Part shown: piece by piece, positions 1 through 64,000 of the stretch
How positions within the stretch are numbered: position 1 is the first letter of the stretch
How the letters are laid out: every line of letters starts with the position of its first letter
Source of the DNA: Escherichia coli
GTDB lineage: Bacteria > Pseudomonadota > Gammaproteobacteria > Enterobacterales > Enterobacteriaceae
DNA: 64,000 nucleotides
Assembly (NCBI RefSeq): GCF_048403405.1
Contig: NZ_CP183129.1
Reading direction: 5' to 3' (one strand)
Notes under the pieces: model-generated
The model's database searches: none
What the model saw: the letters and a program-made list of their open reading frames with translations, nothing else
Told to the model about the DNA's origin: nothing
Program-made: the position numbers and the translations under genes

Positions 1-1
1 A

Positions 2-382
2 GCAATTAAAATACTGAAAAAAGAGGGTATTACTACACTTGGCACCGCTGTATATAGCGCCGCACAAGGGTTATTAGCCGCACTGGCAGGGGCAAAATAC
101 GTTGCTCCGTATGTTAACCGCGTAGATGCCCAGGGCGGAGACGGCATTCGTACGGTTCAGGAGCTGCAAGCGCTGTTAGAAATGCACGCACCAGAAAGCA
201 TGGTGCTGGCGGCCAGCTTTAAAACGCCGCGTCAGGCGCTGGACTGTTTACTGGCAGGATGTGAATCCATCACCCTGCCCTTAGATGTAGCGCAACAAAT
301 GCTCAACACCCCTGCGGTAGAGTCAGCTATAGAGAAGTTCGAACACGACTGGAATGCCGCATTTGGCACTACTCATCTCTAA
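2..382 (+). CDS. fsaB: fructose-6-phosphate aldolase (FsaB/TalC family), 3' portion; 5' end lies outside the window
   Basis: Open frame from base 2 translates [44 protein letters not shown]...; continuous with ORF 182..382; transaldolase-like fold. Confidence 0.8.
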
Positions 383-392
383 AGGAGCAATT

Positions 393-1496
393 ATGGACCG
401 CATTATTCAATCACCGGGTAAATACATCCAGGGTGCTGATGTGATTAATCGTCTGGGCGAATACCTGAAGCCGCTGGCAGAACGCTGGTTAGTGGTGGGT
501 GACAAATTTGTTTTAGGTTTTGCTCAATCCACTGTCGAGAAAAGCTTTAAAGATGCTGGACTGGTAGTAGAAATTGCGCCGTTTGGCGGTGAATGTTCGC
601 AAAATGAGATCGACCGTCTGCGTGGCATCGCGGAGACTGCGCAGTGTGGCGCAATTCTCGGTATCGGTGGCGGAAAAACTCTCGATACTGCCAAAGCACT
701 GGCACATTTCATGGGTGTTCCGGTAGCGATCGCACCGACTATCGCCTCTACCGACGCACCGTGCAGCGCATTGTCTGTTATCTACACTGATGATGGTGAA
801 TTTGACCGCTATCTGATGTTGCCAAATAACCCGAATATGGTCATTGTCGACACCAAAATCGTCGCTGGCGCACCTGCACGTCTGTTAGCGGCGGGTATCG
901 GCGATGCGCTGGCAACCTGGTTTGAAGCGCGTGCCTGCTCTCGTAGCGGCGCGACTACCATGGCGGGTGGCAAGTGCACCCAGGCGGCGCTGGCACTGGC
1001 AGAACTGTGCTACAACACCCTGCTGGAAGAAGGCGAAAAAGCGATGCTTGCTGCCGAACAGCATGTAGTGACTCCGGCGCTGGAACGCGTGATTGAAGCG
1101 AACACCTATTTGAGCGGTGTTGGTTTTGAAAGCGGCGGACTGGCGGCGGCTCACGCGGTGCATAACGGCCTGACCGCTATCCCGGACGCGCATCACTATT
1201 ATCACGGTGAAAAAGTGGCATTCGGTACGCTGACGCAGCTGGTTCTGGAAAATGCGCCGGTTGAGGAAATCGAAACCGTAGCTGCACTTAGCCATGCGGT
1301 AGGTTTGCCAATAACTCTCGCTCAACTGGATATTAAAGAAGATGTCCCGGCGAAAATGCGAATTGTGGCAGAAGCGGCATGTGCAGAAGGTGAAACCATC
1401 CACAACATGCCTGGCGGCGCGACGCCAGATCAGGTTTACGCTGCACTGCTGGTAGCCGACCAGTACGGTCAGCGTTTCCTGCAAGAGTGGGAATAA
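393..1496 (+). CDS. gldA: glycerol dehydrogenase (Fe-dependent alcohol dehydrogenase family)
   Basis: ORF 354..1496 trimmed to ATG 393 ([17 protein letters not shown]) preceded by AGGAG RBS; 367 aa. Confidence 0.9.
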
Positions 1497-1504
1497 CCTA
1501 CTCC

Positions 1505-1530
1505 AAACTCCCGGCTTGTCCGGGAGTTTG
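1505..1530 (+). terminator. stem-loop just downstream of gldA (caaactcccgg-cttgt-ccgggagtttg); no clear T-run
   Basis: Perfect 11 bp inverted repeat directly after gldA stop. Confidence 0.35.
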
Positions 1531-1554
1531 AGAGTGCAGGCAAAGTGGCTCACT

Positions 1555-1690
1555 CGTCACTGCGGGCATGTTTTTCCCCCTCGCCCTTTCAGGGAGAGGG
1601 TCGGAGTGAGGGTAAATATTCGCCCCGGAGCTGGCCTGTTCCCCTCACCCTAACCCTCTCCCCAAAGGGGAGAGGGGACTGTTCGAGCAC
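1555..1690. repeat. GC-rich intergenic repeat cluster (boxC-like: ccctcgccctttcagggagagggt... and cccctcaccctaaccctctccccaaaggggagagggga)
   Basis: Internal inverted repeats; a related copy in the opposite orientation lies at 48445..48612. Confidence 0.6.
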
Positions 1691-1826
1691 TTTTTATACG
1701 TTATCACCCGTCTGAAACTCCCACGTTGTTCAGGAATTTTTTATCCGCTTCTGGACATTTTCTCTACAGAACAATCGTTAGCCCGGAAGGTCGAATCTGT
1801 GACTCTTATTTTCACGGACGAACCAG

Positions 1827-2444
1827 ATGAAAGCTTCACTGGCGCTGGTCAGCCTGCTAACGGCATTTACCAGCCACTCCTTAAAATCTCCCGCCATTCC
1901 ACCAACCGTGGTACAAATTCAGGCCAACACCAACCTTGCCATCGCAGACGGTGCCAGACAGCAAATCGGCAGCACGCTATTTTACGATCCGGCGTATGTG
2001 CAGCTTACCTATCCTGGCGGTGATGTCCCGCGAGAACGCGGCGTATGTTCCGATGTGGTGATCCGCGCCTTGCGCAGCCAGAAGGTCGATTTGCAGAAAC
2101 TGGTTCACGAAGATATGGCGAAGAATTTTGCTGAGTACCCGCAAAAATGGCAGTTAAAGCGCCCGGACAGCAACATCGATCACCGTCGGGTGCCTAATCT
2201 GGAAACCTGGTTTAGCCGCCATGATAAAACACGCCCCACCAGCAAGAACCCCGGTGATTATCAAGCGGGCGATATTGTCTCCTGGCGATTAGATAACGGG
2301 CTGGCGCATATTGGGGTGGTGTCAGATGGCTTCGCCCGCGACGGTACGCCGCTGGTGATACATAACATTGGCGCAGGCGCGCAGGAAGAAGACGTGCTGT
2401 TTAGCTGGCGGATGGTGGGGCACTATCGGTATTTTGTTAAATAA
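1827..2444 (+). CDS. yijF: DUF1287-family secreted protein YijF
   Basis: 205 aa ORF with N-terminal signal peptide (MKASLALVSLLTAFTSHS); matches my recollection of YijF. Confidence 0.8.
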   Translation: MKASLALVSLLTAFTSHSLKSPAIPPTVVQIQANTNLAIADGARQQIGSTLFYDPAYVQLTYPGGDVPRERGVCSDVVIRALRSQKVDLQKLVHEDMAKNFAEYPQKWQLKRPDSNIDHRRVPNLETWFSRHDKTRPTSKNPGDYQAGDIVSWRLDNGLAHIGVVSDGFARDGTPLVIHNIGAGAQEEDVLFSWRMVGHYRYFVK

Positions 2445-2470
2445 GCGATCGCCCCACATGAAGAAAAAAT

Positions 2471-3376
2471 TCAGATGTTTTTTACACTGACAGCTTCTTT
2501 TTTCTTACGGCTCACCAGCGCCAGTGCCAGCACAATCAGCACAATACCGCTACCTTCAACGGCCCCCGGATTCTCACCGAGCAGCCACCAGGAAAAGAGT
2601 ACGCCGCAAACGGGAACGGCCAGTGTGCTTAAGCTGGCAATACTGGCAGGCAAGTTTTTCAGCACAAACAGCCATAAGCTCCACGCCAGCGCCGTCGCCA
2701 GAATCGCACTGTAGGCCAGCGCCCAGAACACGGTGGGCTGCCAGTCAATTTCACGTTGTGGCACCAGTAAAGCGACCGCACTCATCACCAGCGCCGCATA
2801 AAGCATCTGCCAGGATGTTAACGACAATAAATCCACGCGTGGATGGCGGGCGTATAGGCGTTTCGCGACAATCGCGCTCGCCCCCCAACTAACACCGGAG
2901 AGGATTGCCAGCAGGGCACTTTTCATCGAAGAGAAATCGAGTTGCCACGGCTGCAACACCAAAAATAAGCCGAAAGCGGCAATCAGTATCGCGAAATATT
3001 GCCCACGTCGCAGGCGTTCACCGAGAAACAACGCGGCGAAAATCACCACCCAGAACGGCATGGTATAGCTCAGGATCGCCACCTTCCCCGCTCCTCCGCT
3101 AACCAGCGCCCACTGCGCCAGGCCAACCATCCCACAGGTTTGTAACAGGGCAATGGCTAAGGTGTATTTAAACGGTGTCGGGCGCATTCCGCGACCACGT
3201 AATAAAAGGACAATGAATAAAACGAGAGCGCCGAAAATGCAGCGTAAGGCGGTGAAGTCGAAGGCACCGATGTAGCTGGTGACTTGCTTCATGAAAATCC
3301 AGCTATAACTCCAGATAAGTGTGAGCACAACCAGGCCACTGATTGCCAGTGGGTTGCTCTTTCCTGCGGCAGACAT
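2471..3376 (-). CDS. yijE: EamA/DMT-family inner membrane transporter YijE
   Basis: ORF 2471..3409 trimmed to ATG 3376 ([14 protein letters not shown]...); 301 aa, multiple hydrophobic helices. Confidence 0.8.
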
Positions 3377-3427
3377 GAGAGATCCAGTGTGTAGTTTTCC
3401 TGTGGACACTATACGCCGGTAAAGAAA

Positions 3428-3460
3428 CTTCAGCGACTGCCATCAGGCAGTCGCTGAAGA
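3428..3460 (-). terminator. rho-independent terminator of katG
   Basis: cttcagcgactgcc-atcag-ggcagtcgctgaag hairpin followed by a T-run on the minus strand, 9 bp after katG stop. Confidence 0.7.
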
Positions 3461-3468
3461 AGGTCAGA

Positions 3469-5703
<2,235 letters not shown>

Positions 5704-5727
5704 TTATAATTGAATTAATCCACGGAT

Positions 5728-5790
5728 GCGATAGTTGAGATCTTACATATTGTTGGTTAAAGAGATGTAGATCAAATTGATCGTAATTAA
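5728..5790 (-). promoter_or_regulatory. katG promoter / OxyR binding region
   Basis: Minus-strand sequence ...gatcaatttgatctacatctctttaaccaacaatatgtaagatctcaactatc... matches the katG OxyR site as I remember it. Confidence 0.45.
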
Positions 5791-5977
5791 GCTTTTTTGA
5801 TTATGTCCGAATTCGGACAAATGCTTTATAAAAAAGGGTTTTAGCTTTATATCCTTCAAGTAATGAGGGAGAAAACAAGGCTGATAACCTTATTTTCCCG
5901 CCCTCATTTCGAGGCAGCATTTTGTGCTCTGTTTAAAATTTGTGATCACTGTGTGATTTTCACAAAAGGCACAATAC

Positions 5978-6871
<894 letters not shown>

Positions 6872-6910
6872 TTACCTCATCAATCGCTTGTAGTTATATG
6901 TTGTGTTGTG

Positions 6911-6950
6911 AACATCTATCCATTTAGACGTCCAGATGTAAAGATGAAGG
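6911..6950 (-). promoter_or_regulatory. metF operator: tandem MetJ met boxes (aacatcta / agacgtcc / agatgtaa / agatgaag)
   Basis: Tandem 8-bp repeats close to the AGACGTCT consensus about 40-80 bp upstream of metF start. Confidence 0.7.
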
Positions 6951-7140
6951 AAAAGCCGAGGGGCGTCAACCGAAAAATGACCAATGATGGTGAGGAAAAA
7001 TCAGGGAAGTTGAAAAAAACTCATCTTAATTAGAGGCGATAAAAGATTTCTCTATAGCGCAATCCACCTCGCACGTTTTGACTGATATTCTGACAACACA
7101 GCGACACCTGGGCTTATTCGAAAAACAACGTCCTGCCACC

Positions 7141-7200
7141 GGATGGTGATGCTAAGGCATCTGATTCGGCCTGCGCCCTCGCGTAGGCCGAATACTGGAT
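7141..7200. repeat. REP-like palindromic unit (attcggcct-gcgccctcgcgt-aggccgaat)
   Basis: 9 bp perfect inverted repeat, GC-rich, intergenic. Confidence 0.4.
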
Positions 7201-7249
7201 CTGCAAAATCAACTGGTAACAAACAGATGAATCAACTCAATACGTACTT

Positions 7250-8803
7250 TTACTTGATATCTTTCACGCGCATACCGTTGATCTGTTCATCCGTGATGGT
7301 GTTACCCGCTTTGAAGTAATCAACCACGGCGTGATAAACGTAATAACCGCCCGTTGTGTTACGCGCTTTCCCTTCGGTAAAGGCGGTAAAACCATCTCCA
7401 CCATCAGCAAGGAAACTCTGAGTAGCAATGTGGTAAATCGTCGCATCTTCAATGGGTTTGCCATTCAGAGTCAGCGTGATTACCCGCTGACCAACCGGCT
7501 TACTGCTGTCGTACTTCATTTCCAGGCCTTTCGATACCTGTAAAACGCCATTACTTAAACTTGCGCCGTGTTCCATCAAACTGCGTAATTGTTTACCCGT
7601 GAGATCCATCGTCACCAGTTCGTTGGGAAACGGGAAGGTACTGATGACGCCGCCCATCGTAATCGCCCCTGCGGGGATCTCATTGCGAATGCCGCCAGAG
7701 TTGGTTAACGCCAATTGGGTGTTTTTACCCGCCGCTACCAGTAAAGCATCAGCCGCCAGGTTCCCGAGGGAAGCCGATTCACCATAGGCACGTTTTAATT
7801 CAACCGGCGATTTCGCGACCGTTTGTTGCACCACTTCATCAAGCTTTTTATTCCAGCCGTCGATCACCTGTTTTGTTTGCGGATCGGGCTTCCACTCGTC
7901 GGCGTAAATGGTTTTAAGCTCGAAGTTTTTCACCGTAAAATCATGCGGCTTCTCTTTGTAGTCGAGAACCAGTTTGCCCACATCAATCCCGCCGCTGTCA
8001 GTGGAGAGGATGAGCGTATTGCCGACTTTAATCGGTTCCGGCGTACCCACATGCGCATGTCCGGTGATCAAAATATCCAGCCCTTTCACCTGACTTGCCG
8101 TCTGAATATCTTTATCCAGCGCGCGACGCACATCTGTGCCTCCCATACTGGACTGGCGGGCCGGAACACCTTCATGGATCAGGGCGACGGTCAAATCAAC
8201 CTTGCCTTTAAGTTCATCGATATAACGTTGTAGCCATTTAATTTCATCACGCGCTTCAATCCCCACTCGCGTTGCCGCAGATACCGTGTCATTAAAGGCA
8301 AATACACCGTGCAAACCTATAACGCCTATTTTCACGCCGTCTTTTTCGATGATGGTATATGGCTTATCCCAGAATGATTTACTGCTGTTCTGATAAAAAA
8401 CATTGCCCTGCACAATAGGGAATTTTGCCTGACTCAACTGTAATAATGTGTTGTCCCAGCCGTGGTCAAATTCATGGTTGCCTATCGTGACGGCATCAAA
8501 CGGCATAGTATTCATAATATCGATAATAGCCTTACCTTTGGTCAGGCTGCTGATATATGGCCCGGTAAAATAATCACCCGCATCAAAAAACCATGTCGCT
8601 TTATTTTTTGCTTTTTCTTGCTTAACCAGCGTAGTGATATTTGCCCAGCCGCCAATATCCCGTTTACCATCAGCGATCCACGGCACTTTATAAGGCTCGA
8701 CATGCGCATGGAGGTCGTTGGTATAAATGATGGTGACATCTTTGGCGCAAGCCCAAAACGGCAGTGTTAATGCGATACCCGCAGCAAGTATTTTAATTTT
8801 CAT
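7250..8803 (-). CDS. periplasmic bifunctional metallophosphatase/5'-nucleotidase (UshA/YfkN family)
   Basis: 517 aa; signal peptide [20 protein letters not shown]; calcineurin-like motifs NDLHAH, GDYFTG, GNHEFD, GHAH; C-terminal 5'-nucleotidase-like region; RBS aaggga. Confidence 0.8.
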
Positions 8804-8935
8804 AAACAGTCCCTTTCAGTGAGATAAAGGATTGCTACATTACGTTCTGAAAGAGTTATTTATGTGAGAGTAATCACATCCACAGGGGAGCGTTGCCGGA
8901 CAAAATCAACGACCATGTGAAATCGTTGGTGATAT

Positions 8936-10066
8936 ATGTCGACTCTGTTTACGATTAATGCCTGCAAGTCGTTTGGTTGCCGTAATTTAGGGCAGCCAAC
9001 ATCTAAAGATTATAGCTGGCCCGACTATCGGCTGGGTTATCCGGCATTGCACTGTCGGGCATGTGGCAGTTACCCGCCGTTGTTTGACGAGCAACAATTT
9101 CGTGACTGGTTGTCAGTTCACTTATCTACTTTTGCAACAGAGAAAGGCCATTTTTGCCCGGTATGTTATGGCACAAAGACGATTTGTTATGGCCACAATC
9201 CACAGGGGTCGCAACGCATTCAATGTCGTAACTGCAAAAAAGTCTGGACACCTAAACAATATCAGAAAGAAATAACGCCTCCTGAAATAATCGAAACGGT
9301 TGCTCTTCTGGTGCCATTTCAGGGAGCCAGCAATGGGCAGAAACTGTATGTTTTAATCAGTTTTGATGCTCTTCGCGGTAATATTCTTCATCTTTCTACT
9401 AATTACACGCAGCATCAGGCTGGAGAAAGTCTGCATTATCGATACAGAGGGAATGCAGAACCAGAGTTACACGAGAGTAATATTGTACAACGCGTTGATA
9501 TGCGCGAAGCACAATTTCTACGCCGCAGTCAGTTTGATGAAATTCAGTATGGCAGCGCAGCGCTCAAACGCAATGCTAAAGGTGTTATTCTGCGTCCGGT
9601 TATCACTGCACACGGGCATTTCAGAGTACTGAATATTTTATTCCCTACAGTAAAAACACATGTAATTTCACACGAGTGTTTTTTAAGAGGTGCGATTATT
9701 ACGGCCTGGGCAGAACTGTTTCGCCAACAGCAAGGTGAGATTTGGTTTATTGAAGAGGAAATAGCTGACTATACCGATAATACGCCCTGGCGTTTTCAGG
9801 GAAAAACTTATCACGGCTGGTGGAAAAATCAGTGGCAACTCTGGGTTCAGGGCAAAAATCGTAAAATGGTATGTGCATTAACGGGCGGAAATATCAGCAA
9901 AGCTGAAATGCTCTCTTTAGCAACCAGCAGACATTTTATCGACTGGCTACATAAACAAGCAGTATTTACTCACAGCGCCCCGCTTTCCGCAGGGCGCGTT
10001 ACGCAAATACTGCTTTCTCTGGCTCAGGATTACAACAACTGCGCCAGGCGGTTAATATCCGACTGA
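8936..10066 (+). CDS. hypothetical Cys-rich protein with N-terminal zinc-ribbon motifs (CxxC...CxxC), function unknown
   Basis: 376 aa ORF; CRACGS, CPVCYG-x19-CRNCKK reminiscent of IS1/IS1595 transposase zinc ribbons; 3' end overlaps the metL 3' end convergently. Confidence 0.5.
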   Translation: MSTLFTINACKSFGCRNLGQPTSKDYSWPDYRLGYPALHCRACGSYPPLFDEQQFRDWLSVHLSTFATEKGHFCPVCYGTKTICYGHNPQGSQRIQCRNCKKVWTPKQYQKEITPPEIIETVALLVPFQGASNGQKLYVLISFDALRGNILHLSTNYTQHQAGESLHYRYRGNAEPELHESNIVQRVDMREAQFLRRSQFDEIQYGSAALKRNAKGVILRPVITAHGHFRVLNILFPTVKTHVISHECFLRGAIITAWAELFRQQQGEIWFIEEEIADYTDNTPWRFQGKTYHGWWKNQWQLWVQGKNRKMVCALTGGNISKAEMLSLATSRHFIDWLHKQAVFTHSAPLSAGRVTQILLSLAQDYNNCARRLISD

Positions 10067-12462
10067 ATCGCCCCTGCGGTGACGTCGCGCCCCGCGCCAG
10101 GCCCACGGATCACCAGAGGGTTATCGCGATACCAGCGGCTTTCGATGGCAAAGACGTTATCGCACGGCAGCAGTGATGCCAGCGGATGGTCTTCACGCAC
10201 CGCTTCCACGCCCACACGCGCTTTGCCATTGGCATCGAAACGCGCCACGTAGCGCAGCACCAGCCCCATTTCGCGGGCCGCTTCCAGCCGTTGCACCATC
10301 TGCTCGTTAAGTTCATCGCCGTTTTCAAAGAAATGGTCGATGCTACCACCTTCGCAATGGGCAGGCACCAGCGATTCCACGCGCACCTGATCTGGTTCGA
10401 TGTCGTAACCCGCTTCACGCGCCAGAATCACCAGCTTGCGCATCACGTCTTTGCCGGAAAGGTCATCACGCGGATCAGGCTCGGTTAAGCCCTGCTGCCA
10501 CGCCTGATCCACCAGCTCGGTAAACGGCACGCTACCGTCGAATTGCAGGAACAGCCAGGAGAGCGTGCCGGAGAAGATCCCACTGATCGACAAAATAGTA
10601 TCGCCGCTGTCGATCAGATCGCGCACGGTATGGTTGATCGGCAAGCCCGCACCGACGGTGGCGTTGTACAGCCAGTGACGCCCGGTTTTTTCGAAGGCGT
10701 CGTGGATCTGGCGATATTTATTGCTGTCGCTGGCTCCCGCCAGTTTGTTGGCGCTGATGACGTGGAAACCGTGGCTGGCAAAATCGAGATACTGATCAGC
10801 AAGCTGCTGGCTGGCGGTAACGTCCAACACCACTAAATCATCATACGGATGGGCGCGCATCCACAGGAACAGCGACTCTTCATCCTGCTCGACCGCTTCA
10901 TCGTTGAAGAAGGCTAACGCGCGGCTGGCGTCCAGCCCGTCATAACTCAACAGGCTACGGCGGCTGTCCACCACGCCTGCCAGCACAAATTCAAAGCCGG
11001 TACGCGCCGAGAGCGTGCTCTGCTCACGGGCGAACAGTTCCAGCCAGCGGGAACCGATATTGCCCTTGCCGAACAATACCAGGCCGATGCGTTTTTCTGC
11101 GCGGAAGACGGACTGATGCAGCCCCTGAATCAGGCTTTCGGTCGGTCCGGTGCGCAGTACTGCCACCAGGCTGATGCCGTCATCCGACTGCCAGGTAAAT
11201 TCGACCGGCTGGCCTTTCAGTTGCTGCCAGAAGCGGTGGCAATGCAGCGGGTTACGGGTTACGCCCGCCCCAACCATCGCCACCAGCGCCAGCCCCTGAC
11301 GCAGGCGCAGTTCGCCAGGTAATCCCGCTTCGTCGAGGATTTTCAGCGCACTGTCGGCCACTTCTGAGGTGTAGCAAAATTGCAGCAACTGGCGATCGTT
11401 ATGTACGCCAACCGCCAGTGGGCGCACCTGAGCACGTTTCAGGATCTGGTCGATCTCTTTATGCGCCAGTTTGAAATCCTGGCTGGTGGGCACCTGAAAC
11501 TCAATCAAGCAGACATCATCGTGGCTGGTGACAATACGCGCACCAGTACCGGAGGCCAGCACGCGTTCAATGCGCGTGGAACCTTGATCCGGCGTGTAGC
11601 TACAGCGCAGCTGCAGGTCAATTTCGCTGCCAGAAACCGGCTGTAAAGTACGGGCGTGAAGAACGGGAGCCGCCAGACGCGCCAGTTCGCTGGCCTCATC
11701 CAGACGCAGCAACGGCAGCAGGCAGGCATCTTTCACTTTACGCGGGTCGGCACTGTATACCCCGGCGACGTCGCTCCAGATGGTGACGCGAGAAACACCC
11801 GCCAGCGCACCGATTTGTGTCGCGGAATAGTCGGAACCGTTACGCCCCAGCAGCACCGTTTCACCGGCGTTGTTACGGCTGATAAACCCGGTCACCACCA
11901 GACGTTTGCCCGGATGTTGCACCAGTAGCTGTTGCAGCAACGGGTAAGAAAGCCCTTCATCAACCTGCGGTTGCGCAGCGCGTTCAGCGCGTAAAAACTC
12001 GCGGGCATCCAGCCAGGCCGCTGGCAGCCCTTGTTGATTAAGTACCGCAGACATCAGGCGCGCCGACCACACTTCGCCGTGGCCCACCACTTCCGCATAC
12101 ACCGCGTCGTTAATACCGCTGTCGAGCAGCGCCGCCAGGCGTTCCAGATCGCTGACAAAAGCGCTAATGAGGCTATCGGCTTCTTCGGCGGGTAACAGGC
12201 CGCTAATCAGATCGCACTGATAGCGACGCAGCGTTTGTTGAACCTGATGCGCAGAGAGACGATCGGTCTGGCTTAGTTTCAACCAGTTAATCAACTGGTT
12301 AGTGGTGCTACCGGCGGCGGAAACCACCATCATATCGTCAGGCTGAGAGTACTCCGCCATAATGCCCGCGACACGCAAATAACACTTCACATCAGCCAGA
12401 CTACTGCCACCAAATTTATGCAGTTGACGACCTTTCGCCCCTGCCTGCGCAATCACACTCAT
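10030..12462 (-). CDS. metL: bifunctional aspartokinase II / homoserine dehydrogenase II
   Basis: 810 aa; MSVIAQAGAKGRQLHKFGGSSLADVKCY... Confidence 0.95.
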   Translation of the reverse strand: MSVIAQAGAKGRQLHKFGGSSLADVKCYLRVAGIMAEYSQPDDMMVVSAAGSTTNQLINWLKLSQTDRLSAHQVQQTLRRYQCDLISGLLPAEEADSLISAFVSDLERLAALLDSGINDAVYAEVVGHGEVWSARLMSAVLNQQGLPAAWLDAREFLRAERAAQPQVDEGLSYPLLQQLLVQHPGKRLVVTGFISRNNAGETVLLGRNGSDYSATQIGALAGVSRVTIWSDVAGVYSADPRKVKDACLLPLLRLDEASELARLAAPVLHARTLQPVSGSEIDLQLRCSYTPDQGSTRIERVLASGTGARIVTSHDDVCLIEFQVPTSQDFKLAHKEIDQILKRAQVRPLAVGVHNDRQLLQFCYTSEVADSALKILDEAGLPGELRLRQGLALVAMVGAGVTRNPLHCHRFWQQLKGQPVEFTWQSDDGISLVAVLRTGPTESLIQGLHQSVFRAEKRIGLVLFGKGNIGSRWLELFAREQSTLSARTGFEFVLAGVVDSRRSLLSYDGLDASRALAFFNDEAVEQDEESLFLWMRAHPYDDLVVLDVTASQQLADQYLDFASHGFHVISANKLAGASDSNKYRQIHDAFEKTGRHWLYNATVGAGLPINHTVRDLIDSGDTILSISGIFSGTLSWLFLQFDGSVPFTELVDQAWQQGLTEPDPRDDLSGKDVMRKLVILAREAGYDIEPDQVRVESLVPAHCEGGSIDHFFENGDELNEQMVQRLEAAREMGLVLRYVARFDANGKARVGVEAVREDHPLASLLPCDNVFAIESRWYRDNPLVIRGPGAGRDVTAGAIQSDINRLAQLL

Positions 12463-12464
12463 TT

Positions 12465-13625
12465 TTACCCCTTGTTTGCAGCCCGGAAGCCATTTTCCAG
12501 GTCGGCAATTAAATCTTCGCCATCTTCAATACCGGTGGAGATACGCAGCAGCGTCTCTGAGATCCCGGCGGCAGCACGCGCTTCTGGTGCCATGCCTGCA
12601 TGTGTCATGGTTGCGGCGTGAGAGATTAAACTTTCCACTCCCCCTAATGATTCCGCCAGCGTAAACAACGACAGCCCGCCCAGGAAACGACGCAGCGTCT
12701 GCTCATCGCCATCCAGTTCAAAACTCAACATTGCGCCAAAGCCTTTTTGCTGGCGCGCGGCAATTTCATGCCCCTGATTTTCCGGCAGCGACGGGTGATA
12801 CAGTTTTTTCACCAACGGCTGGGTTTGCAGATATTTCACAATCGCCTGCGCGTTGCGCTGGGCCAGCTCCATACGCGGCACCAGAGTTCGCAAACCGCGT
12901 AGCAGCAGATAGCTGTCAAACGCGCCGCCCGTCACGCCAATATTGTTTGCCCACCAGGCCAGTTCGGTGACAACGTCCGGATCTTTAGCAATCACCACGC
13001 CGGCCACCACGTCTGAGTGACCGTTCAGATATTTCGTGCATGAATGCAACACCAGATCGGCACCTAATGCCAGCGGATTTTGTAATGCCGGGCTTAAGAA
13101 GGTGTTATCCACCACACTCACCGCCCCGACTTCCCTTGCCAGATGGCAGATTTTCGCAATATCCACGACGCGTAACAATGGATTACTTGGGCTTTCTACC
13201 AGTATCAGTTTGGGGTTTTCTGCCAGCGCTGCCCGTAATGCCTGTTCATCGCCTTGATCAACAAACAACACGCGATAGCAACCGCGTTTCGCCAGGCTGT
13301 CGAACAGGCGATAGCTACCGCCGTAGCAGTCGTGCGGCGCAACCAGCAGATCGCCAGGTTTCAAAAAGACGGTCGTTACCAGGTGAATCGCGGACATGCC
13401 GGTATTAGTAAGTACGGCACCGGCACCGCCTTCCAGTTCTGCCAGCGCACGCTGAACCACATCGCGCGTTGGGTTGCCACGACGCGAGTAATCATGCGCG
13501 CGCGGTTCATTAAATCCGGTAAAGTTATAGGTGCTGGAAAGATGGATCGGTGGGACAACGCAACCATACTGTTCGTCGTCATTTAACCCGCTACGCACTG
13601 CGATGGTGGCCTGTTTACGCGTCAT
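12465..13625 (-). CDS. metB: cystathionine gamma-synthase
   Basis: ORF 12465..13802 trimmed to ATG 13625 (MTRKQATIAVRSGLNDDEQYG); 386 aa; PLP-dependent; 2 nt upstream of metL. Confidence 0.95.
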   Translation of the reverse strand: MTRKQATIAVRSGLNDDEQYGCVVPPIHLSSTYNFTGFNEPRAHDYSRRGNPTRDVVQRALAELEGGAGAVLTNTGMSAIHLVTTVFLKPGDLLVAPHDCYGGSYRLFDSLAKRGCYRVLFVDQGDEQALRAALAENPKLILVESPSNPLLRVVDIAKICHLAREVGAVSVVDNTFLSPALQNPLALGADLVLHSCTKYLNGHSDVVAGVVIAKDPDVVTELAWWANNIGVTGGAFDSYLLLRGLRTLVPRMELAQRNAQAIVKYLQTQPLVKKLYHPSLPENQGHEIAARQQKGFGAMLSFELDGDEQTLRRFLGGLSLFTLAESLGGVESLISHAATMTHAGMAPEARAAAGISETLLRISTGIEDGEDLIADLENGFRAANKG

Positions 13626-13686
13626 GTGATGAAGTTCCCTGGGCTTGGTCGGTGAAATGTCAGGCACCAGAGTAAACATTGTGTTA

Positions 13687-13720
13687 ATGGACGTCAATAC
13701 ATCTGGACATCTAAACTTCT
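13687..13720. promoter_or_regulatory. metB/metJ divergent operator: tandem met boxes (ggacgtca atacatct ggacatct aaacttct)
   Basis: Four contiguous 8-bp AGACGTCT-like repeats in the metB-metJ intergenic region. Confidence 0.75.
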
Positions 13721-13901
13721 TTGCGTATAGATTGAGCAAATCCCAAATAGCCGTTAAAATTATATGCATTATCACGCCGACAGGTGCATTACACGATGTC
13801 ACGGTAACGCCTGTACGGTAAACTATGCGGGTTTACGGTCAGTACCCACATAAATTGTGTGGTCTGGTCTCAATTTATTGACGAAGAGGATTAAGTATCT
13901 C

Positions 13902-14219
13902 ATGGCTGAATGGAGCGGCGAATATATCAGCCCATACGCTGAGCACGGCAAGAAGAGTGAACAAGTCAAAAAGATTACGGTTTCCATTCCTCTTAAGGTG
14001 TTAAAAATCCTCACCGATGAACGCACGCGTCGTCAGGTGAACAACCTGCGTCACGCTACCAACAGCGAGCTGCTGTGCGAAGCGTTTCTGCATGCATTTA
14101 CCGGGCAACCTTTGCCGGATGATGCCGATCTGCGTAAAGAGCGCAGCGACGAAATCCCGGAAGCGGCAAAAGAGATCATGCGTGAGATGGGGATTAACCC
14201 GGAGACGTGGGAATACTAA
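13902..14219 (+). CDS. metJ: methionine repressor MetJ
   Basis: ORF 13857..14219 trimmed to ATG 13902 ([18 protein letters not shown]); 105 aa. Confidence 0.95.
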
Positions 14220-14228
14220 AGCGGAAAA

Positions 14229-14259
14229 GAGCGGCGCGGAGTTAACCAGCCGCTTTTTT
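14229..14259 (+). terminator. rho-independent terminator after metJ
   Basis: gcggcgcgg...ccgc stem followed by TTTTTT. Confidence 0.55.
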
Positions 14260-14278
14260 CATACATGGACGTTTAACG

Positions 14279-14887
14279 ATGAAAATCAGGCTACTGATCC
14301 TCAGCCTGCTGGTTTCTGTGCCTGCATTTGCCTGGCAACCACAAACCGGCGACATCATCTTTCAGATCTCTCGCTCATCGCAAAGTAAAGCGATCCAACT
14401 GGCGACCCATTCCGATTACAGCCACACCGGTATGCTGGTGATGCGTAACAAAAAGCCCTACGTTTTTGAAGCGGTCGGCCCGGTGAAATACACCCCGCTC
14501 AAGCAGTGGATTGCCCATGGTGAAAAGGGCAAATACGTTGTTCGCCGCGTTGAAGGCGGACTGAGTGTTAAACAACAGCAAAAACTGGCGCAAACGGCAA
14601 AACGTTATCTCGGCAAACCGTACGATTTCAGCTTCTCGTGGAGCGACGATCGCCAGTACTGTTCGGAAGTGGTGTGGAAGGTTTACCAGAATGCGCTGGG
14701 AATGCGCGTGGGCGAACAGCAGAAGCTGAAAGAGTTCGACCTGAGCAGCCCACAAGTTCAGGCAAAGCTCAAAGAACGTTACGGCAAGAATATTTCGCTT
14801 GAGGAAACGGTAGTTTCACCACAAGCCGTTTTCGATGCGCCACAACTCACCACGGTCGCCAAAGAGTGGCCGCTGTTTTCGTGGTAA
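14279..14887 (+). CDS. yiiX: YiiX-family putative lipid-binding hydrolase (signal peptide)
   Basis: 202 aa; MKIRLLILSLLVSVPAFAWQPQTGDIIFQ. Confidence 0.8.
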   Translation: MKIRLLILSLLVSVPAFAWQPQTGDIIFQISRSSQSKAIQLATHSDYSHTGMLVMRNKKPYVFEAVGPVKYTPLKQWIAHGEKGKYVVRRVEGGLSVKQQQKLAQTAKRYLGKPYDFSFSWSDDRQYCSEVVWKVYQNALGMRVGEQQKLKEFDLSSPQVQAKLKERYGKNISLEETVVSPQAVFDAPQLTTVAKEWPLFSW

Positions 14888-14890
14888 TGG

Positions 14891-14974
14891 ATGATGAAAA
14901 AAATAATTCCCGCCGTAGTCTGTTTGTTGCTTTGTAGTTGCACGACCTTTCCGCAAGCTGTCGCTCCGGTAAAC
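14891..14974 (+). pseudogene. 5' fragment of a lipoprotein gene (MMKKIIPAVVCLLLCSCTTFPQAVAPVN) truncated by the IS1 left end
   Basis: ATG 3 nt after yiiX stop; lipobox-like LLCSC; frame runs into the IS1 inverted repeat and stops inside it. Confidence 0.3.
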
Positions 14975-15031
14975 GGTGATGCCTCCAATTAGTTGAATTA
15001 AGGATATAATACTCGCTTTTAAGGTTGTTTC

Positions 15032-15304
15032 ATGGTCACAGTTAACCTTCATTGTCCCCGTTGCCAGTCCGTTCAGGTTTACCGTCACGGGCAGAACCCC
15101 AAAAGACATGATCGATTCCGCGGCCGTGACTGTCACCGGGTATTTCAACTCAGTTACTGTTACGAGCCCCGTAAACCGGGAGTTAAAGACCAAATCGCTG
15201 AAATGGCTTTCAACGGTGCCGGGGTTCGCTATACTGCCCGTACGCTGAAAATCGGCATTAATACAGTCATCCGAACTTTAAAAAACTCTCGCCACGAAGA
15301 ATAA
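15032..15304 (+). CDS. insA: IS1 InsA (zinc-finger / HTH transposition inhibitor)
   Basis: 90 aa MVTVNLHCPRCQSVQVYRHGQ... aligns with IS1 InsA by eye. Confidence 0.8.
   Translation: MVTVNLHCPRCQSVQVYRHGQNPKRHDRFRGRDCHRVFQLSYCYEPRKPGVKDQIAEMAFNGAGVRYTARTLKIGINTVIRTLKNSRHEE
15280..15286 (+). promoter_or_regulatory. A6C programmed -1 ribosomal frameshift motif of IS1 (aaaaaac)
   Basis: Motif at the insA 3' end, as in canonical IS1. Confidence 0.6.
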
Positions 15305-15322
15305 CGTCATCCCCGGTCGCTC

Positions 15323-15738
15323 ATGCTGATGTGGCACTCATCTGCGAACGTAGTCAGCAATGGAGCTTTGTCGGCAGTAAAGCGCGACAGCACTGGCTCT
15401 GGTACGTGTACAACACGAAAACTGGTGGTGTTCTGGCCTACACTTTTGGCCCCCGGACTGATGAAACCTGTCGTGAACTGCTGGCGCTGCTTACCCTTTT
15501 ACCATCGGCATGTTGACCACTGACGAATGGGGTAGTTACGCTAGAGAGTTACCAAAGGAGAAGCATCTGACTGGTAAGATTTTTACTCAGCACATTGAGC
15601 GTAACAATCTGACCCTGAGAACCCGAATCAAACGTCTGGCCCGCAGAACCATCTGTTTCTCGCGTTCTGTAGAACTTCATGAAAAAGTCATCGGTGCTTT
15701 TATCGAAAATATATGTTCTACTAATTGGAGTCATCACC
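15323..15738 (+). pseudogene. insB: IS1 insB, interrupted by an additional frameshift near 15480-15510; reading frame also runs past the right IR
   Basis: InsB-like sequence split between two frames (…AYTFGPRTDETCRELLALLTLLPSAC* / …PFTIGMLTTDEWGSYARELPKEKHLTGKIFTQHIERNNLTLR…). Confidence 0.6.
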
Positions 15739-15793
15739 CTTCTGATGAGCTTTCCTTGGATGATTACCAGACTGAATACACAGCCAAAGATTT

Positions 15794-16117
15794 TTACCTC
15801 ATTCTGCTCTTTTTTCTCAAATGACATATATTATATTTTACATCATATTCATAGGTATATGACATTCCCCCGCCCCCCATTATGTCATTGTGGGTTGATG
15901 TTGGGCTTTCATAAAAAAATACATCTTTTTTTGAACTAGCATTAATTATATTTACTTTATATATTAAAATATTTTCTCCATCTGGAAATATTTTAGCCAC
16001 ACAATATAAAGCAGCTAAATCCGAATTACTTAAAAATATATTGTCATCACTCATAACTCCAGCCATTAAATGACTGGAGACTAAAGCAAGGAAATAACAA
16101 CATTGTATTGCCTTCAT
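15794..16117 (-). CDS. putative immunity protein for the orphan Rhs C-terminal toxin
   Basis: 107 aa from ATG 16117 (MKAIQCCYFLALVSSHLMAG...), GGGAG RBS, start 1 nt after the orphan rhs-CT stop; N-terminal hydrophobic segment; AT-rich. Confidence 0.55.
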   Translation of the reverse strand: MKAIQCCYFLALVSSHLMAGVMSDDNIFLSNSDLAALYCVAKIFPDGENILIYKVNIINASSKKDVFFYESPTSTHNDIMGGGGMSYTYEYDVKYNICHLRKKSRMR

Positions 16118-16118
16118 T

Positions 16119-17654
16119 TTAATTACTCCCTTGCCTGATAATTGCAACTCCATTCCCTTTAGCTTTGGGATTATATTTTAGATAGGTGTTATTTGGTGTT
16201 CCCAAGTAACTACTGTATTCTTTTTTTCCCATTCCATTCATATAAGAATTCGTTAAATCTTTGCTTGAAAAATTTAGACTATCATAAACATCATTTTCTT
16301 TTGTTACTTTATTTCCTTTATCGTCAGAGTAAAAACCGTGAGTGTGATAATCACCTACTCTCTCTGAACCTTCAGGGCATTTTATATTTCGCAAGTCTAC
16401 ACTATCATTATCATTTGAACTTATCGGATTCATAGGGAAATATTCACCTTGCTTCTTACATATTAGTCCACCATATTCTTTATTCTTGTTAATTGATTCT
16501 CCATTACACATTGCCAATGCAAATATTCCAATATCATCTATATTTTTTGATTTAAATTCATATAATCCTAATGGATCCATGCCATTCACCGGGCTCAGCG
16601 GATATGTATACAGGTTCCATCCCCCCTTCAGCCCAATCGGATCCTGAGTGATATACCGCCCCTGCAGCGGGTCATAATAGCGGTGGCGGTTGTAATACAG
16701 GCCGGACTCCTCATCATACTGCTGACCCGGCAGGCGGATGAGCTGCTGCAGCTGATGCGGGTTCTCTTCATTCAGCTGGTTACCCCATTCATCGTATTCT
16801 GCGCACCATTCTGTTGCCCCTTCCGTGCTGACAAGCGCCAGCGGCAGGCCGCGATGGTCGCAGTGGTACAGGTGGATTTTTCGCGCCGGCGTGTACACCG
16901 GGTCCATCTGGTTTTGTATCTGCTCCACCGTCAGGCCGCACGATGCCAGCCAGCGGCGGCTTTCCTCGCTCACCCGGTCAGCCAGGATTTCACTTTCCAG
17001 CCGGTCGAGCATCTGCACCAGCACCGGCGGGAACACCACACTGCCACCGTCTTCACCGCCGGACTGCTGAAGCGCATCCGCCAGGCTGCGGCGCTGCGTT
17101 TTCGCCAGCTCACCGGTGGCAGTTTCAACTCTGATGAGTGGCGTGAAGCTCCCCGGCTGATAAACCGTCTGGATGCGGGTTCTGTCGTTCTGTATTGTGG
17201 TCAGCCGGTCGCCGTCCCAGCCGTACCAGGTCACTTCCGGTTTCCATGACAGCGACATCCAGCCCGTCAGGTCCCGTTCACGCCGCCATACCCGTTTTGC
17301 CACCCTGCGGCCCAGCAGGTCGTAAAGATAGCGACTTTCGACCAGCGGCTCTGCATATTGTGTCCGCGTGTAGTGCACCAGCCGGTGCCGGCTGTCGTAA
17401 TGGTACCGGTGAGTCCGCTCATCATCCGTGCGGATAACCCCTTCCGGGATGAGGTCGGTTTTCTCCGTCAGCCTGCCGTGACGGTCATACCGGTAAAGAT
17501 AGTGCGCGTCACGGGCGATACGGTTATCCGGCCATGCGCTGAGGGGGCTGTCCGGGTGCAGCTCCGGGTCGGGCAGGCGGTTGCCTGCCGGGTCCGTGGC
17601 ATACGGGATATCAATGCCCAGGTTACATATAATAATAAGAGCAATTAACTTAAT
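16119..17654 (-). CDS. orphan Rhs C-terminal module: 5'-truncated rhs core ending in the DPLGL motif plus a distinct ~150 aa toxin tip; no start codon of its own
   Basis: Frame is open from 17654 but first ATG/GTG/TTG is at 17378; residues ...[22 protein letters not shown]...[39 protein letters not shown] are near-identical to the main rhs; tip contains YHTHG. Confidence 0.7.
16606..17608 (-). repeat. ~1.0 kb direct repeat (orphan copy) of the rhs core 3' region
   Basis: Near-identical to 20946..21938 (only scattered mismatches on visual alignment). Confidence 0.8.
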
Positions 17655-17981
17655 TTATTTGTTTATAATGCGCTTACTTAATACAAACCATTGAATATAC
17701 CCTCCTGACAGAAAATAAAGCCATATTATTATCGCCATAATATACTTACTATCAATCCTTACGCCAATAATGTCTGAAACAGTCCCTATAAATATTAGAG
17801 CAATAAAGAATACTATGCCTGTTGGAAAACAGATTACCATCATTCCATAAGACATGAGACTAATTAACTCGCTCACATCACGAGTGGAGTCTAATAGTGA
17901 AAGTCTATGCATGGAAAAGAATAGTATTAAAAGCGATAAAGCCAGCCATATAGCTCTGAATAAAAAAATAATATATTTCAT
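17655..17981 (-). CDS. small polytopic membrane protein (108 aa), candidate stranded immunity protein
   Basis: MKYIIFLFRAIWLALSLLILFF...; about three hydrophobic helices; AT-rich; stop codon directly abuts the orphan rhs frame. Confidence 0.4.
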   Translation of the reverse strand: MKYIIFLFRAIWLALSLLILFFSMHRLSLLDSTRDVSELISLMSYGMMVICFPTGIVFFIALIFIGTVSDIIGVRIDSKYIMAIIIWLYFLSGGYIQWFVLSKRIINK

Positions 17982-18059
17982 TACATCACTCCGGTGAATA
18001 CAAATCTAATAAAGCGTCCAATGTTATTTCCGGAGCACTTCATCTTACATGTTTCTAAA

Positions 18060-19260
18060 GAATCATTAGACCAGTCAGGGCAAGATTACGAAAGCCCGCT
18101 CCCCGCAAGGACTGACGCGAGATAGTTTCTGTCCATGGCTGCTTTTCGCATCTTACGTCTTAACCCTGCCTTGAATACCTTATCATTCGTCAAAATATTA
18201 ATAGCAATGTGCCGTATCCCTGAAAATAATTCTGCTGCGTTTCCTCTTCTTATTTTGCAGTCGTCTTCATTCATTACCACGTCCAGACGCCAGTGCAGCT
18301 TATTCTCCACGTGCCAGTGGTTTCGGATTGCTGTGGCGAACTTCTCAGCGGTTAAATCAGCAGAGCTGATATAATATCTGACCGTCATTTCTGGCTCTTT
18401 CTTTTGTTCTGCTATTATTGACCGAAAGGAGACTGCCACGTATAATTTTTCAGTCCTTTCCATTCAAATGTAAAATCAATAAGTTCATCAGGGACATCGC
18501 AAACAATATGAAGACGGATTTCTTCTCTGCCGTGACTCTTTTCACTAATTGCGTAACTGTCATGCTCTGGATTAATTAATTCTTTCAGCGGAAATGTTTC
18601 CTCAAAGGCTTTATTCAGCCGCCCCTGGTTTCCTTTTACAGCGAATAAGTAATCACCACCCTGTTTTTGTATCTTCTCTGCAATATCTTTCTGGCAACCC
18701 ATCGCATCAGTTGTGATGATTTTCTCTTTAATATACAAAATGTTAAGAAGTTCAGGGATAGCTGTGATCTCATTAGATTTCTCATCCGTCCTGATCTGCC
18801 CCAGGACCAGAATGTGCATTGTTGAGAACGCACTAATGACATGAATCGCTCCCCTGCGGCGACTCTTGTCATAAGAATGCCGGAGTGTTTTTCCATCAAT
18901 TGCGATGACGTCTTTATCATCTGAAGTATGGCAATCTCGCATCCAGTTAATAAAGCACTCGTGAAATTTTGCAGGACTGATACAGGATACAACTCTGGCG
19001 ATGGTATCGTGAACAGGAATACCATTTTCAAAATCACCGTATTGTTTTAAAAAATCGAGATGTGTTTCCCCAAAATCCTCTATATCTTCCCAACCTTCTG
19101 CACCCGAAATAACGGCACAAATAGTCAACAGTAGAATATCCGATAATTTATGTTCCACTTTCCAGGCTTGTCTGTAATCGGGGATAATAGAAATATGCTC
19201 CATCAATTTTTTAAGTTCCATTTTGTTCTCCTTAATTATGTAAGGAGTATTTGATCATGT
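18060..19260 (-). mobile_element. H-repeat / ISAs1-family element (approximate boundaries)
   Basis: Contains the H-rpt transposase; termini not defined by eye. Confidence 0.5.
18086..19221 (-). pseudogene. H-repeat-associated (ISAs1-family) transposase, split by a frameshift near 18415-18463
   Basis: 268 aa N-terminal piece ([28 protein letters not shown]...) and 125 aa C-terminal piece (…[21 protein letters not shown]…) in different frames. Confidence 0.75.
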
Positions 19261-19324
19261 ATAAGCAATAAAAAACAGCTTTAGGTAATGAGGAATATCT
19301 CAATTTTCAAACATAAAATGCGAA

Positions 19325-19920
19325 TTATTTAGTACAAAAAAGCAGCGTTACGTGATCTTTCCCTGGCATGTCATTAGATGAACCAGTTATACAACCCTCG
19401 GAACAGAATCGAGGTCCTAAAGACGGACCAAAAGCGTTTAAACAACTATGTATTGAAAATCCATTACGATTATAAGTTCCTGTATTAACTGACGGTACTA
19501 ATCGTATGCCGTCAGGTTTTCTATTGCTTGCTCCCGGGTCATTAACATTCCAACTCCATAGGCCTTGAGGTATTGGCCCTCTATTTATAAATGTGTACAA
19601 CGGGGATTATTTTTACATTGCATATTATTACCAGAAGCGACTGGAATACTAAGCACATCATAAAAATTATCATCACCTGGTATATCTGAAACACACGAAA
19701 GCATACCTAAAGTTATGCTGTATAAACAGGTGGCTAATCCCAAGGGGATCGATTCCAGAAATCGGGTTCAACGGATACTGATAAAAATTCCACCTACCTT
19801 CCAGCCCAATCGGAGCCTGAGTGTTATACCGCCCCTGCTGCGGTTAATGTTACCGATAATAGTTATAGTACAGCCCTGATTCATCATCATACTACTGCTG
19901 CGGCAGTCTGATGAATTATT
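19325..19920 (-). pseudogene. degenerate orphan rhs-CT remnant (rhs core 3'-end fragment with stops and intact DPLG codons, then a decayed tip)
   Basis: 19770..19920 is roughly 75% identical to the rhs core end by eye; translation gives [51 protein letters not shown] then a stop; 91-aa ORF 19325..19600 follows. Confidence 0.55.
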
Positions 19921-19924
19921 GCTT

Positions 19925-20392
19925 TTACGGATTCTCCTTATTCTTCCTTCTATCCATTCGCTTTAGCTTTAGCTTTTTGAGATCTTGAAGTTTGCTCTTT
20001 GCATCAATATTACCGTTATTTACAGCGAATTCCATCCAATAAATAGCTTTATTCAAATTATAATGTTCTGATAATATTGGATTTGTATCCGATAAAAAAA
20101 ACCCATAATTAAACTGCGCTGTAACACTCCCCTGAGATGCTGATCTTTCTAAGTATCGCAATTGTTTGTAAATGTTATTTTTAGTAAAGCAGTAATATTG
20201 ATATAGTCGAAATGATGCCTCTGAATCACCATGTTGTGATTTATACTTCAGTTTCATCAACTTTTCTTCACTTAAATCATAGGTCATTGCTGTAGACCCC
20301 ATCATACTTTCGTTTTGTTTTATTTTCACATCAGCACCATGCAATTGAAAAATAAAAGAGAAATAAAAAAATAGTAACAAGCATGCTTTCAT
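19925..20392 (-). CDS. putative Rhs immunity protein, secreted, Sel1-like repeat
   Basis: 155 aa; signal peptide MKACLLLFFYFSFIFQLHGA; Sel1/TPR-like segments (…ASQGSVTAQFNYGFFL…, …AIYWMEFAVNNGNIDA…); starts 12 bp after rhs stop; AT-rich. Confidence 0.6.
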   Translation of the reverse strand: MKACLLLFFYFSFIFQLHGADVKIKQNESMMGSTAMTYDLSEEKLMKLKYKSQHGDSEASFRLYQYYCFTKNNIYKQLRYLERSASQGSVTAQFNYGFFLSDTNPILSEHYNLNKAIYWMEFAVNNGNIDAKSKLQDLKKLKLKRMDRRKNKENP

Positions 20393-20403
20393 ACATCTAC
20401 AAC

Positions 20404-23400
20404 CTATCTTATATCACTGGGTTTTTCTGGCGTACCTTGCATATTAGAAATGGGGTGCCCAGATGGCCCATATGTTATCCAATTACCAAGGTCTTTTGTT
20501 GTTATAGCCATTAGATCCTTATTTGAATTAAGGTTCGTTGGTGCTGTTAGCACTGTATCCATTTTTAACTTACCATTAGTTCCTCGCCCCCACCACGTCC
20601 ATAGCGTGTCAGGTCCTATTACATTTGTATGTAACTCTTTAGCTAATTGGCTAGCAAATGAATTTTGTCCTTTACCTGTATTACAAGAAAATAACCAAAC
20701 TGTCATCCCATCTTTATAATTCCCATCAAATTTAATTAGATATGCTAGATCTTTAGCTGTCATGATACTGCGCGTTGCGGATTCAATAGATGTGGGGGTA
20801 CCATGCCCCCCGATTGTGAAAACGCCTGGGATATTAATCTCATCAGCTACAGAATGGATAAGATCACTTTCGGGGTATAAATTTATATCAACCAAACCTT
20901 GCGGATCTACATTTATGACCGGATCCAACGGATACTGATAAAAATTCCATCCCCCCTTAAGCCCAATCGGATCCTGAGTGATATACCGCCCCTGCAGCGG
21001 GTCATAATAGCGGTGGCGGTTGTAATAGAGGCCGGACTCCTCATCATACTGCTGACCCGGCAGGCGGATGAGCTGCTGCAGCTGGTGCGGGTTCTCTTCA
21101 TTCAGCAGGTTGCCCCATTCATCGTATTCTGCGCACCATTCTGTTGCCCCTTCCGTGCTGACAAGCGCCAGCGGCAGGCCGCGATGGTCGCAGTGGTACA
21201 GGTGGATTTTTCGCGCCGGCGTGTACACCGGGTCCATCTGGTTTTGTATCTGCTCCACCGTCAGGCCGCACGATGCCAGCCAGCGGCGGCTTTCCTCGCT
21301 CACCCGGTCAGTAAGGATTTCACTTTCCAGCCGGTCGAGCATCTGCACCAGCACCGGCGGGAACACCACACTGCCACCGTCTTCGCCGCCGGACTGCTGA
21401 AGGGCATCCGCCAGGCTGCGGCGCTGCGTTTTCGCCAGCTCACCGGTGGCGGTTTCAACTCTGATGAGTGGCGTGAAGCTCCCCGGCTGATAAACCGTCT
21501 GGATGCGGGTTCTGTCGTTCTGTATTGTGGTCAGCCGGTCGCCGTCCCAGCCGTACCAGGTCACTTCCGGTTTCCGTGACAGCGACATCCAGCCCGTCAG
21601 GTCCCGTTCACGCCGCCATACCCGTTTTGCCACCCTGCGGCCCAGCGGGTCGTAAAGATAGCGACTTTCGACCAGCGGCTCTGCATATTGTGTCCGCGTG
21701 TAGTGCACCAGCCGGTGCCGGCTGTCGTAATGATACCGGTGAGTCCGCTCATCATCCGTGCGGATAACCCCTTCCGGGATGAGGTCGGTTTTCTCTGTCA
21801 GCCTGCCGTGACGGTCATACCGGTAAAGATAGTGCGCGTCACGGGCGATACGGTTATCCGGCCACATGCTGAGGGTGCTGTCCGGGTGCAGCTCCGGGTC
21901 GGGCAGGCGGTTACCTGCCGGGTCCGTGGCATACGGGATGCGGATATCCAGATTCGCTGCGGTGGTGTGGACGCCGGTCAGCCTGCCGGTGTCGCTGTAG
22001 CTGTAACTCCGGGTCTGGCGCGGGCTGCTGATGCGGATGAGTTCGCCGTTGTCGTTCCAGGTGTAATCGCGGTCATACTGCAGGCTGTTCAGGTGCTGGC
22101 TCTGTAACTGCCCGGCAGAGGTGTAAGCGGTGGTGAGTTCATAACGGCCGAAGCTGCGCAGCGTTTCCCGGTGCAGGCGGTCGCGGGTGAAATCCACCAG
22201 CGGTGTGTCGCCGAGTTTCATGCCTGACAGCCAGCCGCTGCCGTAGGTCAGCCATTCCACGGCGGGCAGGCTGTCCGGTATACAGCGGTTCGCCAGTCCC
22301 TGCGCGTTGTACGCATGTCTGGTTTCATGCTGCCAGAGCAGTGCTTCCGTCTGCGGGTGATGCACCGTCTGGCGCTCACCGGTCAGGCGGCCTTTCTCAT
22401 CATACCCGTAATGCACCGTCACCCGGTGGCCTTCGCTGAGATGGCTGATGCCTGTCAGCCAGCCGCGTTCGTCGTACCGCCACTGTTCTGCGGTTTCACC
22501 ATTCACCGTTCGCTGTGTGATGCGGTCTGCTTCGTCATAGTGCCAGTGGGTGACCAGCCCCTCATCCTCGCTGCGGATAAGTTTGCCGGTCAGGTCGTGG
22601 TGATAACGCTGTGTGCGGCCGTCAAAGCCGGTTTCCTGTATCAGCCGGTCAAGTACATCGTAACGGAAGGTGGTGTGGCTGCCGTTTTCACTGGTCAGGC
22701 GGATGACCCGCCCGGCAGCATCGTATTCCATACTGCGCGTCAGACCGCCCTGCGTGGTACGGATGGCCTTTCCCCACGCATCGTACTGTGTCCCGTTTCT
22801 GCTGTCGTCCGGGGCAATGACGGCGGTCAGGTCACCGGCGGCGTTGTATTCATACCGCGTTTCATGGCCCTGCATGTCTTTCACCGCAATTAACTGTCCA
22901 CGGCTGTCGTATGCGCGGTACTGGCTCAGGCCTTCCTCGCGGTGCACCGTCGTCACCTGACCAAAACGGTCATGGTCATAGCGGGTTACATAACCGGAAC
23001 AGTCGGTAAAGCTCAGCAACTGACCGTAACGGCTCCACGTCATGGTTTTCCGGCTGCCGGTGGCATCTTCCGTTGCGCAGGGGAAGTCACTGTGTGGATT
23101 ATCATAACGGTAGCGGGTGATATCGCCGTCAGGGGCGGTTTCCTGAATCAGACGGCCGGATTCATCATATTTGCGGCGCAACTCCAGCCCGTCAGTCCCG
23201 GTGGCTGACGTTAACTGGTTGTGGTGGTTATAGTAAAATGCCGATGCCCTGCCATCCGGTGTGGTGATGCGCGTGATGAGTCCCGTCACCACATCCGGGC
23301 TGTACTCAGTCGTCCGGCCTGCGGCATCCGTCTGTGCCTTAAGCCTGCCCACCGCATCAAACTGACTCTGCGCGACGCTGCCGTCCGCGTGTTCCTTTTT

Positions 23401-24633
23401 CACCACCCGCTTCAGCCCGCCTTCGCCCTGCGTGTGCAGCACTTCACGGCGGTCCAGACTGTCGGTGATGGTGATGCGGTCTTTCTCATACTGATACGTG
23501 TAGCTTAAGCCTGCCGGGTTTAGCTGCTCTGTCACCCGCCCGTCGCTGTCGTAACGGTAACGGATTTCCGGCCGGCCCGCGCGGCGGTGCGCCACCATCC
23601 GGCCCCGGTATTTATCATCGTAAGTAAAGCTGCGCACCTGTTTGCCACTGCGGTCATACACCGCCGCCAGTTCGCCGCGTGGCGTCCAGCCATAGCGCAC
23701 CAGCGGCGCGGCAGGTAAATTCTCCGGGTATTCAGGGTCGTGTGTCAGCCACACGGCAGACAGACGGATACCGTTGTCCCGGCCATATTCCGTGTAGTCC
23801 GGCAGGGTATCAGGAAAAGCGGACGGTTCCGTCCCGCCGGAAGTGGCCTTCTGCCGGGCCTCTTCTGCCCGCTGCGCCTGCGTGGTCAGTACCAGCCGGA
23901 AGTGACGCCCGGCACCATCCGTCACGCCGGTGATTTCGCCGCTGAATTCACCGCCAGCCTCACGGTGAAACGTCTGTGTGCGCCCGAAGCGGTCCACCAG
24001 CCCGGTCAGTACCCGGTACGGCGGCAGCGGCGCGGGCAGCACCTCATCCGCCTCCGGCACCTGCTCACACCAGCCGAGTACCCACCACGGCCCCTGCGGA
24101 CTGTTTGTCGCCAGATAACGATGCGGACTCAGGCGGAGTTCTTCCGGCAGCGCCTGCCAGAGTGCGGCCAGCCGGTGACCTTCATCCAGTTTCAGGACAC
24201 CGCCACGCACCAGCCAGAGTGATTCGCTGCGGCTGTAACCGTCCTCACCGGGAAACAGGTGCTCAAAATACAGGCTCCTGCCGCCGTTATCACTGAGTAT
24301 CAGTGTGTTATCGCGCAGCTGTAGGCGGATATCCGCAGGCATTTTCCAGCCGGGGCCGAGGCTCCCCACCGGCGCGGGCGTTTTTGTCCGGTAACTGCTG
24401 TAGGTGCGGGAGAGGATGAACGGCAGCGGGCCGGGCAGGGCAAGGTCGGTTTCGCCGGGAAGGACCTTCGCACCGAGCAGCGGATTGACCGGATGGCCGG
24501 ACGTCACCCCGCCGGGGCACACCGAACAGGCCACGCCGGTGGGGGCACCAATACGTACCCCGGCAGAACCCTGAACAATGCTACCGCCATACTGCGTCAT
24601 GTCGCCCTGACGCGCCGCCGGTTTTCCGCTCAT
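20404..24633 (-). CDS. rhs: Rhs-family polymorphic toxin (PAAR-like N-terminus, YD repeats, core ending PxxxxDPxGL, variable C-terminal toxin tip)
   Basis: 1409 aa; N-terminus [31 protein letters not shown]; many YD-type repeats; ...[14 protein letters not shown] followed by a ~162 aa AT-rich tip. Confidence 0.9.
20946..21938 (-). repeat. ~1.0 kb direct repeat (main rhs copy) shared with the orphan rhs-CT
   Basis: Near-identical to 16606..17608. Confidence 0.8.
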
Positions 24634-24752
24634 CGTAAAATCCTTTTGAAATAAATAAGAACCAGAAGCCTAGCGCCAGTCAACAACAGGAAATGATAAT
24701 GAGTTAACACCCCGGAATTTTTCAGAATTTATAAAAGGCAAATTACAGGCAC

Positions 24753-24779
24753 AAAAAAAGCGCCGTGCGGCGCTTTTTT
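24753..24779 (-). terminator. rho-independent terminator of rpmE (bidirectional hairpin)
   Basis: aaaaaaa-gcgccg-tgc-ggcgc-tttttt. Confidence 0.7.
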
Positions 24780-24792
24780 CGGAAATCCGGTC

Positions 24793-25044
<252 letters not shown>

Positions 25045-25048
25045 CTAA

Positions 25049-27406
<2,358 letters not shown>

Positions 27407-27561
27407 ACCGCTCACGATGCGAGGCGGATCGAAAAATTCAATATTCATCACACTTTTCATGAAAATTCTGTAACCGTTTTCACGCGCTATCTGCTAAAAA
27501 TGTTGCCGATGTGAAGTAAACATGGATGTAGTACGCCTGACGTGCCAGGCGAGGAGTGAGT

Positions 27562-28587
27562 GTGAAAGCGAAGAAGCAGGAAACTGCCGCGACCATGAAA
27601 GACGTTGCCCTCAAGGCAAAAGTCTCTACAGCGACTGTCTCCCGAGCATTAATGAATCCCGATAAAGTCTCCCAGGCCACCCGTAATCGGGTTGAAAAAG
27701 CGGCCCGGGAAGTGGGTTATTTACCGCAGCCTATGGGGCGCAACGTCAAGCGTAATGAATCCCGCACCATTCTGGTGATTGTCCCGGATATCTGCGATCC
27801 CTTCTTTAGCGAAATTATTCGCGGTATCGAAGTTACGGCGGCAAATCACGGATATCTGGTGCTGATTGGCGACTGTGCGCATCAAAATCAGCAGGAAAAA
27901 ACCTTTATCGATTTGATCATCACCAAGCAAATTGATGGCATGTTGCTGCTGGGTTCAAGGCTGCCGTTTGATGCCAGCATTGAGGAACAGCGTAATCTGC
28001 CGCCGATGGTGATGGCGAACGAATTTGCACCGGAACTGGAGCTGCCTACCGTTCATATCGACAATCTGACCGCCGCATTTGATGCAGTAAATTATTTATA
28101 TGAGCAAGGGCATAAACGGATTGGCTGTATAGCCGGTCCCGAAGAGATGCCGCTGTGTCACTACCGCCTGCAAGGCTATGTTCAGGCGCTGCGTCGCTGC
28201 GGCATTATGGTTGATCCGCAATACATCGCCCGTGGCGACTTCACCTTCGAAGCCGGAAGCAGAGCAATGCAACAGCTGCTTGATCTTCCACAACCGCCTA
28301 CTGCTGTCTTCTGCCATAGCGATGTGATGGCGCTCGGCGCACTTTCTCAGGCAAAACGTCAGGGGCTGAAAGTCCCGGAAGACCTTTCCATAATCGGTTT
28401 TGATAACATCGACCTGACGCAATTTTGTGATCCGCCGCTGACAACCATCGCGCAGCCGCGTTACGAAATCGGTCGGGAAGCTATGCTGTTATTGCTTGAT
28501 CAAATGCAGGGGCAACACGTTGGCAGTGGCTCTCGTTTAATGGACTGCGAACTTATCATCCGGGGATCAACACGCGCGTTACCTTAA
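27562..28587 (+). CDS. cytR: LacI-family transcriptional repressor CytR
   Basis: GTG start at 27562 (VKAKKQETAATMKDVALKAKVSTATVSRAL), 341 aa. Confidence 0.9.
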   Translation: MKAKKQETAATMKDVALKAKVSTATVSRALMNPDKVSQATRNRVEKAAREVGYLPQPMGRNVKRNESRTILVIVPDICDPFFSEIIRGIEVTAANHGYLVLIGDCAHQNQQEKTFIDLIITKQIDGMLLLGSRLPFDASIEEQRNLPPMVMANEFAPELELPTVHIDNLTAAFDAVNYLYEQGHKRIGCIAGPEEMPLCHYRLQGYVQALRRCGIMVDPQYIARGDFTFEAGSRAMQQLLDLPQPPTAVFCHSDVMALGALSQAKRQGLKVPEDLSIIGFDNIDLTQFCDPPLTTIAQPRYEIGREAMLLLLDQMQGQHVGSGSRLMDCELIIRGSTRALP

Positions 28588-28678
28588 AGTAAACCTTTAA
28601 GACTGCCGTGACTGGTCAAAGGCCCGCCGCTTAAGTAACATGGCGGGCTGACGAACGAATAAATACAGCGAAACGATA

Positions 28679-29638
28679 GTGGCACAACGAGATTATGTAC
28701 GCCGCAGCCAACCGGCACCTTCGCGGCGAAAAAAGAGCACCTCACGGAAAAAGCAACGAAATCTGCCTGCGGTTTCTCCCGCTATGGTCGCTATTGCTGC
28801 CGCCGTTCTTGTGACCTTTATCGGTGGTCTGTACTTCATTACGCATCACAAGAAAGAAGAGTCCGAGACGCTGCAAAGCCAGAAAGTGACCGGAAACGGA
28901 CTACCACCAAAACCAGAAGAACGCTGGCGCTACATTAAAGAGCTGGAAAGTCGCCAGCCGGGTGTGCGTGCGCCAACAGAACCTTCTGCCGGTGGTGAAG
29001 TGAAAACGCCGGAGCAACTGACACCAGAACAACGCCAGCTTCTTGAACAAATGCAGGCTGATATGCGCCAGCAGCCAACGCAGCTGGTTGAAGTTCCGTG
29101 GAATGAGCAGACGCCGGAACAGCGTCAGCAAACGCTACAGCGCCAGCGTCAGGCGCAGCAATTAGCGGAGCAGCAACGCCTGGCTCAGCAGTCGCGTACG
29201 ACTGAACAAAGCTGGCAGCAGCAGACGCGTACGTCGCAAGCCGCACCGGTACAGGCGCAACCGCGCCAGTCTAAACCGGCGTCTTCTCAGCAGCCGTACC
29301 AGGATCTGCTGCAAACTCCTGCGCACACGACTGCGCAGTCGAAGCCGCAGCAAGCTGCGCCAGTTGTTCGTGCCGCTGACGCGCCAAAACCGACGGCGGA
29401 GAAAAAAGACGAACGCCGCTGGATGGTGCAGTGCGGTTCGTTCAGAGGCGCGGAACAGGCAGAGACGGTACGTGCTCAGCTGGCGTTCGAAGGCTTTGAC
29501 TCGAAAATCACCACCAACAATGGCTGGAATCGTGTGGTCATTGGCCCGGTGAAAGGCAAAGAGAACGCAGACAGCACCCTCAATCGGTTGAAGATGGCGG
29601 GTCATACAAACTGCATTCGGCTCGCCGCCGGGGGTTGA
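28679..29638 (+). CDS. ftsN: cell division protein FtsN (SPOR domain)
   Basis: 319 aa; GTG start; MAQRDYVRRSQPAPSRRKKS; Q/P-rich linker. Confidence 0.9.
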   Translation: MAQRDYVRRSQPAPSRRKKSTSRKKQRNLPAVSPAMVAIAAAVLVTFIGGLYFITHHKKEESETLQSQKVTGNGLPPKPEERWRYIKELESRQPGVRAPTEPSAGGEVKTPEQLTPEQRQLLEQMQADMRQQPTQLVEVPWNEQTPEQRQQTLQRQRQAQQLAEQQRLAQQSRTTEQSWQQQTRTSQAAPVQAQPRQSKPASSQQPYQDLLQTPAHTTAQSKPQQAAPVVRAADAPKPTAEKKDERRWMVQCGSFRGAEQAETVRAQLAFEGFDSKITTNNGWNRVVIGPVKGKENADSTLNRLKMAGHTNCIRLAAGG

Positions 29639-29662
29639 AACCCTCAAAATCCCCCCCATCTA
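29634..29662 (+). promoter_or_regulatory. sigma32 heat-shock promoter of hslVU (gTTGAAA-N13-CCCCATcTA)
   Basis: Match to sigma32 -35/-10 consensus about 70 bp upstream of hslV. Confidence 0.7.
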
Positions 29663-29730
29663 TAATTGCATTATGCCCCGTACTTTTGTACGGGGTTTGT
29701 ACTCTGTATTCGTAACCAAGGGGTCAGCTC

Positions 29731-30261
29731 GTGACAACTATAGTAAGCGTACGCCGTAACGGCCATGTGGTCATCGCTGGTGATGGTCAGGCCACGTTGG
29801 GCAATACCGTAATGAAAGGCAACGTGAAAAAGGTCCGCCGTCTGTACAACGACAAAGTCATCGCGGGCTTTGCGGGCGGTACTGCGGATGCTTTTACGCT
29901 GTTCGAACTGTTTGAACGTAAACTGGAAATGCATCAGGGCCATCTGGTCAAAGCTGCCGTTGAGCTGGCGAAAGACTGGCGTACCGATCGCATGCTGCGC
30001 AAACTTGAAGCACTGCTGGCAGTCGCGGATGAAACTGCATCGCTTATCATCACCGGTAACGGTGACGTGGTGCAGCCAGAAAACGATCTTATTGCTATCG
30101 GCTCCGGCGGCCCTTACGCCCAGGCTGCGGCGCGCGCGCTGTTAGAAAACACTGAACTTAGCGCCCGTGAAATTGCTGAAAAGGCGTTGGATATTGCAGG
30201 CGACATTTGCATCTATACCAACCATTTCCACACCATCGAAGAATTAAGCTACAAAGCGTAA
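29731..30261 (+). CDS. hslV: ATP-dependent protease subunit HslV
   Basis: 176 aa [30 protein letters not shown]. Confidence 0.95.
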
Positions 30262-30270
30262 GGATCTCCC

Positions 30271-31602
30271 ATGTCTGAAATGACCCCACGCGAAATCGTC
30301 AGCGAACTGGATAAGCACATCATCGGCCAGGACAACGCCAAGCGTTCTGTGGCGATTGCTCTGCGTAACCGCTGGCGTCGCATGCAGCTCAACGAAGAGC
30401 TGCGCCATGAAGTGACTCCGAAAAATATCCTGATGATCGGCCCGACCGGTGTCGGTAAAACTGAAATCGCCCGTCGTCTGGCTAAGCTGGCGAATGCGCC
30501 GTTCATCAAAGTTGAAGCGACCAAATTCACCGAAGTGGGCTATGTCGGTAAGGAAGTGGATTCTATTATTCGCGATCTGACCGATGCCGCCGTGAAAATG
30601 GTACGCGTCCAGGCTATCGAGAAAAACCGTTATCGCGCTGAAGAACTGGCAGAAGAACGTATTCTCGACGTGCTGATCCCACCTGCTAAAAACAACTGGG
30701 GACAGACCGAACAGCAGCAGGAACCGTCCGCTGCTCGTCAGGCATTCCGCAAGAAACTGCGTGAAGGCCAGCTTGATGACAAAGAAATCGAGATCGATCT
30801 TGCCGCAGCACCGATGGGCGTTGAAATTATGGCTCCTCCGGGAATGGAAGAGATGACCAGCCAGCTGCAGTCCATGTTCCAGAACCTGGGCGGCCAGAAG
30901 CAAAAAGCACGTAAGCTGAAAATCAAAGACGCCATGAAGCTGCTGATTGAAGAAGAAGCGGCGAAACTGGTGAATCCGGAAGAGCTGAAGCAAGACGCTA
31001 TCGACGCTGTTGAGCAGCACGGGATCGTGTTTATCGACGAAATCGACAAAATCTGTAAGCGCGGCGAGTCTTCCGGTCCGGATGTTTCTCGTGAAGGTGT
31101 TCAGCGTGACCTGCTGCCGCTGGTAGAAGGTTGCACCGTTTCCACCAAACACGGGATGGTCAAAACTGACCACATTCTGTTTATCGCTTCTGGCGCGTTC
31201 CAGATTGCGAAACCGTCTGACCTGATCCCGGAACTGCAAGGTCGTCTGCCAATCCGCGTTGAGCTGCAGGCACTGACCACCAGCGACTTCGAGCGTATTC
31301 TGACCGAGCCGAATGCCTCTATTACCGTGCAGTACAAAGCACTGATGGCGACTGAAGGCGTAAATATCGAGTTTACCGACTCCGGTATTAAGCGCATCGC
31401 GGAAGCGGCATGGCAGGTGAACGAATCTACCGAAAACATCGGTGCTCGTCGTTTACATACCGTTCTGGAGCGTTTAATGGAAGAGATTTCCTACGACGCC
31501 AGCGATTTAAGCGGTCAAACCATCACTATTGACGCAGATTATGTGAGCAAACATCTGGATGCGTTGGTGGCAGATGAAGATCTGAGCCGTTTTATCCTAT
31601 AA
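30271..31602 (+). CDS. hslU: ATP-dependent protease ATPase subunit HslU
   Basis: 443 aa; Walker A GPTGVGKT. Confidence 0.95.
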
Positions 31603-31633
31603 TCGCGTTCAATCATTTTCATCATTGTTTGAT

Positions 31634-31656
31634 GGGGCTGAAAGGCCCCATTTTTA
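31634..31656 (+). terminator. rho-independent terminator after hslU
   Basis: ggggc-tgaaa-gcccc + TTTTT. Confidence 0.75.
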
Positions 31657-31668
31657 TTGGCGCGTATT

Positions 31669-32595
31669 ATGACTGAACAACAAATTAGCCGAACTCAGGC
31701 GTGGCTGGAAAGTTTACGACCTAAAACCCTCCCCCTCGCCTTTGCTGCAATTATCGTCGGGACGGCGCTGGCATGGTGGCAAGGTCACTTCGATCCGCTG
31801 GTCGCCCTGCTGGCACTGATTACCGCCGGGCTATTACAGATCCTTTCTAACCTCGCCAATGATTACGGCGATGCGGTAAAAGGCAGCGATAAACCTGACC
31901 GTATCGGACCGCTACGCGGCATGCAAAAAGGGGTCATTACCCAGCAAGAGATGAAACGGGCGCTCATTATTACCGTCGTGCTCATCTGTCTCTCCGGGCT
32001 GGCACTGGTTGCAGTGGCGTGCCATACGCTGGCCGATTTTGTCGGCTTCCTGATTCTTGGCGGGTTGTCGATCATTGCCGCTATCACCTACACCGTGGGC
32101 AATCGTCCTTATGGTTATATCGGTCTGGGTGATATTTCCGTACTGGTTTTCTTTGGCTGGTTGAGCGTCATGGGGAGCTGGTATTTACAGGCTCATACAT
32201 TGATTCCGGCACTGATCCTTCCGGCGACCGCATGCGGCCTGTTGGCAACGGCAGTACTGAACATTAATAACCTGCGTGATATCAATAGCGACCGCGAAAA
32301 TGGCAAAAACACGCTGGTGGTGCGCTTAGGTGAAGTGAACGCGCGTCGTTATCATGCCTGCCTGCTGATGGGCTCTCTGGTGTGCCTGGCGCTGTTTAAT
32401 CTCTTTTCGCTGCATAGCCTGTGGGGCTGGCTGTTCCTGCTGGCGGCACCATTACTGGTGAAGCAAGCCCGTTATGTGATGCGGGAAATGGACCCGGTGG
32501 CGATGCGACCGATGCTGGAACGCACTGTCAAGGGAGCGTTACTGACTAACCTGCTGTTTGTTTTAGGGATATTCCTAAGCCAGTGGGCAGCATAA
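31669..32595 (+). CDS. menA: 1,4-dihydroxy-2-naphthoate octaprenyltransferase
   Basis: ORF 31657..32595 trimmed to ATG 31669 (MTEQQISRTQAWLESLRPKT); 308 aa; UbiA family membrane protein. Confidence 0.9.
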   Translation: MTEQQISRTQAWLESLRPKTLPLAFAAIIVGTALAWWQGHFDPLVALLALITAGLLQILSNLANDYGDAVKGSDKPDRIGPLRGMQKGVITQQEMKRALIITVVLICLSGLALVAVACHTLADFVGFLILGGLSIIAAITYTVGNRPYGYIGLGDISVLVFFGWLSVMGSWYLQAHTLIPALILPATACGLLATAVLNINNLRDINSDRENGKNTLVVRLGEVNARRYHACLLMGSLVCLALFNLFSLHSLWGWLFLLAAPLLVKQARYVMREMDPVAMRPMLERTVKGALLTNLLFVLGIFLSQWAA

Positions 32596-32687
32596 CTGAC
32601 AAATATCAATTAACAATTGATGATTTTGCCAACAGCCTACATAGCGCGATATACTGAAAATTCTCGCAGCAACTGAATGTTAAGCCT

Positions 32688-33173
32688 ATGAAATACGATA
32701 CTTCCGAGCTTTGTGACATCTATCAAGAAGATGTTAACGTCGTGGAACCGCTGTTCTCCAACTTTGGCGGACGGGCGTCGTTTGGCGGACAAATAATCAC
32801 GGTAAAATGTTTCGAGGACAACGGGTTGCTGTACGATCTGCTCGAACAGAATGGCCGTGGTCGTGTTCTTGTCGTCGATGGCGGTGGTTCTGTTCGTCGC
32901 GCACTGGTCGATGCTGAACTGGCGCGTCTGGCAGTACAAAATGAATGGGAAGGTCTGGTCATTTACGGCGCGGTGCGTCAGGTAGATGACCTGGAAGAGT
33001 TGGATATCGGCATCCAGGCGATGGCGGCAATTCCGGTTGGTGCCGCTGGCGAAGGCATTGGCGAAAGCGATGTCCGCGTCAATTTTGGCGGTGTCACCTT
33101 CTTCTCCGGCGACCATCTTTATGCCGACAATACCGGGATTATTCTTTCTGAAGATCCGTTGGATATTGAATGA
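32688..33173 (+). CDS. rraA: RNase E inhibitor RraA
   Basis: 161 aa [23 protein letters not shown]. Confidence 0.95.
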
Positions 33174-33176
33174 TAG

Positions 33177-33202
33177 AAAAGGCACCGCAAGGTGCCTTTT
33201 TT
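33177..33202. terminator. bidirectional rho-independent terminator between rraA and zapB
   Basis: aaaa-ggcacc-gcaa-ggtgcc-tttttt. Confidence 0.75.
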
Positions 33203-33257
33203 CTGCGTTACCTGTTGGCCTACACAGTAAAGAAATTACGCGAAAGATGAAGCGTAA

Positions 33258-33551
<294 letters not shown>

Positions 33552-33699
33552 TTACCGGTGACGCCTTAATAAATACGAGCGCACTTTAGTTAGCTCCGAT
33601 TGTATGAAGCCGCGCCATCGCTGTCCAGCGGCACGCCTTGCAGATTACGGTTTGCCACACTTTTCATCCTTCTCCTGGAGACATAATCCACACCAATCG

Positions 33700-33927
33700 A
33701 AAATGTTAATAAATTTGTTGCGTGAATGATCTAACAAACATGCATCATGTACAATCAGATGGAATAAATGGCGCGATAACGCTCATTTTATGACGAAGCA
33801 CACACATTTTAAGTTCGATATTTCTCGTTTTTGCTCGTTAACGATAAGTTTACAGCATGCCTACAAGCATCGTGGAGGTCCGTGACTTTCACGCATACAA
33901 CAAACATTAACTCTTCAGGATCCGATT
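33700..33927 (+). promoter_or_regulatory. glpFKX promoter region (GlpR operators and CRP site expected; not individually resolved)
   Basis: Position upstream of glpF; assignment from established operon knowledge only. Confidence 0.3.
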
Positions 33928-36304
<2,377 letters not shown>

Positions 36305-36438
36305 TGTAAATGCCGGATGAAGCGTTTATGCCGCATCCGGTAGTCCTGAATCGTGCGGGGGCAACCCCGCACACATCAATAATCCCGCCCTTCCCCTGTG
36401 CTACACTTCGCGCCATTCCTTACTGCTTAGAGTTTGCT

Positions 36439-37449
36439 ATGAGACGAGAACTTGCCATCGAATTTTCCCGCGTCACCGAATCTGCGGCGCTGGCTGGCTA
36501 CAAATGGTTAGGACGCGGCGATAAAAACACCGCGGACGGCGCAGCGGTAAACGCCATGCGTATTATGCTCAACCAGGTCAACATTGACGGCACCATCGTT
36601 ATTGGTGAAGGTGAAATCGACGAAGCACCGATGCTCTACATTGGTGAAAAAGTCGGTACTGGTCGCGGCGACGCGGTAGATATTGCTGTTGATCCGATTG
36701 AAGGCACGCGCATGACGGCGATGGGCCAGGCTAACGCGCTGGCGGTGCTGGCAGTAGGCGATAAAGGCTGTTTCCTCAACGCGCCAGATATGTATATGGA
36801 GAAGCTGATCGTCGGACCGGGAGCCAAAGGCACCATTGATCTGAACCTGCCGCTGGCGGATAACCTGCGCAATGTAGCGGCGGCGCTCGGCAAACCGTTG
36901 AGCGAACTGACGGTAACGATTCTGGCTAAACCACGCCACGATGCCGTTATCGCTGAAATGCAGCAACTCGGCGTACGCGTATTTGCTATTCCGGATGGCG
37001 ACGTTGCGGCCTCAATTCTCACCTGTATGCCAGACAGCGAAGTTGACGTGCTGTACGGTATTGGTGGCGCGCCGGAAGGCGTGGTTTCTGCGGCGGTGAT
37101 CCGCGCATTAGATGGTGACATGAACGGTCGTCTGCTGGCGCGTCATGACGTCAAAGGCGACAACGAAGAGAATCGTCGCATTGGCGAGCAGGAGCTGGCA
37201 CGCTGCAAAGCAATGGGCATCGAAGCCGGTAAAGTATTACGTCTGGGCGATATGGCACGCAGCGATAACGTCATCTTTTCTGCCACCGGTATTACCAAAG
37301 GCGATCTGCTGGAAGGCATTAGCCGCAAAGGCAATATCGCGACTACCGAAACGCTGCTGATCCGCGGCAAGTCACGCACCATTCGCCGCATTCAGTCCAT
37401 CCACTATCTGGATCGCAAAGACCCGGAAATGCAGGTGCACATTCTCTGA
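36439..37449 (+). CDS. glpX: fructose-1,6-bisphosphatase class II GlpX
   Basis: ORF 36310..37449 trimmed to ATG 36439 (MRRELAIEFSRVTESAALAG); 336 aa. Confidence 0.9.
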   Translation: MRRELAIEFSRVTESAALAGYKWLGRGDKNTADGAAVNAMRIMLNQVNIDGTIVIGEGEIDEAPMLYIGEKVGTGRGDAVDIAVDPIEGTRMTAMGQANALAVLAVGDKGCFLNAPDMYMEKLIVGPGAKGTIDLNLPLADNLRNVAAALGKPLSELTVTILAKPRHDAVIAEMQQLGVRVFAIPDGDVAASILTCMPDSEVDVLYGIGGAPEGVVSAAVIRALDGDMNGRLLARHDVKGDNEENRRIGEQELARCKAMGIEAGKVLRLGDMARSDNVIFSATGITKGDLLEGISRKGNIATTETLLIRGKSRTIRRIQSIHYLDRKDPEMQVHIL

Positions 37450-37470
37450 GTGATTTGATCGATTGAGCCT

Positions 37471-37498
37471 TCCAGTCCTTCGGGACTGGAATTTTTTT
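37471..37498 (+). terminator. rho-independent terminator after glpX
   Basis: tccagtcc-ttcg-ggactgga + TTTTTTT. Confidence 0.8.
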
Positions 37499-37545
37499 GT
37501 TCGGAGAACGAAGATAAGGCAAGTCAATCAAAACAGGAGAAAAAC

Positions 37546-38292
37546 ATGGCTGATTGGGTAACAGGCAAAGTCACTAAAGTGCAGAACTGGACCGACGCCC
37601 TGTTTAGTCTCACCGTTCACGCCCCCGTGCTTCCGTTTACCGCCGGGCAATTCACCAAGCTTGGCCTTGAAATTGACGGCGAACGCGTCCAGCGCGCCTA
37701 CTCCTATGTTAACTCGCCCGATAATCCGGATCTGGAGTTTTACCTGGTCACCGTCCCCGATGGCAAATTAAGCCCGCGACTGGCGGCACTGAAACCGGGC
37801 GATGAAGTGCAGGTGGTTAGCGAAGCCGCTGGCTTCTTTGTTCTGGATGAAGTACCAGATTGCGAAACGCTATGGATGCTGGCAACCGGTACAGCGATTG
37901 GCCCTTATTTATCGATTCTGCAACTGGGCAAAGATTTAGATCGCTTCAAAAATCTGGTCCTGGTTCACGCCGCACGTTATGCCGCCGACTTAAGCTATTT
38001 GCCACTGATGCAAGAACTGGAAAAACGCTACGAAGGCAAACTGCGCATTCAGACGGTGGTCAGTCGGGAAACGTCGGCGGGATCGCTCACCGGGCGGATA
38101 CCGGCGTTAATTGAAAGTGGTGAACTGGAAAGCGCGGTTGGCCTGCCGATGAATAAAGAAACCAGCCATGTGATGCTGTGCGGCAATCCACAGATGGTGC
38201 GCGATACGCAACAGTTACTGAAAGAGACCCGGCAGATGACGAAACATTTACGTCGCCGACCGGGCCATATGACAGCGGAGCATTACTGGTAA
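37546..38292 (+). CDS. fpr: ferredoxin/flavodoxin-NADP+ reductase
   Basis: 248 aa MADWVTGKVTKVQNWTDALFSLTVHAP. Confidence 0.95.
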   Translation: MADWVTGKVTKVQNWTDALFSLTVHAPVLPFTAGQFTKLGLEIDGERVQRAYSYVNSPDNPDLEFYLVTVPDGKLSPRLAALKPGDEVQVVSEAAGFFVLDEVPDCETLWMLATGTAIGPYLSILQLGKDLDRFKNLVLVHAARYAADLSYLPLMQELEKRYEGKLRIQTVVSRETSAGSLTGRIPALIESGELESAVGLPMNKETSHVMLCGNPQMVRDTQQLLKETRQMTKHLRRRPGHMTAEHYW

Positions 38293-38296
38293 GCGG

Positions 38297-38725
38297 TTAC
38301 TTATCGATAAACGGCACGATGAGCAAATCCGCACTCAACTTATTGATCATCCCGCGATATGCCGGCATCAAACGGTTGATAAATGAGTGGTGATGACCAC
38401 AGACAAGGAGGTCGCACTGCTCTTTTTGCATAATTTCCAGCAGTGTTTCCGGCATTTCTCCGCGTTCAATACGCAGTTTTGTCTTCGGCCATTGAATATT
38501 TTTCGTCAGTTTATACAGCTTGTTATCCGACTTATTCTTCAACAATTGAAGAATATCTTCTGTTGCAGGGAAGTAGATACCCGGATACAACTCGCTTAAG
38601 CCATCATCAATATGAATTAACGTCAGGTGAGCGTCATTATGTCTGGCGAGCTCCAGGGCTTTATTCACCAGTAAGGCATCTTCTTCATTCCCGGAAATTG
38701 CCACGCCAATGTGTTTATAAGCCAT
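38297..38725 (-). CDS. uspD: universal stress protein D
   Basis: 142 aa [28 protein letters not shown]. Confidence 0.9.
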
Positions 38726-38751
38726 GTTTAACTCCTTCTAAAGCAACTCCA

Positions 38752-39051
38752 TCAAGCTAACGAACGCAGTGATAACTCAAAAATAATCATCTCGGCCTGG
38801 CATGAGAAGGTGAAGGCCGCATCAAGCTCAACTTGCCCTTCCAGATCCTTAATCTTATAGGCCACGCTGGCCCCTTCATCTGCAGAGGATGCAGCGGCGG
38901 CAAGCTCTTTCAGTTTGGTCATAAAGGACTCTGCTTCTTCGCGGGTGGCAAAAAAACGCGAAAACTTACTGGTACAGTTGTCGTTATCAATCACCGTACC
39001 GATATCAATCGCACATCCTTTAGTACTGCATTTATCTACGACATCTTTCAT
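38752..39051 (-). CDS. yiiS: UPF0381-family protein YiiS
   Basis: 99 aa [30 protein letters not shown]. Confidence 0.8.
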
Positions 39052-39262
39052 AGGGCACCTCTGTATATTCGCCTCTCTGTCGATTACGACTTAAGAATAA
39101 TGCGCCGTTAAGGGAAGAACAAACAAGTAATGATCTTATGGATTACCATTTTTTTTGATATTGCTTAAGGTGAAGAGTTCAGAAGGATTTTCCGGGCATT
39201 GTCATTTGCATCGTGGAAATAACAATCCCGGAAAAAAATAGCAGTAAGAGATATATTAAAGG

Positions 39263-39703
39263 TTAATTACTTGATTTATTGTCGGCTTTATACTTCACAT
39301 CCTGGGTATCTTTACCATATTTATTTTCGCCTTGTGTGCCAACAAACGCACCAAGATCGATAAGCATCATCACCAGAATCAACGTCGGGACAAAACGCCC
39401 TACCGCCCATTGCCAGACACCCGGTAAAATCGCCCAGTTACCCGCCAGTAGCATCCACGCCACAATCATCAGAAATGCCCATGCGCCGGAACGCCCGCGA
39501 TCATGCAAGCGCTTAACGGTTACTGCCGCTGTTGGCCAGAGCAAGCACACAAGGCAAAACGCCGCAGTCTGAATATCGAGTAAATTTTTACCCGCCAGTG
39601 AGAAAAGCACCAGCATGCCTGCGAACCACAGGCCTATCCAAATCCAGAAATCACGGCGTCCAATACGCCCTTTAAATGAGAATAACCATTGCTGTATGGT
39701 CAT
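39263..39703 (-). CDS. yiiR: DUF805-family inner membrane protein YiiR
   Basis: 146 aa MTIQQWLFSFKGRIGRRDFWIWIGLWFAG. Confidence 0.8.
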   Translation of the reverse strand: MTIQQWLFSFKGRIGRRDFWIWIGLWFAGMLVLFSLAGKNLLDIQTAAFCLVCLLWPTAAVTVKRLHDRGRSGAWAFLMIVAWMLLAGNWAILPGVWQWAVGRFVPTLILVMMLIDLGAFVGTQGENKYGKDTQDVKYKADNKSSN

Positions 39704-39803
39704 GTAAGTTCCTTGATGGTTGTCTTTTCCAGGATTCTACCCTTTTGACAAGGGCGACAGATATCGTTTTAATCGGAGCCAGTCATAACAAAAGGTACTG
39801 TCA

Positions 39804-40403
39804 ATGAAGCCAGGGTGTACGCTGTTTTTTCTCTTATGTTCTGCATTAACCGTTACAACAACGGCGCATGCACAAACACCAGATACGGCAACGACCGCGC
39901 CTTATCTGCTGGCTGGAGCCCCTACTTTCGATCTCTCCATCAGCCAGTTTCGAGAAGACTTTAACAGCCAGAATCCCAGCCTGCCACTGAACGAATTTCG
40001 TGCCATCGACAGCAGTCCCGACAAAGCCAATCTCACTCGTGCTGCAAGTAAAATTAATGAGAACTTGTATGCTTCTACAGCGCTGGAGCGCGGTACCTTA
40101 AAAATCAAAAGCATTCAAATGACCTGGCTACCCATCCAGGGGCCAGAGCAAAAAGCCGCGAAAGCGAAAGCTCAGGAATACATGGCAGCGGTGATCCGCA
40201 CACTCACCCCATTAATGACCAAAACACAAAGCCAGAAAAAACTGCAGTCGCTACTAACGGCGGGGAAAAACAAACGTTATTACACCGAGACCGAAGGTGC
40301 ACTGCGTTATGTTGTCGCGGACAACGGCGAAAAGGGGCTGACCTTCGCTGTTGAACCGATTAAGCTGGCGCTATCTGAATCGCTTGAAGGTTTGAATAAA
40401 TGA
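39804..40403 (+). CDS. yiiQ: DUF1454-family secreted protein YiiQ
   Basis: 199 aa; signal peptide MKPGCTLFFLLCSALTVTTTAHA. Confidence 0.8.
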   Translation: MKPGCTLFFLLCSALTVTTTAHAQTPDTATTAPYLLAGAPTFDLSISQFREDFNSQNPSLPLNEFRAIDSSPDKANLTRAASKINENLYASTALERGTLKIKSIQMTWLPIQGPEQKAAKAKAQEYMAAVIRTLTPLMTKTQSQKKLQSLLTAGKNKRYYTETEGALRYVVADNGEKGLTFAVEPIKLALSESLEGLNK

Positions 40404-40510
40404 CAAAAAGCAAAGCCTTTGTGCCGATGAATCTCTATACTGTTTCACAGACCTGCTGCCCTGCGGGGCGGCCATCTTCCTTTATTCGCTTATAAGCGTG
40501 GAGAATTAAA

Positions 40511-41278
40511 ATGCGACATCCTTTAGTGATGGGTAACTGGAAACTGAACGGCAGCCGCCACATGGTTCACGAGCTGGTTTCTAACCTGCGTAAAGAGCTG
40601 GCAGGTGTTGCTGGCTGTGCGGTTGCAATCGCACCACCGGAAATGTACATCGATATGGCGAAGCGTGAAGCTGAAGGCAGCCACATCATGCTGGGTGCGC
40701 AAAACGTGGACCTGAACCTGTCCGGCGCATTCACCGGTGAAACCTCTGCTGCTATGCTGAAAGACATCGGCGCACAGTACATCATCATCGGCCACTCTGA
40801 ACGTCGTACTTACCACAAAGAGTCTGACGAACTGATCGCGAAAAAATTCGCGGTGCTGAAAGAGCAGGGTCTGACTCCGGTTCTGTGCATCGGTGAAACC
40901 GAAGCTGAAAACGAAGCGGGCAAAACTGAAGAAGTTTGTGCACGTCAGATCGACGCGGTACTGAAAACTCAGGGTGCTGCAGCATTCGAAGGTGCGGTAA
41001 TCGCTTACGAACCAGTATGGGCAATCGGTACTGGCAAATCTGCAACTCCGGCGCAGGCACAGGTTGTTCACAAATTCATCCGTGACCACATCGCTAAAGT
41101 TGACGCTAACATCGCTGAACAAGTGATCATCCAGTACGGCGGCTCTGTAAACGCGTCTAACGCTGCAGAACTGTTTGCTCAGCCAGACATCGACGGCGCG
41201 CTGGTTGGCGGTGCTTCTCTGAAAGCTGACGCTTTCGCAGTGATCGTTAAAGCTGCAGAAGCGGCTAAACAGGCTTAA
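40511..41278 (+). CDS. tpiA: triosephosphate isomerase
   Basis: 255 aa [30 protein letters not shown]. Confidence 0.95.
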
Positions 41279-41287
41279 GTCTGACAG

Positions 41288-41310
41288 GTGCCGGATTTCA
41301 TATCCGGCAC
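41288..41310. terminator. bidirectional terminator hairpin between tpiA and cdh
   Basis: gtgccggat-ttcat-atccggcac. Confidence 0.6.
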
Positions 41311-41332
41311 TTACTTTCCTTAACTCCTCGCC

Positions 41333-42088
41333 TTAACGCAAAATCTCACACTGATGATCCTGAATTTCCTCGGCTGAAGCACGGTTAAGCGTCAGTAGAT
41401 TTCGTTGTGTCGCCAGCAATACAAATGAGTTATCACTCTGCCGTACCATCGCCAGCCCGTAGCTTCCCATATGTTCCCGCGCCTCAGGTACTTCTTCTGC
41501 CAGCATCATAAATGGACTGCGTTGTACCAGTTCGCTTTCCGTTACCCGACGCGCCAGGTATTCATGCCCGCGCAAACCACCTGGCAGTGGCAACCAGCGG
41601 CTGCTGATGTTCGCCAGATTGTTATCCAGCTGTTCGCGCACATCAGGACGAATACAAGAGATATGAATATGAAAATGGTTTTGCGTACGCCCGGTGCGGG
41701 AGTTGATCGCCAAAGAAACCGCGCGATCGGGAACCGGCTGGCCGTATTTTTTGCTCATAAAATCACGCGCCTGCCAGGCCAACCAAAAGAAGTTCGGCGT
41801 TGAAGGATCGGTCAACAAAGGACTTTCAGTACCGTTAATACGATACGTTGGCATCAACAGATATTGCAGTGGGCCATTAAGATCTTTTAAAACCACGTAT
41901 CCGGCATTGGGTTTGACTTCCGCACATGGCGAAGGATTTTGATTTTGCTGTTGATTGGGCAAACATTCCTCAAGGACAATCTTACGTAATGTATCCGACT
42001 CTTCACCGGTTAATTTCCAGTAACCAATACCGGCAGCCACAACGGCGATAACTATCATCACCAAAAAAAGAAGACCCGCTTTTTTCAT
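41333..42088 (-). CDS. cdh: CDP-diacylglycerol pyrophosphatase
   Basis: ORF 41333..42280 trimmed to ATG 42088 ([20 protein letters not shown]); 251 aa. Confidence 0.9.
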
Positions 42089-42143
42089 CTTTTTTTCCCT
42101 GTACCTCAAAGAGATGCAAGGGTAACGCAAAATCGTGACAAAT

Positions 42144-42175
42144 AAAAAACCCGGTCGCGAGAAACCACCGGGTTT
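42144..42175 (-). terminator. putative terminator after sbp
   Basis: A-run, cccggt...accggg stem, T-run. Confidence 0.45.
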
Positions 42176-42194
42176 GATAATTATCCTGGGGAAA

Positions 42195-43184
42195 TCAGCG
42201 TTTGCTGATCTGATCGAACGTACCGCCGTTAGCAAAATGCTCTTTTTGCGCTTTCGTCCAGCCGCCGAACTCTTCATCAATGGTGAATAACTTCAATTTT
42301 GGAAACGCATTTTCGTACTTTTTCGCTACCTCAGCGTCGCGCGGACGGTAGTAGTTTTTCGCGGCAATTTCCTGACCTTCTGGCGAGTAGAGATATTTCA
42401 GATAGGCTTCCGCCACCTCTTTGGTGCCTTTTTTCTCGACCACTTTATCGACCACCGACACGGTTGGCTCTGCGAGGATAGACTCACTCGGCGTAACGAT
42501 TTCGAATTTATCTTTCCCCAGTTCATTCGCTGCCAGCAGAGCTTCGTTTTCCCAGGCGATCAGTACATCGCCAATTCCGCGCTCGACAAAAGTGTTAGTG
42601 GAGCCGCGCGCGCCAGAATCCAGAACTTCGACGTTTTTATACAGTGCCCGAACAAAATCCTGTGCTTTTGCCTGATCGTTGTTGTTGTGATGCAGCGCGT
42701 AGCCCCAGGCTGCCAGGTAGTTCCAGCGCGCGCCACCAGAGCTTTTCGGATTAGGCGTGATCACCGAAACACCCGGTTTAATCAGATCGTTCCAGTCATG
42801 GATCTGCTTCGGATTGCCCTTACGCACCAGGAAAACAATGGTGGAAGTGTACGGTGCGGAGTTATCCGGCAGACGTTTGATCCACTCTTTATCAATCCGC
42901 CCGCGTTCCGCAATCGCGTCCACGTCATAGGCCAGAGCCAGAGTGACAACATCAGCTTCAATACCATTGATTACCGACGTCGCTTGTTTGCCTGAACCAC
43001 CGTGTGACTGACGAATCACCACGTTATCGCCAGTTTGCTGTTTCCAGTGGGCGCTGAATGCCTTGTTGTACTGTTCGTACAATTCGCGCGTTGGATCATA
43101 TGAAACGTTAAGAAGCTGAATATCCTTTGCCATAACGCTGGTTGCCGCCAGCAAAAATGTTAACCCTACGCCCCACTTGTTCAT
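42195..43184 (-). CDS. sbp: periplasmic sulfate-binding protein
   Basis: 329 aa [35 protein letters not shown]. Confidence 0.95.
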
Positions 43185-43295
43185 CGCCCGACTCTCTTAT
43201 GTTGTGTTGTGATGAGCAAAGCGTGCCAGAAGGTTAACCAAACATTAAAGAATAAAAAAAGATTGGCTATAACTTGCGGGTATATGTTGAGGGAT

Positions 43296-43320
43296 TAAAA
43301 AGGCGGAAGAAATCCGCCTC
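43296..43320 (-). terminator. rho-independent terminator downstream of pfkA
   Basis: ggcgga-agaaa-tccgcc flanked by A/T runs. Confidence 0.5.
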
Positions 43321-43346
43321 ATATTGCTGACAAAGTGCGCTTTATC

Positions 43347-43450
43347 GATGCCGGATGCGGCGCGAACGCCTTATCAGGCCTACAAAAGTTTGCAAATTCA
43401 ATAAATTGCAGAATTCACGTAGGCCTGATAAGCGAAGCGCATCAGGCATT
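43347..43450. repeat. REP / BIME (two inverted palindromic units: gatgccggatgcggcgcgaacgccttatcaggcctac ... gtaggcctgataagcgaagcgcatcaggca)
   Basis: Classic REP consensus in convergent orientation. Confidence 0.85.
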
Positions 43451-43503
43451 TTTGCTTCTGTCATCGGTTTCAGGCTAAAGGAATCTGCCTTTTTCCGAAA
43501 TCA

Positions 43504-44466
43504 TTAATACAGTTTTTTCGCGCAGTCCAGCCAGTCGCCTTTGAACGGACGCTTCATGTTTTCGATAGCGTCGATGATGTCGTGGTGAACCAGCTGTTCG
43601 TTCTGGATACCTACGCAACGACCGCCGTAACCTGCCAGCAGCAGATCGATAGCGTAAGCGCCCATACGGGAAGCCAGAATACGGTCGTAAGGCACCGGAG
43701 AACCACCGCGCTGGATGTGGCCCAGCACAGTTGCGCGGGTTTCACGACCGGTTTCTTTCTCGATGAAATGCGCCAGTTCGTCAACATCACACATATGTTC
43801 GGTAATCGCCACGATCGCGTGTTTTTTACCTTTCGCGATACCCGCTTTGATTTCGTTTACCAGGTCTTCACGGCTGAATTCAACTTCCGGAACTACAACG
43901 AATTCACAGCCACCGGCAATGGCCGCAGCCAGGGTCAGATCGCCACAATAACGACCCATCACTTCCACCACGGAAATACGCTGGTGAGAAGAAGAGGTAT
44001 CACGCAGACGGTCGATCGCTTCTACAACGGTGCTCAGCGCAGTGAAGAAACCGATAGTGTAGTCAGTGCCTTTGATGTCGTTGTCGATAGTGCCAGGCAG
44101 ACCGATGCACGGGAAGCCCATTTCGGTCAGACGCATTGCACCCATGTAGGAACCGTCACCGCCGATAACCACCAGCGCGTCGATACCACGTTTTTTCAGG
44201 TTTTCGATAGCCACGGCGCGGATGTTCTCGTCGCGGAATTCCGGGAAACGCGCAGAACCGAGGAACGTACCACCACGGTTGATCATGTCAGACACGCTGT
44301 AACGGTCTAGCTGTACCATACGGTCTTCATACAGACCCAGATAGCCGTCATAAATGCCCATTACTTCCAGACCTTCTGTCAGCGCAGAACGAACAACCCC
44401 GCGAATTGCGGCGTTCATGCCTGGCGCATCACCGCCGCTTGTCAACACACCGATTTTCTTAATCAT
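43504..44466 (-). CDS. pfkA: ATP-dependent 6-phosphofructokinase I
   Basis: ORF 43504..44562 trimmed to ATG 44466 ([25 protein letters not shown]); 320 aa. Confidence 0.95.
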
Positions 44467-44646
44467 GACTACCTCTGAACTTTGGAATGCAAAATGAAAT
44501 CTGTTGCCGGAAGTCTTCTTGCACATCGAAGTGATCCAACGAATGTGCAAATAGTATAACAATCACTTCCTGCTGAATTGATTCAGGTCAGGCCAAATGG
44601 CGGTATTTTATACACAAAATGCGGGTCTGGCTCTCTTTTATACTGA

Positions 44647-45549
44647 TTATGAAAGCATAGACCGTTTACCCTCCCTGGGTACGACGGAACAGGGGTCCTG
44701 ATGGATAATCACATCCGATCCCGGAAAACGCCGTAAAATAGCCTGCTCTACCTGATCCGCCACCATATGTGCCTGAACCAAAGGCAGAGAGTCTTCCATT
44801 TCCAAATGAATCTGAATAAAGCGGGTCGGCCCTGACTGCCGCGTGCGAAGATCGTGAGCGCCGCTAACACCCGGCCAGGAAGTCACGATATCAATAATTT
44901 CTTGCCGTTCTTCATCAGGCAATGCGCGATCCAGTAATGACTGTACCGCCTCATATCCCATGCGTAACGCGCTATATAAAATATAGATGCCGATTCCCAA
45001 TGCAAACAGAGCATCGGCGCGATGCCAGCCATACCAGGACAACCCCAGCGCCAGCAGAATTGCGCCGTTCATCATAACATCAGACTGGTAATGTAGCATA
45101 TCAGCCCGCACCGCCTGGCTTTGCGTCCGGCGCACCACCCACCGCTGAAACGAGACAAGGATAATCGTACAAATTAGCGCCACAATTGTCACGATAACCC
45201 CGACGCCTGGATCTGTCATCGGTGTTGGAGATACCAGATGTTGAATACCCGTCAAAAAGAGGAATAGTGCCGAACCGGAGATAAACATACTTTGCGCCAG
45301 CGCCGCGAGGGACTCAGCTTTACCGTGACCAAACGAGTGATTATCGTCGGCAGGTTGCAGGGAATATCGCACCACCAGTAAATTCGTCAACGACGCGCCG
45401 ATATCCACCAGCGAATCCACCAGCGCGGCGAGAATACTCACCGACCCGGTATACCACCATGCAAAAATTTTAATCAGCAATAGCAGCGAAGCCATCGCCG
45501 TCGCAGCAATCGCCGCCCGACTGACCAGCCGTCCATAAGATTGATTCAT
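44647..45549 (-). CDS. fieF: cation diffusion facilitator (Fe/Zn efflux) FieF/YiiP
   Basis: ORF 44647..45567 trimmed to ATG 45549 ([21 protein letters not shown]); 300 aa. Confidence 0.9.
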
Positions 45550-45630
45550 AAATACTCCCGCTATCAACTGACGCTAGTATAACGGAAGCAAATCATCTGC
45601 AATGCATTAAGCAGCAGGCAAATTGAGGAT

Positions 45631-45690
45631 AAAAAAAACCCCCACATCATGTGGGGGAAGACAGGGATGGTGTCTATGGCAAGGAAAACA
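45631..45690 (-). ncRNA. cpxQ: CpxQ-like 3'UTR-derived sRNA of cpxP (includes the terminator hairpin)
   Basis: Minus-strand ...uuccuugccauagacaccaucccugucuu-cccccacaugaugugggggUUUUUUUU immediately after the cpxP stop; matches the CpxQ sequence as I remember it. Confidence 0.5.
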
Positions 45691-45697
45691 GGGTTTA

Positions 45698-46198
45698 CTA
45701 CTGGGAACGTGAGTTGCTACTACTCAATAGCTTCAACGATGAACTTTTTTGCCATTGCGTCACGTCGCGCAACTGCTCCATTCGTTGTTGATGTTTCTCG
45801 TTTAAAACCGCTTGCTGCTCCGGCGTTAACAGGCGATACATTTGGTTGCGGACTTTTGCCATCTCAACCTGACGAGCAATTTGCTCATTCGCCATTTTTT
45901 CTGCCTGCGCGCGCACAGCGTTTTCATCAAAATTTTCTGCGGTGACAAGGCGATGCATTGTCTCCAGTTCGCTAACATTAACAGGAGGCTGTTCGTGCCG
46001 GGCCTGTTGCATAAGATCTCGCATCTGCTGACGCTGATGTTCGGTTAAACTTATGCCGTCGAACATATGGCTCTGCGTACTGCGCTGCGTAAGTTCTTCA
46101 CCCGGATGCCAGTTATCGCCTGAACCGACTTCAGCAGCGTGGCTTAATGAACTGACTGCCAGCGTTGAGGCCATGACGGCAGCGGTAACTATGCGCAT
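45698..46198 (-). CDS. cpxP: periplasmic stress adaptor CpxP
   Basis: 166 aa from ATG 46198 ([24 protein letters not shown]); two LTxxQ motifs. Confidence 0.9.
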
Positions 46199-46277
46199 CA
46201 TTTGCTCCCAAAATCTTTCTGTCGCGATTCAACGATAGAGAGTTTACGATTCAGGCTGCAAACATGCGTCAGGGGGT

Positions 46278-46292
46278 GTAAAACAACGTAAA
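46278..46292. promoter_or_regulatory. CpxR-P binding box GTAAA-N5-GTAAA in the cpxP/cpxRA divergent region
   Basis: gtaaaacaacgtaaa is an exact consensus match. Confidence 0.75.
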
Positions 46293-46347
46293 GTCATGGA
46301 TTAGCGACGTCTGATGACGTAATTTCTGCCTCGGAGGTATTTAAACA

Positions 46348-47046
46348 ATGAATAAAATCCTGTTAGTTGATGATGACCGAGAGCTGACTTCCCTATTAAA
46401 GGAGCTGCTCGAGATGGAAGGCTTCAACGTGATTGTTGCCCACGATGGGGAACAGGCGCTTGATCTTCTGGACGACAGCATTGATTTACTTTTGCTTGAT
46501 GTAATGATGCCGAAGAAAAATGGTATCGACACATTAAAAGCACTTCGCCAGACACACCAGACGCCTGTCATTATGTTGACGGCGCGCGGCAGTGAACTTG
46601 ATCGCGTTCTCGGCCTTGAGCTGGGCGCAGATGACTATCTCCCGAAACCGTTTAATGATCGTGAGCTGGTGGCACGTATTCGCGCGATCCTGCGCCGTTC
46701 GCACTGGAGCGAGCAACAGCAAAACAACGACAACGGTTCACCGACACTGGAAGTTGATGCCTTAGTGCTGAATCCAGGCCGTCAGGAAGCCAGCTTCGAC
46801 GGGCAAACGCTGGAGTTAACCGGCACTGAGTTTACCCTGCTCTATTTGCTGGCACAGCATCTGGGTCAGGTAGTTTCCCGTGAACATTTAAGCCAGGAAG
46901 TGCTGGGCAAACGCCTGACGCCTTTCGACCGCGCTATTGATATGCACATTTCCAACCTGCGTCGTAAACTGCCGGATCGTAAAGATGGTCACCCGTGGTT
47001 TAAAACCTTGCGTGGTCGCGGCTATCTGATGGTTTCTGCTTCATGA
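46348..47046 (+). CDS. cpxR: envelope stress response regulator CpxR (OmpR family)
   Basis: 232 aa MNKILLVDDDRELTSLLKELLEMEGF. Confidence 0.95.
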   Translation: MNKILLVDDDRELTSLLKELLEMEGFNVIVAHDGEQALDLLDDSIDLLLLDVMMPKKNGIDTLKALRQTHQTPVIMLTARGSELDRVLGLELGADDYLPKPFNDRELVARIRAILRRSHWSEQQQNNDNGSPTLEVDALVLNPGRQEASFDGQTLELTGTEFTLLYLLAQHLGQVVSREHLSQEVLGKRLTPFDRAIDMHISNLRRKLPDRKDGHPWFKTLRGRGYLMVSAS

Positions 47047-48416
47047 TAGGCAGCTTAACCGCGCGCATCTTCGCCATCTTCTGGCTGACGCTGGCGCTGG
47101 TGTTGATGTTGGTTTTGATGTTACCCAAGCTCGATTCACGCCAGATGACCGAGCTTCTGGATAGCGAACAGCGTCAGGGTCTGATGATTGAGCAGCATGT
47201 CGAAGCGGAGCTGGCGAACGATCCGCCCAATGATTTAATGTGGTGGCGGCGTCTGTTCCGGGCGATTGATAAGTGGGCACCGCCAGGACAGCGTTTGTTA
47301 TTGGTGACCACCGAAGGCCGCGTGATCGGCGCTGAACGCAGCGAAATGCAGATCATTCGTAACTTTATTGGTCAGGCCGATAACGCCGATCATCCGCAGA
47401 AGAAAAAGTATGGACGCGTGGAACTGGTCGGTCCGTTCTCCGTGCGTGATGGCGAAGATAATTACCAACTTTATCTGATTCGTCCGGCCAGCAGTTCTCA
47501 ATCCGATTTCATTAACTTACTGTTTGACCGCCCGCTATTACTGCTGATTGTCACCATGTTGGTCAGTACGCCGCTGCTGTTGTGGTTGGCCTGGAGTCTG
47601 GCAAAACCGGCGCGTAAGCTGAAAAACGCGGCCGATGAAGTTGCCCAGGGAAACTTACGTCAGCACCCGGAACTGGAAGCGGGGCCACAGGAATTCCTTG
47701 CCGCAGGTGCCAGTTTTAACCAGATGGTCACCGCGCTGGAGCGCATGATGACCTCTCAGCAGCGTCTACTTTCTGATATCTCTCACGAACTGCGCACCCC
47801 GCTGACGCGTCTGCAACTGGGTACGGCGTTACTGCGCCGTCGTAGCGGTGAAAGCAAGGAACTGGAGCGTATTGAAACCGAAGCGCAACGTCTGGACAGC
47901 ATGATCAACGATCTGTTGGTGATGTCACGTAATCAGCAGAAAAATGCGCTGGTTAGCGAGACCATCAAAGCCAACCAGTTGTGGAGTGAAGTGCTGGATA
48001 ACGCGGCGTTCGAAGCCGAGCAGATGGGCAAGTCGTTGACGGTTAACTTCCCGCCTGGGCCGTGGCCGCTGTACGGCAATCCGAACGCCCTGGAAAGTGC
48101 GCTGGAAAACATTGTTCGTAATGCTCTGCGTTATTCCCATACGAAGATTGAAGTGGGCTTTGCGGTAGATAAAGACGGTATCACCATTACGGTGGACGAC
48201 GATGGTCCTGGCGTTAGCCCGGAAGATCGCGAACAGATTTTCCGTCCGTTCTATCGGACCGATGAAGCACGCGATCGTGAATCTGGCGGTACAGGTTTGG
48301 GGCTGGCGATTGTTGAAACCGCCATTCAGCAGCATCGTGGCTGGGTTAAAGCGGAAGACAGCCCGCTGGGCGGTTTACGGCTGGTGATTTGGTTGCCGCT
48401 GTATAAGCGGAGTTAA
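47043..48416 (+). CDS. cpxA: envelope stress sensor histidine kinase CpxA
   Basis: 457 aa; H-box SHELRTPLTR; 4-bp overlap with cpxR. Confidence 0.95.
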   Translation: MIGSLTARIFAIFWLTLALVLMLVLMLPKLDSRQMTELLDSEQRQGLMIEQHVEAELANDPPNDLMWWRRLFRAIDKWAPPGQRLLLVTTEGRVIGAERSEMQIIRNFIGQADNADHPQKKKYGRVELVGPFSVRDGEDNYQLYLIRPASSSQSDFINLLFDRPLLLLIVTMLVSTPLLLWLAWSLAKPARKLKNAADEVAQGNLRQHPELEAGPQEFLAAGASFNQMVTALERMMTSQQRLLSDISHELRTPLTRLQLGTALLRRRSGESKELERIETEAQRLDSMINDLLVMSRNQQKNALVSETIKANQLWSEVLDNAAFEAEQMGKSLTVNFPPGPWPLYGNPNALESALENIVRNALRYSHTKIEVGFAVDKDGITITVDDDGPGVSPEDREQIFRPFYRTDEARDRESGGTGLGLAIVETAIQQHRGWVKAEDSPLGGLRLVIWLPLYKRS

Positions 48417-48444
48417 ACTCGGCGCAGAGCCGTCCCCTTCGGGG

Positions 48445-48612
48445 TGAAGACAACAGGTCAGCACTGTGCGAACTGATACCCTCACCCCGGCCCTCTCCCT
48501 GAAAGGGCGAGGGGGAAAAACGTAGCCCTGTTCAGCAACGGAGCTGAGCACCGCTCCGGACAGTCCCCTCGCCCCTCTGGGGAGAGGGTTAGGGTGAGGG
48601 GAAAAATTCAGC
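48445..48612. repeat. GC-rich intergenic repeat cluster (boxC-like), related to 1555..1690 in opposite orientation
   Basis: ccctcaccccggccctctccctgaaagggcgaggggg ... cccctcgcccctctggggagagggttagggtgagggg. Confidence 0.6.
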
Positions 48613-48671
48613 ACAATGCAAACGGCACTGCTCTCACCGGAAACCATGCCAGATTTCGTATTAAGGCAGAC

Positions 48672-49346
48672 TTATTTTCCCCACAACCGGCGGGAAAAAT
48701 CTTCGATCTTGCCGCTCAGTCGGCGCTTTTGCATCGTCCGCGTCCAGCTTTTCGATAACCCGGCGGCGGAGAGTAAACGGTGATACTGCTCGTCATCAAA
48801 CGGCATATGCCATGCGATGGCGGCAGCCTCCTGCACGGTCACATCACTGACACGGGAAACCAACTCCAGCGGCGCATCAGCAGATACCAACCCTGGCGCA
48901 ATCACGCTATACAACCACCCCACTTTACCCGTGTTTTGCATCAACTGCGCTATATCGCTGATATCAAAATGGTAATTGAGTTTATAGCAAGGTGAGCGTG
49001 GCTGGCTGACCTGAATTAATGCCTCTCCCCAGCGGAAAATATCGCCAATATAAACATTACTTTCCGTCAGACCGTCGGTTGAGAGATTTTCGCCAAACGC
49101 AGGCGCAACAAACAACTCCGCCTGTTCCGGAAATTCCCGCGCCCAGTAGAGATAGTGCTCACGAGGATAATGACACAGCGCTCTGTCTGGCCCGCCGTGA
49201 ACCTTTTTCTCCGCCTGCTCGTCACCTTCCAGCCCCAGCTCCGTCAGCATCAACTCACCATCAACCTGGATTTTAGCAATTGCGCTGGGTTTGCCTTCGG
49301 GATAAGCCTGAATCTTGCCTGTGTATACATCAACCGGATATCGCAT
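48672..49346 (-). CDS. yiiM: MOSC-domain protein YiiM
   Basis: ORF 48672..49376 trimmed to ATG 49346 (MRYPVDVYTGKIQAYPEGKPS); 224 aa. Confidence 0.85.
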   Translation of the reverse strand: MRYPVDVYTGKIQAYPEGKPSAIAKIQVDGELMLTELGLEGDEQAEKKVHGGPDRALCHYPREHYLYWAREFPEQAELFVAPAFGENLSTDGLTESNVYIGDIFRWGEALIQVSQPRSPCYKLNYHFDISDIAQLMQNTGKVGWLYSVIAPGLVSADAPLELVSRVSDVTVQEAAAIAWHMPFDDEQYHRLLSAAGLSKSWTRTMQKRRLSGKIEDFSRRLWGK

Positions 49347-49494
49347 CTGTTCCCTCTCCACGAGAAATTTCCCCATTAGACCATATTTATTTTATGTCAG
49401 GCGTGCTGTTTTCGCGGTAAGTATCCAGGCAGGAACTCAATAGCAAACCGGACGAACGTTAGTTCATCCGGCTGTGGGGATTAAGGAAGCAGGT

Positions 49495-50439
49495 TTATTT
49501 CACCGTACCTAAAATTTCGATTTTCGCTGCTCTGGCTTTGACTTTACGTGACCAGATAGAGGTAAGAATTGGCACCAGAATCGAAGTCACAATGACCGCC
49601 GTCGCGACCAGCGAAGTTGCTGCCGGAGCCATCGGTTTAAACGCAGGCACCATTTCTGCAATCAGCACAGGTGTCGCTACCGCGGCCCCTGCGGAACTGG
49701 AAGCGGCAATTCCGGCAGTGCCATCGCCACCGCCAATCAATTTATCGGCGATAATCAACGGAATACCGGTCACGATAATTACTGCCACACCCAACAGGAT
49801 CCCCAGCAAACCTGTCTGGGCAATTACAGTCAAATCAATGGTATTGCCCAGCGCGAAGGCAAAGAATGGAATCAGCGTCTGCACCGCTTTGCTGAAAAAT
49901 TCTCGTAATTCAGGGTCAAGGTTCCCAAGGGCAAAGCCCACCAGGAACGGTAATACTGCGCCGACGAAAACATGCGGTTCAAACGAGGCAATCCCGGCAG
50001 TGCCCAGAATAATCATCGTCATGAGCGGCCCGGACTCCAATGACATCAACACAAATGCCCCAGCTTCTTCTTTTGTGCCGTACTGCTGCATGATGGAAGC
50101 GTAAAGTCCGCCGTTGGTCATATCCATCGCCGCCACCAGCGCCAGCGTTGAAAGTCCGGCAAAGAATCCAACTTCAACACCATGTTCCGGAATAATGCGC
50201 GAGGCAATTGCCGCAACCACCCACGCGACGGCAATTTTTGTTACCACCAGCGTACCGGATTTACGCAATACCGTTCCCGTCGCGCTTAATTGTATTGACG
50301 CCCCCATGCAAAAAAACCACACCGCCAGAATGGGCACCGTACCGGTAATCATCCCGTTGGTGAATGATCCAAAATATTTCCCCGCCTCCGGCGAGAAGGT
50401 GTGGCACAGTGCGCCAAGGAATAGCGGGACGAGCATCAT
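49495..50439 (-). CDS. kdgT: 2-keto-3-deoxygluconate permease; N-terminus here starts at MMLVPLF, with the expected upstream 13 codons in another frame
   Basis: 314 aa ORF; polytopic membrane protein; see finding on the C6/G3 homopolymer at 50436..50477. Confidence 0.85.
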
Positions 50440-50649
50440 CCCCCCGGGATTTTCTCAATCGAGCGTTTTATCTGCATTTCCATCACCTGTCGGCATATTT
50501 TTAAGGGCTGATGCGTAATTCCTCAATGGAGCATCAGTGTTGATGGAAACGAAGATAGACATTCATTTAATCAATAAAAGTGATCAAAACCACATCAATT
50601 GAAACACTGTTTTATTTTTATCGGATCATTGTTTTTATTTTGAAATTGA

Positions 50650-51360
50650 TCACAAATAAATATCCTCCGGCATAGCCGGAGGTTTTTCAAATGCGCCTAT
50701 AAGGCTCTCTTACCAGCCGCGCCCTAACAGGCGCACACGATCTGACATTTGCATCCAACTTCGTTACTTACGGCCCGTAAACGGGCTGCCCGGATAGGGA
50801 ATCGATAACTGCTCTCCCATTTTATCCTCTTCAAGCTGGTGCTTTATGTAATCCTGTATCTTCGCCGTGTTCTTACCCACCGTATCGACGTAGTACCCTC
50901 TGCACCAGAACTCCCTGTTCCTGTATTTGAATTTCAAATCACCAAACTGCTCGTAAAGCATCAGACTGCTTTTCCCTTTCAGATATCCCATAAAGCCGGA
51001 TACGCTCATTTTGGGCGGGATCTCCACAAGCATATGGATATGATCTGCACAGCATTCAGCTTCCAGAATCCGTACACTTTTCCACTCACACAGCTTTCTC
51101 AAAATACTGCCTATTGCTCTACGCTTCTCTCTGTAGAACACCTGTCTTCGGTATTTTGGCGCAAAAACTATGTGATATTTACAGTTCCATCGGGTGTGCG
51201 CTAAGCTCTTTTCGTTCCCCATTGGGACCCCCTTTTGATTTCTTGTTTGACACTTGCAGTTGCCAGACCGCAAGGTGTTTTAACAAATCAAAAGGGGTTT
51301 TAATAACTGGCTTAAAGCTGAAAGCTTTCCGGAACCCCCAGCCTAGCTGGGGGTTTTCTG
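50650..51360 (-). mobile_element. IS200-like element (IS200/IS605 family), approximate boundaries
   Basis: Contains IS200-type TnpA; characteristic perfect hairpins cctccggc-ata-gccggagg (50665..50683) and cccccagc-cta-gctggggg (51334..51353) near the ends. Confidence 0.75.
50764..51225 (-). CDS. tnpA: IS200 transposase TnpA (HuH Y1 family)
   Basis: MGNEKSLAHTRWNCKYHIVFAPKYRRQVFYREKRRAIGSILRKLCEWKSVRILEAECCADHIHMLVEIPPK... ; HxH motif; ~153 aa. Confidence 0.9.
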   Translation of the reverse strand, partial: PMGNEKSLAHTRWNCKYHIVFAPKYRRQVFYREKRRAIGSILRKLCEWKSVRILEAECCADHIHMLVEIPPKMSVSGFMGYLKGKSSLMLYEQFGDLKFKYRNREFWCRGYYVDTVGKNTAKIQDYIKHQLEEDKMGEQLSIPYPGSPFTGRK

Positions 51361-51451
51361 TGCACAACAAAAAAACCACCGCCGTTGGCGATGGTTCATT
51401 TTTTAAGCTGATATGCGGCGTAAACGCCTCATTGCAGCAGGCGGCAAATGA

Positions 51452-52072
51452 TTATTTTTTCGCCGCGAAACGTGCCGCTGCTTCGTCCCAGTTCACCACG
51501 TTCCAGAACTCTTTGATGTAGTCAGGACGGCGGTTCTGGAATTTCAGGTAGTAAGCATGTTCCCACACATCCAGGCCCAGAATCGGGAAGCCGGAAGCGC
51601 CAGAAATAGCTTCACCCATCAGCGGGGAGTCCTGGTTAGCAGTAGAAACCACCGCCAGTTTATCGCCTTTCAGCACCAGCCATGCCCAGCCGGAACCAAA
51701 GCGGGAAGCTGCCGCTTTTTCAAATTCTGCTTTGAAGTTATCAACGGAGCCGAAGTCACGTTCGATAGCCGCTTTCAGGTCACCCTGCAGGGTGGTGCCT
51801 TTTTTCAGACCTTTCCAGAACAGGCTGTGGTTAGCGTGACCGCCAGCGTTGTTGCGCAGTACGGTTTTCTTGTCTGCTGGCAGCTGGTCCAGTTTGGTGA
51901 TCAGCTCTTCAACCGGCAGGTTGGCAAATTCTGGCAGGCTTTCCAGCGCCGCGTTGGCGTTGTTGACGTAGGTCTGATGGTGTTTGGTGTGGTGGATTTC
52001 CATGGTCTGCTTATCGAAGTGCGGTTCCAGGGCATCGTAAGCATACGGCAGGGATGGCAGGGTATAACTCAT
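51452..52072 (-). CDS. sodA: manganese superoxide dismutase
   Basis: ORF 51452..52078 trimmed to ATG 52072 ([32 protein letters not shown]); 206 aa. Confidence 0.95.
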
Positions 52073-52356
52073 ATTCATCTCCAGTGTTGTCGGGCGGCCG
52101 ATTGTTAATGCCGCGTAAGCAGTTGGTTCATTATAGTTAATTAAATGATATTGAAAATGATTATCAATGCCGTACTTTTCGTAAGGGTATGGTTTTGCAG
52201 GAAAATGCCCGAGATGTGAAGCAAATCACCCACTTAATGCCGTGATTGCCAGTAAATCGACAACGGCGGCAACAGGCGAAAGGTTAATCGACAGCACGAT
52301 TTTTACACTCATCTCGTCGGAGATGTGACGCGACGAAAAATGATGAGGATAAGAAG

Positions 52357-53391
52357 ATGAGTAACGCGATTACGATGGGGATATTTTGGCATTTGATCGG
52401 CGCGGCCAGTGCAGCCTGTTTTTACGCTCCGTTCAAAAAAGTAAAAAAATGGTCATGGGAAACCATGTGGTCAGTTGGTGGGATTGTTTCGTGGATTATT
52501 CTGCCGTGGGCCATCAGCGCCCTGTTACTACCGAATTTCTGGGCGTATTACAGCTCGTTTAGTCTCTCTACGCTGCTGCCTGTTTTTCTGTTCGGCGCAA
52601 TGTGGGGGATTGGTAATATCAACTACGGCCTGACCATGCGTTATCTCGGCATGTCGATGGGGATTGGTATCGCCATTGGTATCACGTTGATTGTTGGTAC
52701 GCTGATGACGCCAATTATCAACGGCAATTTCGATGTGTTGATCAATACCGAAGGTGGACGCATGACATTGCTCGGCGTTCTGGTGGCGCTGATTGGTGTA
52801 GGGATTGTGACTCGCGCCGGGCAGTTGAAAGAGCGCAAGATGGGCATTAAAGCCGAAGAGTTCAACCTGAAAAAAGGGCTGGTGCTGGCGGTGATGTGCG
52901 GCATTTTCTCTGCCGGAATGTCCTTTGCGATGAACGCCGCAAAACCGATGCATGAAGCCGCTGCCGCACTGGGCGTCGATCCACTGTATGTCGCTCTGCC
53001 AAGCTATGTTGTCATCATGGGCGGCGGCGCGATCATTAACCTCGGTTTCTGCTTCATTCGTCTGGCAAAAGTGAAGGATTTGTCGCTAAAAGCCGACTTC
53101 TCGCTGGCAAAACCGCTGATCATTCACAATGTGTTACTCTCAGCACTGGGCGGGTTGATGTGGTATCTGCAATTCTTTTTCTATGCCTGGGGCCACGCGC
53201 GTATTCCGGCGCAGTATGACTACATCAGCTGGATGCTGCATATGAGCTTCTATGTATTGTGCGGCGGTATCGTCGGGCTGGTGCTCAAAGAGTGGAACAA
53301 TGCAGGTCGCCGTCCGGTAACGGTGTTGAGCCTCGGTTGTGTAGTGATTATTGTCGCCGCCAACATCGTCGGCATGGGCATGGCGAATTAA
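52357..53391 (+). CDS. rhaT: L-rhamnose:H+ symporter
   Basis: 344 aa [28 protein letters not shown]. Confidence 0.95.
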
Positions 53392-54236
53392 TCTTTCTGC
53401 GAATTGAGATGACGCCACTGGCTGGGCGTCATCCCGGTTTCCCGGGTAAACACCACCGAAAAATAGTTACTATCTTCAAAGCCACATTCGGTTGAAATAT
53501 CACTGATTAACAGGCGGCTATGCTGGAGAAGATATTGCGCATGACACACTCTGACCTGCCGCAGATATTGATTGATGGTCATGCCAGTCTGCTGGCGAAA
53601 TTGCTGACGCAAAACGCGCTCACTGCACGATGCCTCATCACAAAATTTATCCAGCGCAAAGGGACTTTTCAGGCTGGCCGCCAGCCGGGTAATCAGCTTA
53701 TCCAGCAACGTTTCGCTGGATGTTGGCGGCAACGAATCGCTGGTGTAACGATGGCGATTCAGCAACATCACCAACTGCCCGAACAGCAACTCTGCCATTT
53801 CGTTAGCAAACGGCACATGCTGACTACTTTCATGCTCAAGTTGACCGATAACCTGCCGCGCCTGCGCCATCCCCACGCTACCTAAGCGCCAGTGTGGCTG
53901 CCCTGCGCTGGCACTAAATCCCGGAATCGCCCCCTGCCAGTCAAGATTCAGCTTCAGCCGCTCCGGGCAATAAATAATATTCTGCAAAACCAGATCGTTA
54001 ACGGAAGCGTAGGAGTGTTTATCGTCAGCATGAATGTAAAAGAGATCGCCACGGGTAATGCGATAAGGGCGATCGTTGAGTACATGCAGACCATTACCGC
54101 GCCAGACAATCACCAGCTCACAAAAATCATGTGTATGTTCGGCAAAGACATCTTGCGGATAACGGTCAGCCACAGCGACTGCCTGCTGGTCGCTGGCAAA
54201 AAAATCATCTTTGAGAAGTTTTAACTGATGCGCCAC
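53388..54236 (-). CDS. rhaR: AraC-family rhamnose regulator RhaR
   Basis: ORF 53388..54347 trimmed to GTG 54236 ([29 protein letters not shown]); 282 aa. Confidence 0.85.
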
Positions 54237-54309
54237 CGTGGCTACCTCGGCCAGAGAACGAAGTTGATTATTCGCAATATGGCGTACAAATACGTTGAGA
54301 AGATTCGCG

Positions 54310-55146
54310 TTATTGCAGAAAACCATCCCGTCCCTGACGAATATCACGCGGTGACCAGTTAAACTCTCGGCGAAAAAGCGTCGAAAAGTGGTTACTGTCG
54401 CTGAATCCGCAGCGATAGGCGATGTCAGTAACGCTGGCCTCGCTGTGGCGTAGCAGATGTCGGGCTTTCATCAGTCGCAGGCGGTTCAGGTAACGCTGAG
54501 GCGTCAGTCCCGTTTTCTGCTTAAGCTGCCGATGTAGCGTACGCAGCGAAAGAGAAAATTGATCCGCCACGGCATCCCAATTTACCTCATCGGCAAAATG
54601 GTCCTCCAGCCAGGCCAGAAGCAAGTTGAGACGTGACGCGCTGTTTTCCAGGTTCTCCTGCAAACTGCTTTTACGCAGCAAGAGCAGTAATTGCATAAAT
54701 AAGATCTCGCGACTGGCGGTCGAGGGTAAATCATTTTCCTCTTCCTGCTGTTCCATCTGTGCAACCAGCTGTCGCACCTGCTGCAACACGCTGTGGTTAA
54801 CGCGCCAGTGAGACGGATACTGCCCATCCAGCTCTTGTGGCAGCAACTGATTCAGCCCGGCGAGAAACTGAAATCGATCCGGCGAGCGATACAGCACATT
54901 GGTCAGACACAGATTATCGGTATGTTCATACAGATGCCGATCATGATCGCGTACGAAACAGACCGTGCCACCGGTGATGGTATAGGGCTGCCCATTAAAC
55001 ACATGAATACCCGTGCCATGTTCGACAATCACAATTTCATGAAAATCATGATGATGTTCAGGAAAATCCGCCTGCGGGAGCCGGGGTTCTATCGCCACGG
55101 ACGCGTTACCAGACGGAAAAAAATCCACACTATGTAATACGGTCAT
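54310..55146 (-). CDS. rhaS: AraC-family rhamnose regulator RhaS
   Basis: 278 aa [35 protein letters not shown]. Confidence 0.95.
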
Positions 55147-58159
<3,013 letters not shown>

Positions 58160-58163
58160 ACAC

Positions 58164-58290
58164 TGCCTGATGCGGCGCAAGCGCCTTATCCGGCCTACGG
58201 GTCGGCAATAGTTGTAGGCCTGATAAGACGCGACAGCGTCGCATCAGGCATTGATTGCCGGATGCGGCACGAGTGCCTTATCCGGCCTAC
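58164..58290. repeat. REP / BIME cluster (three palindromic units) between rhaA and rhaD
   Basis: gcctgatgcggcgcaagcgccttatccggcctac; gtaggcctgataagacgcgacagcgtcgcatcaggca; gccggatgcggcacgagtgccttatccggcctac. Confidence 0.85.
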
Positions 58291-58343
58291 AGATCGTATA
58301 TCCGGCAACAGGCACGGACGTCCAATTAACAGGAACACAGAAC

Positions 58344-59168
58344 ATGCAAAACATTACCCAGTCCTGGTTTGTCCAGGGAATGATCAAAGCCACCACCGAC
58401 GCCTGGCTGAAAGGCTGGGACGAGCGCAATGGTGGTAACCTGACGCTGCGCCTGGATGACGCCGATATCGCGCCTTATCACGGCAACTTTCATGCACAAC
58501 CGCGCTATATCCCGCTCAGCCAGCCCATGCCTTTACTGGCAAATACACCGTTTATTGTCACCGGCTCCGGCAAATTCTTCCGCAACGTCCAGCTTGATCC
58601 TGCGGCTAACTTAGGCGTCGTAAAAGTCGACAGCGACGGCGCGGGCTACCACATTCTCTGGGGGCTAACTCACGAAGCCGTTCCAACCTCTGAACTTCCG
58701 GCGCACTTCCTCTCTCATTGCGAACGCATTAAAGCCACCAACGGTAAAGATCGGGTGATCATGCACTGCCATGCCACCAACCTGATCGCCCTTACCTACG
58801 TACTGGAAAACGACACCGCGGTCTTCACTCGCCAACTGTGGGAAGGCAGCACCGAATGTCTGGTAGTGTTCCCGGATGGCGTCGGCATTTTGCCGTGGAT
58901 GGTGCCCGGCACCGACGAAATCGGCCAGGCGACCGCACAGGAAATGCAAAAACATTCGCTGGTGTTGTGGCCCTTCCACGGCGTCTTCGGCAGCGGTCCG
59001 ACACTGGATGAAACATTCGGTTTAATCGACACCGCAGAAAAATCAGCACAAGTATTAGTGAAGGCTTATTCGATGGGCGGCATGAAACAGACCATCAGCC
59101 GTGAAGAGCTGATAGCGCTCGGCCAGCGTTTCGGCGTTACACCACTCGCCAGTGCGCTGGCGCTGTAA
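58344..59168 (+). CDS. rhaD: rhamnulose-1-phosphate aldolase
   Basis: ORF 58251..59168 trimmed to ATG 58344 ([25 protein letters not shown]); 274 aa. Confidence 0.95.
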
Positions 59169-59177
59169 GGAGCAAAC

Positions 59178-59492
59178 ATGATCCGCAAAGCCTTTGTCAT
59201 GCAGGTTAACCCCGACGCCCACGAAGAGTATCAGCGTCGGCATAATCCAATCTGGCCGGAACTGGAAGCAGTGTTGAAATCTCACGGTGCGCATAACTAC
59301 GCCATTTACCTCGACAAAGCGCGTAATCTGCTATTTGCCACAGTAGAGATTGAATCTGAAGAACGGTGGAATGCGGTAGCCAGTACTGATGTTTGCCAAC
59401 GTTGGTGGAAATATATGACCGACGTTATGCCAGCTAACCCGGATAACAGCCCAGTCAGTAGCGAGCTGCAAGACGTGTTTTACCTGCCTTAA
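59178..59492 (+). CDS. rhaM: L-rhamnose mutarotase
   Basis: 104 aa [30 protein letters not shown]. Confidence 0.95.
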
Positions 59493-59499
59493 TGAGTTG

Positions 59500-59526
59500 C
59501 GGTGCCGGAAAATATCCAGCACCGCG
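59500..59526. terminator. bidirectional hairpin between convergent rhaM and the porin gene
   Basis: gcggtgc-cggaaaatatcca-gcaccgc. Confidence 0.5.
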
Positions 59527-59532
59527 CCTTCA

Positions 59533-60927
59533 TCAGAAGAAGTATTTAAAGCGAACGCGTGCCCCGTAACGGTCATCAGTATCATCACCGTGTTTTTTAT
59601 CACCGTCGCTATCCAGAATGGAGTAATACGTCCCGAGGTAAATATTAAAGTTCTCCATATCCATCACATTAGCGAACTGATAAGACGCATGAATGGTATG
59701 AATGGTGTACGTCCCTTCATCATCAATCCAGCAGTCGTTATCACAAACTACACCGCTGAATTCATCAATCTTATTGTGCGCGTAGATATAACCGAGCTCG
59801 AAACGTTTCCACAGCGCGTTAATCCCGGCAGTGAAATCTTTCTCATTATTAGCATCTAAATAGGCGGTATTAAGATTAACCACGACGCCATTTTCCGGAT
59901 CCGTTTTCAGGCCATTCCAGGTCATGCTCATACCATAGCCGGTACGATCGGACTGATCGACAAAATTACCCTTGCTATCGGTATAACCATAAGCATTATT
60001 TACCACGTTCGCTTCCATCGCTGCGGAAACGGTGAATTCTTCTGTCGGCGACCAGGCAATTACCGGACGCAGATAAGCAACATTTTTCTGCTGCTCCATA
60101 TCGCGTCCATGATAATTACCGTCATTATATAAAGATGTTCCGTCTTCAAGTAACGTGTTTAATTCAAAATACCAGTTATCGAGTTGTTTGCTGACGAGGA
60201 AATTACCGCCAGCGTTAGAGCGCCCGCGGCCCTCTTTCATCATATAGATATAACCGCTGCCATCGTCATAAAGATCGTTCGCAGTATTACCGGAATGTTC
60301 AACAAAGGTATCCTGATTCAGCGGGAACATATCATAGGCTTCGAAACGACCGACTTTGACCTTCCAGTCATTCTCTTTCCCAAAGAAGAATACCGCGTCA
60401 TCAATATTCACTGAACCGTGCATATCCCCCAGCGGTTGTGCGGAGAACCCGGCGAAATAACCATTATCCAGTTTTCGCATACCATCAAAACCTAACAGAA
60501 TACGACCATTGAGATTCCACTGTTCATTAGTGGGATCGCTATTCACATCAGCGTTGGTCATTGCCAGCAGGCCATGATTACTTTCTGCATCCATATTAAA
60601 TTCTACGTCGCCGTAGATTTTTAAATCGCCATAACCTGAGAGCAAAAGATTAGGTGAGGTGGAATTTTTCTTTGCAGATTCCGCCGTTGCCTGTCCATTT
60701 ACCGGCGTATTGCCCTGGGCAGCCTTAATTTCGCGGATCTCAGCGGCTTGTTGTGTCTGCAGCTGTTTAACCTGGCTCTCTGCTTTTGCTGCCCGCATTT
60801 CTGCCGCTTCCAGGCGTTCTTCCAGCAATGCCATGCGTTGTTCCAGCGTTAAATGCTGTGTTTTTGCCATTCCGGTACTACATGCCAATAATAAACCGAT
60901 GGCTAAAGATAATGTCGATTTTTTCAT
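59533..60927 (-). CDS. outer-membrane beta-barrel porin, probably carbohydrate-selective (LamB/ScrY/OprB-like), with N-terminal coiled-coil extension
   Basis: 464 aa; signal peptide MKKSTLSLAIGLLLACSTGMA; coiled-coil LEQRMALLEERLEAAEMRAAKAESQVKQLQ; C-terminal ...RVRFKYFF (terminal Phe OMP signature); family call is by resemblance only. Confidence 0.65.
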   Translation of the reverse strand: MKKSTLSLAIGLLLACSTGMAKTQHLTLEQRMALLEERLEAAEMRAAKAESQVKQLQTQQAAEIREIKAAQGNTPVNGQATAESAKKNSTSPNLLLSGYGDLKIYGDVEFNMDAESNHGLLAMTNADVNSDPTNEQWNLNGRILLGFDGMRKLDNGYFAGFSAQPLGDMHGSVNIDDAVFFFGKENDWKVKVGRFEAYDMFPLNQDTFVEHSGNTANDLYDDGSGYIYMMKEGRGRSNAGGNFLVSKQLDNWYFELNTLLEDGTSLYNDGNYHGRDMEQQKNVAYLRPVIAWSPTEEFTVSAAMEANVVNNAYGYTDSKGNFVDQSDRTGYGMSMTWNGLKTDPENGVVVNLNTAYLDANNEKDFTAGINALWKRFELGYIYAHNKIDEFSGVVCDNDCWIDDEGTYTIHTIHASYQFANVMDMENFNIYLGTYYSILDSDGDKKHGDDTDDRYGARVRFKYFF

Positions 60928-61403
60928 TATTTACGTTCCCTGAAATAAAAGAGACCCTACGCTTTCCAAAAGGAATACGTATATAGAGAAATATAAGGTG
61001 TGCACTTTCGAATTTTTAATCCAACTTCAGCAGGCCGATGGATAGTATCCCGCTGCATAATATGAGTAAATCCGCTGATTTCCTGGAACGTGAGGAATAT
61101 AACAATAGTGCCGTTTTTAACCAAATATCGTAAAAAATATTAGATATAATTCACGCTGACTCATAAGCCACAAATATAAATAACCTTGCTGCAAAACATG
61201 TGCGGCAGTTAAACATTCACAACATCATTAAATAATGATTTTTTATTCACTGCATTTATTTTTCCCATCAATATGTGCCTTACACCGCAAAATTTATCCT
61301 TCACTCTGCCTTATATTGTCACGACTTCACGACATATCCGCGCTCATCACAAAACCGCCCCGCCGTTACAATTAACTATAATATTTTTTCATGGAGTCCA
61401 ATA

Positions 61404-61850
61404 ATGGCAGCACTTACTGCAAGCTGTATTGACCTGAATATTCAGGGCAATGGCGCTTATTCCGTTCTGAAGCAGTTGGCGACAATGGCGTTACAAAACG
61501 GTTTTATCACCGACTCACACCAGTTCCTGCAAACCCTGCTGCTGCGCGAAAAAATGCACTCCACCGGTTTTGGTTCCGGCATCGCCGTGCCGCACGGTAA
61601 AAGCGCCTGCGTTAAACAACCGTTCGTGTTATTCGCCCGCAAAGCGCAGGCCATTGACTGGAAAGCCAGCGACGGCGAAGACGTCAATTGCTGGATCTGC
61701 CTCGGCGTGCCGCAAAGTGGCGAAGAGGATCAGGTCAAAATCATCGGCACACTGTGTCGCAAAATTATCCACCAGGATTTTATCAACCAACTGCGACAGG
61801 GCGACGCCGACCAGGTGCTTGCTTTGTTAAATCAAACCCTCAGCTCATAA
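61404..61850 (+). CDS. frvA: PTS fructose-like EIIA component
   Basis: ORF 61275..61850 trimmed to ATG 61404 (MAALTASCIDLNIQGNGAYSVLKQLA) with GGAG RBS; 148 aa. Confidence 0.85.
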   Translation: MAALTASCIDLNIQGNGAYSVLKQLATMALQNGFITDSHQFLQTLLLREKMHSTGFGSGIAVPHGKSACVKQPFVLFARKAQAIDWKASDGEDVNCWICLGVPQSGEEDQVKIIGTLCRKIIHQDFINQLRQGDADQVLALLNQTLSS

Positions 61851-61860
61851 GGAAGTGGCG

Positions 61861-63312
61861 ATGGAGTCATCCTTACGTATTGTCGCGATCACCAACTGCC
61901 CCGCCGGGATCGCTCACACCTACATGGTGGCGGAAGCCCTGGAACAGAAAGCCCGTTCTCTCGGTCATACCATTAAAGTTGAAACTCAAGGATCAAGCGG
62001 CGTCGAAAACCGCTTATCCAGCGAAGAGATTGCCGCTGCCGATTACGTGATTTTCGCCACCGGGCGTGGCCTGAGCGGTGACGATCGCGCGCGATTTGCC
62101 GGGAAAATGGTTTATGAGATTGCCATCTCCCAGGCGCTGAAAAATATCGACCAGATTTTCAGTGAATTACCGACAAACTCACAACTTTTTGCCGCAGATA
62201 GCGGCGTGAAGCTCGGCAAACAGGAAGTGCAAAGTGGCAGCGTAATGAGCCATCTGATGGCGGGTGTCTCTGCGGCGCTGCCGTTTGTCATCGGTGGCGG
62301 TATCCTGGTGGCGCTTGCCAACATGCTGGTGCAGTTCGGTTTGCCGTATACCGATATGTCGAAAGGCGCGCCGTCGTTTACCTGGGTGGTTGAATCCATC
62401 GGTTATCTCGGCTTCACCTTTATGATCCCCATCATGGGCGCTTATATTGCCTCGTCGATTGCCGATAAACCCGCTTTCGCTCCGGCGTTTCTGGTTTGCT
62501 ATCTGGCGAATGACAAAGCCCTGCTCGGCACCCAGTCTGGCGCGGGCTTCCTCGGCGCGGTGGTGCTGGGGCTGGCGATTGGCTATTTCGTCTTCTGGTT
62601 CCGTAAAGTGCGCCTTGGCAAAGCATTACAACCGCTGCTCGGTTCCATGCTGATCCCGTTCGTCACTCTGCTGGTTTTCGGCGTACTGACTTACTACGTT
62701 ATCGGACCGGTGATGTCCGACCTCATGGGCGGGTTGCTGCACTTCCTGAACACCATTCCTCCGTCAATGAAGTTTGCGGCAGCGTTTTTGGTCGGTGCGA
62801 TGCTGGCGTTCGATATGGGCGGCCCTATCAATAAAACCGCCTGGTTCTTCTGCTTCTCACTGCTGGAAAAACACATTTACGACTGGTACGCCATCGTCGG
62901 CGTTGTCGCGCTGATGCCGCCTGTCGCGGCGGGTCTTGCGACGTTCATTGCGCCCAAACTGTTTACCCGACAGGAAAAAGAGGCTGCCAGTAGTGCCATT
63001 GTGGTCGGTGCCACAGTCGCAACCGAACCGGCTATTCCTTACGCTCTGGCAGCTCCGTTGCCGATGATTACCGCCAATACGCTGGCGGGCGGTATTACCG
63101 GCGTGCTGGTGATCGCTTTCGGAATCAAACGTCTGGCGCCAGGTTTGGGTATCTTTGACCCGCTGATCGGCCTGATGTCGCCGGTGGGTTCGTTTTATCT
63201 GGTGCTGGCGATTGGCCTCGCGCTGAACATTTCATTCATTATCGTCCTGAAAGGATTATGGTTACGCCGCAAAGCGAAAGCCGCGCAACAGGAGCTTGTC
63301 CATGAACATTGA
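61861..63312 (+). CDS. frvB: PTS fructose-like EIIBC component
   Basis: ATG 61861 (MESSLRIVAITNCPAGIAHTYMVAEALE); 483 aa; EIIB Cys motif NCPAGIAHT; polytopic EIIC. Confidence 0.85.
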   Translation: MESSLRIVAITNCPAGIAHTYMVAEALEQKARSLGHTIKVETQGSSGVENRLSSEEIAAADYVIFATGRGLSGDDRARFAGKMVYEIAISQALKNIDQIFSELPTNSQLFAADSGVKLGKQEVQSGSVMSHLMAGVSAALPFVIGGGILVALANMLVQFGLPYTDMSKGAPSFTWVVESIGYLGFTFMIPIMGAYIASSIADKPAFAPAFLVCYLANDKALLGTQSGAGFLGAVVLGLAIGYFVFWFRKVRLGKALQPLLGSMLIPFVTLLVFGVLTYYVIGPVMSDLMGGLLHFLNTIPPSMKFAAAFLVGAMLAFDMGGPINKTAWFFCFSLLEKHIYDWYAIVGVVALMPPVAAGLATFIAPKLFTRQEKEAASSAIVVGATVATEPAIPYALAAPLPMITANTLAGGITGVLVIAFGIKRLAPGLGIFDPLIGLMSPVGSFYLVLAIGLALNISFIIVLKGLWLRRKAKAAQQELVHEH

Positions 63313-64000
63313 GTTACTGCAACAGTTGTGCGAAGCCAGCGCCGTCAGCGGCGATGAACAGGAAGTTCGCGACATCCTGATAAACACGCTGGAACCTTGC
63401 GTTAATGAAATCACCTTTGATGGTCTGGGTAGCTTTGTTGCCCGTAAGGGGAATAAAGGTCCAAAAGTTGCCGTTGTCGGGCATATGGATGAAGTCGGCT
63501 TTATGGTCACCCACATCGACGAGAGCGGTTTTTTGCGTTTCACCACCATTGGTGGCTGGTGGAATCAGTCGATGCTCAACCACCGGGTAACCATACGCAC
63601 ACACAAGGGAGTGAAAATCCCTGGTGTGATTGGTTCCGTCGCGCCTCATGCGTTAACCGAAAAGCAAAAGCAACAGCCGCTTTCATTTGATGAGATGTTC
63701 ATTGATATTGGCGCGTACAGTCGCGAAGAGGTGGAAAAACGCGGCGTGGAAATTGGCAATTTTATTAGCCCGGAAGCCAATTTTGCCTGCTGGGGCGAAG
63801 ATAAAGTGGTCGGCAAGGCTCTGGATAATCGCATCGGCTGCGCGATGATGGCTGAGCTACTACAGACAGTAAATAACCCCGAAATTACGCTGTACGGCGT
63901 CGGCAGCGTGGAAGAAGAAGTTGGGCTACGCGGGGCACAAACCTCGGCTGAACACACTAAACCGGATGTGGTGATCGTGCTGGATACCGCTGTCGCAGGT
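63302..64000 (+). CDS. frvX: M42-family aminopeptidase/cellulase-like FrvX, 5' portion (3' end outside the window)
   Basis: ATG 63302; MNIELLQQLCEASAVSGDEQEVRDILINTLEP...; open to the window end; overlaps frvB stop. Confidence 0.8.
   Translation, partial: MNIELLQQLCEASAVSGDEQEVRDILINTLEPCVNEITFDGLGSFVARKGNKGPKVAVVGHMDEVGFMVTHIDESGFLRFTTIGGWWNQSMLNHRVTIRTHKGVKIPGVIGSVAPHALTEKQKQQPLSFDEMFIDIGAYSREEVEKRGVEIGNFISPEANFACWGEDKVVGKALDNRIGCAMMAELLQTVNNPEITLYGVGSVEEEVGLRGAQTSAEHTKPDVVIVLDTAVAG

Follow-up and report, generated by a model that had tools for sequence, protein, structure and literature searches.

The window analysed here, a stretch of 64,000 nucleotides from Escherichia coli (contig NZ_CP183129.1), was collinear with the chromosome of E. 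coli strain TUM14771 (NZ_CP128875.1) at 99.9–100% identity, save for one insertion of 706 nt. The gene order in the collinear region was fsa/gldA/katG, metF-metL-metB-metJ-yiiX, an Rhs island, rpmE-priA-cytR-ftsN-hslVU, and the rha and frv operons, with the Rhs island situated between rpmE and yiiX/metJ. The 706-nt insertion (50661..51366) was located between sodA and kdgT and was absent from TUM14771, in which the alignment blocks overlapped by 9 bp. It bears an ORF at 50764..51273 on the minus strand, the product of which contains …HTRWNCKYHIVFAPKYRR…HIHMLVEIPPK… and presumably resembles a Y1 transposase of the IS200/IS605 type.

Read along the minus strand, the island is composed of an rhs core gene, a sel1-repeat gene, an RHS fragment, an H-rpt element, the remnant of an rhsC-type tip together with ybfB, an orphan RHS tip, dsORF-f3, and a copy of IS1H. 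The H-rpt element is accordingly part of an Rhs locus, in which it follows the rhs core gene and lies among remnants of tip and immunity genes. The IS1H copy bounds the island on the yiiX side, approximately 2.3 kb from the H-rpt element, and carries the PGAP label "frameshifted", which we take to reflect, most likely, the normal programmed -1 frameshift of IS1 and not damage. The features of the island are the following:

20404..24633, minus strand: rhs core gene, 1409 aa
19925..20392, minus strand: sel1-repeat gene
19366..19600, minus strand: truncated Rhs C-terminal tip ORF of the upstream flank, reading into the end of the insertion sequence (ORF 19325..19600)
18076..19365, minus strand: H-rpt/ISEc1 (ISAs1-family) insertion sequence, 1290 bp against 1291 bp in the ydcC copy
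19351..19365, minus strand: inverted terminal repeat on the side of the transposase start, CAGGGAAAGATCACG as read on the coding strand; end of the homology to the ydcC copy
18415..19221, minus strand: N-terminal transposase piece, 268 aa, a listed ORF
18446..18450, minus strand: frameshift site at codon 258, A5 on the coding strand (T5 on the plus strand); sole gap of the alignment
18086..18463, minus strand: C-terminal transposase piece, 125 aa, in the -1 frame, a listed ORF
18076..18090, plus strand: inverted terminal repeat on the side of the transposase stop, CAGGGCAAGATTACG as read on the plus strand; homology to the ydcC copy begins at 18076
17981..18075, minus strand: remnant of an rhsC-type C-terminal toxin tip (last ~31 codons), cut by the insertion sequence and running into the start of ybfB
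17655..17981, minus strand: ybfB, intact
16119..17378, minus strand: orphan RHS core end and C-terminal tip in which DUF4329 was recognised (E = 2.3e-15); dsORF-f3 comes next

The preliminary description of this DNA had proposed an H-repeat (ISAs1-family) transposase of the kind found in Rhs elements, divided into pieces of 268 and 125 aa in different frames. The coordinates of the two ORFs proved exact: the pieces overlap at 18415..18463 (49 nt) and jointly span 18086..19221, i.e., 1136 nt or 3n + 2. The family assignment was borne out by the profile matches, by the alignment to yhhI, and by the position in an Rhs locus. The NCBIfam profile NF033564 (ISAs1 transposase; profile length 314, cutoff 70 bits) was matched above its cutoff by both pieces, the 268-aa piece covering profile positions 1–233 (E = 3e-87, 292.8 bits) and the 125-aa piece positions 241–314 (E = 1.4e-29, 103.3 bits). 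Among the Pfam families, the larger piece contains DDE_Tnp_1_assoc (PF13808) and positions 3–116 of DDE_Tnp_1 (PF01609), while positions 139–200 of the latter were found in the smaller piece, and the D, D, E architecture of this family is thereby present with its catalytic domain split over two frames. On alignment with relatives at 64–97% identity, D109 and D172 were invariant and E306, within the motif HVENK, was kept in 17 of the 19 aligned sequences; the first two residues are carried by the 268-aa piece and the third by the 125-aa piece, the break falling between D172 and E306. A single ISAs1-family (H-rpt/ISEc1) transposase is thus divided over the two ORFs, its N-terminal part in the 268-aa piece and its C-terminal part in the 125-aa piece.

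The ends of the element were set by comparison with the solitary ISEc1 copy at ydcC, whose flanks are unrelated to those found here. Elements of the ISAs1 family are approximately 1.2–1.5 kb long and have short terminal inverted repeats, according to their ISfinder description, and the present copy conforms with its 1290 bp and with ends that coincide with those of the ydcC copy. Its terminal inverted repeats agree at 13 of the 15 positions, as read from the sequences; a seeded repeat search returned no terminal inverted repeats, the longest exact complementary stretch being 5 nt and the seed 6 nt. Homology to K-12 yhhI extended over 18075..19367. Apart from one base, which is discussed below, the insertion sequence is, to judge from its length and termini, structurally complete. 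No target-site duplication was found directly at its ends, and the ydcC copy is likewise devoid of a flanking duplication. An 8-bp string, TCATTAGA on the plus strand and TCTAATGA on the coding strand, does occur at 18062..18069 and 19371..19378, 5 bp beyond each end, and its position away from the ends means that it is not a normal target duplication; it could be the trace of micro-homology used in a rearrangement. In each of the two truncated Rhs tip ORFs these 8 bp are read in frame, as S-N-D; the rough chance expectation is ~1e-3. A scan of the region for promoters and terminators yielded sites no more numerous than in shuffled sequence. The best sigma-70-like match, TTGACC-17-TATAAT (11/12), is situated at 18418..18446 on the plus strand, antisense within the transposase gene and beside the frameshift run, while the hexamers at the corresponding place of K-12 yhhI are weaker; since the number of sites did not exceed that of shuffled sequence, this match is probably due to chance.

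The two flanks of the element differ in origin. From 18075 down to 17600, the sequence was 99.4% identical to the 3' end of K-12 rhsC and to ybfB, the similarity starting exactly at the end of the insertion sequence; the rhsC-tip remnant is annotated by PGAP as "hypothetical protein, missing N-terminus". ybfB looks here like an orphan gene of the immunity type, its toxin having been removed at the H-rpt junction. On the other side, the truncated tip ORF was not homologous, at the junction, to the rhsC tip of K-12, and its sole family match was a weak, sub-threshold one to Tlde1 (E = 0.002, 18.9 bits against a cutoff of 30.1). The upstream and downstream flanks are therefore tips unrelated to each other. 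H-repeats act as junctions within reshuffled Rhs loci, and the chimeric arrangement of the flanks fits this role.

When compared to other members of the family, the copy in the window most resembled two intact elements. The K-12 H-rptB/yhhI (ISEc1, ISAs1 family), which is linked to RhsB, was 95.5% identical at the nucleotide level over ~1293 bp, has the same ends, and is also located downstream of an rhs gene and its tip and immunity genes. In contrast, yhhI is an intact ORF of 378 aa, whereas the loss of one base at codon 258 has left the copy in the window in two pieces of 268 and 125 aa. The solo ISEc1 at ydcC was 96.4% identical over its full 1291 bp and has the same termini, CAGGG...CCCTG; it differs in encoding an intact transposase ("ISAs1-like element ISEc1 family transposase") and in its position between yddH and ansP, without any link to an Rhs element. 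The H-repeats of the K-12 RhsC locus, ybfQ, ybfL, and ybfD, adjoin an rhsC-type tip and ybfB, as does the present copy, and are annotated as inactive, pseudogene, or truncated. However, they belong to another locus (kdp-phr as opposed to rpmE-metJ) and have suffered heavier and different lesions, while the copy in the window has a single 1-nt deletion. Their inactivity indicates that decayed H-rpt transposases in Rhs loci have long been known and are common. H-rpt-homologous sequence was found in 5348 of the 5426 complete E. coli genomes, at a median of six places per genome. According to the E. coli W genome paper (PMC3032704), H-rpt has an entry in ISfinder, but transposition of the element has yet to be observed. 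Functional elements are known elsewhere in the ISAs1 family: a Paracoccus paper (PMC3281130) names ISPmar4 among the functional elements that its own laboratory had identified earlier in Paracoccus.

The lesion itself could be located precisely. The preliminary description had pointed to the overlap of the two ORFs and to an alignment with intact H-rpt transposases of about 378 aa. Such relatives do have this length, and the alignment to K-12 yhhI (1236/1294 identities) was interrupted only once, by a gap of 1 nt that falls within the overlap, at 18446..18450. The ydcC copy gave a 1-nt gap at the same place, the only one in 1291 positions. At this site CTGAA-AAATTA in the window corresponds to CTGAAGAAATTA in intact copies, one base being absent; more specifically, the two intact E. 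coli reference copies (K-12 yhhI and ydcC) read CTGAAGAAATTATGC against CTGAA-AAATTATAC in the window. With one base inserted, a clean ORF of 378 aa was obtained, with no other stop and 96.8% identical to YhhI; it differed from yhhI by 12 non-synonymous codons (12 amino acids) and 31 synonymous ones. Five substitutions, S137I, G166E, K209T, N216I, and C261Y, were peculiar to the copy in the window at sites that are otherwise conserved in the E. coli copies. Since the ORF is undamaged save for one base, either it was inactivated recently or some constraint acts on the pieces. Both intact copies have AAGAAA at the site and no homopolymer, from which it follows that the change was either the loss of the G or a G-to-A substitution followed by the loss of an A. 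The repetitive context invoked in the preliminary description is therefore not needed to explain the lesion.

The allele was widespread in public genomes. An exact 81-mer around the lesion occurred in 146 complete E. coli chromosome records, and a 571-nt fragment comprising ybfB, the end of the insertion sequence, and the lesion was found at ≥99% also in 146 records. The agreement of the two counts, as distinct from a comparison of the two lists, suggests that every genome with this insertion bears the deletion. These carriers, 146 of the 5426 complete genomes, were 99.9–100% identical over the element, and their records list different strains, hosts, and sources. TUM14771 and MS 69-1 are among the carrier strains, and the strain names hint at a clade that may be related to ST38 within phylogroup D. 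The exact 268-aa product was present in 467 public contigs from several archives and the exact 125-aa product in 130, while the exact repaired protein of 378 aa was absent among ~15 billion public proteins. The same 1136-nt span bears the PGAP label "ISAs1 family transposase, frameshifted" in an independent genome, TUM14771, which does not differ from the window over 17990..19330; over 25.3 kb the two align without gaps and with 24 mismatches. The mutation is a genuine, inherited one and is fixed in the E. coli lineage carrying this insertion.

Taken together, these data identify the element as a copy of ISEc1/H-rpt within an Rhs locus whose transposase gene has become a pseudogene through the real, inherited loss of one nucleotide at codon 258, a reading to which we assign a probability of about 0.93. 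The preliminary description had left the choice between a pseudogene and a sequencing error, and it is the former that stood, with one base missing relative to the intact copies and with the PGAP label of a frameshifted gene. Translation from the normal start, which is preceded by an AAGGAG Shine–Dalgarno sequence 6 nt upstream of the ATG, would stop after 268 aa, i.e., native residues 1–258, ten out-of-frame residues, and the stop. The last 120 native codons, which include that of E306, would be left in the -1 frame without a ribosome-binding site of their own: the 125-aa ORF consists of five non-native residues (MERTE) and native residues 259–378, and no Shine–Dalgarno sequence could be read before its ATG. 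This C-terminal piece is therefore probably not translated. Because the break separates D109 and D172 from E306, no polypeptide with the full DDE triad would be produced, and the copy, a transposase pseudogene, is predicted to be unable to make an active DDE transposase. No single continuous ORF of ~378 aa exists in this copy, and the splitting of the ORF by the 1-nt deletion makes it a defective, non-autonomous member of the ISAs1 family. At most, intact copies at other sites of the genome might mobilise it in trans, which is conceivable because the terminal inverted repeats are intact.

A role for the truncated product would be compatible with the classification as a transposase pseudogene, but we consider it improbable. 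The 268-aa protein might be expressed and might regulate or inhibit, in trans, the intact ISEc1/H-rpt copies of its genome, and the frameshift allele might have been kept in the lineage for this function; a DNA-binding protein devoid of catalytic activity would be one form, by analogy with InsA of IS1, OrfA of IS911, or the Tn5 inhibitor. The piece does retain the start codon and the strong Shine–Dalgarno sequence, the complete DNA-binding domain DDE_Tnp_1_assoc, and D109 and D172 of the catalytic triad. Approximately five further H-rpt-homologous places occur in genomes with the allele, which has become fixed in its lineage without a second disabling mutation. However, with carriers so nearly identical over the element, the missing further decay has no statistical weight, and the five substitutions at conserved positions mentioned above suit drift equally well.

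Still harder to sustain is programmed recoding, in which the ribosome would shift to the -1 frame or transcription would slip, so that a full-length fusion transposase arose beside a short regulator, as in IS1 and IS3. In the IS1 and IS3 families two ORFs overlap, the second being shifted to -1, and the copy in the window resembles them in that its downstream frame is -1 with respect to the upstream one and in its 49-nt overlap around the A-rich G AAA AAT, a layout like that of the IS1/IS3 frameshift windows. Nevertheless, no classic slippery X_XXY_YYZ sequence (e.g., A_AAA_AAG/C) is present among the 17 heptamers that lie in phase within the overlap, G_AAA_AAT and C_CTT_TC being merely "relaxed" matches, and runs of five A are well under the lengths at which slippage of RNA polymerase becomes appreciable. 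The two-ORF layout is also not conserved: relatives with identities as low as 64% have one continuous ORF of 376–378 aa, those from Escherichia, Salmonella, Citrobacter, Serratia, Dickeya, and Raoultella one of 377–378 aa. Given that the family is single-ORF and that AAGAAA stands at this site in the two intact E. coli copies, the split is the derived state of one allele, a mutation and not a family trait, although some low-level restoration of the frame by ribosomal or transcriptional slippage is conceivable.

Equally remote is a sequencing or assembly error, in which the gene would be intact and a base would have been dropped from a short homopolymer, as the run of five identical bases at the lesion and a single discordant genome might suggest, since an identical allele in 146 chromosome records of varied strains, hosts, and sources, the 268-aa product on 467 contigs, and the missing repaired protein all speak against it. 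A run of five bases is not a difficult homopolymer for sequencing platforms, and no further H-rpt copy that might have caused mis-assembly was found by self-BLAST within the window, which has one copy only. A repaired AAGAAA 82-mer with the haplotype of the window occurred in no complete genome, and the repaired A6 82-mer in one only, SCU-109 (NZ_CP051733.1), which shares the local haplotype and is the discordant genome referred to. Compared to the window, SCU-109 showed 34 gap positions in 14 kb, mostly in short single-base runs; its transposase is annotated in four pieces, and the neighbouring RHS fragment and ybfB are also fragmented (L003 4392..9000). Because this assembly is full of homopolymer indels, we read its six A as assembly noise and not as a revertant, and this public "complete" genome should be used with caution as evidence for allele states.

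The inherited one-base loss in the transposase gene is thus an ordinary finding, and the pseudogene is already annotated in public genomes. Its recognition tidies the annotation of the locus, which contains one transposase pseudogene in an otherwise complete ISEc1/H-rpt element and neither two genes nor an assembly error. It adds one more decayed H-repeat to those of Rhs loci, as in K-12 rhsC with ybfQ, ybfL, and ybfD, and the allele could serve to mark the E. coli clade with this rpmE-metJ Rhs arrangement.

Follow-up and report, generated by a model that had tools for sequence, protein, structure and literature searches.

The window analysed here is a 64,000-nt stretch of Escherichia coli DNA (contig NZ_CP183129.1, assembly GCF_048403405.1), which is base-for-base collinear with E. 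coli CFSAN061763 (NZ_CP042899), such that a window coordinate equals the record coordinate minus 4,681,676. It contains an rhs element flanked by rpmE/priA and yiiX/metJ, which we assigned to rhsF because the PGAP product name 'RHS element protein dsORF-f3' is present. Along the minus strand, the order is a full-length Rhs gene, a Sel1 gene, a fossil Rhs tip, ISEc1, a 31-codon tip remnant with ybfB, a 501-codon orphan core with its tip and dsORF-f3, and finally IS1H. The individual features are:

20404..24633, minus strand: full-length Rhs toxin gene of the rhsF locus, 1409 aa (ORF list; PGAP 'RHS element core protein')
19925..20392, minus strand: Sel1-repeat gene, 155 aa, with a signal-peptide-like N terminus, homologue of K-12 yibG (PGAP 'SEL1-like repeat protein')
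19739..19918, minus strand: fossil Rhs core tail of about 60 codons ending in DPLG, equivalent to K-12 yibS (b4650) (BLASTN; stops; PGAP pseudogene)
19366..19743, minus strand: fossil Tlde1 / L,D-transpeptidase-like toxin domain, equivalent to K-12 yibW (b4651) (alignment to the intact MS1718 and 19KM1776 alleles; Pfam)
19325..19600, minus strand: 91-aa ORF with a TTG start (ORF list)
18076..19365, minus strand: ISEc1 (ISAs1 family, 'H-repeat'), 1290 bp (PGAP 'ISAs1 family transposase, frameshifted'; end homologies; junction sequences)
17982..18075, minus strand: last 31 codons of an RhsC-type tip, severed by ISEc1 (megablast; translation; PGAP 'hypothetical protein, missing N-terminus')
17655..17981, minus strand: ybfB, intact, presumed RhsC immunity gene (PGAP 'protein YbfB'; K-12 context, where it is the gene after rhsC)
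16119..17624, minus strand: orphan rhs core fragment of 501 codons, lacking its N terminus, with intact DPLGL and its own tip (translation; PGAP pseudogene 'missing N-terminus')
15794..16117, minus strand: dsORF-f3, a small gene after the orphan tip, presumed immunity gene (PGAP 'RHS element protein dsORF-f3')
15032..15724, plus strand: IS1H with a frameshifted transposase, closing the rhs array beside yiiX and metJ (PGAP)

The resident Rhs core ends at DPQGL (aa 1243–1247), beyond which lies the attached toxin tip (about 20895..20404). The Sel1-repeat gene that follows is presumed, from position only, to be the immunity gene of this tip. An NCBIfam scan of six locus proteins (main tip, Sel1, frame-corrected Tlde1 tip, YbfB, orphan tip and dsORF-f3) returned only a sub-threshold MerG match, for Sel1; the tip of the 501-codon orphan core fragment (…HTHGFYSDD…) and dsORF-f3 were assigned no family. 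Elsewhere in the window, 7250..10066 holds, between metF and metL, a gene for a bifunctional metallophosphatase/5'-nucleotidase and one for a 376-aa hypothetical protein; the second overlaps the 3' end of metL by 37 nt on the opposite strand.

The preliminary description placed a degenerate copy of the rhs core end after the main immunity gene, and alignment to the rhs core bears this out. In a BLASTN search with 19960..19300 as query and the resident rhs gene (24633..20404) as subject, window 19914..19763, directly after the Sel1 gene (20392..19925), matched nt 3563–3714 of the resident gene without gaps at 118/152 positions (77.6%, E 4.7e-31). The fossil segment also matched the second core fragment (17624..16119) at 73.9% over 180 nt (E 1e-27). 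Because every further match of 19960..19300 to the rhs cores of the locus had E > 0.03, the core-tail match is far beyond chance. Core homology spans about 19918..19739, slightly displaced from the 19920..19770 first proposed. The peptide strings quoted earlier, the DPLG codons (19750..19739, read as PISGIDPLG) and three in-frame stops (TAG 19894–19892, TAA 19852–19850 and TAA 19846–19844) are all present in the minus-strand frame from 19960, and a fourth stop, TAA 19918–19916, forms the first codon of the core homology. PGAP annotates 19891..19673 as a pseudogene ('RHS repeat-associated core domain-containing protein; internal stop; missing N-terminus'), and a family profile of 30 sequences matched the core tails of solved Rhs structures among PDB sequences (E 1e-13 to 6e-15).

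An intact allele of the tip occurs in MS1718, CFSAN061771 and 19KM1776 (protein clusters P0001 and P0002). There, DPLGL reads straight into a 147-aa domain ending ...STLTVTD, with an 'Imm57 family immunity protein' gene directly after it. Compared with this allele, the fossil carries a +1-nt insertion at about 19748, a 9-nt deletion at 19634/19633 and a 1-nt deletion at 19587/19586. The insertion falls inside the DPLG codons, alters the next Leu and shifts the N-terminal third of the domain into frame +1 (19743..19585, LGLATC...CTHL and a stop); the 9-nt deletion is in-frame, and the 1-nt deletion restores frame 0 from about 19586. The catalytic part is consequently read in frame 0, with its His at 19450–48 and SEGC at 19402–19391, and the last 19 codons of the domain are missing. 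With four stops, two frameshifts and an IS truncation, the fossil fails as a live gene.

The 91-aa ORF described as following the core fragment does exist at 19600..19325, yet it is not separate from the fossil: it consists of the toxin domain and the end of ISEc1. By BLASTP, residues 6–78 are identical to the intact allele at 64/73 positions (88%), and the match ends exactly at ...SSNDM. The ORF is chimeric, in that codons 1–78 are the Tlde1 catalytic part, covering the catalytic C-terminal two-thirds of the fossil toxin domain, and codons 79–91 plus the stop derive from the ISEc1 left end. By its composition, it is not an independent gene but an accident of the IS junction. We also considered whether the ORF is an old immunity gene, which was ruled out by its alignment to the toxin domain and by the absence of Imm57.

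The frame-corrected tip matched the Pfam family Tlde1_dom (PF10908, E 1.6e-6), and YkuD weakly, whereas the 91-aa ORF alone matched Tlde1_dom only at E 0.011. Homologues carry precomputed PF10908, and 'tlde1 domain-containing protein' is the PGAP product name of the intact allele. The intact allele, as opposed to the broken fossil, was modelled with AF2 at pLDDT 88.5 and pTM 0.85 (30-sequence alignment), and the top 19 Foldseek matches of the model in the PDB were all enzymes of the L,D-transpeptidase (YkuD) fold, DpaA, Bd1075, LdtMt2 and Csd6 among them (TM(query) 0.40–0.59). The catalytic motif published for Tlde1a is HXX14-17-(S/T)HGCh (PMC9638812); fossil and intact allele both read H-x15-S-E-G-C-I, which has the His, Ser, Gly, Cys and hydrophobic positions of that motif but, for its second His, a Glu that is nearly invariant in the subfamily. 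A phmmer search of PDB sequences with the single intact tip gave no meaningful match and did not retrieve Tlde1a, and with the 30-sequence profile the matches were confined to Rhs core tails in solved Rhs/Tc structures, Tlde1a again being absent; Pfam and AF2 with Foldseek are thus the basis of the fold assignment.

Relatives in other bacteria, 1378–1616 aa long and with YD repeats, bear the Tlde1 domain directly after DPxGL, which marks it as a genuine Rhs tip. As no full-length E. coli Rhs with a Tlde1 tip attached was found, we infer the former attachment in E. coli from the orphans and from other genera. The intact ancestor would attack peptidoglycan in the target-cell periplasm. The N termini of the Sel1 protein (MKACLLLFFYFSFIFQLHGADV...) and of the product of the Imm57 gene in rhsA copies (L003 7465..7986) are hydrophobic and signal-peptide-like, consistent with periplasm-acting toxins for both tips.

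On its distal side, the fossil ends abruptly. Homology to K-12 and MS1718 stops at window 19366, and the left end of ISEc1 begins at 19365, the element having taken the place of the final 19 toxin codons and of Imm57. With a transposase gene between inverted repeats over about 1.29 kb, ISEc1 is a recognizable ISAs1-family element; its terminal repeats are imperfect (CAGGGAAAGATCACG and CAGGGCAAGATTACG) and its transposase is frameshifted (19221..18415 and 18463..18086). No target-site duplication was found around it, one flank ending ...GACATGC and the other beginning ACTGGTC without repeat. The two flanks belong to different rhs arrays, with the rhsA-type Tlde1 tip on one side and the end of an rhsC-type tip on the other: by megablast, window 18076..17600 is 99% identical to the K-12 rhsC 3' end, ybfB and the next core fragment, which is rhsO-like. 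Because there is no target duplication and the flanks are unrelated, the junction probably arose by recombination between two ISEc1 copies, joining an rhsA-type to an rhsC-type array; no parental junction for this step was recovered.

Two further observations concern the edges of these tips. The immunity-type gene ybfB survives without its toxin, the reverse of the situation at the Tlde1 tip, whose immunity gene is gone. Directly upstream of the intact Tlde1 orphan of MS1718 lies an ISAs1 element, itself intact (L002 5779..7033), that cuts the core tail of the orphan to 36 codons; ISEc1-type elements thus recur at different edges of the same tip across strains.

The divergence of the core tail was then set apart from its decay. 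Against the resident core, the fossil tail has dS 0.93, dN 0.21 and dN/dS 0.22 (53 codons), and E. coli genomes lacking the fossil contain no rhs core at least 90% identical to it. Because of this high dS, the low dN/dS and the lack of a closer living E. coli core, most of the 22% divergence is, on substitution pattern, old and mainly synonymous change accumulated under constraint in another rhs core lineage, not rot. A decayed copy of this locus's own core, the other origin considered for the tail, was ruled out on the same three grounds. The frame-corrected toxin domain, compared with the intact allele, likewise has dN/dS 0.22 (dS 0.32, dN 0.07; 154 codons). The real decay of the fossil is a handful of killing mutations. 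The core lineage of the tail seems to survive in E. coli only as this fossil.

The fossil tip is present in 3632 of the 5426 complete E. coli genomes at about 98.3–100% identity, and the core tail is at least 95% identical in 3482/5426. The decayed allele was found in 3484 genomes (about 64% of complete E. coli) and an intact-like allele (at least 95% identity) in 186. The five copies sampled (the window, K-12, O157:H7, CPww7 and 103605) share every stop and indel, and since the lesions are identical across lineages, inactivation predates both the lineage split and the arrival at rhsF. In the latter four strains, the distal end of rhsA reads yibG, fossil, Imm57 (frameshifted) and yibH; the MG1655 names of the fossil are yibS (b4650) and yibW (b4651), and yibV (b4615, PF15596) is the Imm57 piece. 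The Imm57 gene and the true 3' end of the tip are kept only in rhsA copies. K-12-type copies have extra non-conservative changes (G to W in NRGPIP, and S to L). A literature search for yibS/yibW returned only unrelated acronyms. The feature is one that is already annotated, as a PGAP pseudogene and under the names yibS/yibW in K-12, and it is explained by the C-terminal displacement model.

The K-12 rhsA orphan array yibJ-yibG-yibS-yibW and the window run collinear over a stretch that begins within the core, at about 21366, and extends to 19366. Identity is 95.0% in the core part, 99.8% between the attached tip and that of the K-12 pseudogene yibJ, 97.7% between the Sel1 gene and yibG, 100% in the fossil core tail (over 19914..19751) and 99.0% in the fossil toxin domain. 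The YibJ tip of K-12 is a pseudogene by a CAA to TAA change, whereas the YibJ-type tip is intact and on a full-length Rhs both in the window and at rhsA of O157:H7 strain 2159; the same cassette is thus live or dead depending on strain and locus. The fossil at rhsF with the ISEc1 junction was found in only 167 genomes, and a strain identical to the window across the region carries two fossil copies. At three informative sites that differ from the sampled rhsA copies, the window has the base of the intact allele, so the donor was basal to the sampled rhsA copies. These sequences are explained most parsimoniously if displacement at rhsA gave rise to the fossil and a copy of it reached rhsF later as a passenger, the direction from rhsA to rhsF being the one that parsimony favours.

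Taken together, these results make it very probable that the region is a paralogous copy of K-12 yibS/yibW: an orphan Rhs C-terminal tip, dead today but once a Tlde1-family toxin tip, with the following history. The original gene would have comprised the last 60 or so core codons, the DPLGL self-cleavage motif and a Tlde1-family domain of about 147 aa, followed by an Imm57-family gene. Nonsense mutations in the core tail and the +1, −9 and −1 indels in the toxin domain, which the shared lesions date to before the divergence of the sampled E. coli lineages, silenced it. A newer cassette, the YibJ-type tip with the Sel1 gene yibG, was presumably inserted upstream at distal rhsA by C-terminal displacement. 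The composite of core 3' part, YibJ-type tip, Sel1 gene and dead Tlde1 tip may then have been copied onto a full-length rhs gene at rhsF by homologous recombination in the core. The distal end was cut by ISEc1 with loss of 19 toxin codons and Imm57, as the junction attests, and IS–IS recombination probably joined the rhsA-type array to the rhsC-type array there. The fossil would now be functionless and drifting neutrally.

This history differs from one confined to the locus, in which the tip was displaced here by the current main tip and has been rotting since, so that three toxin generations of this one locus would be recorded in the array and the 91-aa ORF would stand as a gene in its own right, for instance an old immunity gene. 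The stops are real, and the position right after a live toxin/immunity pair is what the displacement model predicts, so the preliminary description of an older displaced tip holds insofar as this is a displaced, non-functional orphan Rhs tip downstream of a live pair. Its decay, on the other hand, was inherited: all lesions are common to rhsA-locus copies in distant lineages, K-12 and O157:H7 included, and most of the divergence is not rot. Fossil, main tip and Sel1 gene form one block, 95–100% identical, that is also in K-12 and O157, and it is the toxin domain, and not Imm57, that the 91-aa ORF matches. The succession of three toxin generations in one locus does not survive the presence of a fourth tip remnant, of RhsC type, and of a chimeric IS junction; the four tips form no single local chronological series, since an ISEc1 without target duplication joins rhsA-type and rhsC-type arrays. 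We regard such purely local decay as improbable.

Even less probable is that a Tlde1-derived mini-enzyme or regulator is expressed on its own from the 91-aa ORF, or from its 97-aa K-12-type version. In favour, the reading frame is open with His...SEGC retained, and the K-12-type ORF is called as a protein in 480 database members (P0022). Against expression, no Shine–Dalgarno sequence precedes the TTG start, and a promoter/terminator scan of 19150..20450 found no promoter-like minus-strand site upstream of the ORF, counts being no higher than in shuffles. Against activity, the ORF lacks the N-terminal third of the domain with its invariant C-K-N-N...C block, its C terminus in the window is IS-derived junk, Pfam recognizes it alone only at E 0.011, and the K-12-type copies carry the two further non-conservative changes noted above. 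From these features we infer that the fossil is unexpressed.

Orphan rhs genes in Salmonella are reportedly re-armed by recombination with full-length rhs, as Koskiniemi et al. are said to have described in 2014, and in favour of a silent cassette of this sort the fossil still has 152–180 nt of core homology with a 24-nt exact run. That homology is, however, 77.6% identical with a single exact stretch of 24 nt, and the product of a crossover would carry, after the core, a domain frameshifted at DPLG and again 160 nt later, and truncated by ISEc1. No immunity gene follows the fossil here: directly 3' of it in the window, ISEc1 stands in place of the cognate gene. We accordingly give the re-armable cassette next to no credence. 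A chance resemblance or low-complexity artefact can be dismissed outright, given E 4.7e-31 against the resident core, the existing PGAP pseudogene and thousands of conserved copies. For the dead passenger tip that we favour, no present function is expected, because promoter and Shine–Dalgarno sequence are lacking, the N-terminal third is missing from the ORF, and recombination would yield only a frameshifted, truncated tip.

Pseudogenes of this sort are well described, and the fossil, already annotated and carried by most E. coli, K-12 among them, is of little consequence by itself. Its use lies in how such regions are read. ORFs beside rhs fossils can be toxin-domain fragments fused to IS ends and not immunity genes, and low identity of an orphan core tail need not signal decay, being here mostly old synonymous divergence. 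Nor is tip order in an rhs array a guide to the history of the locus, since multi-tip blocks move between loci. The intact allele, a predicted toxin made up of a Tlde1-family Rhs tip with Imm57, occurs in a few percent of E. coli.

A broader reading is possible, although we hold it tentatively and would put it somewhat below an even chance. Whole orphan-tip arrays, dead passengers included, may be copied between the rhs loci of one species, here from rhsA to rhsF, by recombination that takes place within the core at one end and between ISEc1/H-repeat copies at the other, in which case rhs arrays would not be local chronological records. The core tail, with dS of about 0.9 to all living E. coli cores and none above 90% identity, might then be the sole surviving E. 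coli trace of an rhs core lineage, otherwise extinct or else foreign, whose cargo was a Tlde1-type cell-wall toxin.

The closest known counterpart is K-12 yibS/yibW with yibV, downstream of rhsA-yibA-yibJ-yibG. The core tail is 100% and the toxin domain 99.0% identical to it, with the same three stops and the same indels, and yibG precedes yibS/yibW with the same 10-nt spacer as in the window. The window copy differs in lying at rhsF (rpmE to yiiX/metJ), in having its upstream YibJ-type tip intact on a full-length Rhs, and in having ISEc1 in place of its 3' end (19 codons and Imm57/yibV).

The intact orphan allele of MS1718, CFSAN061771 and 19KM1776 belongs to the same tip family and lies likewise at the distal rhsA end, next to yibH, with 87% nucleotide identity to the fossil. 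Unlike the fossil, it has an unbroken reading frame across core tail and toxin, with a core tail of the ordinary RhsA/B/C/F type, and in MS1718 it is followed by an intact Imm57 gene.

The C-terminal displacement model has old tips pushed downstream into silent positions, where they accumulate as arrays (Jackson et al. 2009, PMC2935791). That account stresses laterally acquired tips inserted at a locus, whereas the fossil here is a passenger on a multi-tip cassette shared by two rhs loci of one species, with an IS element at the distal junction.

At the level of the toxin, the nearest parallel is Tlde1a of Salmonella Typhimurium, a T6SS effector with L,D-carboxypeptidase and transpeptidase-exchange activity (PMC9638812). 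The fossil family shares with it PF10908, a YkuD-like fold and the block His...Ser-x-Gly-Cys-hydrophobic; a periplasmic target is likewise suggested by the signal-like N termini of the Imm57 partner and the Sel1 neighbour. Sequence similarity between the two is so low that phmmer against the PDB does not detect it. Whereas Tlde1a acts as a stand-alone effector and has SHGC, the fossil family is a C-terminal Rhs tip with SEGC, a motif kept in the intact allele and in nearly all relatives.

Follow-up and report, generated by a model that had tools for sequence, protein, structure and literature searches.

The C-terminal tip of the main Rhs protein encoded in the window, a stretch of 64,000 nucleotides of Escherichia coli chromosome, very probably adopts a clan CD fold that holds a His/Cys dyad. 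It is also probable that the toxic activity resides in the tip itself and that the tip works as a peptidase. The complete reading, that of a clan CD peptidase toxin delivered by Rhs and type VI secretion (T6SS), directed at an envelope target and countered by an exported Sel1-repeat immunity protein, is considered fairly likely. What the computation covers is the class of fold, the conservation of the dyad, the placement of the domain behind DPQGL and a linked immunity gene with its predicted export.

The Rhs locus (Table 1) is flanked by metJ-yiiX and rpmE-priA, and the annotation of strain TUM14771 has an identical gene arrangement, in which the main gene is named 'RHS element core protein' (RefSeq). 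No vgrG or other T6SS gene was present beside this rhs gene among the flanking genes; rpmE lies directly upstream. The NCBIfam model RHS_core spans residues 1-1247 of the Rhs protein (2610 bits) and the Rhs-associated core (TIGR03696, Rhs_assc_core) also ends at residue 1247. From what is known of Rhs/Tc proteins, cleavage at DPQGL is expected in this protein as well. At the N-terminus DUF6531 was clearly recognised (E 1.9e-18), and a weak and partial match to PAAR_motif was found (E 0.13, 19 residues). A GC content of approximately 0.62 in the Rhs core gives way to 0.39 within the tip and to 0.31 within the immunity gene, which is the usual discontinuity between Rhs core and tip. The locus thus has what defines an Rhs polymorphic toxin: a full core, a DPxGL boundary, a variable tip of low GC content and a small immunity gene directly downstream.

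Table 1 Features of the Rhs locus, with positions counted from the first nucleotide of the window
Feature	Position	Strand	Basis
Main Rhs gene, intact ORF, 1409 aa	20404..24633	-	ORF call and NCBIfam RHS_core
DPQGL motif, Rhs residues 1243-1247, end of the Rhs-associated core, expected autoproteolytic release site	20893..20907	-	Sequence and TIGR03696
C-terminal tip, 162 aa, Rhs residues 1248-1409, predicted clan CD cysteine peptidase toxin domain, C80/DUF4347-like ('Tox-Caspase')	20407..20892	-	Profiles and model
His1277 codon cat (tip His30), in GGHG, predicted general base	20803..20805	-	Invariant in A2 and A4; aligned to legumain His178; strand position in model
Cys1317 codon tgt (tip Cys70), in LFSCNTG, predicted nucleophile	20683..20685	-	Invariant in A2, A3 and A4; aligned to legumain Cys220
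Cognate immunity gene, 155 aa, Sel1/TPR-like repeat protein (YibG family)	19925..20392	-	RefSeq 'sel1 repeat family protein', homologue names and gene order
Predicted Sec signal peptide, approximately residues 1-20, MKACLLLFFYFSFIFQLHGA/D	20333..20392	-	Hydropathy and conservation in homologues

The translation of 20404..20940 shows that the tip opens immediately after NVDPQGL and closes with PSDIR, followed by the stop codon of the Rhs gene (20404..20406). GGHG (His1277) and FSCNTG (Cys1317) are separated by 40 residues, and Cys70, in the numbering of the tip, is the sole cysteine of the tip. The tip is mildly acidic, with a pI of 5.7 and 13 K+R against 16 D+E, and it is the only domain after DPQGL, with nothing on its C-terminal side. 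A preliminary description of the same DNA had proposed a tip of approximately 162 aa after DPQGL with a His/Cys signature, and the ORF, its translation, the end of RHS_core at residue 1247 and the codon positions bear this out. An HG...C pattern carries little information by itself; it rises above chance here because His30 and Cys70 are the sole invariant columns among 60 diverse relatives.

As a single query the tip gave no match in Pfam-A, NCBIfam or PDB sequences. A word-indexed protein search reached only copies from Escherichia and Salmonella (44-47% identity), and an exhaustive profile search was therefore needed to obtain a view of the family. The profile A1, built from four E. coli and Salmonella tips, was searched exhaustively against 1.84 billion representatives and detected 729 relatives at E ≤ 1e-3. 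Local re-scanning of the best 150 of these 729 yielded 201 domain copies, 146 of which lie at most 90 residues from the C-terminus. The regions upstream of the domain in mid-sized members are mostly RHS/YD-shell, and in a few members the domain is combined with ADP-ribosyltransferase or RelA/SpoT-like domains. Giant proteins of 2,000-7,400 aa contain 2-5 internal copies far from the C-terminus, and one copy has neither the His nor the Cys.

When 60 diverse copies are aligned (A2, mean column identity 24%), Gly31 is nearly invariant (at least 90%), and none of the columns at or above that level, the invariant ones included, is occupied by a basic residue. His30 and Cys70 are invariant also in the alignment of 32 internal copies from the giant proteins (A4). 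Comparison of A2 with A4 gave an hhalign probability of 100%, and on these profiles the terminal and the internal copies clearly belong to one family. Scanning three internal copies and one giant protein with NCBIfam gave nothing but an unrelated XopAI-like region. A conserved D-x-N-L-F/Y-P motif near the N-terminus of the domain was considered as a Leu-type self-cleavage site, but the idea was dropped: the internal copies do not have the motif, and in the model it forms part of the first strand; it is treated as structural.

An alpha/beta/alpha sandwich is common to the families C11, C13, C14, C25, C50, C80 and CHAT of clan CD, and several lines of evidence connect the tip with this fold. Members of A2 scanned singly gave weak matches to clan CD families only: two matched Peptidase_C80 at E ≤ 1e-3 (best 1.5e-4), eight matched DUF4347 at E ≤ 0.1 and four Peptidase_C13, and there were also matches to CHAT and Peptidase_C25. 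The A2 profile had a single match in PDB, legumain 6azt (E 0.1), in an alignment that places the HG of the tip on His178-Gly and its SC on Ala-Cys220 with equal spacing; His178 and Cys220 are the catalytic pair of legumain. The A4 profile gave only non-significant PDB matches, with legumains among unrelated proteins, and its legumain alignment was as with A2. The links of the tip to clan CD at the sequence level are all either below threshold or made through relatives.

The AlphaFold (AF2) model calculated on A2 was confident (pLDDT 93.2, pTM 0.89) and has the alpha/beta/alpha sandwich. His30 and Cys70 are each located two residues beyond the end of a strand, VFTIGGH30G following strand 24-28 and VWLFSC70 following strand 64-68, so that the model places a His and then a Cys after core strands, with His-Gly and with a small residue before the Cys, as in clan CD. 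Foldseek matches to PDB were weak (best E 0.023), with the MARTX CPD ranking first, and those to AFDB included relatives at 28-35% identity annotated as Peptidase C80 or DUF4347. The closest structural matches were Tce1, CPDs and gingipain. On the model, the C80 self-cleaving protease domains of MARTX, TcdA and TcdB and DUF4347 proteins such as Tce1 would be closest to the tip. An alpha/beta-hydrolase with FSCNTG as nucleophile elbow was considered and dropped, no hydrolase of that kind having appeared in the structural or profile matches.

The preliminary description had read the motifs as those of caspase/metacaspase-like clan CD peptidases, had proposed a structure prediction of residues 1248-1409 or thereabouts and had named an unrelated family, for example a nuclease or deaminase, as the outcome that would speak against it. 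The assignment to clan CD stands on the family profiles, the legumain alignment, the model and the Foldseek relatives annotated with clan CD families, the PDB matches of Foldseek being weak, and the Pfam matches of the A2 members, themselves weak, were to clan CD families alone. The kinship with metacaspases does not, as C80 and DUF4347 are nearer. The tip shares with C14 caspases and metacaspases the clan-level fold and the order of His and Cys, but neither a Peptidase_C14 match nor a p20/p10 organisation was found.

A domain of this kind has been described computationally. Zhang et al. (2012, Biol Direct 7:18; PMC3482391) defined Tox-Caspase, purely by computation, as a caspase-like fold with H and C, most copies of which were interpreted as releasing peptidases and the C-terminal copies as likely toxins. 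They reported it on RHS proteins and T6SS proteins, and in Streptomyces giants as arrays in which some copies are inactive, and listed Imm36 and Imm57 as immunity partners (PMC3482391). The present family independently recovered the alpha/beta caspase-like fold, the conserved H followed by C, the position at the extreme C-terminus of gammaproteobacterial T6SS-linked RHS toxins and the arrays in Streptomyces-type giants, some of them inactive. The tip is thus a C-terminal H, C domain on RHS toxins with internal repeats in giants, as Tox-Caspase was defined, and YibJ, its K-12 counterpart, and this tip would probably fall within the Tox-Caspase member set of Zhang et al. (2012). The partner is different: the protein encoded downstream matches TPR_27 and Sel1 only, and weakly, and is an exported Sel1/TPR-like protein of the YibG family and not Imm36 or Imm57. 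The listed partners are associated with the toxin domain and do not define it. The statement in the preliminary description that no described Rhs toxin domain could be recognised thus has to be revised for the computational description of 2012, but holds for functional work, no functional study having been found in the literature searched. Some copies of the toxin with 97-98% identity carry the name 'DUF8616' in RefSeq, a name for which no paper was found in the literature searched.

The C80 domains are approximately 210 aa long, are activated by host inositol hexakisphosphate via a basic pocket and cleave themselves after Leu; their structures include 3fzy and 3eeb (V. cholerae MARTX) and 3ho6 (C. 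difficile TcdA/TcdB). In contrast, the tip is shorter and acidic, has its own immunity protein and, by what is known of Rhs proteins, would be released by the Rhs core protease. The Pfam Peptidase_C80 model did not match the tip itself, whereas it did match relatives. The pI and the lack of a conserved basic residue argue against an inositol hexakisphosphate pocket, and a requirement for this cofactor, as in the C80 domains of host-directed toxins, appears unlikely from the sequence.

Tce1 and Tce2 (PA0256 and PA2372) are effectors of the P. aeruginosa H3-T6SS, loaded on Hcp3 and putatively cysteine proteases (Nat Microbiol 2026; PMC13323088; PDB 9qpe). The toxicity of Tce2 in yeast was lost in the C115S variant, neither protein was toxic to E. 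coli or accompanied by an immunity gene, and an anti-eukaryotic role was proposed for both (PMC13323088). The nearest characterised T6SS relatives of the tip are, on these results, not antibacterial. They are free-standing Hcp cargo, whereas the tip is the C-terminus of an Rhs protein with a linked immunity gene, and the sequence identity is 12%, with no similarity detectable with HMMER.

The immunity ORF starts 11 nt past the Rhs stop codon and its product has weak Pfam matches to TPR_27 (E 0.0014) and Sel1 (E 0.65). Its N-terminus is basic and continues with a stretch of 12 residues with a Kyte-Doolittle hydropathy of 2.5 and then LHG-AD. Hydropathy and conservation were the sole criteria for signal peptides. 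A signal-like N-terminal segment is kept in every full-length immunity homologue examined (45-90% identity), and the proteins encoded downstream of diverged tips have it too, in Salmonella, at a metagenomic Rhs locus and at one that is more distant. The order of tip and immunity gene is kept at 33-47% tip identity in Salmonella, metagenomes and another genome. At another locus the neighbouring gene is not of the Sel1 type, and its product too has a hydrophobic N-terminal segment. One immunity protein that seemed to have no signal (L010) proved to be no exception: the toxin gene there is frameshifted and the start was mis-called; the true ORF begins MRYFLFIFITIPLISGGH.

The conserved N-terminal signal of the immunity homologues points to action in the envelope, as the preliminary description had suggested from the signal peptide of this one protein. 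The single cysteine, the mild acidity and the lack of a conserved basic residue would fit a periplasmic enzyme that operates without inositol hexakisphosphate. On balance, the periplasm or envelope is moderately favoured as the site of action of the tip.

The proposed course of events is as follows. The YD-repeat shell of Rhs would enclose the tip, the aspartyl autoprotease of the Rhs core would cut it free after DPQGL, and the type VI secretion spike would carry it via the N-terminal PAAR-like/DUF6531 region into neighbouring bacteria; encapsulation, self-cleavage at DPxGL and T6SS delivery are taken from established knowledge of Rhs/Tc proteins. In the target, the tip may cleave one or more envelope or periplasmic proteins, with His1277 and Cys1317 as the catalytic dyad of a thiol-dependent peptide-bond cleavage, a chemistry suggested by the fold and by the C115S result with Tce2. 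Sibling cells would owe their protection to the Sec-exported Sel1-repeat protein, presumably because in the periplasm it binds the tip and obstructs the tip's active site.

The same fold and dyad could also serve a non-proteolytic chemistry, in which an amine resolves the thioester, giving transpeptidation, ligation or cross-linking, or in which a non-protein amide of the envelope is the substrate. GPI transamidase and the asparaginyl ligases are members of clan CD with such amine-resolved thioester chemistry. Tce1, the CPDs and gingipain, the closest matches of the tip, are on the other hand hydrolytic peptidases, and no ligase-type determinants were marked in the sequence of the tip, so that we regard this alternative as unlikely. 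A particular form of it would make the tip the first antibacterial clan CD enzyme that transpeptidates or ligates a component of the envelope, in the periplasm, with no host cofactor and with an exported Sel1-repeat inhibitor. Proteins connecting the outer membrane with peptidoglycan might, for example, be cut or re-linked. Most E. coli would then carry a new mechanism of killing; we judge this form very improbable.

A peptidase toxin need not act in the envelope. A clan CD peptidase acting in the target cytoplasm or on eukaryotic cells, an action suggested for Tce2 or OspB, would agree with the action of the C80 domains of MARTX, TcdA and TcdB in the host cytosol, and a thiol nucleophile is kept reduced more easily in the cytoplasm. 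Tce1 and Tce2 themselves are regarded as anti-eukaryotic, and Tce2 shows toxicity in yeast (PMC13323088). A dedicated and conserved immunity gene nevertheless favours an antibacterial role, and the N-terminal signal of its product is retained in all homologues examined; the low pI and the absence of a conserved basic residue make the tip a poor fit to an inositol hexakisphosphate pocket. Action in the cytoplasm or on eukaryotes thus appears distinctly unlikely. Even less probable is a tip without toxicity of its own that serves mainly for processing, as a 'releasing' peptidase, or is left over from one, with the Sel1 gene unrelated or directed against something else. The tip has no releasable segment on its C-terminal side, Rhs proteins have a release protease of their own at DPxGL, and the pairing of the tip with an exported immunity gene is tight down to the lowest tip identities compared. 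Against this stand the repeated internal copies in the giant proteins, the adjoining ADP-ribosyltransferase or RelA/SpoT-like domains and the nonsense pseudogene in K-12. The 2012 analysis can be cited on either side, having interpreted most Tox-Caspase copies as releasing peptidases while assigning a toxin role to the C-terminal ones (PMC3482391).

What makes this putative peptidase toxin interesting is that it is ubiquitous in E. coli and experimentally tractable, and that it could be an antibacterial caspase-fold protease acting in the periplasm. In bacterial toxins, proteases of the caspase fold are known mainly as helper domains that cleave their own protein once a host metabolite activates them. 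That such proteases also serve interbacterial toxins as the killing domain has been predicted since 2012 (PMC3482391), and no antibacterial test of such a killing domain was found in the literature searched. The tip is a further member of the kind predicted by comparative genomics in 2012, with a T6SS precedent in Tce1 and Tce2 in 2026. The cassette makes a handy test case, as it is small, is widespread in complete E. coli genomes and has an active site of two residues and an immunity protein with predicted export. The identity of the substrate would show which periplasmic target lets a protease stop a competitor. Functional or experimental work on yibJ, yibG, DUF8616 or an Rhs protein with clan CD or Sel1 was not found in the literature searched, nor was a toxicity, cleavage or immunity assay of this tip.

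The cassette of tip and immunity gene was present in 3,507 of 5,426 complete E. coli genomes (approximately 65%), mostly at 95-99% identity, and the immunity gene is annotated as yibG in those E. coli copies. In the O157:H7 strain EDL933 it forms the tip of the main RhsA (EDL933_4854/z5017), with RhsAI corresponding to z5018, and the published EDL933 primer rhsA2R matches the tip sequence of the window. The structure 3HO6 is the protease domain of TcdA. An in-silico study of EHEC modelled the RhsA tip on this structure (PDB 3HO6, TM 0.73) and interpreted it as 'small-GTPase inhibition', although the template is a protease domain; the same study described z5018 as a TPR/Sel1 immunity protein (PMC7216683).

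K-12 carries the cassette as an orphan module, yibJ-yibG, downstream of rhsA-yibA, with 98% DNA identity to the present cassette across tip and immunity gene, whereas here it is a full-length Rhs gene, at the rpmE-yiiX locus, that ends in the tip. The K-12 yibJ is a nonsense pseudogene because of a change from CAA to TAA at tip Gln82, and yibG is intact. As homologues with 90% identity to the immunity protein are common and K-12 retains an intact yibG, toxicity may be missed when it is tested in ordinary laboratory strains. The rhsE-ydcD pair, the first guess for the K-12 equivalent, was rejected as unrelated. Further downstream in the K-12 locus lies yibV, a gene of the PF15596 family, which may correspond to Imm57.

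The same tip is present in K-12 yibJ (L009, the yibJ-yibG region, 5722-7139; NC_000913.3 3767221-3768638). There one substitution, CAA to TAA in the codon of tip Gln82 just past the Cys motif, makes yibJ a pseudogene. K-12 retains an intact copy of the immunity gene yibG, so that the usual laboratory strains may be protected against the tip toxin. Downstream of the yibJ-yibG module lie the Rhs remnants yibS and yibW, together with yibV, whose PF15596 family may be the Imm57 of Zhang et al., a putative link between accession and name. Imm57 was listed with Tox-LD-peptidase and Tox-Caspase in gammaproteobacteria (Zhang et al., PMC3482391).

The export signal of the YibG-type immunity family can be masked by automatic annotation. 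At the locus of the diverged tip homologue P0046 (L010:3950-4709; GCA_002950295.1, CP026872.1), the toxin gene is frameshifted near its 3' end, and as a result the start of the adjacent immunity gene has been called 54 nt too late, which removes the signal peptide. For the EDL933 gene z5018, too, the annotated length is 132 aa.

In the window, the immunity gene is followed immediately downstream by the decayed end of an Rhs core, which contains stops (…YDDESGLYYN…DPLGIS). Next comes a 91-aa ORF that has the motif HS…SEGC and weakly resembles the L,D-transpeptidase-like domain of the T6SS effector Tlde1 (Pfam PF10908, E 0.011). The region of this ORF looks like the remnant of an orphan toxin, severed by the ISAs1/H-repeat element. 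A second orphan Rhs fragment, the core end of which is almost identical to that of the decayed Rhs, carries a DUF4329 tip (E 2.9e-16) and is followed by a 119-aa ORF with the RefSeq name 'RHS element protein dsORF-f3'. The array of orphan modules is broken up by an ISAs1-family transposase and an IS1 copy, both frameshifted.

Coordinates of the orphan modules and insertion elements (window positions) and of K-12 yibV
Feature	Position	Strand	Remark
IS1 copy	15032-15824		frameshifted
Second orphan Rhs fragment, region	15794-17378	minus	
419-aa ORF of second fragment	16119-17378	minus	
ybfB	17655-17981		between the two orphan Rhs modules
ISAs1-family (H-repeat) transposase	18086-19221		frameshifted
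Decayed Rhs core end and 91-aa ORF	19325-19900	minus	
yibV	L009:7846-8181 (K-12)		annotated 'PF15596 family protein'

The EHEC EDL933 protein z0268, a second E. coli Rhs/PAAR protein, is encoded within the T6SS island, and the published model of its C-terminus is based on 3fzy, the protease domain of MARTX (PMC7216683); on the basis of that model, E. coli may have more than one clan CD tip. Among the relatives from the exhaustive profile search, the His/Cys domain recurs internally in proteins of 2,000-7,400 residues (P0028-P0036, P0040, P0058 and others), with two to five copies per protein at intervals that range from several hundred to about 1,800 residues. This arrangement fits the multi-site self-processing of giant toxins proposed in 2012 (Zhang et al., PMC3482391). 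Both catalytic residues have been lost in at least one internal copy, the third of P0028.

Follow-up and report, generated by a model that had tools for sequence, protein, structure and literature searches.

The window analyzed here, a 64,000-nucleotide (64-kb) stretch of Escherichia coli DNA, carries at its ftsN–hslV junction PhslV, the heat-shock promoter from which sigma32 (RpoH) directs the E. coli hslVU (clpQY) operon, followed by the leader of the mRNA that it drives. We put the probability of this identification at roughly 0.97. The element is already known: the literature describes the promoter and the sigma factor that it uses, where transcription starts, and the hairpin in the leader. 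The original description of the hslVU promoter is reportedly that of Chuang et al. 1993, and is said to have used primer extension. Because positions 29560–29760 of the window are base-for-base identical to K-12 MG1655, the published K-12 experiments apply directly to this DNA, and MG1655 coordinates (NC_000913.3) are obtained by subtracting the window coordinate from 4152018. The features referred to below, all on the plus strand of the window, are as follows.

29635–29640, plus strand: -35 hexamer TTGAAA of the sigma32 promoter PhslV, read directly and located at -35 to -30 from the mapped start
29641–29653, plus strand: 13-nt spacer ccctcaaaatccc, read directly
29654–29662, plus strand: -10 element of the sigma32 promoter, CCCCATcTA (CCCCATCTA), read directly
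29661–29666, plus strand: sigma70/sigmaS-type -10 hexamer TATAAT, read directly and overlapping the end of the sigma32 -10 element
29670, plus strand: transcription start A, from the capped 5' end at MG1655 4122348 (PMC6131387) after conversion of coordinates
29670–29730, plus strand: 61-nt 5' untranslated leader of the hslVU mRNA, from the capped 5' end and direct reading
29675–29696, plus strand: 5'-proximal stem-loop, GCCCCGTAC / TTTT / GTACGGGGT, from folding, covariation and published mutants
29718–29723, plus strand: Shine-Dalgarno sequence AAGGGG, 7 nt 5' of the GTG, read directly and inside the RF02401 match
29731–30261, plus strand: hslV (clpQ) coding sequence with a GTG start, from the ORF list, RefSeq and PDB chains that begin at Thr2
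30271–31602, plus strand: hslU (clpY) coding sequence, from the ORF list and RefSeq
31631–31656, plus strand: intrinsic terminator of the hslVU unit, a GGGGC-TGAAAG-GCCCC stem followed by ATTTTTA, with a mapped 3' end

Direct inspection returned, letter for letter, the motif that the earlier note had read (gTTGAAA at 29634–29640, N13 and CCCCATcTA at 29654–29662), an exact match to the sigma32 consensus. The pattern TTGAAA-N12-15-CCCCATNT occurs a single time in the 64-kb window, with both strands considered, and in none of 100 dinucleotide-preserving shuffles. When up to three mismatches were allowed at the fixed 13-nt spacing, all other matches (n = 13) carried three mismatches, against a chance expectation of 19.3. 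The spacing between TTGAAA and CCCCAT is the most common one according to a study that counts it as 14 (PMC10044804), and the consensus for the sigma32 -35 element is CTTGAA (PMC10216364). In PhslV a G takes the place of the consensus C before TTGAA, a consequence of the overlap between the hexamer and the FtsN codons GGT-TGA; the TGA that ends ftsN (29636–29638) lies within the -35 hexamer itself (...GGG GGT TGA AA). A long FtsN-like reading frame with a ...GG* end closes at the hexamer TGA in 67 of 80 related loci, and in Vibrionaceae, where CTTGAA is present, that TGA closes no long FtsN-like reading frame.

The surrounding genes agree with this assignment. Open reading frames in the window follow the order cytR, ftsN (ending at 29638), hslV, hslU and menA, with the same gene limits in the RefSeq annotation. 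Of 5426 complete E. coli genomes, 5425 contain a match to a 501-bp query, at a site annotated ftsN/hslV, and in 5270 the identity is at least 99%. The earlier note had taken the promoter as confirmation of both strand and start. The strand stands, as the mapped transcript shows, but a promoter cannot fix a start codon; the GTG at 29731 is fixed independently by the RefSeq annotation. PDB chains of HslV begin at residue 2, with Thr2 at the N terminus, which supports the same codon, and a GTG/ATG-ACx-ACx start (Met-Thr-Thr) is kept in 79 of the 80 loci. We take the N-terminal threonine of HslV to be the catalytic nucleophile, as in Ntn-hydrolase proteases. At the other end of the operon, the RefSeq start of menA (31669) lies only 13 nt 3' of the end of the hslVU terminator, which fits a reported hslV-hslU-menA-rraA read-through variant.

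The function of the promoter was established genetically by Lien et al. (PMC2681174), who combined lacZ fusions with northern blots in strains mutated in rpoH, in rpoS or in both. In lacZ fusions, a 141-bp fragment spanning 29628–29768 was as active as a 478-bp fragment; placed by its primers, the shorter fragment starts only 7 bp 5' of TTGAAA. Promoter activity and mRNA both rose at 42 °C, and expression and heat induction were lost in rpoH mutants and unaffected in rpoS mutants (PMC2681174). A single substitution, m1, which turns the third C of CCCCAT (C29656) into T, reduced expression 1.7-fold and left no heat induction (PMC2681174). A minor transcript and basal activity were left in rpoH mutants (PMC2681174), pointing to a low basal input from another sigma factor or from ftsN read-through.

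The start site comes from long-read sequencing of capped transcripts. SMRT-Cappable-seq reports, in two passages of its supplement (PMC6131387), a b3932|b3931 unit at NC_000913.3 4120362–4122348 on the reverse strand. Its 5' end converts to A29670, which follows the final T of CCCCATCT (29654–29661) by 9 nt, and its 3' end, MG1655 4120362, converts to 31656, the end of the T tract of the hslVU terminator; this coincidence with the terminator cross-validates the coordinate mapping. A start site mapped elsewhere was what the earlier note had named as contrary evidence, and the published 5' end instead falls 9 nt past the -10 element. Lien et al. 2009 (PMC2681174) give the leader as 71 nt, and their construct begins at 29660. 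A leader of that length would place the start at 29660, inside the -10 element, which conflicts with normal promoter geometry; the published figure is probably a counting discrepancy and 10 nt too long. The supplements consulted for Cappable-seq 2016, Conway 2014, Cho 2014 and Kim 2012 contained no matching start-site rows, and a full-text literature search with the promoter sequence returned Lien et al. as the sole match. On the opposite strand, Term-seq (Adams et al. 2021 supplement) lists a modest antisense 3' end at window 29671, minus strand (MG1655 4122347, +), which lies 4 nt past the palindromic hairpin and adjoins the sense-strand start site. It may have arisen by termination, by trimming as far as the hairpin, or by collision with polymerase bound at the promoter.

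The promoter motif is well conserved across relatives. Our comparative set was assembled by a scan for HslV with one genome per species and comprised 80 loci, mostly from Enterobacterales with a few from Vibrionaceae and Alteromonadales; the motif was scored over 13 specified positions within 260 nt 5' of hslV. It was complete (13/13) in 66 loci, at 12/13 in eleven and at 11/13 in two, and the hexamer TTGAAA was perfect in 77 of the 80. Spacer length was 13 or 14 nt in 79 of 80 loci, although the spacer sequence varies freely between genera. Across 47 distinct aligned leaders, invariance was confined to C1, C2, C3, A5 and T8 within the -10 element and to the A of alignment column 17 (A17), the mapped start site 29670. 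The one locus of the 80 without the sigma32 motif (best score 8/13), which is also the exception in spacer length, belongs to the endosymbiont Candidatus Gullanella endobia (L077). Its hslV starts with TTG, and together with the motif loss this is consistent with lost heat-shock promoter control in a reduced genome.

The leader adds a second layer to the element. A 5' UTR hairpin had been proposed in the earlier note at 29674–29700; folding and covariation uphold its existence and place its limits more narrowly, at 29675–29696. The stem comprises 9 bp, including an outer G-U pair, and closes a TTTT loop at 29684–29687, so that the structure occupies +6 to +27 of the transcript. The leader folds at -23.3 kcal/mol with z = -2.2 relative to shuffles, a z-score that alone is weak evidence, and it is the covariation, not the fold z-score, that makes the hairpin convincing. 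Across the aligned leaders, 94.1% of cells were paired, compared with 34–57% when the 3' partner was slid. All eight of the eight pairs showed double-sided changes, with 65 compensatory cells versus 15.8 expected, and the covariation score was reached by 0 of 500 shuffles. RNAalifold, run on the leader alignment, independently predicted the same 8 pairs. In 39 of 47 leaders the stem core begins 14 nt past the -10 element, a distance that corresponds to transcript position +6/+7.

That the structure matters to the mRNA is known from published mutants (PMC2681174). Deleting the inverted repeat (delta-IR) or changing one of its arms to T (S-IR) left much lower mRNA and lower protein, whereas a stem swap with another sequence and the same structure (R-IR) restored wild-type mRNA levels. 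Decay after rifampicin was measured for delta-IR only and was faster than in the wild type. Lien et al. (PMC2681174) also describe the leader as having no RNase E or RNase III recognition sequences, and mention, from their own unpublished data, no effect of Hfq.

Rfam already models this leader. Family RF02401 (ClpQY_promoter) matches 29676–29733 with 63.6 bits against a gathering score of 42 (E = 4e-13); the match is full length (model positions 1–57) and covers the stem-loop, the Shine-Dalgarno sequence and the start codon. Despite its name, the family models the RNA leader, not the DNA promoter elements at 29635–29662. Among 20 loci scanned, it was also found in Enterobacter, Erwinia, Pantoea, Hafnia, Serratia and Yersinia. 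Two other RNA-level roles were considered and rejected. We found no match to a thermometer family of Rfam in the leader, where the Shine-Dalgarno sequence is weakly paired in the fold, and Lien et al. (PMC2681174) report no thermosensitive segment there. The only other Rfam match, to the small RNA anti-hemB, scored 15.5 bits (E = 0.39), below its gathering score of 49.5, and was taken as chance.

The motif, the dependence on rpoH, the effect of a -10 mutation, the 5' end and the requirement for hairpin structure have each been established from the sequence or by published experiment, and the course of events is as follows. RNA polymerase carrying sigma32 recognizes TTGAAA (29635–29640) and CCCCATCT (29654–29661), 13 bp apart, and initiates at A29670. 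Upon a temperature upshift, a rise in sigma32 yields more of a 1987-nt hslV-hslU transcript (29670–31656). The leader of this transcript presents 5 unpaired nucleotides and then a GC-rich stem-loop of 9 bp at +6 to +27, which prolongs the half-life of the mRNA, and translation begins at the GTG at 29731 behind the Shine-Dalgarno sequence AAGGGG. By analogy with the ompA and papA leaders, the hairpin may act by hindering 5'-end-dependent RNase attack. Those leaders likewise carry GC-rich hairpins near the 5' end, in which structure, not sequence, prolongs mRNA life, although the hslVU leader differs from them in placing 5 unpaired nucleotides before its stem. The same comparison is drawn by Lien et al. 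(PMC2681174).

Comparison with other known systems leads to the same identification. The hslVU/clpQY promoter of E. coli K-12 (PMC2681174) is the same object, with an identical -35 hexamer, -10 element, leader and GTG start; K-12 hslVp shows no biological difference, and only the stated leader length differs between sources (71 nt in Lien et al. versus 61 nt from long reads). The dnaK P1 promoter shares TTGAA(A/G), the 13-bp spacing, CCCCATxT and a start 8–9 nt past the -10 element. In the work on the sigma32 open-complex structure, the dnaKp1 scaffold reads CTTGAAG-N13-CCCCATTT with the start 8 nt later (PMC10216364), so that PhslV starts 1 nt further from its -10 element than dnaKp1 does.

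The alternative that survives best concerns the hairpin: the stem-loop could be, mainly or additionally, the intrinsic terminator of cytR-ftsN, with hslVU stabilization a second use of the structure and the sigma32 promoter enclosed by the stop codon of ftsN on one side and its terminator on the other. We consider this a possibility, though on balance a doubtful one. The position is suggestive: ftsN stops within the -35 hexamer, and this is the sole hairpin in the 92 nt that separate ftsN from hslV. SMRT-Cappable-seq (PMC6131387) describes a cytR-ftsN unit that ends after ftsN, besides ftsN-hslV-hslU read-through, whereas the Term-seq tables examined contain no sense-strand 3' end at the hairpin. 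What they do contain is the antisense 3' end 4 nt past the stem, and the stem is a near-perfect palindrome. The tail differs between lineages: 7–8 T occur in the 9 nt after the stem, the canonical form of a terminator, in Tatumella, Rosenbergiella, some Pantoea, Pectobacterium and Hafnia, but the E. coli tail TTTGTACTC fails a terminator scan. A strong terminator at +27 to +35 would stop hslVU transcripts too, and the fixed 14-nt gap to the -10 element (39 of 47 leaders) fits a role linked to the 5' end at which sigma32 transcripts begin. The stabilizing role, moreover, was demonstrated directly by experiment (PMC2681174). Stabilization of the hslVU mRNA is the role that we prefer for the hairpin, with weak termination of ftsN transcripts as a possible secondary one.

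An extension of this idea, which we hold to be more speculative still, is that one palindromic hairpin serves three roles, stabilizing the hslVU 5' end, acting as a leaky cytR-ftsN terminator and setting the 3' boundary of an antisense RNA. If this were true, sigma32 polymerases in the T7 lineages (Tatumella, Rosenbergiella and some Pantoea) would have to pass a canonical terminator about 30 nt into the transcript, implying either promoter-proximal escape from termination or an unrecognized attenuation step in heat-shock protease expression. The T-tailed leaders are those of loci L041 (1432–1489), L062 (1430–1487), L057 and L058 (1429–1486), L074 (1426–1483), L071 (1427–1484) and L044 (1434–1491), and in Tatumella, Rosenbergiella, some Pantoea and Pectobacterium the T-tailed hairpins lie approximately 30 nt past the predicted sigma32 start.

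Far less probable is a reading in which a sigma70 or sigmaS promoter operates through TATAAT at 29661–29666 and the sigma32-like motif is incidental. The hexamer is perfect and is preceded by a C (CTATAAT), and the basal activity and minor transcript in rpoH mutants (PMC2681174) would suit such a promoter. It lies 20 bp from TTGAAA, however, so that in the wild type TATAAT has no functional partner, and a scan for sigma70-type promoters found none at the locus. The mapped start at 29670 is only 4 nt past TATAAT, which is too close, and neither an rpoS mutation nor mutation of the putative RpoS -10 element had an effect (PMC2681174). TATAAT is also not kept in Erwiniaceae, where the sigma32 motif is kept, and is in this sense only a lineage-specific hexamer. 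A deletion of 2 bp from the C run would leave 18 bp between TTGAAA and TATAAT, and the authors of PMC10044804 predict a shift toward sigma70 from exactly such a deletion. We regard this reading of the wild-type promoter as very unlikely and retain sigma32 as the factor that drives PhslV. That the motif matches the consensus by chance and does nothing, a reading whose sole support is the general recurrence of short motifs, has a negligible probability given the absence of the motif from all 100 shuffles, its perfect retention in 66 of 80 genomes while the spacer diverges, and the mutational and genetic evidence for function.

The C run itself (29651–29657) comprises seven residues, beginning in the 3' part of the spacer and continuing into the -10 element. 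It has been a recurrent target across two independent heat-evolution studies, in both of which deletions became fixed. One found a 1-bp deletion at -74/+19 (window 29657) in two populations (PMC7750951), and the other found a 2-bp deletion in the run (PMC10044804). The run may be a slippage-prone tuning site, and TATAAT may explain the selection of deletions within it, which move the hexamer toward a workable sigma70 spacing.

As a discovery, the element is of small significance, given that its leader is already a curated Rfam family. Its value is that of a positive control, in which a validated regulatory element was recognized from sequence alone with its coordinates, strand and target operon correct. 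The comparative analysis adds refinements to this picture: the start-site A is invariant, the distance from the hairpin to the -10 element is fixed across Enterobacterales, and the FtsN stop and the -35 hexamer are locked together. A minor observation concerns a record titled E. coli SCPM-O-B-8794 (L003, 753–829), whose HslV is 99% identical and whose leader is divergent. Its spacer ends in atatc rather than atccc, and compensatory changes are present in its hairpin (GCCCCGCAC...GTGCGGGGC); the record probably comes from a divergent lineage of Escherichia.

Follow-up and report, generated by a model that had tools for sequence, protein, structure and literature searches.

The cpxP 3′UTR of an Escherichia coli chromosome segment carries the known small RNA CpxQ in its standard version

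The region 3′ of cpxP in the window, by which we mean the whole stretch of 64,000 nt analyzed here, encodes the known small RNA (sRNA) CpxQ; it is already known and present in its standard version. CpxQ comprises 58 nt at positions 45631..45688 of the minus strand (UUUUCCUUGCCAUAGACACCAUCCCUGUCUUCCCCCACAUGAUGUGGGGGUUUUUUUU), starts 10 nt past the stop codon of cpxP and is encoded on the same strand as this gene. Read along the minus strand, the cpxP 3′UTR consists of UAAACCCUG followed by UUUUCCUUGCCAUAGACACCAUCCCUGUCUUCCCCCACAUGAUGUGGGGGUUUUUUUU and measures 67 nt to the end of the U-tract (45697..45631). Judged from its sequence, this E. coli cpxP-CpxQ locus would almost certainly work as described for K-12 and Salmonella. 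The following elements were delineated at the locus:

45659..45688, minus strand: single-stranded regulatory part of CpxQ (nt 1–30), near-invariant in homologs
45678..45688, minus strand: 5′ seed of CpxQ (nt 1–11), UUUUCCUUGCC, unchanged in the window, including C11
45639..45657, minus strand: terminator stem-loop with 8 bp and the loop UGA, from the terminator scan and folding
45631..45638, minus strand: U8 tract completing the Rho-independent terminator, from the sequence
45686..45691, minus strand: candidate RNase E processing context CCUG/UUUU, positioned according to the K-12 annotation
45698..46198, minus strand: coding sequence of cpxP (166 aa), the parental mRNA of CpxQ, with the stop codon TAG at 45700..45698
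minus strand, next to cpxP: fieF, in the order fieF-cpxP-cpxR-cpxA
46278..46292, plus strand: CpxR~P box GTAAAACAACGTAAA in the divergent cpxP/cpxRA promoter region, an exact GTAAA-N5-GTAAA
46348..47046, plus strand: cpxR, divergent from cpxP, forming a two-component system with cpxA and driving the transcription of cpxP/CpxQ
47043..48416, plus strand: cpxA, forming the two-component system with cpxR

In the RefSeq annotation of E. coli MG1655, the non-coding RNA cpxQ (b4716) is 58 nt long, lies on the cpxP strand and starts 10 nt past the last base of cpxP. The alignment with the sequence in the window yielded 57 identical nucleotides out of 58. The single mismatch affects nt 42 of CpxQ (window position 45647) within the 3-nt terminator loop, where an A is found here and a C in K-12. 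The 58-nt allele of the window was matched in full in 4192 of 5424 E. coli records, while 1223 records deviated from it by one or two bases. The allele at nt 42 is the majority form in complete E. coli genomes. Compared to the CpxQ RNAs of K-12 (b4716) and Salmonella (Chao & Vogel 2016; Grabowicz et al. 2016), the RNA described here shares the location in the cpxP 3′UTR, the strand, the length of 58 nt, the seed with C11, the stem and the CpxR-driven promoter; it differs from the K-12 version only in the mentioned loop base, which is located outside of the stem and the seed. The original prediction of a CpxQ-like sRNA in the cpxP 3′UTR was thus confirmed with regard to identity, strand and position. 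It had assigned the sRNA to the 60 nt after the stop codon (45631–45690), an interval that does contain all of CpxQ but includes two extra nucleotides at the 5′ end and begins 7 nt past the stop codon.

A terminator scan detected a single terminator in this region (45657..45639), consisting of an 8-bp stem with six G-C pairs and a 3-nt loop, followed by U8, in agreement with the strong terminator that had been predicted. The hairpin alone folds with −13.8 kcal/mol, and the entire 67-nt 3′UTR with −17.4 kcal/mol (z = −2.35). A second, small hairpin was predicted within CpxQ between nt 14–18 and nt 26–30, the bases of which never vary among the homologs. The U-tract of Hfq-dependent sRNAs serves as a 3′ Hfq-binding module, a role that the literature suggests for the U-tract of CpxQ as well.

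To collect homologs, we scanned one genome per species with the pattern CCTTGCCA-N8-9-TCCCTGTCT and obtained at least 120 loci. In 96 of the 120 matches listed, a homolog of cpxP immediately precedes the match on the same strand. The remaining listed matches mostly belong to unrelated phyla, lack a terminator and are chance matches, while loci L012, L037, L044 and L052 apparently represent CpxQ copies cut by the edge of the locus. Among the matches listed, the homologs cover about 100 species of Enterobacterales and comprise 59 distinct sequences from the families Enterobacteriaceae, Erwiniaceae, Yersiniaceae, Pectobacteriaceae, Hafniaceae and Morganellaceae. Only sequences with six or more consecutive U were admitted to this set of 59, hence their U-tract is not an independent finding.

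Nucleotides 1–30 of CpxQ are near-invariant in the 59 distinct homologs among the matches listed. As the search itself specified the two anchor motifs, their constancy is subject to ascertainment bias; the free bases, the UUUU at the 5′ end and the linkage to cpxP do not suffer from this bias. The nine bases not specified by the pattern, TAGACACCA, are near-invariant as well, with three exceptions in Pantoea stewartii and two Erwinia species. The constancy of nt 1–30 persists even where the identity of CpxP is only about 36–45%. This bears on the possibility that the 3′ end of cpxP is merely a terminator with a passive 3′UTR and without any function in trans. The canonical intrinsic terminator is consistent with such a reading, as all genes need one. 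However, the 30 nt upstream of the hairpin are near-invariant throughout the order while the coding end of cpxP and the stem sequence diverge, and a passive spacer would not be expected to exceed its gene in conservation. Moreover, regulation of skp, nhaB and cfa in trans has been published, including experiments with compensatory mutations. We consider a purely passive 3′UTR very unlikely.

In the terminator, it is the pairing that is maintained. We found 25 distinct terminator stems among the homologs, all of which pair over 5–9 bp with −8.8 to −17.1 kcal/mol when folded individually. Chimeras in which the arms were swapped between species were weaker, with a mean of −8.5 compared to −13.0 kcal/mol. 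In a model-guided alignment, all eight pairs of the terminator showed compensatory changes on both sides, and 91.4% of the terminator cells were pairing versus 70.8% in shuffles, with none of 500 shuffles reaching any of the observed measures and with a collapse in slid registers; these values have to be read with the caveat that the alignment had been fitted to the model. An analysis of covariation on a plain MAFFT alignment (A2) was dropped since it did not bring the hairpin arms of different species into register.

RNase E probably cleaves between positions 45689 and 45688, which would match the annotated 5′ end in K-12. The consensus for RNase E is purine-N-W-U-U, and among the matches listed, 92 of 98 homologous sites have a context of this R-N-W-U-U-like type around the 5′ end. 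Some sRNAs from 3′UTRs, such as DapZ and MicL, possess internal promoters, and CpxQ could by analogy be transcribed directly from a promoter located within the end of cpxP and need no processing. A scan for sigma-70 promoters between 45400 and 46500 gave no promoter-like site, and a start with UUUU would be a poor initiating sequence. The conserved processing context speaks against this possibility as well, as does the literature, which gives processing by RNase E and a natural 5′ monophosphate for CpxQ (PMC9438474, PMC6755755, PMC10250213). A promoter of its own is therefore hardly probable, and we keep to processing from the cpxP mRNA. The same scan did not place the core promoter of cpxP either, which is unsurprising given that this promoter depends on an activator.

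The original prediction had proposed a comparison to an Rfam model of CpxQ, with the lack of a covariance model hit as refutation. Searching the whole window with Rfam 15 at gathering thresholds, we obtained no match at the CpxQ site. We repeated the search permissively with 801 bases around the site and E-values up to 10. On the CpxQ strand, this rerun gave no meaningful family match; the matches on the minus strand belong to unrelated families, the best one being NsiR1 with 20.4 bits, and lie far below their gathering scores. The only meaningful match was to RF02628 (Hrs1) at 45631..45703 on the plus strand, with 44.5 bits (E = 3e-7) compared to a gathering score of 56.4 bits. Within the window, this threshold was not reached on the transcribed strand.

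We found that the Hrs1 consensus opens with A7 followed by a hairpin, which corresponds to a terminator read backwards, and includes CCUUGCCA...UCCCUGUCU in reverse complement along with the terminator. The Hrs1 model exceeded its gathering score in the loci of Erwinia persicina and E. aphidicola with 82.7 and 72.8 bits, respectively, in both cases on the strand opposite to cpxP and the CpxQ motif (L043, 5697..5771, plus strand; L058, 1298..1373, plus strand). In Erwinia amylovora, hrs1 was listed in the arrangement cpxP / hrs1 / fieF with the orientation > > >, hence on the cpxP strand, and with a Rho-independent terminator (PMC4070566). Hrs1 is Hfq-dependent and was detected by Northern blot (PMC4070566). 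It thus resembles CpxQ in its locus between cpxP and fieF, in its dependence on Hfq and in its terminator (Zeng & Sundin 2014). The model, in contrast, represents the opposite strand and is tuned to Erwinia, so that CpxQ of E. coli scores 44.5 instead of the required 56.4 bits. RF02628 therefore appears to be the Erwinia ortholog of CpxQ, stored as its reverse complement. Hrs1 has been called specific for Erwinia (PMC4070566), which is contradicted by the conservation throughout the order among the matches listed.

A functional RNA on the plus strand, antisense to or independent of cpxP, is extremely improbable: the only meaningful Rfam match and the Erwinia matches above the gathering score do have this orientation, but such an RNA would open with A8 and a hairpin that is a backward terminator and would have no terminator of its own, and hrs1 in Erwinia as well as cpxQ in the K-12 annotation were placed on the cpxP strand. 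The published orientation (PMC4070566) and the Erwinia loci led us to reject the Hrs1 match as an antisense RNA in favor of an inverted strand in the family itself. The shortfall of RF02628 says nothing against the assignment of the minus-strand RNA as CpxQ, as this family is apparently strand-inverted.

There is no correctly oriented, usable CpxQ family in Rfam, which is why no family reached its gathering score here. The proposed check did indeed give no such match at the site, but its use as a refutation is not valid, as a right-strand model for CpxQ does not exist in Rfam. We therefore built a custom covariance model (R1) from 14 homologs of other species in which the variable stem positions all differ from those in the window, with the 8-bp terminator set as structure. 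Applied to the whole window, R1 yielded a single match at exactly 45631..45688 on the minus strand with 90.6 bits (E = 7e-23), followed by a runner-up of 11.5 bits.

The divergent promoter region contains the exact CpxR box that had been predicted at 46278..46292. It matches the CpxR consensus GTAAA-N5-GTAAA (PMC9600279, PMC3158067) and is the only exact instance on either strand of the 64-kb window, compared to 0.07 expected by chance; seven of 100 shuffles of the window gave at least one exact instance. Relative to the cpxP ATG, the box is situated 80–94 nt upstream, and its end lies 56 nt ahead of the cpxR ATG; it is part of a cpxP-cpxR intergenic region that is identical to K-12 in 149 of 149 positions. 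In Yersinia pseudotuberculosis, DNase I footprints as well as mutagenesis combined with EMSA identified the equivalent box, about 55 nt upstream of cpxR, as a CpxR~P site (PMC3158067). By its sequence and position, the box in the window is the CpxR~P site already known from the divergent promoter between cpxP and cpxRA. Like the boxes of the Cpx regulon (degP, ppiA, cpxRA/cpxP), it matches the consensus exactly, and it occupies the place of the cpxR/cpxP site that has been footprinted; we found no difference from them. Among the matches listed, 75 loci extended far enough upstream, and 73 of these have an exact box in the same orientation, mostly at −94 to −104 from the start of cpxP.

The gene order cpxP, cpxR, cpxA is the same as in K-12, and the CpxP, CpxR and CpxA proteins each share 100% identity with their K-12 counterparts. 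The earlier statement that the envelope-stress circuit is intact thus holds, as does its rating as ordinary biology, since both CpxQ and the CpxR box were already known and rank with the best-characterized components of the envelope-stress response in E. coli. Upon inner-membrane (envelope) stress, CpxA would become active, leading to the phosphorylation of CpxR, and CpxR~P bound to the box at 46278..46292 would switch on the cpxP promoter. The monocistronic cpxP mRNA would end at the intrinsic terminator (45631..45657), and a cut by RNase E with Hfq about 10 nt past the stop codon would release a stable CpxQ of 58 nt with a 5′ monophosphate (45688..45631). Bound to Hfq, CpxQ would then pair with target mRNAs via its invariant, single-stranded 5′ part, the known targets being nhaB, skp, agp, ydjN, fimA and cfa. 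Pairing would repress translation and/or recruit RNase E, with the expected outcome of fewer inner-membrane proteins and less mistargeting of outer-membrane proteins.

CpxQ of Salmonella was reportedly described by Chao and Vogel in 2016. The biogenesis of CpxQ by RNase E and Hfq near the stop codon as well as its targets have been reported (PMC9438474). In E. coli, the processed CpxQ is 58 nt long and uses its 5′ end as the seed for nhaB and cfa; the exchange C11G abolishes the repression of cfa (PMC6755755). By lowering Skp, CpxQ of E. coli prevents outer-membrane proteins from being mistargeted to the inner membrane (PMC4817254). In E. coli, CpxQ further shows unusual stability, and it represses nhaB irrespective of how its 5′ end is phosphorylated (PMC10250213). 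With SdhX, SroC, MicL-S, NarS and GlnZ it has in common the release from an mRNA 3′ end, a shared terminator as Hfq module and a conserved, single-stranded seed (PMC9438474); in contrast, these sRNAs have other parental genes, seeds and regulons and show no sequence relationship to CpxQ.

The invariant nt 1–30 include bases without known pairing to any validated target. An extra constraint that has not been described so far may act on this segment, such as a second conserved partner or a structure guiding maturation by Hfq and RNase E together with stability, and a copy of the 3′ half in Erwiniaceae could be a paralogous sRNA; taken together, we regard this proposal as doubtful.

The latter part of this proposal refers to partial second CpxQ-like copies that we observed in Rosenbergiella gaditana (L018, 5596..5644, plus strand), 2.6 kb downstream of the real CpxQ, and in Tatumella ptyseos (L048, 7042..7088, plus strand), 1.1 kb downstream of it. 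Both consist of the 3′ half only (CACCAUCCCUGUCU plus terminator) and lack the 5′ seed UUUUCCUUGCCAUAGA. The Rosenbergiella copy comprises GGATTTCTTCACCATCCCTGTCT plus the CpxQ terminator of its own species; the copy in Tatumella shares this core, and its 3′ stem arm is truncated. About 60 nt upstream of the partial copies are conserved between the two genera, and the partial copy may represent a paralogous sRNA in its own right.

The window is E. coli chromosome. Compared to strain 4621 (NZ_CP103479.1), it shows 100% identity over 1..26152 and 99.99% over 25560..64000, and the 801 bases around the site were found in 5425 of 5426 complete E. coli genomes. In another strain, E. coli GN02461 (NZ_CP095533.1), an IS200C transposase is annotated inside the stretch that matches window positions 45560..46360 (cpxP/cpxR region), a naturally occurring disruption close to the Cpx promoter or CpxQ. 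The window itself has an IS200C insertion between kdgT and sodA (about 50765..51355, minus strand), annotated likewise in strain 4621, with an Rfam match to STnc490 (51232..51355, 146 bits) directly upstream of the IS200C tnpA. Further Rfam matches at gathering score were naRNA4, a REP-like element (58217..58287, minus strand), ES036/CssrF downstream of pfkA (43385..43426, plus strand), the ClpQY (hslVU) promoter element (29676..29733, plus strand) and the L31 (rpmE) leader (25012..25064, minus strand), all of which are expected in this part of the E. coli chromosome.

The original prediction had further placed the Cpx circuit next to accessory envelope-targeting toxins. This refers to an Rhs element, in which we distinguished the following features:

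about 15794..24633, minus strand: Rhs element between yiiX and rpmE
20404..24633, minus strand: full RHS core protein of 1409 aa within this element
19925..20392, minus strand: small SEL1-like ORF downstream of the RHS core, within the same element

Between this element and cpxP lie about 21 kb with around 20 core genes, from rpmE to fieF. The only Pfam assignments in the RHS core protein were its core domain, the RHS repeats and DUF6531; no match was obtained for the C-terminal tip, which contains no recognizable toxin domain. The statement was thus overstated, and the label “envelope-targeting” for the tip of the Rhs protein is unsupported. We also asked whether the Rhs element is functionally connected to the Cpx locus and found no such link, given the distance, the intervening core genes and the lack of a toxin domain at the tip. 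The Rhs element also contains orphan Rhs C-terminal fragments and remnants of IS1 and ISAs1, and two segments of 1015 bp (16596..17609 and 20926..21939) are 97.5% identical to each other.

With regard to annotation, none of the eight E. coli records listed has a PGAP feature at the sequence of CpxQ, while the curated MG1655 record contains cpxQ (b4716). This gap probably results from the lack of a correctly oriented CpxQ family in Rfam. Re-orienting RF02628 would let pipelines annotate CpxQ across the Enterobacterales. The practical value of this result lies in annotation; for the biology it adds nothing new, as the strain has a standard CpxQ and a standard CpxR box.

Follow-up and report, generated by a model that had tools for sequence, protein, structure and literature searches.

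The KdgT permeases (TIGR00793 / PF03812) include E. coli b3909 and Dickeya KDGT_DICCH, and the window considered here, a 64,000-nucleotide stretch of E. coli DNA, carries a gene with the same body at the sodA-kdgT-yiiM site, identical to WP_001166047.1 from residue 14 onwards. Unlike in intact KdgT, a 1-bp deletion puts the codons for the first 13 family-conserved residues out of frame with the body. Three further types of described system are relevant. The homopolymeric contingency loci of mucosal pathogens, such as the tracts of Bordetella pertussis (PMC1891110), resemble kdgT in that a run in the 5' coding region recurrently gains or loses one base and brings the gene in or out of frame. 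Unlike contingency loci, the kdgT run has just 7 G's, is found only in Escherichia and lies in a metabolic transporter gene. Translationally coupled overlapping genes offer a second likeness, given that the TGA of a 13-codon upstream ORF overlaps the ATG of the kdgT body, with a Shine-Dalgarno (SD)-like G-run upstream. In contrast to coupled operon junctions, the kdgT overlap is a mutational accident, and reinitiation across it is putative. Finally, the predicted KdgT fold resembles, in a fold search, transporters of the ASBT/BART superfamily (ASBT_NM, PDB 3zux and 8oyg; TM-score ~0.64). The sequence is unlike that of ASBT_NM (~17% identity), and the fold match is silent on the role of the N-terminal segment. 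A search of PDB sequences with KdgT detected no relative. We consider it likely that the window holds a genuine slipped-strand allele of kdgT at a recurrent hotspot, and that full-length KdgT is not made from it.

The minus strand from 50477 to 50436 reads ATG CAG ATA AAA CGC TCG ATT GAG AAA ATC CCG GGG GGA TGA, and the features of this region are given in Table 1. The first-pass annotation, made from the letters of the window, had placed the 5' end of kdgT here, and on re-reading the sequence its coordinates, its letters and the ATGATG start that overlaps the TGA are all as it claimed. The KdgT N-terminus that it gave is right, with 13 of 13 residues matching K-12-derived strain KLY. It had also proposed that a one-base difference in the C3/G6 run puts the first 13 codons out of frame, and that one base would restore a 327-aa protein. 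Both hold, as 4,650 of the 4,981 complete genomes with the exact context have G7, the usual length, and reference genomes with C3G7 encode 327 aa. In the alignment, C3G7 occurs in strain N3 and in KLY, where the product is 327 aa long. Aligned to other genomes, the change in length is restricted to the mononucleotide run and the flanks are unaltered.

Against TIGR00793, an NCBIfam equivalog with a cut-off of 453.8 bits, the 314-aa ORF scores 583.4 bits and covers positions 14-314, so that exactly the first 13 family positions are absent. The conserved N-terminal M-x-I-K-x-x-I-x-K-I-P-G-G segment is not in frame with this ORF. The DNA of the body is identical to the intact allele in strains 4621 and MS 69-1 (WP_001166047.1 residues 14-327). 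The gene order sodA-kdgT-yiiM, the usual position of kdgT, is kept, with an extra IS200C between sodA and kdgT. The locus is a gene of the KdgT family (TIGR00793 / PF03812) that carries a disrupted allele. Because the TIGR00793 alignment starts at position 14, with exactly 13 positions missing, the family model indicates that the likeness of the upstream remnant to KdgT is not due to chance.

Table 1. Features of the kdgT region and of the control run in the window
Feature	Position	Strand	Remarks
Control C7 run	29651-29657		ftsN-hslV intergenic, just upstream of hslV; frame irrelevant
kdgT body, 314 codons + stop	49495..50439	-	Longest ORF in the kdgT frame; no further lesion
Second ATG (Met15)	50436-50434	-	Read off the sequence
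ATGA overlap	50436..50439	-	TG common to the start codon of the 314-aa ORF and the TGA stop of the remnant
Native kdgT 5' end remnant	50436..50477	-	ATG 50477-50475, 13 sense codons, out-of-frame TGA 50438-50436
G6 homopolymer (C6 on + strand)	50440..50445	-	One base under the usual G7 allele
CCC directly 5' of the G-run	50446..50448	-	With the run, codes Pro11-Gly12-Gly13 (normal allele: CCG GGG GGG)
AGGTGA, likely native Shine-Dalgarno upstream of the native ATG (putative assignment)	50483..50488	-	Anti-SD duplex -3.8 kcal/mol
IS200C insertion between sodA and kdgT	50661..51366	-	tnpA 50764-51222; ends ~183 bp upstream of the kdgT ATG

With a query of 181 nt spanning the site, matches were obtained in 5,424 of the 5,426 complete E. 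coli genomes. No match reached 100%, and the full-length matches cover 182 bases. Tract lengths were counted with queries of 80-84 nt, for which 99% identity is reached by an exact match only. In exact context, G5, G6, G7, G8 and G9 occur in 4, 168, 4650, 154 and 5 complete genomes, respectively. The tract is therefore off-length in 6.6% of complete genomes, with a spread symmetric about G7 and with +1 alleles about as frequent as -1 alleles.

Protein records give a similar picture. Among index blocks for the protein body of K-12 type, 78,200 and 10,675 hold the full-length forms, and 3,322, 416 and 401 hold the off-frame forms of 313, 314 and 321 aa, respectively. Off-frame gene calls thus amount to 4,139 of 93,014 index blocks (4.4%), and their share is 3.7% on contigs of 50-200 kb (typical drafts) and 2.1% on those >1 Mb, where the contig-length class is a stand-in for sequencing technology and a proxy only. 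All of these protein-based shares are lower bounds, since PGAP outputs no protein for pseudogenes. The 321-aa form (MRKSRGG...) starts at a TTG and exists as an ORF in the G8 frame only. Among sampled loci, all seven 313-aa forms had G6 and all ten 321-aa forms G8, and the nine 314-aa loci comprised seven with G6, one with G8 and one with G7. In total, 15 of the 16 sampled 313- and 314-aa records derive from G6 or G8 tracts; the remaining one reflects a choice of start site on an intact G7 gene.

Off-frame tracts occur on at least 14 distinct kdgT DNA haplotypes, and both the K-12 haplotype and that of the window are each seen as G6, G7 and G8. These distributions show a genuine, recurrent slippage hotspot with +1 and -1 changes throughout the population, on many genetic backgrounds and in each of the contig-length classes of public assemblies. 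Some 4-7% of the E. coli genomes in public collections have the gene off-frame, which places kdgT among the more frequently broken core genes, and it can be expected to flicker between intact and broken in pangenome and pseudogene surveys. A literature search on frameshifts, indels, homopolymers and pseudogenization in kdgT returned no description of the E. coli tract as a hotspot. The matches were unrelated: they concern an A/T tract in Bordetella kdgT, pieces of kdgT on plasmids in Nanopore assemblies, and a mutation between sodA and kdgT from a study of tigecycline evolution.

Two minor observations concern the longer tracts. All five complete genomes with a G9 (+2) tract come from mouse (NZ_CP096902.1, NZ_CM133354.1, NZ_CM133351.1, NZ_CM132924.1 and NZ_CP167126.1), and may represent one mouse-associated clone with stepwise expansion of the tract; strain M8, a G8 genome, is also of laboratory-mouse origin. 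In some run-level assemblies the IGGGDG motif of KdgT is expanded to IGGGGGGGDG or longer, together with an off-frame 5' tract. Either this glycine stretch is another repeat-prone site, or its expansion signals poor assemblies.

For the window's own protein allele, two off-frame contigs compare with 529 full-length ones. Its 313-aa form occurs in two run-level assemblies, one with G6 and one with G8, and an exact look-up of the 314-aa product gave no match. Gene callers take the second ATG, which yields the 313-aa form. RefSeq (PGAP) labels kdgT a 'frameshifted' pseudogene in the G6 genomes SA186, 2011C-4251 and 13C1065T and in the G8 genome EC31. The window's kdgT is best annotated in the same way, as a frameshifted pseudogene or disrupted allele and not as a 314-aa protein.

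Is the missing base real, or did the consensus undercall one G in a strain that truly has G7? In its G7 form, the kdgT run would be one of only two G/C runs of at least 7 in the 64-kb window, and such runs are the most error-prone kind of site. The other is the C7 run between ftsN and hslV, where frame is irrelevant, and it served as a control. In the same ~5,425 complete genomes it is C6, C7 and C8 in 16, 5114 and 4 cases, respectively, that is, 0.4% off-length. The kdgT run is ~10 times more variable than the control for -1 changes and ~38 times for +1. Too-short calls in the same 5,426 genomes make up 0.3% at the control run vs 3.4% at kdgT. The control differs from kdgT in its surrounding sequence and may itself be subject to purifying selection, which makes the bound on the error rate that it provides approximate only. 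Assuming comparable error rates for the two runs, roughly a tenth of the G6 calls and a few percent of the G8 calls would be artefacts.

Some short calls do look like errors. In 51008369SK1 and 675SK2, the kdgT tract and the control tract are both too short, and these calls are probably artefacts of error-prone assemblies. Many G6 genomes fall in accession batches of single projects, kdgT of 13C1065T has a second indel, and the four nearest relatives of the window all have G7. Against an undercall in the window stand its intact control run and the lack of a second indel over 64 kb relative to strain 4621. At the level of the population, +1 alleles equal -1 alleles in frequency, and off-frame calls reach ~3.7% in draft contigs of 50-200 kb as well. 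Weighing these points, we regard an artefact as rather unlikely and the G6 allele of the window as probably real. Of the three options that the first-pass annotation had offered for the 5' end, a sequencing error, a slipped-strand variant or a real N-terminal truncation, the slipped-strand variant fits best, and it is favoured over sequencing error by the control run, the changes in both directions and the clean 64 kb. We advise that assembly polishing should not automatically 'correct' the site to G7.

The nearest relatives also bear on the age of the change. With a 6-kb query, strains 4621, MS 69-1 and TUM1226 and record OX030728 are identical to the window save for a length of 6,002 vs 6,001 bases. 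All four have G7, an intact 327-aa kdgT and IS200C between sodA and kdgT. Over the whole 64 kb, strain 4621 and the window are set apart by two substitutions, at positions 43376 and 63365, and by a single gap at the kdgT G. No other homopolymer differs in length from 4621: the C7 run, 21 A7/T7 runs and 4 A8/T8 runs are unchanged. Because the match to 4621 over 64 kb is complete save for two substitutions and one base, the comparison indicates that the loss of the G is a derived, single, recent and isolated event, and that the assembly is otherwise clean. As to the substitutions, position 43376 is A vs C relative to strain 4621 and lies in the REP-like sequence GCCTTATC[A/C]GGCCTAC, and position 63365 is G vs T and lies within frvX.

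What would be lost with the first 13 residues? An N-terminus of the form M[Q/H]IKRxIExIPGGMM is kept across Enterobacterales, including in Dickeya KdgT. In a set of 44 diverse representatives that reaches down to ~28% identity, all 44 have Pro11, 41 have Gly13 and 38 have Lys or Arg at position 9. Because codon differences between genera within this segment are mostly synonymous, the first 13 codons are translated and under purifying selection. The AlphaFold2 model of KdgT (mean pLDDT 92.6, pTM 0.88) places residues 1-10 with a pLDDT of 91, and predicts a short helix at 3-7, a KIPGG turn and a helix at 13-28. Under the positive-inside rule, the cluster of Lys4, Arg5 and Lys9 probably helps to orient the first membrane helix. 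Since the lost residues are conserved in the family and predicted to be structured, KdgT function is probably lost or much reduced in the G6 allele, and we predict impaired KDG uptake for this strain.

An opposite reading takes the first 13 codons as noncoding, with KdgT starting at Met14 or Met15 and the G6 tract harmless. Protein records of 313 and 314 aa do exist publicly, three distant representatives of the family begin at the position equivalent to Met15, and the G-run is a good SD mimic in front of Met15. However, 15 of the 16 sampled 313/314-aa records derive from frameshifted tracts, as described above, and the family model TIGR00793 takes in the 13 residues, which are modelled with a pLDDT of ~91. 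None of the full-length reference KdgT proteins starts at MMLVPLF, the sequence with which the 314-aa ORF opens. We give this reading virtually no credence, and reject Met14 or Met15 as the true start on the conservation of the 13 residues through Enterobacterales and down to ~28% identity, with mostly synonymous changes in the DNA.

The preferred reading, a slipped-strand allele, suggests the following course of events. Slipped-strand loss of one G from the G7 run that codes for Pro11-Gly12-Gly13 would cause translation from the native start to stop after 13 codons at the TGA, leaving the 314-codon body out of frame. Full-length KdgT would then not be produced, and uptake of 2-keto-3-deoxygluconate (KDG) would be lost or strongly lowered. 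A KdgT truncated at its N-terminus could still arise from Met14 or Met15, lacking residues 1-13 or 1-14, and would be without the family-conserved short helix and K-I-P-G-G turn that lead into the first membrane helix. Two features suggest that such a product may be made: the overlap of stop and start in ATGA, a classic arrangement for termination-reinitiation, and the resemblance of the G-run to a ribosome-binding site. The predicted pairing of the G-run with the anti-Shine-Dalgarno sequence is -9.1 to -9.4 kcal/mol vs -3.8 for the native AGGTGA, and 1.6% of random 20-mers reach -8 kcal/mol. Gene callers probably settle on Met15 because of this pairing.

A second source of residual protein is more speculative. 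The sequence C CCG GGG formally fits the X XXY YYZ pattern of a -1 slippery heptamer, and a -1 slip on it would recreate IPGGMM, so that some wild-type protein might, as a speculation from the sequence, be made from the G6 allele. Programmed -1 frameshifting as the normal mode of expression was considered and rejected, given that the in-frame G7 allele is the norm (93%).

How did a G7 run come to lie in this segment? In Citrobacter, Phytobacter and Serratia, Pro-Gly-Gly is encoded by CCT GGC GGG, CCG GGT GGG and CCG GGC GGC, respectively, and in Dickeya and Ewingella by CCG GGT GGC and CCC GGT GGA. Like E. coli, E. whittamii and Escherichia sp. E1V33 carry G7. From these codons, the run is specific to Escherichia and stems from a synonymous choice of GGG over GGY at Gly12. 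Its age within the genus is only loosely bounded, as the species-level scan returned two non-coli Escherichia, one contaminated metagenome-assembled genome (MAG) and no E. coli representative. The MAG in question (JADFIR010000037.1, 'Planctomycetota bacterium') carries at 3380-3402 a kdgT 5' end identical to that of E. coli, which is probably bin contamination.

So, is the window's kdgT a gene that has been switched off, and that could be switched on again? Within the 5' coding region, the G-run toggles the frame, with G7 in and G6 and G8 out. A selected contingency locus would go further, in that the run would be kept for reversible switching of KDG uptake and the window would derive from an OFF-phase line. 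Consistent with this are the location of the tract in the 5' coding region and the occurrence of both directions of change on identical haplotypes. Off-frame alleles also appear young, as the window equals a G7 relative over 64 kb, the G7 run is shared with E. whittamii and Escherichia sp. E1V33, and the KdgR regulon has been reported to be selected in the mouse gut (PMC4674774). On the other hand, other genera break the run within the same Pro-Gly-Gly, which makes it look incidental, and the allele frequencies fit plain mutation-selection balance under weak selection. The literature search returned no account of switching at the kdgT tract. Seven G's are also fewer than in classical G/C contingency tracts. 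We judge it very improbable that the run is maintained by selection for switching. Under the preferred reading, allele frequency would instead reflect a hypermutable site near mutation-selection balance, with weak selection on the gene.

It is also improbable, in our estimation, that G7 at codons 11-13 acts as a reversible ON/OFF switch of KDG uptake, a metabolic contingency locus in a commensal. If it did, G6 and G8 cells would form a standing OFF subpopulation that has an advantage under certain host or diet conditions and reverts under others, and reinitiation or a -1 ribosomal slip could supply some residual KdgT in OFF cells. The tract behaves as a slippage hotspot, and because it is short and restricted to Escherichia we do not class it as a phase-variable locus. 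An ecological effect of kdgT alleles is conceivable: in the mouse gut, selection acts on the KdgR regulon (PMC4674774), and KdgR represses both kdgT and kdgK (PMC6892915; PMC4784465). With that regulon as a target of selection, the kdgT hotspot also touches gut-adaptation studies (PMC4674774).

Upstream of kdgT lies the IS200C insertion, which among the best matches is found at sodA/kdgT only in 4621, MS 69-1, TUM1226 and OX030728, and which occurs neither in K-12 nor in the other G6 and G8 genomes examined. We considered IS200C as a cause of the frameshift and rejected it: the element lies 183 bp upstream, is common to the G7 relatives and is missing from other G6/G8 genomes. Between the insertion and kdgT, at 50597-50617 on the minus strand and ~120-140 bp upstream of the kdgT start, lies AAATAAAACAGTGTTTCAATT, which has inverted AAACA/TGTTT arms. 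This sequence resembles the KdgR operator and is a candidate site; it is intact and downstream of the IS200C insertion.

Elsewhere in the window, two copies of a 1-kb direct repeat (16596-17609 and 20926-21939, 97.5% identity) occur in a region of RHS elements. In the near-identical strain 4621, this region also contains IS1H and ISAs1 transposase pseudogenes.

What the first reader, a model, noticed from the sequence alone, without database searches (positions are those of the whole stretch)
50650..51360. IS200 copy inserted between kdgT and sodA
A complete IS200-type tnpA (HuH Y1 transposase) with the characteristic terminal hairpins lies about 200 bp upstream of kdgT and about 90 bp downstream of sodA. 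It is not at this position in K-12 as I remember it. IS200 carries a strong terminator hairpin and could insulate or alter kdgT expression.
Basis: partly seen in the sequence, partly recalled or inferred. Interest (0 to 1): 0.4.

Follow-up and report, generated by a model that had tools for sequence, protein, structure and literature searches.

The report
IS200C inserted at the sodA terminator
This is an ordinary, intact copy of the small mobile element IS200C that recently landed just after the transcription stop signal of sodA; that stop-signal position is typical for this kind of element, and the copy probably has little effect on the neighbouring kdgT gene.

Summary
A complete IS200-group element, which RefSeq names IS200C, lies on the minus strand. 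Its 710-bp core is 50656-51365. The whole insert relative to the empty site is 715 bp (50654-51368). It sits 83 nt downstream of the sodA stop codon and 176 nt upstream of the kdgT ATG.

The element has the expected parts:
- a 152-aa Y1/HUH TnpA
- the left-end terminator hairpin
- the 5'UTR stem-loop (Rfam STnc490, 146 bits)
- a right-end hairpin

It is absent from K-12. Only 6 of 5,426 complete E. coli genomes carry an IS at this site. Two sister genomes with identical flanks have the untouched empty site, so the insertion is recent. Differences in the junctions and in the IS alleles indicate at least three independent insertions here.

The position has an explanation. The left end abuts the T7 tract of the sodA intrinsic terminator, in the same orientation. 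The same arrangement was seen in all 11 other E. coli copies examined. Across many phyla, 83 of 120 left-end flanks passed a strict hairpin-plus-T-run test, against 1% of random sequence.

The predicted effect on kdgT is probably small. The kdgT regulatory sequences lie downstream of the junction and are intact. Separately, kdgT in this window has a 1-bp deletion (G7 to G6) that shifts the reading frame.

Verdict: a known element, low interest.

The parts
50656..51365 (-). IS200C core, 710 bp. This is the sequence shared with other copies.
   Evidence: It is 100% identical to the copies in L003, L006, L004 and L009, and differs by 1-7 SNPs from the other copies that could be compared. RefSeq annotates the copy at this site as 'IS200/IS605-like element IS200C'.
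51366..51368 (-). Left-end junction nucleotides (GTT in the IS orientation). They are present in the window-type insertion and absent from the L004/L005-type insertion.
   Evidence: Comparison of occupied and empty sites shows a 715-bp insert here against a 711-bp insert in L004/L005. Whether these nucleotides belong to the IS, to a duplication, or to a carried donor flank is ambiguous.
50654..50655 (-). Right-end junction nucleotides (TT in the IS orientation). Their assignment to IS or target is ambiguous.
   Evidence: Tandem IS-IS junctions elsewhere read ATATTTAT-T-GTG.
50764..51222 (-). tnpA, a 152-aa Y1 HUH transposase (stop codon included in the coordinates).
   Evidence: NF033573 at 1.9e-43. 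Pfam Y1_Tnp at 4.4e-38. PDB matches 2ec2, 2f4f, 2a6m and 2xm3, with the alignment placing HUH at H61-I62-H63, Y125 and Q129.
51333..51355 (-). Left-end perfect hairpin (10-bp stem, 3-nt loop). In Salmonella IS200 this is described as a bidirectional Rho-independent terminator.
   Evidence: Rfam STnc490 alignment positions 1-23. PMC4513863 describes IS200 nts 12-34 as a terminator.
51229..51297 (-). Stem-loop in the tnpA 5'UTR. In IS200 it sequesters the Shine-Dalgarno sequence, and the art200 antisense RNA is encoded opposite it.
   Evidence: Inverted repeat I1. DNA fold of -19.9 kcal/mol, z = -5.4. Rfam STnc490 match 51232-51355, 146 bits. Function taken from PMC4513863.
50664..50682 (-). Right-end subterminal hairpin (8-bp stem), followed by ATATTTAT. 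It scores as terminator-like on both strands.
51369..51397 (-). sodA intrinsic terminator: a hairpin (stem within 51373-51397 by the consensus scan) plus a T7 tract (51369-51375). This is the insertion target, and it is retained intact.
   Evidence: Terminator scan. Fold. The empty sites read ...GGCGGTGGTTTTTTT|GTGATCAA.
51452..52078 (-). sodA (Mn superoxide dismutase), the upstream gene in the same orientation.
   Evidence: ORF list. RefSeq annotation of identical sequence.
49495..50477 (-). kdgT (2-keto-3-deoxygluconate transporter), the downstream gene. In this window it is frameshifted by a G7-to-G6 change at 50440-50445. The reading frame stops after 13 codons, and an overlapping ATGA gives a possible restart for the 314-aa ORF 49495-50439.
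   Evidence: The eight other loci examined at this run or annotated there (L001-L006; L139/L140 annotated with a 984-nt kdgT) carry the intact 327-aa gene.
50639..50654 (-). CRP-like site TGTGA-TCAATT-TCAAA, directly at the right-end junction and preserved by the insertion.
   Evidence: Read directly from the sequence. Assigning it to CRP is my inference from the consensus TGTGA-N6-TCACA.
50597..50617 (-). KdgR-like operator (AAATAAAACAGTGTTTCAATT on the minus strand), unchanged by the insertion.
   Evidence: Read directly from the sequence. Assigning it to KdgR is my inference from the published consensus, recalled from memory.

Best explanation
This is an intact IS200C, a minimal IS200-group insertion sequence. 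It has one gene for a Y1 HUH transposase, no terminal inverted repeats, and subterminal hairpins at both ends.

Shown:
- The element entered this lineage recently.
- It sits exactly at the 3' edge of the T-tract of the sodA intrinsic terminator.
- It is in the same orientation as sodA and kdgT.
- The same placement recurs at other copies: a GC-rich hairpin, about 7 T-rich nucleotides, then the left end.

Inferred:
- The element moves as single-stranded DNA by the peel-and-paste route established for IS608.
- It selects the hairpin-plus-T-run of terminators as its target. That target resembles its own right end (hairpin plus ATATTTAT). The T-run could also pair with the A-rich nucleotides just 5' of the left-end hairpin.
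- At this site the element is close to neutral. The sodA terminator keeps its hairpin and T7. The kdgT regulatory region is unchanged downstream of the junction. The IS carries terminator-like hairpins of its own at both ends, so kdgT stays insulated rather than being activated.
For: Identity of the element: plus the RefSeq naming.

Mobility and recency:
- K-12 and most E. coli have the empty site GATCAC|AAAAAAACC.
- Only 6 of 5,426 genomes are occupied.
- TUM14771 and GN02461 match the window's flanks over about 2.9 kb apart from the window's own 1-bp kdgT deletion, yet have the pristine empty site.

Recurrent insertion at this site:
- The window type is a 715-bp insert.
- L004 is a 711-bp insert carrying the same IS allele, in flanks about 1.8% diverged from the window.
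- L005 is a 711-bp insert carrying a 6-SNP IS allele that is identical to the topA-cysB copy in L014.

Placement at terminators:
- All 11 other E. coli copies fetched lie directly after a GC hairpin plus T-run. In most, a same-orientation gene ends just upstream (nagD, hrpA, uhpT, topA, carB, dgcZ, cspB).
- The empty carB and topA sites in K-12 retain the terminators.
- Among 120 distinct left-end flanks from a one-genome-per-species scan, 83 have a perfect GC hairpin plus T-tail, against 107 of 10,000 random 65-mers. The gap between stem end and left-end hairpin is tight, 17-21 nt.
- T6+ runs elsewhere in the same loci have such a hairpin in 5.4% of cases, against 75% for runs next to an IS.
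- Tandem copies use the right-end hairpin of a resident copy as the target (L011, L124, L125, L127).

Insulation: terminator-like sites lie at the sodA terminator and at the right-end hairpin on both strands, and no sigma-70-like promoter was found in 50400-51500.

Literature:
- The IS200 left-end hairpin is a bidirectional terminator, and the element is tightly repressed (PMC4513863).
Against: - Targeting and post-insertion selection cannot be separated using natural copies alone.
- The junctions are not uniform. The insert is 710, 711, 712 or 715 bp at four site types. The window type has a 5-nt TTTGT ambiguity that a clean insertion without duplication does not explain.
- About 30% of flanks fail the strict perfect-stem test. 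Most of these show imperfect hairpins by eye, but a few (such as L059) show none.
- The E. coli copies were picked from BLAST rankings, which may favour flanks similar to the query. The cross-species scan does not have this bias.
- No expression data were available for kdgT.
- The CRP and KdgR assignments are inferences from consensus sequences.
Confidence: 0.85

Rival explanations
1. The insertion changes kdgT expression, either by blocking read-through from sodA or by displacing upstream promoter elements.
For: - The IS adds a 10-bp GC hairpin at its left end and a terminator-like hairpin at its right end between the two genes.
- The junction touches the first base of a CRP-like half-site and replaces its upstream flank: TTTT becomes ATTT.
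Against: - A canonical sodA terminator (hairpin plus T7) already separated the genes, and it is intact.
- TGTGA-N6-TCAAA and the KdgR-like box are unchanged.
- No outward sigma-70-like promoter was found.
- The insertion recurs in three genetic backgrounds at a type of site that IS200 uses everywhere. That points to target preference rather than selection on kdgT.
Confidence: 0.15
2. The association with terminators arises from selection after insertion, not from target choice. IS200 would insert more or less randomly in T-rich DNA. Only copies shielded from read-through and harmless to neighbouring genes, meaning those just after terminators, would persist.
For: - The preprint interprets upstream terminators as limiting transposase expression and favouring persistence.
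- IS200 is strongly self-repressed.
- Intergenic sites after terminators are plausibly neutral.
Against: - The spacing is very narrow, 17-21 nt with a mode of 18.
- The orientation is fixed.
- The same nucleotide position is used in independent events at sodA.
- Resident right-end hairpins are used as targets in tandem copies.
- The enrichment over ordinary T-runs is about 14-fold.
- Selection alone would allow a broad zone downstream of terminators.
Confidence: 0.25
3. The insertion is old in this lineage, and the two sister genomes lost it by precise excision.
For: - IS200/IS605 elements excise precisely in the IS608 paradigm (established knowledge).
- The empty sites in L139 and L140 are seamless.
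Against: - 5,419 of the other complete genomes have the same seamless sequence, which makes it the ancestral state.
- The window-type junction carries 4-5 extra nucleotides. Precise excision of a 710/711-bp unit would leave these behind, and no such footprint is seen.
Confidence: 0.05

Closest known systems
IS200 of Salmonella enterica (founding member of the IS200 group; 707-710 bp)
   Same: - A single 152-aa Y1 TnpA.
- A left-end perfect hairpin that acts as a terminator.
- A 5'UTR stem-loop that hides the Shine-Dalgarno sequence, with the art200/STnc490 region. The Rfam match is full length and close to the consensus.
- A right-end hairpin and no terminal inverted repeats.
- Length 710 bp.
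   Different: This is the E. coli variant that RefSeq names IS200C. I did not align it to a Salmonella copy, so the percent identity is not measured. The literature describes IS200 as essentially immobile, whereas this copy is polymorphic among near-identical genomes.
IS1541 of Yersinia (IS200 group)
   Same: Elements whose left end begins TGTGCCCAGAAA followed by the identical 21-nt left-end hairpin were found in the cross-species scan. They also sit after a hairpin plus T-run, including in tandem arrays. The literature notes an IS1541 between pheL and pheA, which is where an attenuator terminator would lie (PMC3082878).
   Different: The first ~11 nt of the left end differ (CCC instead of CAC). 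I assigned those loci to IS1541 from memory of its sequence and did not test the assignment.
IS608 / ISDra2 (IS200/IS605 family; the peel-and-paste paradigm with solved TnpA structures)
   Same: - The TnpA fold and catalytic residues align: HUH, Y and Q.
- Both have subterminal hairpins.
- Both insert with the left end 3' of a short conserved sequence. Here the left-end flank always ends in TT within a T-rich run.
   Different: - IS608 and ISDra2 carry tnpB and target a defined tetra- or pentanucleotide (TTAC, TTGAT), with no requirement for a hairpin in the target.
- Here the target appears to include a GC hairpin at a fixed distance.
- The junction lengths vary by 0-5 nt.
Group IIC (bacterial class C) introns
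   Same: By my recollection of the literature, they insert just downstream of intrinsic-terminator stem-loops. It is the same genomic niche.
   Different: A completely different mechanism (a ribozyme and reverse transcriptase retroelement). This is an analogy of niche only, and I did not test it here.

Membership tests
IS200/IS605 family, IS200 group | Encodes a Y1 HUH single-strand transposase (TnpA) with the HUH motif and the catalytic Tyr. | tested here: met
   NF033573 scores 147.7 bits against a cut-off of 55. Pfam Y1_Tnp matches at 4.4e-38. Alignment to IS608 TnpA (2a6m) places H61-I62-H63, Y125 and Q129.
IS200/IS605 family, IS200 group | tnpA only, with no tnpB or iscB. Total length about 0.7 kb. 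| tested here: met
   The core is 710 bp. The only ORF with a family match is tnpA.
IS200/IS605 family, IS200 group | No terminal inverted repeats. Subterminal hairpins at the left and right ends. | tested here: met
   Left-end hairpin at 51333-51355 and right-end hairpin at 50664-50682. The two ends are not inverted repeats of each other.
IS200/IS605 family, IS200 group | IS200-type left end: a terminator hairpin followed by a 5'UTR stem-loop (the art200/STnc490 region). | tested here: met
   Rfam RF01405 matches full length, 146.1 bits against a gathering score of 56. Description in PMC4513863.
IS200/IS605 family, IS200 group | Insertion without target-site duplication. | tested here: inconclusive
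   Inserts are 710 bp at carB (no duplication), 711 bp in L004/L005, 712 bp at topA (TT or TTG repeated), and 715 bp in the window (5-nt TTTGT ambiguity). All junctions fall in T-rich runs, where assignment is ambiguous.
IS200/IS605 family, IS200 group | The left end is always 3' of a conserved short target sequence. | tested here: met
   All 15 E. coli left-end flanks read T-rich-N-TT immediately before (G/A)TGCACAG. The same pattern holds across subfamilies.
IS200/IS605 family, IS200 group | Mobility: occupied and empty alleles of the same site exist. | tested here: met
   6 occupied genomes against 5,419 with empty or other states. Sister genomes are empty. There are two junction types and two IS alleles.
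IS200/IS605 family, IS200 group | Single-strand peel-and-paste transposition through a circular ssDNA intermediate. | not testable with these tools
   Inferred from homology to IS608 and ISDra2 TnpA. Tandem junctions reading ATATTTAT-T-GTG are compatible with a right-end-to-left-end joint.
Rho-independent (intrinsic) terminator, for the target downstream of sodA | A GC-rich hairpin followed directly by a T-tract, at the 3' end of a gene in the same orientation. | tested here: met
   The consensus scan found it at 51397-51373, followed by the T-tract. The fold agrees. It lies about 55 nt after the sodA stop codon. Termination activity itself was not tested.

The most novel reading that the evidence does not exclude
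IS200-group transposases may actively recognise intrinsic terminators in single-stranded DNA (a GC hairpin with a T-run about 7 nt long) as mimics of the element's own right end. They would then insert at a fixed distance from the hairpin, and this would hold across bacterial phyla. If so, it would explain two things: how a 'dormant' element can accumulate tens of harmless, transcriptionally shielded copies, and why the same terminator, such as the one after sodA, is hit repeatedly. A 2025-26 preprint reports the statistical enrichment, but I found no statement of this as a targeting mechanism.
Probability: 0.4. Interest if true: 0.5.

Novelty: already known. Interest (0 to 1): 0.22.

Why it matters
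For this locus, very little. It is a lineage-specific marker insertion of a well-known element. It could serve to subtype a small clade of human-derived E. coli isolates: four occupied and two empty among the near-identical complete genomes.

The wider pattern has more value. IS200-type elements sit at a fixed distance after terminator hairpins in Enterobacterales, Vibrio, Desulfovibrionaceae, Bacillota, Elusimicrobia and others. This matters for genome annotation, because it predicts where these elements will lie and where short-read assemblies will break. It also bears on the long-standing question of how IS200 can be multicopy, conserved and nearly silent. The question is directly testable with existing mini-IS200 assays.

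Tried and rejected
- I tried to define one exact pair of IS termini that explains all junctions without duplication. Three candidate definitions (710, 711 and 712 bp) each fit some of the four site types and fail others by 1-4 nt. I left this as ambiguous.
- My first two hairpin detectors under-counted. They tested the T-tail only after maximal stem extension into the T-run. I replaced them with the version.
- I searched for older primary literature on IS200 and IS1541 target sites: PMC146608, PMC106867, PMC7190074 and the He et al. 2015 review. None of these is held. I therefore cannot say whether terminator targeting was noted there.
- A scan for an outward-facing or kdgT promoter found no sigma-70 consensus match in 50400-51500. 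The kdgT promoter itself remains unlocated.
- I considered and rejected the idea that the upstream hairpin is part of the mobile unit. Its sequence differs at every copy, and it is present at the empty sites.
- I considered and rejected an assembly artefact. Four independent complete genomes carry the identical junctions.
- The weak Rfam hits (PsrR1, EAV_LTH, and STnc490 on the plus strand) are far below their gathering scores, and I take them as chance.

Full report
**What is there.** Window 50300-51800 contains a 152-aa ORF on the minus strand, starting at the ATG (50764-51222). Its flanking genes are kdgT (49495-50477, minus) and sodA (51452-52078, minus). Further out lie yiiM and rhaT.

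The ORF is an IS200-type transposase:
- NCBIfam NF033573 transpos_IS200 scores 147.7 bits against a cut-off of 55.
- Pfam Y1_Tnp matches at 4.4e-38.
- It aligns to the solved TnpA structures of Sulfolobus, IS608 and ISDra2.
- In the IS608 alignment, the HUH motif is H61-I62-H63 and the catalytic Y-x-x-x-Q is Y125/Q129.

The non-coding parts match IS200 as well:
- Upstream of tnpA, Rfam STnc490 (the IS200 left end and 5'UTR) matches full length at 146 bits against a gathering score of 56.
- There is a perfect 10-bp hairpin at 51333-51355, a long 5'UTR stem-loop at 51229-51297, and a right-end hairpin at 50664-50682.
- These correspond to features described for IS200: a left-end bidirectional terminator at nts 12-34 and an SD-sequestering stem-loop at nts 69-138 opposite the art200 sRNA (PMC4513863).

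RefSeq names identical copies 'IS200/IS605-like element IS200C'.

**Boundaries.** I aligned the window to K-12 (L001), to a close empty-site strain (L002), and to occupied relatives.
- In the sodA-to-kdgT direction, the empty site reads ...GGCGGTGG-TTTTTTT-GTGATCAATTTC...
- The window reads ...GGCGGTGG-TTTTTTT-GTT-[GTGCACAG...GGAGGATATTTAT]-TT-GTGATCAATTTC...
- The bracketed core is 50656-51365, 710 bp, and is identical in several other copies.
- The total insert is 715 bp, with a 5-nt (TTTGT) ambiguity about where it lies.

**Distribution.**
- IS200C-like sequence occurs in 3,093 of 5,426 complete E. coli genomes, with up to 35 places per genome.
- Only 6 genomes have an IS between sodA and kdgT. 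K-12 does not. The 'universal insertion' refutation therefore also fails.
- Four genomes share the window's junctions and have flanks matching the window apart from its own 1-bp kdgT deletion: strain 4621, MS 69-1, TUM1226 and OX030728. The junctions and flanks were inspected directly only for 4621 and MS 69-1 (L003, L006); for TUM1226 and OX030728 this rests on the BLAST rows.
- Two more genomes, TUM14771 and GN02461, match the window's flanks over about 2.9 kb apart from the same deletion, yet carry the pristine empty site. The insertion is therefore recent and polymorphic within one small lineage.
- The other two occupied genomes have flanks diverged by 1.6-2% and a different junction, a 711-bp insert that lacks GTT on the left and one T on the right.
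- One of these (L004) carries the same IS allele as the window. The other (L005) carries a 6-SNP allele identical to a copy at topA-cysB in another strain.
- I read this as at least three independent insertions at the same terminator. The alternative, one event followed by gene conversion, is less simple.

**Why this position.** In the IS orientation, the left end lies directly after the sodA intrinsic terminator, meaning its hairpin plus T7.

Evidence from E. coli:
- I fetched 11 other IS200C copies. Every one has its left end directly after a GC-rich hairpin plus T-run.
- In most, a gene in the same orientation ends a short distance upstream: nagD, hrpA, uhpT, topA, carB, dgcZ and cspB.
- One copy (L011) sits after the right-end hairpin of another IS200C.
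- K-12 empty sites at carB-caiF and topA-cysB show that the terminators existed before the insertions.
- These copies were chosen from BLAST rankings, which could favour flanks similar to the query.

Evidence across species, free of that bias:
- I scanned one genome per species for the exact 21-nt left-end hairpin.
- It returned 120 distinct left-end flanks from Oxalobacter, Vibrio, Peptococcaceae, Elusimicrobia, Mailhella/Desulfovibrio, Bacillota, Saccharibacteria and Enterobacterales.
- By a strict test (perfect stem of at least 5 bp with at least 4 GC pairs, loop of 3-9 nt, at least 5 T in the next 7 nt), 83 of 120 flanks qualify, against 107 of 10,000 random 65-mers from the same loci.
- The gap between stem end and left-end hairpin is 17-21 nt, with a mode of 18.
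- Most flanks that fail the test show imperfect hairpins by eye.
- T6+ runs elsewhere in these loci have such a hairpin in 5.4% of cases, against 75% for runs next to an IS. The hairpin, and not only the T-run, therefore goes with the insertion site.

Prior report: a 2025-26 preprint describes an over-representation of terminator-like sequences immediately upstream of ISs, strongest for IS200/IS605, and interprets it as limiting transposase expression. The pattern is therefore at least partly described already.

**Mechanism (inferred).** The TnpA is homologous to the IS608 and ISDra2 enzymes, which act on single-stranded DNA, bind subterminal hairpins, and insert the left end 3' of a short target.
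- The target here (GC hairpin, about 7 T-rich nt, then the junction) resembles the element's own right end (8-bp GC hairpin, ATATTTAT, then the end).
- The nucleotides just 5' of the left-end hairpin are A-rich in every subfamily (...GAAA|ACCCCC). In the IS608 scheme, that is where a guide pairing with a T-rich target would lie.
- The tandem copies, whose junction reads ATATTTAT-T-GTG..., fit use of a resident right end as a target.
- I rate active targeting as more likely than pure post-insertion selection, because of the narrow spacing, the fixed orientation and the repeated use of one position. Natural copies alone cannot settle this.
- The junctions are not uniform (inserts of 710, 711, 712 and 715 bp).
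- The window-type junction has four or five nucleotides more than a clean insertion predicts. One possibility is carry-over of donor-flank nucleotides; the prophage copy L008 has the same TTTTGTT left-end flank. Slippage in the T-run is another.

**Consequence for kdgT (inferred).**
- The sodA terminator keeps its hairpin and T7.
- The IS has terminator-like hairpins at both ends on both strands, and no sigma-70-like promoter was found in the region.
- Downstream of the junction, the sequence is identical to the empty allele. It includes TGTGA-TCAATT-TCAAA (50654-50639), a CRP-like site whose first T is re-supplied at the junction, and a KdgR-like box at 50597-50617.
- I therefore expect little or no change in kdgT regulation. 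It needs expression data to decide.

**A separate point about kdgT.** In this window the G7 run in codons 11-13 is G6 (50440-50445). The result is [13 protein letters not shown]-stop, with an ATGA overlap that could allow re-initiation of a 314-aa product. L001-L006 have G7, and L139/L140 are annotated with a full-length 984-nt kdgT. This is either a real, very recent frameshift or a homopolymer sequencing error. It matters more for kdgT function than the IS does.

**Verdict.** The element is a known IS (IS200C), and the identical insertion is already present and annotated in public genomes. The specific functional suggestion is not supported by the anatomy. The most interesting by-product is the precise and phylogenetically broad placement of IS200-type left ends after terminator hairpins. 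That pattern is partly reported and would be worth a systematic and experimental test.

Noticed in passing
window 50440-50445 (kdgT codons 11-13, minus strand): kdgT has a 1-bp deletion in a homopolymer (G7 to G6). This gives [13 protein letters not shown]-stop, with an ATGA stop/start overlap onto the remaining 314-aa frame. L001-L006 have G7, and the two empty-site sister genomes L139/L140 are annotated with a full-length 984-nt kdgT. It is either a real recent pseudogenisation or N-terminal truncation, or a homopolymer sequencing error.
   Followed up: partly
L019-L138 (genome-contig scan): The exact 21-nt IS200 left-end hairpin is conserved across distant phyla, while the ~11 nt 5' of it differ by subfamily. 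In nearly all copies the left end lies at a fixed distance (stem end to left-end hairpin 17-21 nt) after a GC hairpin plus T-run. Many hits lie at the ends of MAG contigs, so these elements break assemblies.
   Followed up: partly
L011 (E. coli EC21Z-144, ycgX/ymgL region); L124, L125, L127: These are head-to-tail tandem IS200-type copies. The second copy's left end follows the first copy's right-end hairpin, and the junction reads ATATTTAT-T-GTG... (with one A-to-T change in L011). This suggests a true unit length of 711 bp and use of a resident right end as a target.
   Followed up: partly
window 50639-50654 and 50597-50617 (minus strand): A CRP-like site (TGTGA-N6-TCAAA) begins at the last T of the sodA terminator T-tract, so the terminator and the putative kdgT activator site abut each other in all E. 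coli examined. A KdgR-like palindrome lies 37 nt further downstream. It shows SNPs between strains (ACACTG / ACGCTG / ACATCG).
   Followed up: no
L005 (strain 21F61) versus L014 (APEC17, topA-cysB): Two IS200C sequence variants circulate in E. coli. They differ at 6 positions, and the same variant is found at unrelated sites in unrelated strains. IS alleles could therefore be used to trace donor-recipient relations among copies.
   Followed up: no
L016 (EcST1193 MDBZ1340, mgtS-mgtT region) and L009 (strain 98224): In these genomes, small genes next to the IS200C right end are annotated as incomplete: mgtT 'missing C-terminus', and a hypothetical protein 'missing C-terminus'. Insertions after terminators are therefore not always harmless to compact neighbouring small ORFs.
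   Followed up: no
PMC3082878: The literature notes IS1541 between pheL and pheA in Yersinia, which is where the pheA attenuator terminator would lie. This would be an instance of the same terminator targeting with a regulatory consequence.
   Followed up: no

Follow-up and report, generated by a model that had tools for sequence, protein, structure and literature searches.

The locus

The window that we analysed is a 64,000-nucleotide stretch of Escherichia coli DNA (assembly GCF_048403405.1, contig NZ_CP183129.1), and the subject of this paper is a complete gene on its minus strand that encodes a porin of 464 residues. RefSeq names the protein 'carbohydrate porin' (WP_000749944.1; E. coli TUM14771, NZ_CP128875.1; 100% identical to the window). 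The features of the locus, and of the porin gene within it, are the following.

59178..59492, plus strand: rhaM (L-rhamnose mutarotase), conserved neighbour, convergent to the porin gene
59498..59526, no strand assigned: GC-rich hairpin between the convergent rhaM and porin stops, identified from its fold energy against shuffled sequences
59533..60927, minus strand: RafY-family porin coding sequence, complete, 464 codons plus stop, ATG start, from the listing of open reading frames
59536..60630, minus strand: predicted β-barrel, residues 100-464, with 16 predicted strands, loop L3 and a C-terminal KYFF β-signal
60631..60717, minus strand: flexible, poorly conserved linker, residues 71-99, with pLDDT <50 at residues 72-96
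60718..60846, minus strand: predicted periplasmic helix with heptad repeat, residues 28-70 (AlphaFold2 helix, pLDDT ~86-88)
60865..60927, minus strand: predicted signal peptide, residues 1-21 (MKKSTLSLAIGLLLACSTGMA), read from the sequence, with probable cleavage before KTQ
60928..61403, no strand assigned: AT-rich control region, the divergent spacer between porin and frvA, 476 bp, 0.35 GC
61075..61135, minus strand: candidate regulatory patch ~150-210 bp before the ATG, the sole upstream patch conserved with Citrobacter orthologues
61404..61850, plus strand: frvA (PTS fructose-like IIA), neighbour, divergent from the porin gene

The original prediction had the porin gene convergent to rhaM and upstream of the frv genes, behind an AT-rich spacer, and this is indeed the arrangement: 40 bp lie between the stop codons of rhaM and the porin gene, and the 476 bp on the other side are at 35% GC, against 0.52-0.58 in the flanks. 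The porin gene itself has a GC content of 0.45 where its flanks have 0.53. The hairpin between the two stops is very stable, with fold energies of -20.9 kcal/mol on the plus strand and -27.2 kcal/mol on the minus strand (z = -5.3 and -6.9), and 0 of 200 shuffled sequences were equally stable. It resembles a bidirectional terminator, though it has no U-tract, and a role as terminator is putative. Because the porin gene converges on rhaM and this hairpin stands between their stops, we do not expect the two genes to be co-transcribed. A search of Rfam over 59300..61500 returned no match.

Family and predicted fold of the barrel

By its sequence, the porin belongs to the RafY glycoporins (Porin_8, TCDB 1.B.15), here encoded on the chromosome. 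The Pfam profile Porin_8, 'Porin-like glycoporin RafY' (PF16966), aligns from end to end (model positions 1-372 of 372) with residues 104-464 at E = 3.7e-154, and the same profile is matched by all 56 of the 56 aligned relatives. This match, together with a dN/dS of 0.02-0.04 against other E. coli alleles, tells us that the open reading frame is not a chance one. The family is small, with 233 representatives (50% clustering) at E <= 1e-3 among 1.84 billion proteins, and many of its distant members, of 350-390 residues, are without the N-terminal extension discussed below. NCBIfam has no family model for the porin, and searches of the PDB by sequence and by profile found no detectable homologue.

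An AlphaFold2 monomer model, computed from a 56-sequence alignment (mean pLDDT 81, pTM 0.71), predicts 16 β-strands joined by short periplasmic turns, of which β5 and β6 are connected by a long loop (residues 195-240) that is highly conserved and occupies the topological place of the classical porin constriction loop L3. The barrel body is rich in Asn, Asp, Gly and Tyr, and the C-terminus reads ...RFKYFF. The earlier description, a porin of 464 residues in the outer membrane that has a signal peptide and a β-barrel and ends in Phe, thus agrees with both the Porin_8 match and the 16-stranded model, which also served as the β-barrel check that had been proposed. The candidate families named alongside that description fared differently: the Pfam search gave no match to LamB (PF02264), OprB (PF04966) or KdgM (PF06178), and Porin_8/RafY was found instead. 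KdgM is a 12-stranded barrel of ~230 residues; the mature porin of the window has 443, and 16 strands are predicted for it.

Could the porin nevertheless be a substrate-specific channel of the LamB/ScrY class, with an 18-stranded barrel, a greasy slide and saturable sugar binding? It has an N-terminal extension like that of ScrY, the PGAP name 'carbohydrate porin' would fit such a channel, and in an analysis based on TCDB the RafY family falls beside the sugar porin family (TCDB 1.B.3). However, the LamB profile does not match and 16 strands are predicted, not 18, so that we hold membership in this class to be very improbable. The AlphaFold model is nearest to the trimeric porins OprP and DcaP, with lower scores for ScrY and LamB.

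Signal peptide, N-terminal helix and linker

Around the predicted cleavage site of the signal peptide, the orthologues share the conserved motif TG[MF]A|KT. We considered whether the protein might be a lipoprotein, as the string LLLAC resembles a lipobox, but the orthologues do not conserve Cys16 (Citrobacter has LLLVANTGFA|KT), and for this reason we read residues 1-21 as an ordinary SPase-I signal peptide with no lipobox.

Near the start of the mature protein a helix is predicted, and the coiled coil of about 45 residues that had been forecast corresponds well to it: residues 28-70 (43 residues) carry an unbroken a/d heptad core made up of L28, M32, L35, L39, A42, A46, A49, V53 and L56, in a charged segment rich in alanine and glutamine. 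The linker that joins helix and barrel is of low complexity and differs in length among orthologues; the B2 allele of the porin is 7 residues shorter overall. We presume that the N-terminal helices form a trimeric coiled coil, where the trimer is taken by analogy with ScrY and DcaP, the model itself being that of a monomer.

Against the window porin alone, the Pfam profile Sugarporin_N (PF11471, 'Maltoporin periplasmic N-terminal extension') scores below threshold, with E = 0.06 over residues 27-54. Among the 56 aligned relatives, though, it is found at E <= 1e-3 in 13 and at E <= 0.1 in 29, and the motif (T/S)(L/I)EQRLxxLExRLxxAExRA is common to their N-terminal extensions. At the level of the family, then, the extension very likely is homologous to the ScrY-type Sugarporin_N module. 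The likeness to ScrY that had been noted for the coiled-coil extension consequently very likely holds for this module, on the strength of those relatives. It does not extend to the barrel, which is of the Porin_8/RafY type with 16 predicted strands and whose family the module does not decide. Both domain names, Porin_8 family and Sugarporin_N, already stand on some database entries.

The rhaM junction across genera

A scan with one genome per species yielded 382 relatives, and the neighbourhoods of the best 80 of these 382 were classified by tblastn. The nearest homologues outside E. coli, in Citrobacter and Kluyvera, are 83-85% identical, and in Citrobacter species, including C. rodentium, the porin gene converges on rhaM just as it does in the window. 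Within the best 80 of the 382 loci, the porin|rhaM junction is kept in nearly all of those with at least 67% identity, the exceptions being two Enterobacter loci and a few loci ended by a contig edge. The genera with this junction include Citrobacter, Kluyvera, Klebsiella, Raoultella, Pseudocitrobacter, Superficieibacter and Trabulsiella among others, and altogether the arrangement occurs in at least 10 other enterobacterial genera, at ~30 loci outside E. coli. Identity among the rhaM-linked loci is 70-85%, a range typical of orthologues. The best 80 of the 382 loci, which reach down to 57% identity, include no representative of E. albertii, E. fergusonii or Salmonella.

The other side of the porin gene is far more variable. 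In E. coli and in one Trabulsiella locus (L037), frvA lies directly upstream of the porin, and this adjacency is not conserved beyond these two. In Citrobacter and Kluyvera the upstream position is taken by an HTH/cupin regulator and azlCD, often with frvAB beyond them. The comparison of the rhaM|frvA junction that had been suggested as a check hence gives a divided answer, as the rhaM side is conserved across genera and the frvA side is not. The neighbours that do recur in the same orientation as the porin are raf genes, which encode an α-galactosidase, a LacY-type permease and a LacI-type repressor. For example, Klebsiella sp. B345 has, in order, a LacI-type regulator, a GH36 α-galactosidase, a LacY-type permease, the porin and the convergent rhaM. 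In five loci (L010, L021, L022, L027 and L028) rafR-rafA-rafB adjoin the porin upstream, in three more (L031, L035 and L050) raf genes are found at a greater distance from it, and in Enterobacter loci L025 and L034 the porin stands ahead of rafR-rafA-rafB. For the clade of the porin and its paralogues, linkage to operons for oligosaccharides is conserved; besides raf, these operons comprise one that pairs a LacY-like permease and GH32 and one that combines GH13, GH130 and DUF1861 with an ABC transporter. As to the history of the raf genes at this junction, rafRAB may have been lost in E. coli and Citrobacter, or else may have been gained in Klebsiella.

In every genus that we examined, the porin gene has a GC content 3-10 points under that of its flanks. 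We therefore regard the low GC as a trait of the family and not as the signature of a recent import.

Presence and loss in E. coli

Among 5426 complete E. coli genomes, 2557 carry the porin coding sequence at 80% of its length or more; O157:H7, strain 536 and the B-lineage strain T7Express are among the carriers. K-12 has no such gene, as had been suggested: its rhaM-frvA spacer measures only 300 bp and contains no porin, in a genome where the rha and frv loci are complete. Homology with K-12 restarts at 61269, and 60928..61268 has no K-12 counterpart. The K-12 state is no clean deletion: in place of 59494..61268 (~1.77 kb) it has ~165 bp of unrelated AT-rich sequence, and this filler matches neither the window nor any other locus that we compared. 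Other E. coli strains have independent IS1-linked truncations that leave 3' stubs of 75 bp or 249 bp beside rhaM, and in one strain an IS1 sits within the porin gene. At the borders of the porin indel in the window we looked for direct or inverted repeats, an integrase, IS elements and mobility genes and found none, apart from short chance matches. B2 strains have the porin and no frvABXR. We also considered an ancient balanced presence/absence polymorphism on the basis of the divergence of the flanks, and we dropped it when the flanks proved equally divergent between porin-positive strains.

These observations bear on the direction of change at the locus. Since the same junction recurs across genera, the borders are free of repeats, and IS1 has truncated the gene independently in other strains, the comparison of sequences indicates that the porin is ancestral at the rhaM junction and that the K-12 state is a loss. 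For the same reasons the gene can no longer be described as 'inserted' between rhaM and frvA, as it originally was.

An acquisition may still be envisaged in the form of a recent, horizontally acquired islet, for instance one derived from a raf plasmid. The GC of the gene (0.45) and of its upstream region (0.35) below the 0.53 of the flanks, the presence of the porin in some E. coli and its absence from others, the existence of a plasmid copy with 79% identity, and the absence of E. albertii, E. fergusonii and Salmonella from the best 80 of the 382 loci could all be understood in this way. Yet a recent islet would not be expected to hold the same position and orientation beside rhaM in many genera at 70-85% identity, and the GC deficit is common to all of these genera. 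Moreover, the borders lack repeats, integrase and IS, the plasmid copy differs in its signal peptide and reaches no more than 79% identity, and the alleles within E. coli are deeply divergent, with dS of 0.12-0.42. We thus judge a recent islet to be quite unlikely and retain the ancestral rhaM-linked gene.

The same data address the proposal that the porin serves its neighbours, that is, that it is a recently inserted, dedicated uptake channel for the rhamnose genes or the cryptic frv PTS operon. What makes this proposal attractive is that the porin adjoins both rhaM and frvA, that its adjacency to rhaM is conserved over many genera, and that it has an AT-rich divergent control region in common with frvA. 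The orientation, however, is convergent to rhaM with the very stable hairpin between the stops, azlCD and the HTH regulator separate porin and frvA in Citrobacter and Kluyvera, and the B2 strains have the porin where they have no frvABXR. Conversely, K-12 has complete rha and frv loci where it has no porin. The recurrent neighbours of the same orientation are raf genes, neither rha nor frv, and no signature of insertion is seen at the borders. Rhamnose and other monosaccharides, furthermore, pass through general porins. In view of all this, a dedicated rhamnose or frv channel seems highly unlikely to us, and the original suggestion to that effect gives way to an association with raf genes.

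Selection and the upstream region

In E. coli the porin is under strong purifying selection. Nei-Gojobori estimates of dN/dS are 0.038 against the B2 allele (dS 0.28), 0.017 against strain E69 (dS 0.42) and 0.029 against Escherichia sp. MOD1-EC7003, and against other genera the ratio is 0.04-0.07. These values matter for the question of whether the gene is only the decaying remnant, now without function, of a raf cluster that was lost. Such a remnant might be suspected from the lack of rafRAB at the E. coli locus, from the loss of the gene in about half of the strains and its disruption by IS1 in some, and from a promoter scan that gave nothing clear. But neutral decay could not produce a dN/dS of 0.02-0.04 at dS up to 0.28-0.42, 2557 genomes have an uninterrupted reading frame, and the orphan state is also kept in Citrobacter and Kluyvera. 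The porin is therefore not a decaying remnant as far as dN/dS can tell, and we rate that reading as extremely unlikely when set beside a selected, ancestral rafY.

Upstream of the gene, the scan for promoters gave 3 matches where 4.9 were expected by chance, and we assign no promoter. The porin-frvA spacer holds no protein remnants of the raf (rafA, rafB), azl (azlC) or HTH regulator genes. The candidate regulatory patch at 61075..61135 is 77% identical to Citrobacter (blastn and alignment), and within it, at 61089..61104, lies a CRP-like half-palindrome, TGTTA-N6-TCACG, with 2 mismatches. Across the window, CRP-like matches number 29 against 24.7 expected, which is no excess over chance, so that it is conservation that makes this site a candidate, and we offer it as only a lead.

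A separate observation concerns the presumed 5' UTR, where a small inverted repeat at 60958..60981 is conserved, with one compensating change; its fold is unexceptional (z = -1.3).

Proposed function and significance

The porin as such is already known: Pfam and TCDB curate its family, and thousands of RefSeq genomes carry an annotation of the gene. According to papers that cite Ulmke et al. 1997, RafY raises the uptake of raffinose, sucrose and maltose. In O157:H7 genomes a homologue of the porin is annotated 'rafY2', and rafY2 and lacY are listed as key genes of raffinose use in O157:H7 (PMC4809568). In a set of E. coli isolates, rafY was found in 45 and the complete operon in only 23, with orphan rafY without rafABD (PMC12987596), and the RafY of K. 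pneumoniae is under test as a vaccine antigen. Our literature search, for which most subscription journals were out of reach, found no experiment on the rhaM-linked chromosomal rafY.

How might such a protein work? After removal of the signal peptide, the mature protein of 443 residues would enter the outer membrane and there form a 16-stranded β-barrel that loop L3 constricts from inside. It would most likely form a trimer, by analogy with structurally similar porins, in which the three N-terminal heptad helices would assemble into a periplasmic coiled coil like those of ScrY and DcaP, stabilising the trimer and possibly guiding sugars. The channel would allow passive diffusion of oligosaccharides too bulky for OmpF/OmpC, such as raffinose-family α-galactosides, sucrose and maltodextrins, which would then be handed over in the periplasm to inner-membrane permeases. 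Diffusion of oligosaccharides such as raffinose across the outer membrane is thus the likely function that we predict for the porin. From a member of the RafY family one would expect a wide pore that lets in raffinose, stachyose and maltodextrins. As to its evolution, the porin of the window is the E. coli orthologue of one found convergent to rhaM throughout the Enterobacteriaceae. Klebsiella, Raoultella and some Enterobacter have it at the end of a chromosomal rafR-rafA-rafB-rafY cluster; the gene of E. coli, Citrobacter and Kluyvera is an orphan rafY, which K-12 and roughly half of E. coli have lost. Taken as a whole, this picture of a RafY-family glycoporin, encoded by an ancestral orphan rafY and mediating passive diffusion of oligosaccharides, is the best explanation of our data, and we hold it with considerable confidence.

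One may ask why an orphan rafY should have been kept. It is conceivable, though unlikely, that it has been kept for more than the service of a raffinose operon, for example for a broad entry of oligosaccharides and other large solutes together with LacY or MelB-type permeases in guts rich in plant fibre, and that a cost of carriage, as a receptor for phage or colicin or as a route of antibiotic entry, maintains the polymorphism. If this broader role were true, the conserved CRP-like site and the 5'-UTR hairpin would mark a specific control circuit.

What our analysis adds is a corrected picture, in which the gene appears as an ancestral, rhaM-linked orthologue of RafY that has been lost in K-12. 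Because it is absent from K-12, the gene has so far eluded experiments. Carriers such as O157:H7, ExPEC (e.g. 536) and the laboratory strains of the B lineage may differ from K-12 in the permeability of their outer membrane to oligosaccharides, and perhaps also to large hydrophilic drugs.

Comparison with known systems

The closest characterised system is the plasmid-borne RafY at the end of the rafR-rafA-rafB-rafD operon, which is also 464 residues long and is 79% identical to the window porin over residues 15-464, with 87% positives over 450 residues; the copy that we compared comes from such an operon and not from pRSD2 itself. More generally, homologues of the porin on E. coli plasmids have 86% nucleotide identity, and one plasmid cluster closed by rafY consists of a LacI-type regulator, an α-galactosidase, an MFS permease and a GH32 hydrolase, which is the classical rafR-rafA-rafB-rafD-rafY order. 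The two proteins share the N-terminal LTLEQRMALLEERLEAAE helix, the barrel, a CxxxC loop and the ...RFKYFF end, whereas their signal peptides differ and their linkers have diverged. Unlike the plasmid gene, the gene of the window is chromosomal and stands alone, convergent to rhaM and without rafR, rafA, rafB or rafD. Linkage to raf genes characterises the founding member of the family, and membership by sequence does not depend on it. As there is no rafR at the locus of the window, regulation of the porin there cannot involve RafR.

On the chromosome, the nearest parallel is provided by the rafR-rafA-rafB-rafY clusters of Klebsiella, Raoultella and Enterobacter species (L010, L021, L022, L027), whose orthologous porin is 74-76% identical and has the same rhaM junction. 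These clusters carry the LacI-type repressor, the GH36 α-galactosidase and the LacY-type permease upstream in the same orientation, where E. coli has the divergent frvA.

Beyond the family, two porins resemble that of the window in their general design. ScrY, of the LamB family (PDB 1A0S), has a periplasmic coiled-coil extension of the Sugarporin_N type, which the window porin very likely has too, and takes part in the uptake of oligosaccharides, as we predict for the window porin. DcaP of Acinetobacter baumannii (PDB 6EUS) is the most similar in overall architecture: a coiled coil of ~49 residues is joined through a disordered linker to a trimeric porin of 16 strands. The coil of DcaP has been reported to stabilise the trimer, and that of ScrY has been proposed to be a periplasmic sugar guide (bioRxiv 10.1101/306035; PMC6173795). 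DcaP and the window porin, however, share only 11% sequence identity and belong to different families, and DcaP is anion-selective for dicarboxylates and no sugar channel.

Results

Where the porin region would stand, the rhaM-frvA spacer of K-12 (L003 1894..2060) carries ~165 bp of AT-rich DNA. Since this filler has no match in the window or among the 90+ comparison loci, we conclude that the K-12 state is a replacement rather than a clean deletion. In E. coli HS30-1 (L095 2501..3290) and SL124 (L096 2934..3896), 3' stubs of the porin, of 75 bp and 249 bp respectively, abut IS1 copies, and frv genes are deleted too; the two stubs are independent IS1-mediated losses. Strain EC09 (match H42 in the survey of complete E. 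coli genomes for the porin coding sequence) has the gene interrupted by an internal IS1. Seattle 1946 (ATCC 25922, probably of phylogroup B2) retains a 457-aa allele of the porin, with an N-terminal region shorter by 7 aa. In its annotated region (L004 6434..8715) frvA, frvB, frvX and frvR are entirely absent, and the DNA upstream of the porin leads into a truncated DUF3829 (YiiG-family) pseudogene, with fdhD beyond it.

Comparison of window 58000..63000 with four loci (L092, L004, L013 and L020) gives a between-strain E. coli nucleotide identity of 0.83-0.95 around rhaD-rhaM-porin-frv, down from 0.97-0.99 at a distance of a few kb. The dip appears alike in comparisons with and without the porin, and thus marks a local diversity hot spot rather than a signal tied to the indel.

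A segment of ~700 bp between kdgT and sodA (50661..51366) is missing in K-12 and contains an ORF for a putative Y1 transposase of the IS200/IS605 type. Downstream of frvR, the annotation of TUM14771, the source strain, lists yiiG as a pseudogene with a frameshift and a truncated N-terminus.

50764..51273, minus strand: 169-aa ORF in the kdgT-sodA segment, including …HTRWNCKYHIVFAPKYRR…
L001 (TUM14771) 13077..13719, just past the right end of the window: yiiG pseudogene, from the annotation

Upstream of the porin, the sole patch conserved with the Citrobacter orthologues is window 61075..61135. Inside it, at 61089..61104, lies a CRP-like sequence, TGTTATATTCCTCACG, with 2 mismatches; across the window, CRP-like matches with 2 mismatches occur at the frequency expected by chance. 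Nearer to the gene is an inverted repeat that Citrobacter shares apart from a single compensating change, from U·G to U-A; the predicted fold of the repeat is unexceptional (z = -1.3).

60958..60981, minus strand: inverted repeat CGTATTCC-TTTT-GGAAAGCG, ~30-55 nt before the porin start codon (ATG)

The protein itself has a CxxxC pair that plasmid RafY keeps as VVCNNGCW, and a similar Cys pair is present in an epitope listing for K. pneumoniae RafY. The two cysteines could form a loop disulfide.

59731..59745, minus strand: CxxxC pair, residues C395 and C399 (VVCDNDCW), in predicted extracellular loop L7

Discussion

How do these observations compare with related porins in other genera? A paralogous Porin_8 clade, 57-64% identical (L069-L071, L074, L085, L088, and L093/L094 at 7001..8395), supplies the terminal gene in other operons for oligosaccharides. 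The genes before it encode a LacY-like permease and a GH32 enzyme in Klebsiella and Raoultella, and an ABC transporter, GH13, GH130 and DUF1861 in Buttiauxella. Two Enterobacter loci (L025 and L034), where rhaM is not nearby, have the order frvB-frvA, porin, and then rafR-rafA-rafB downstream of the porin, a layout that is a third, independent mode of linkage between the porin clade and the raf genes.
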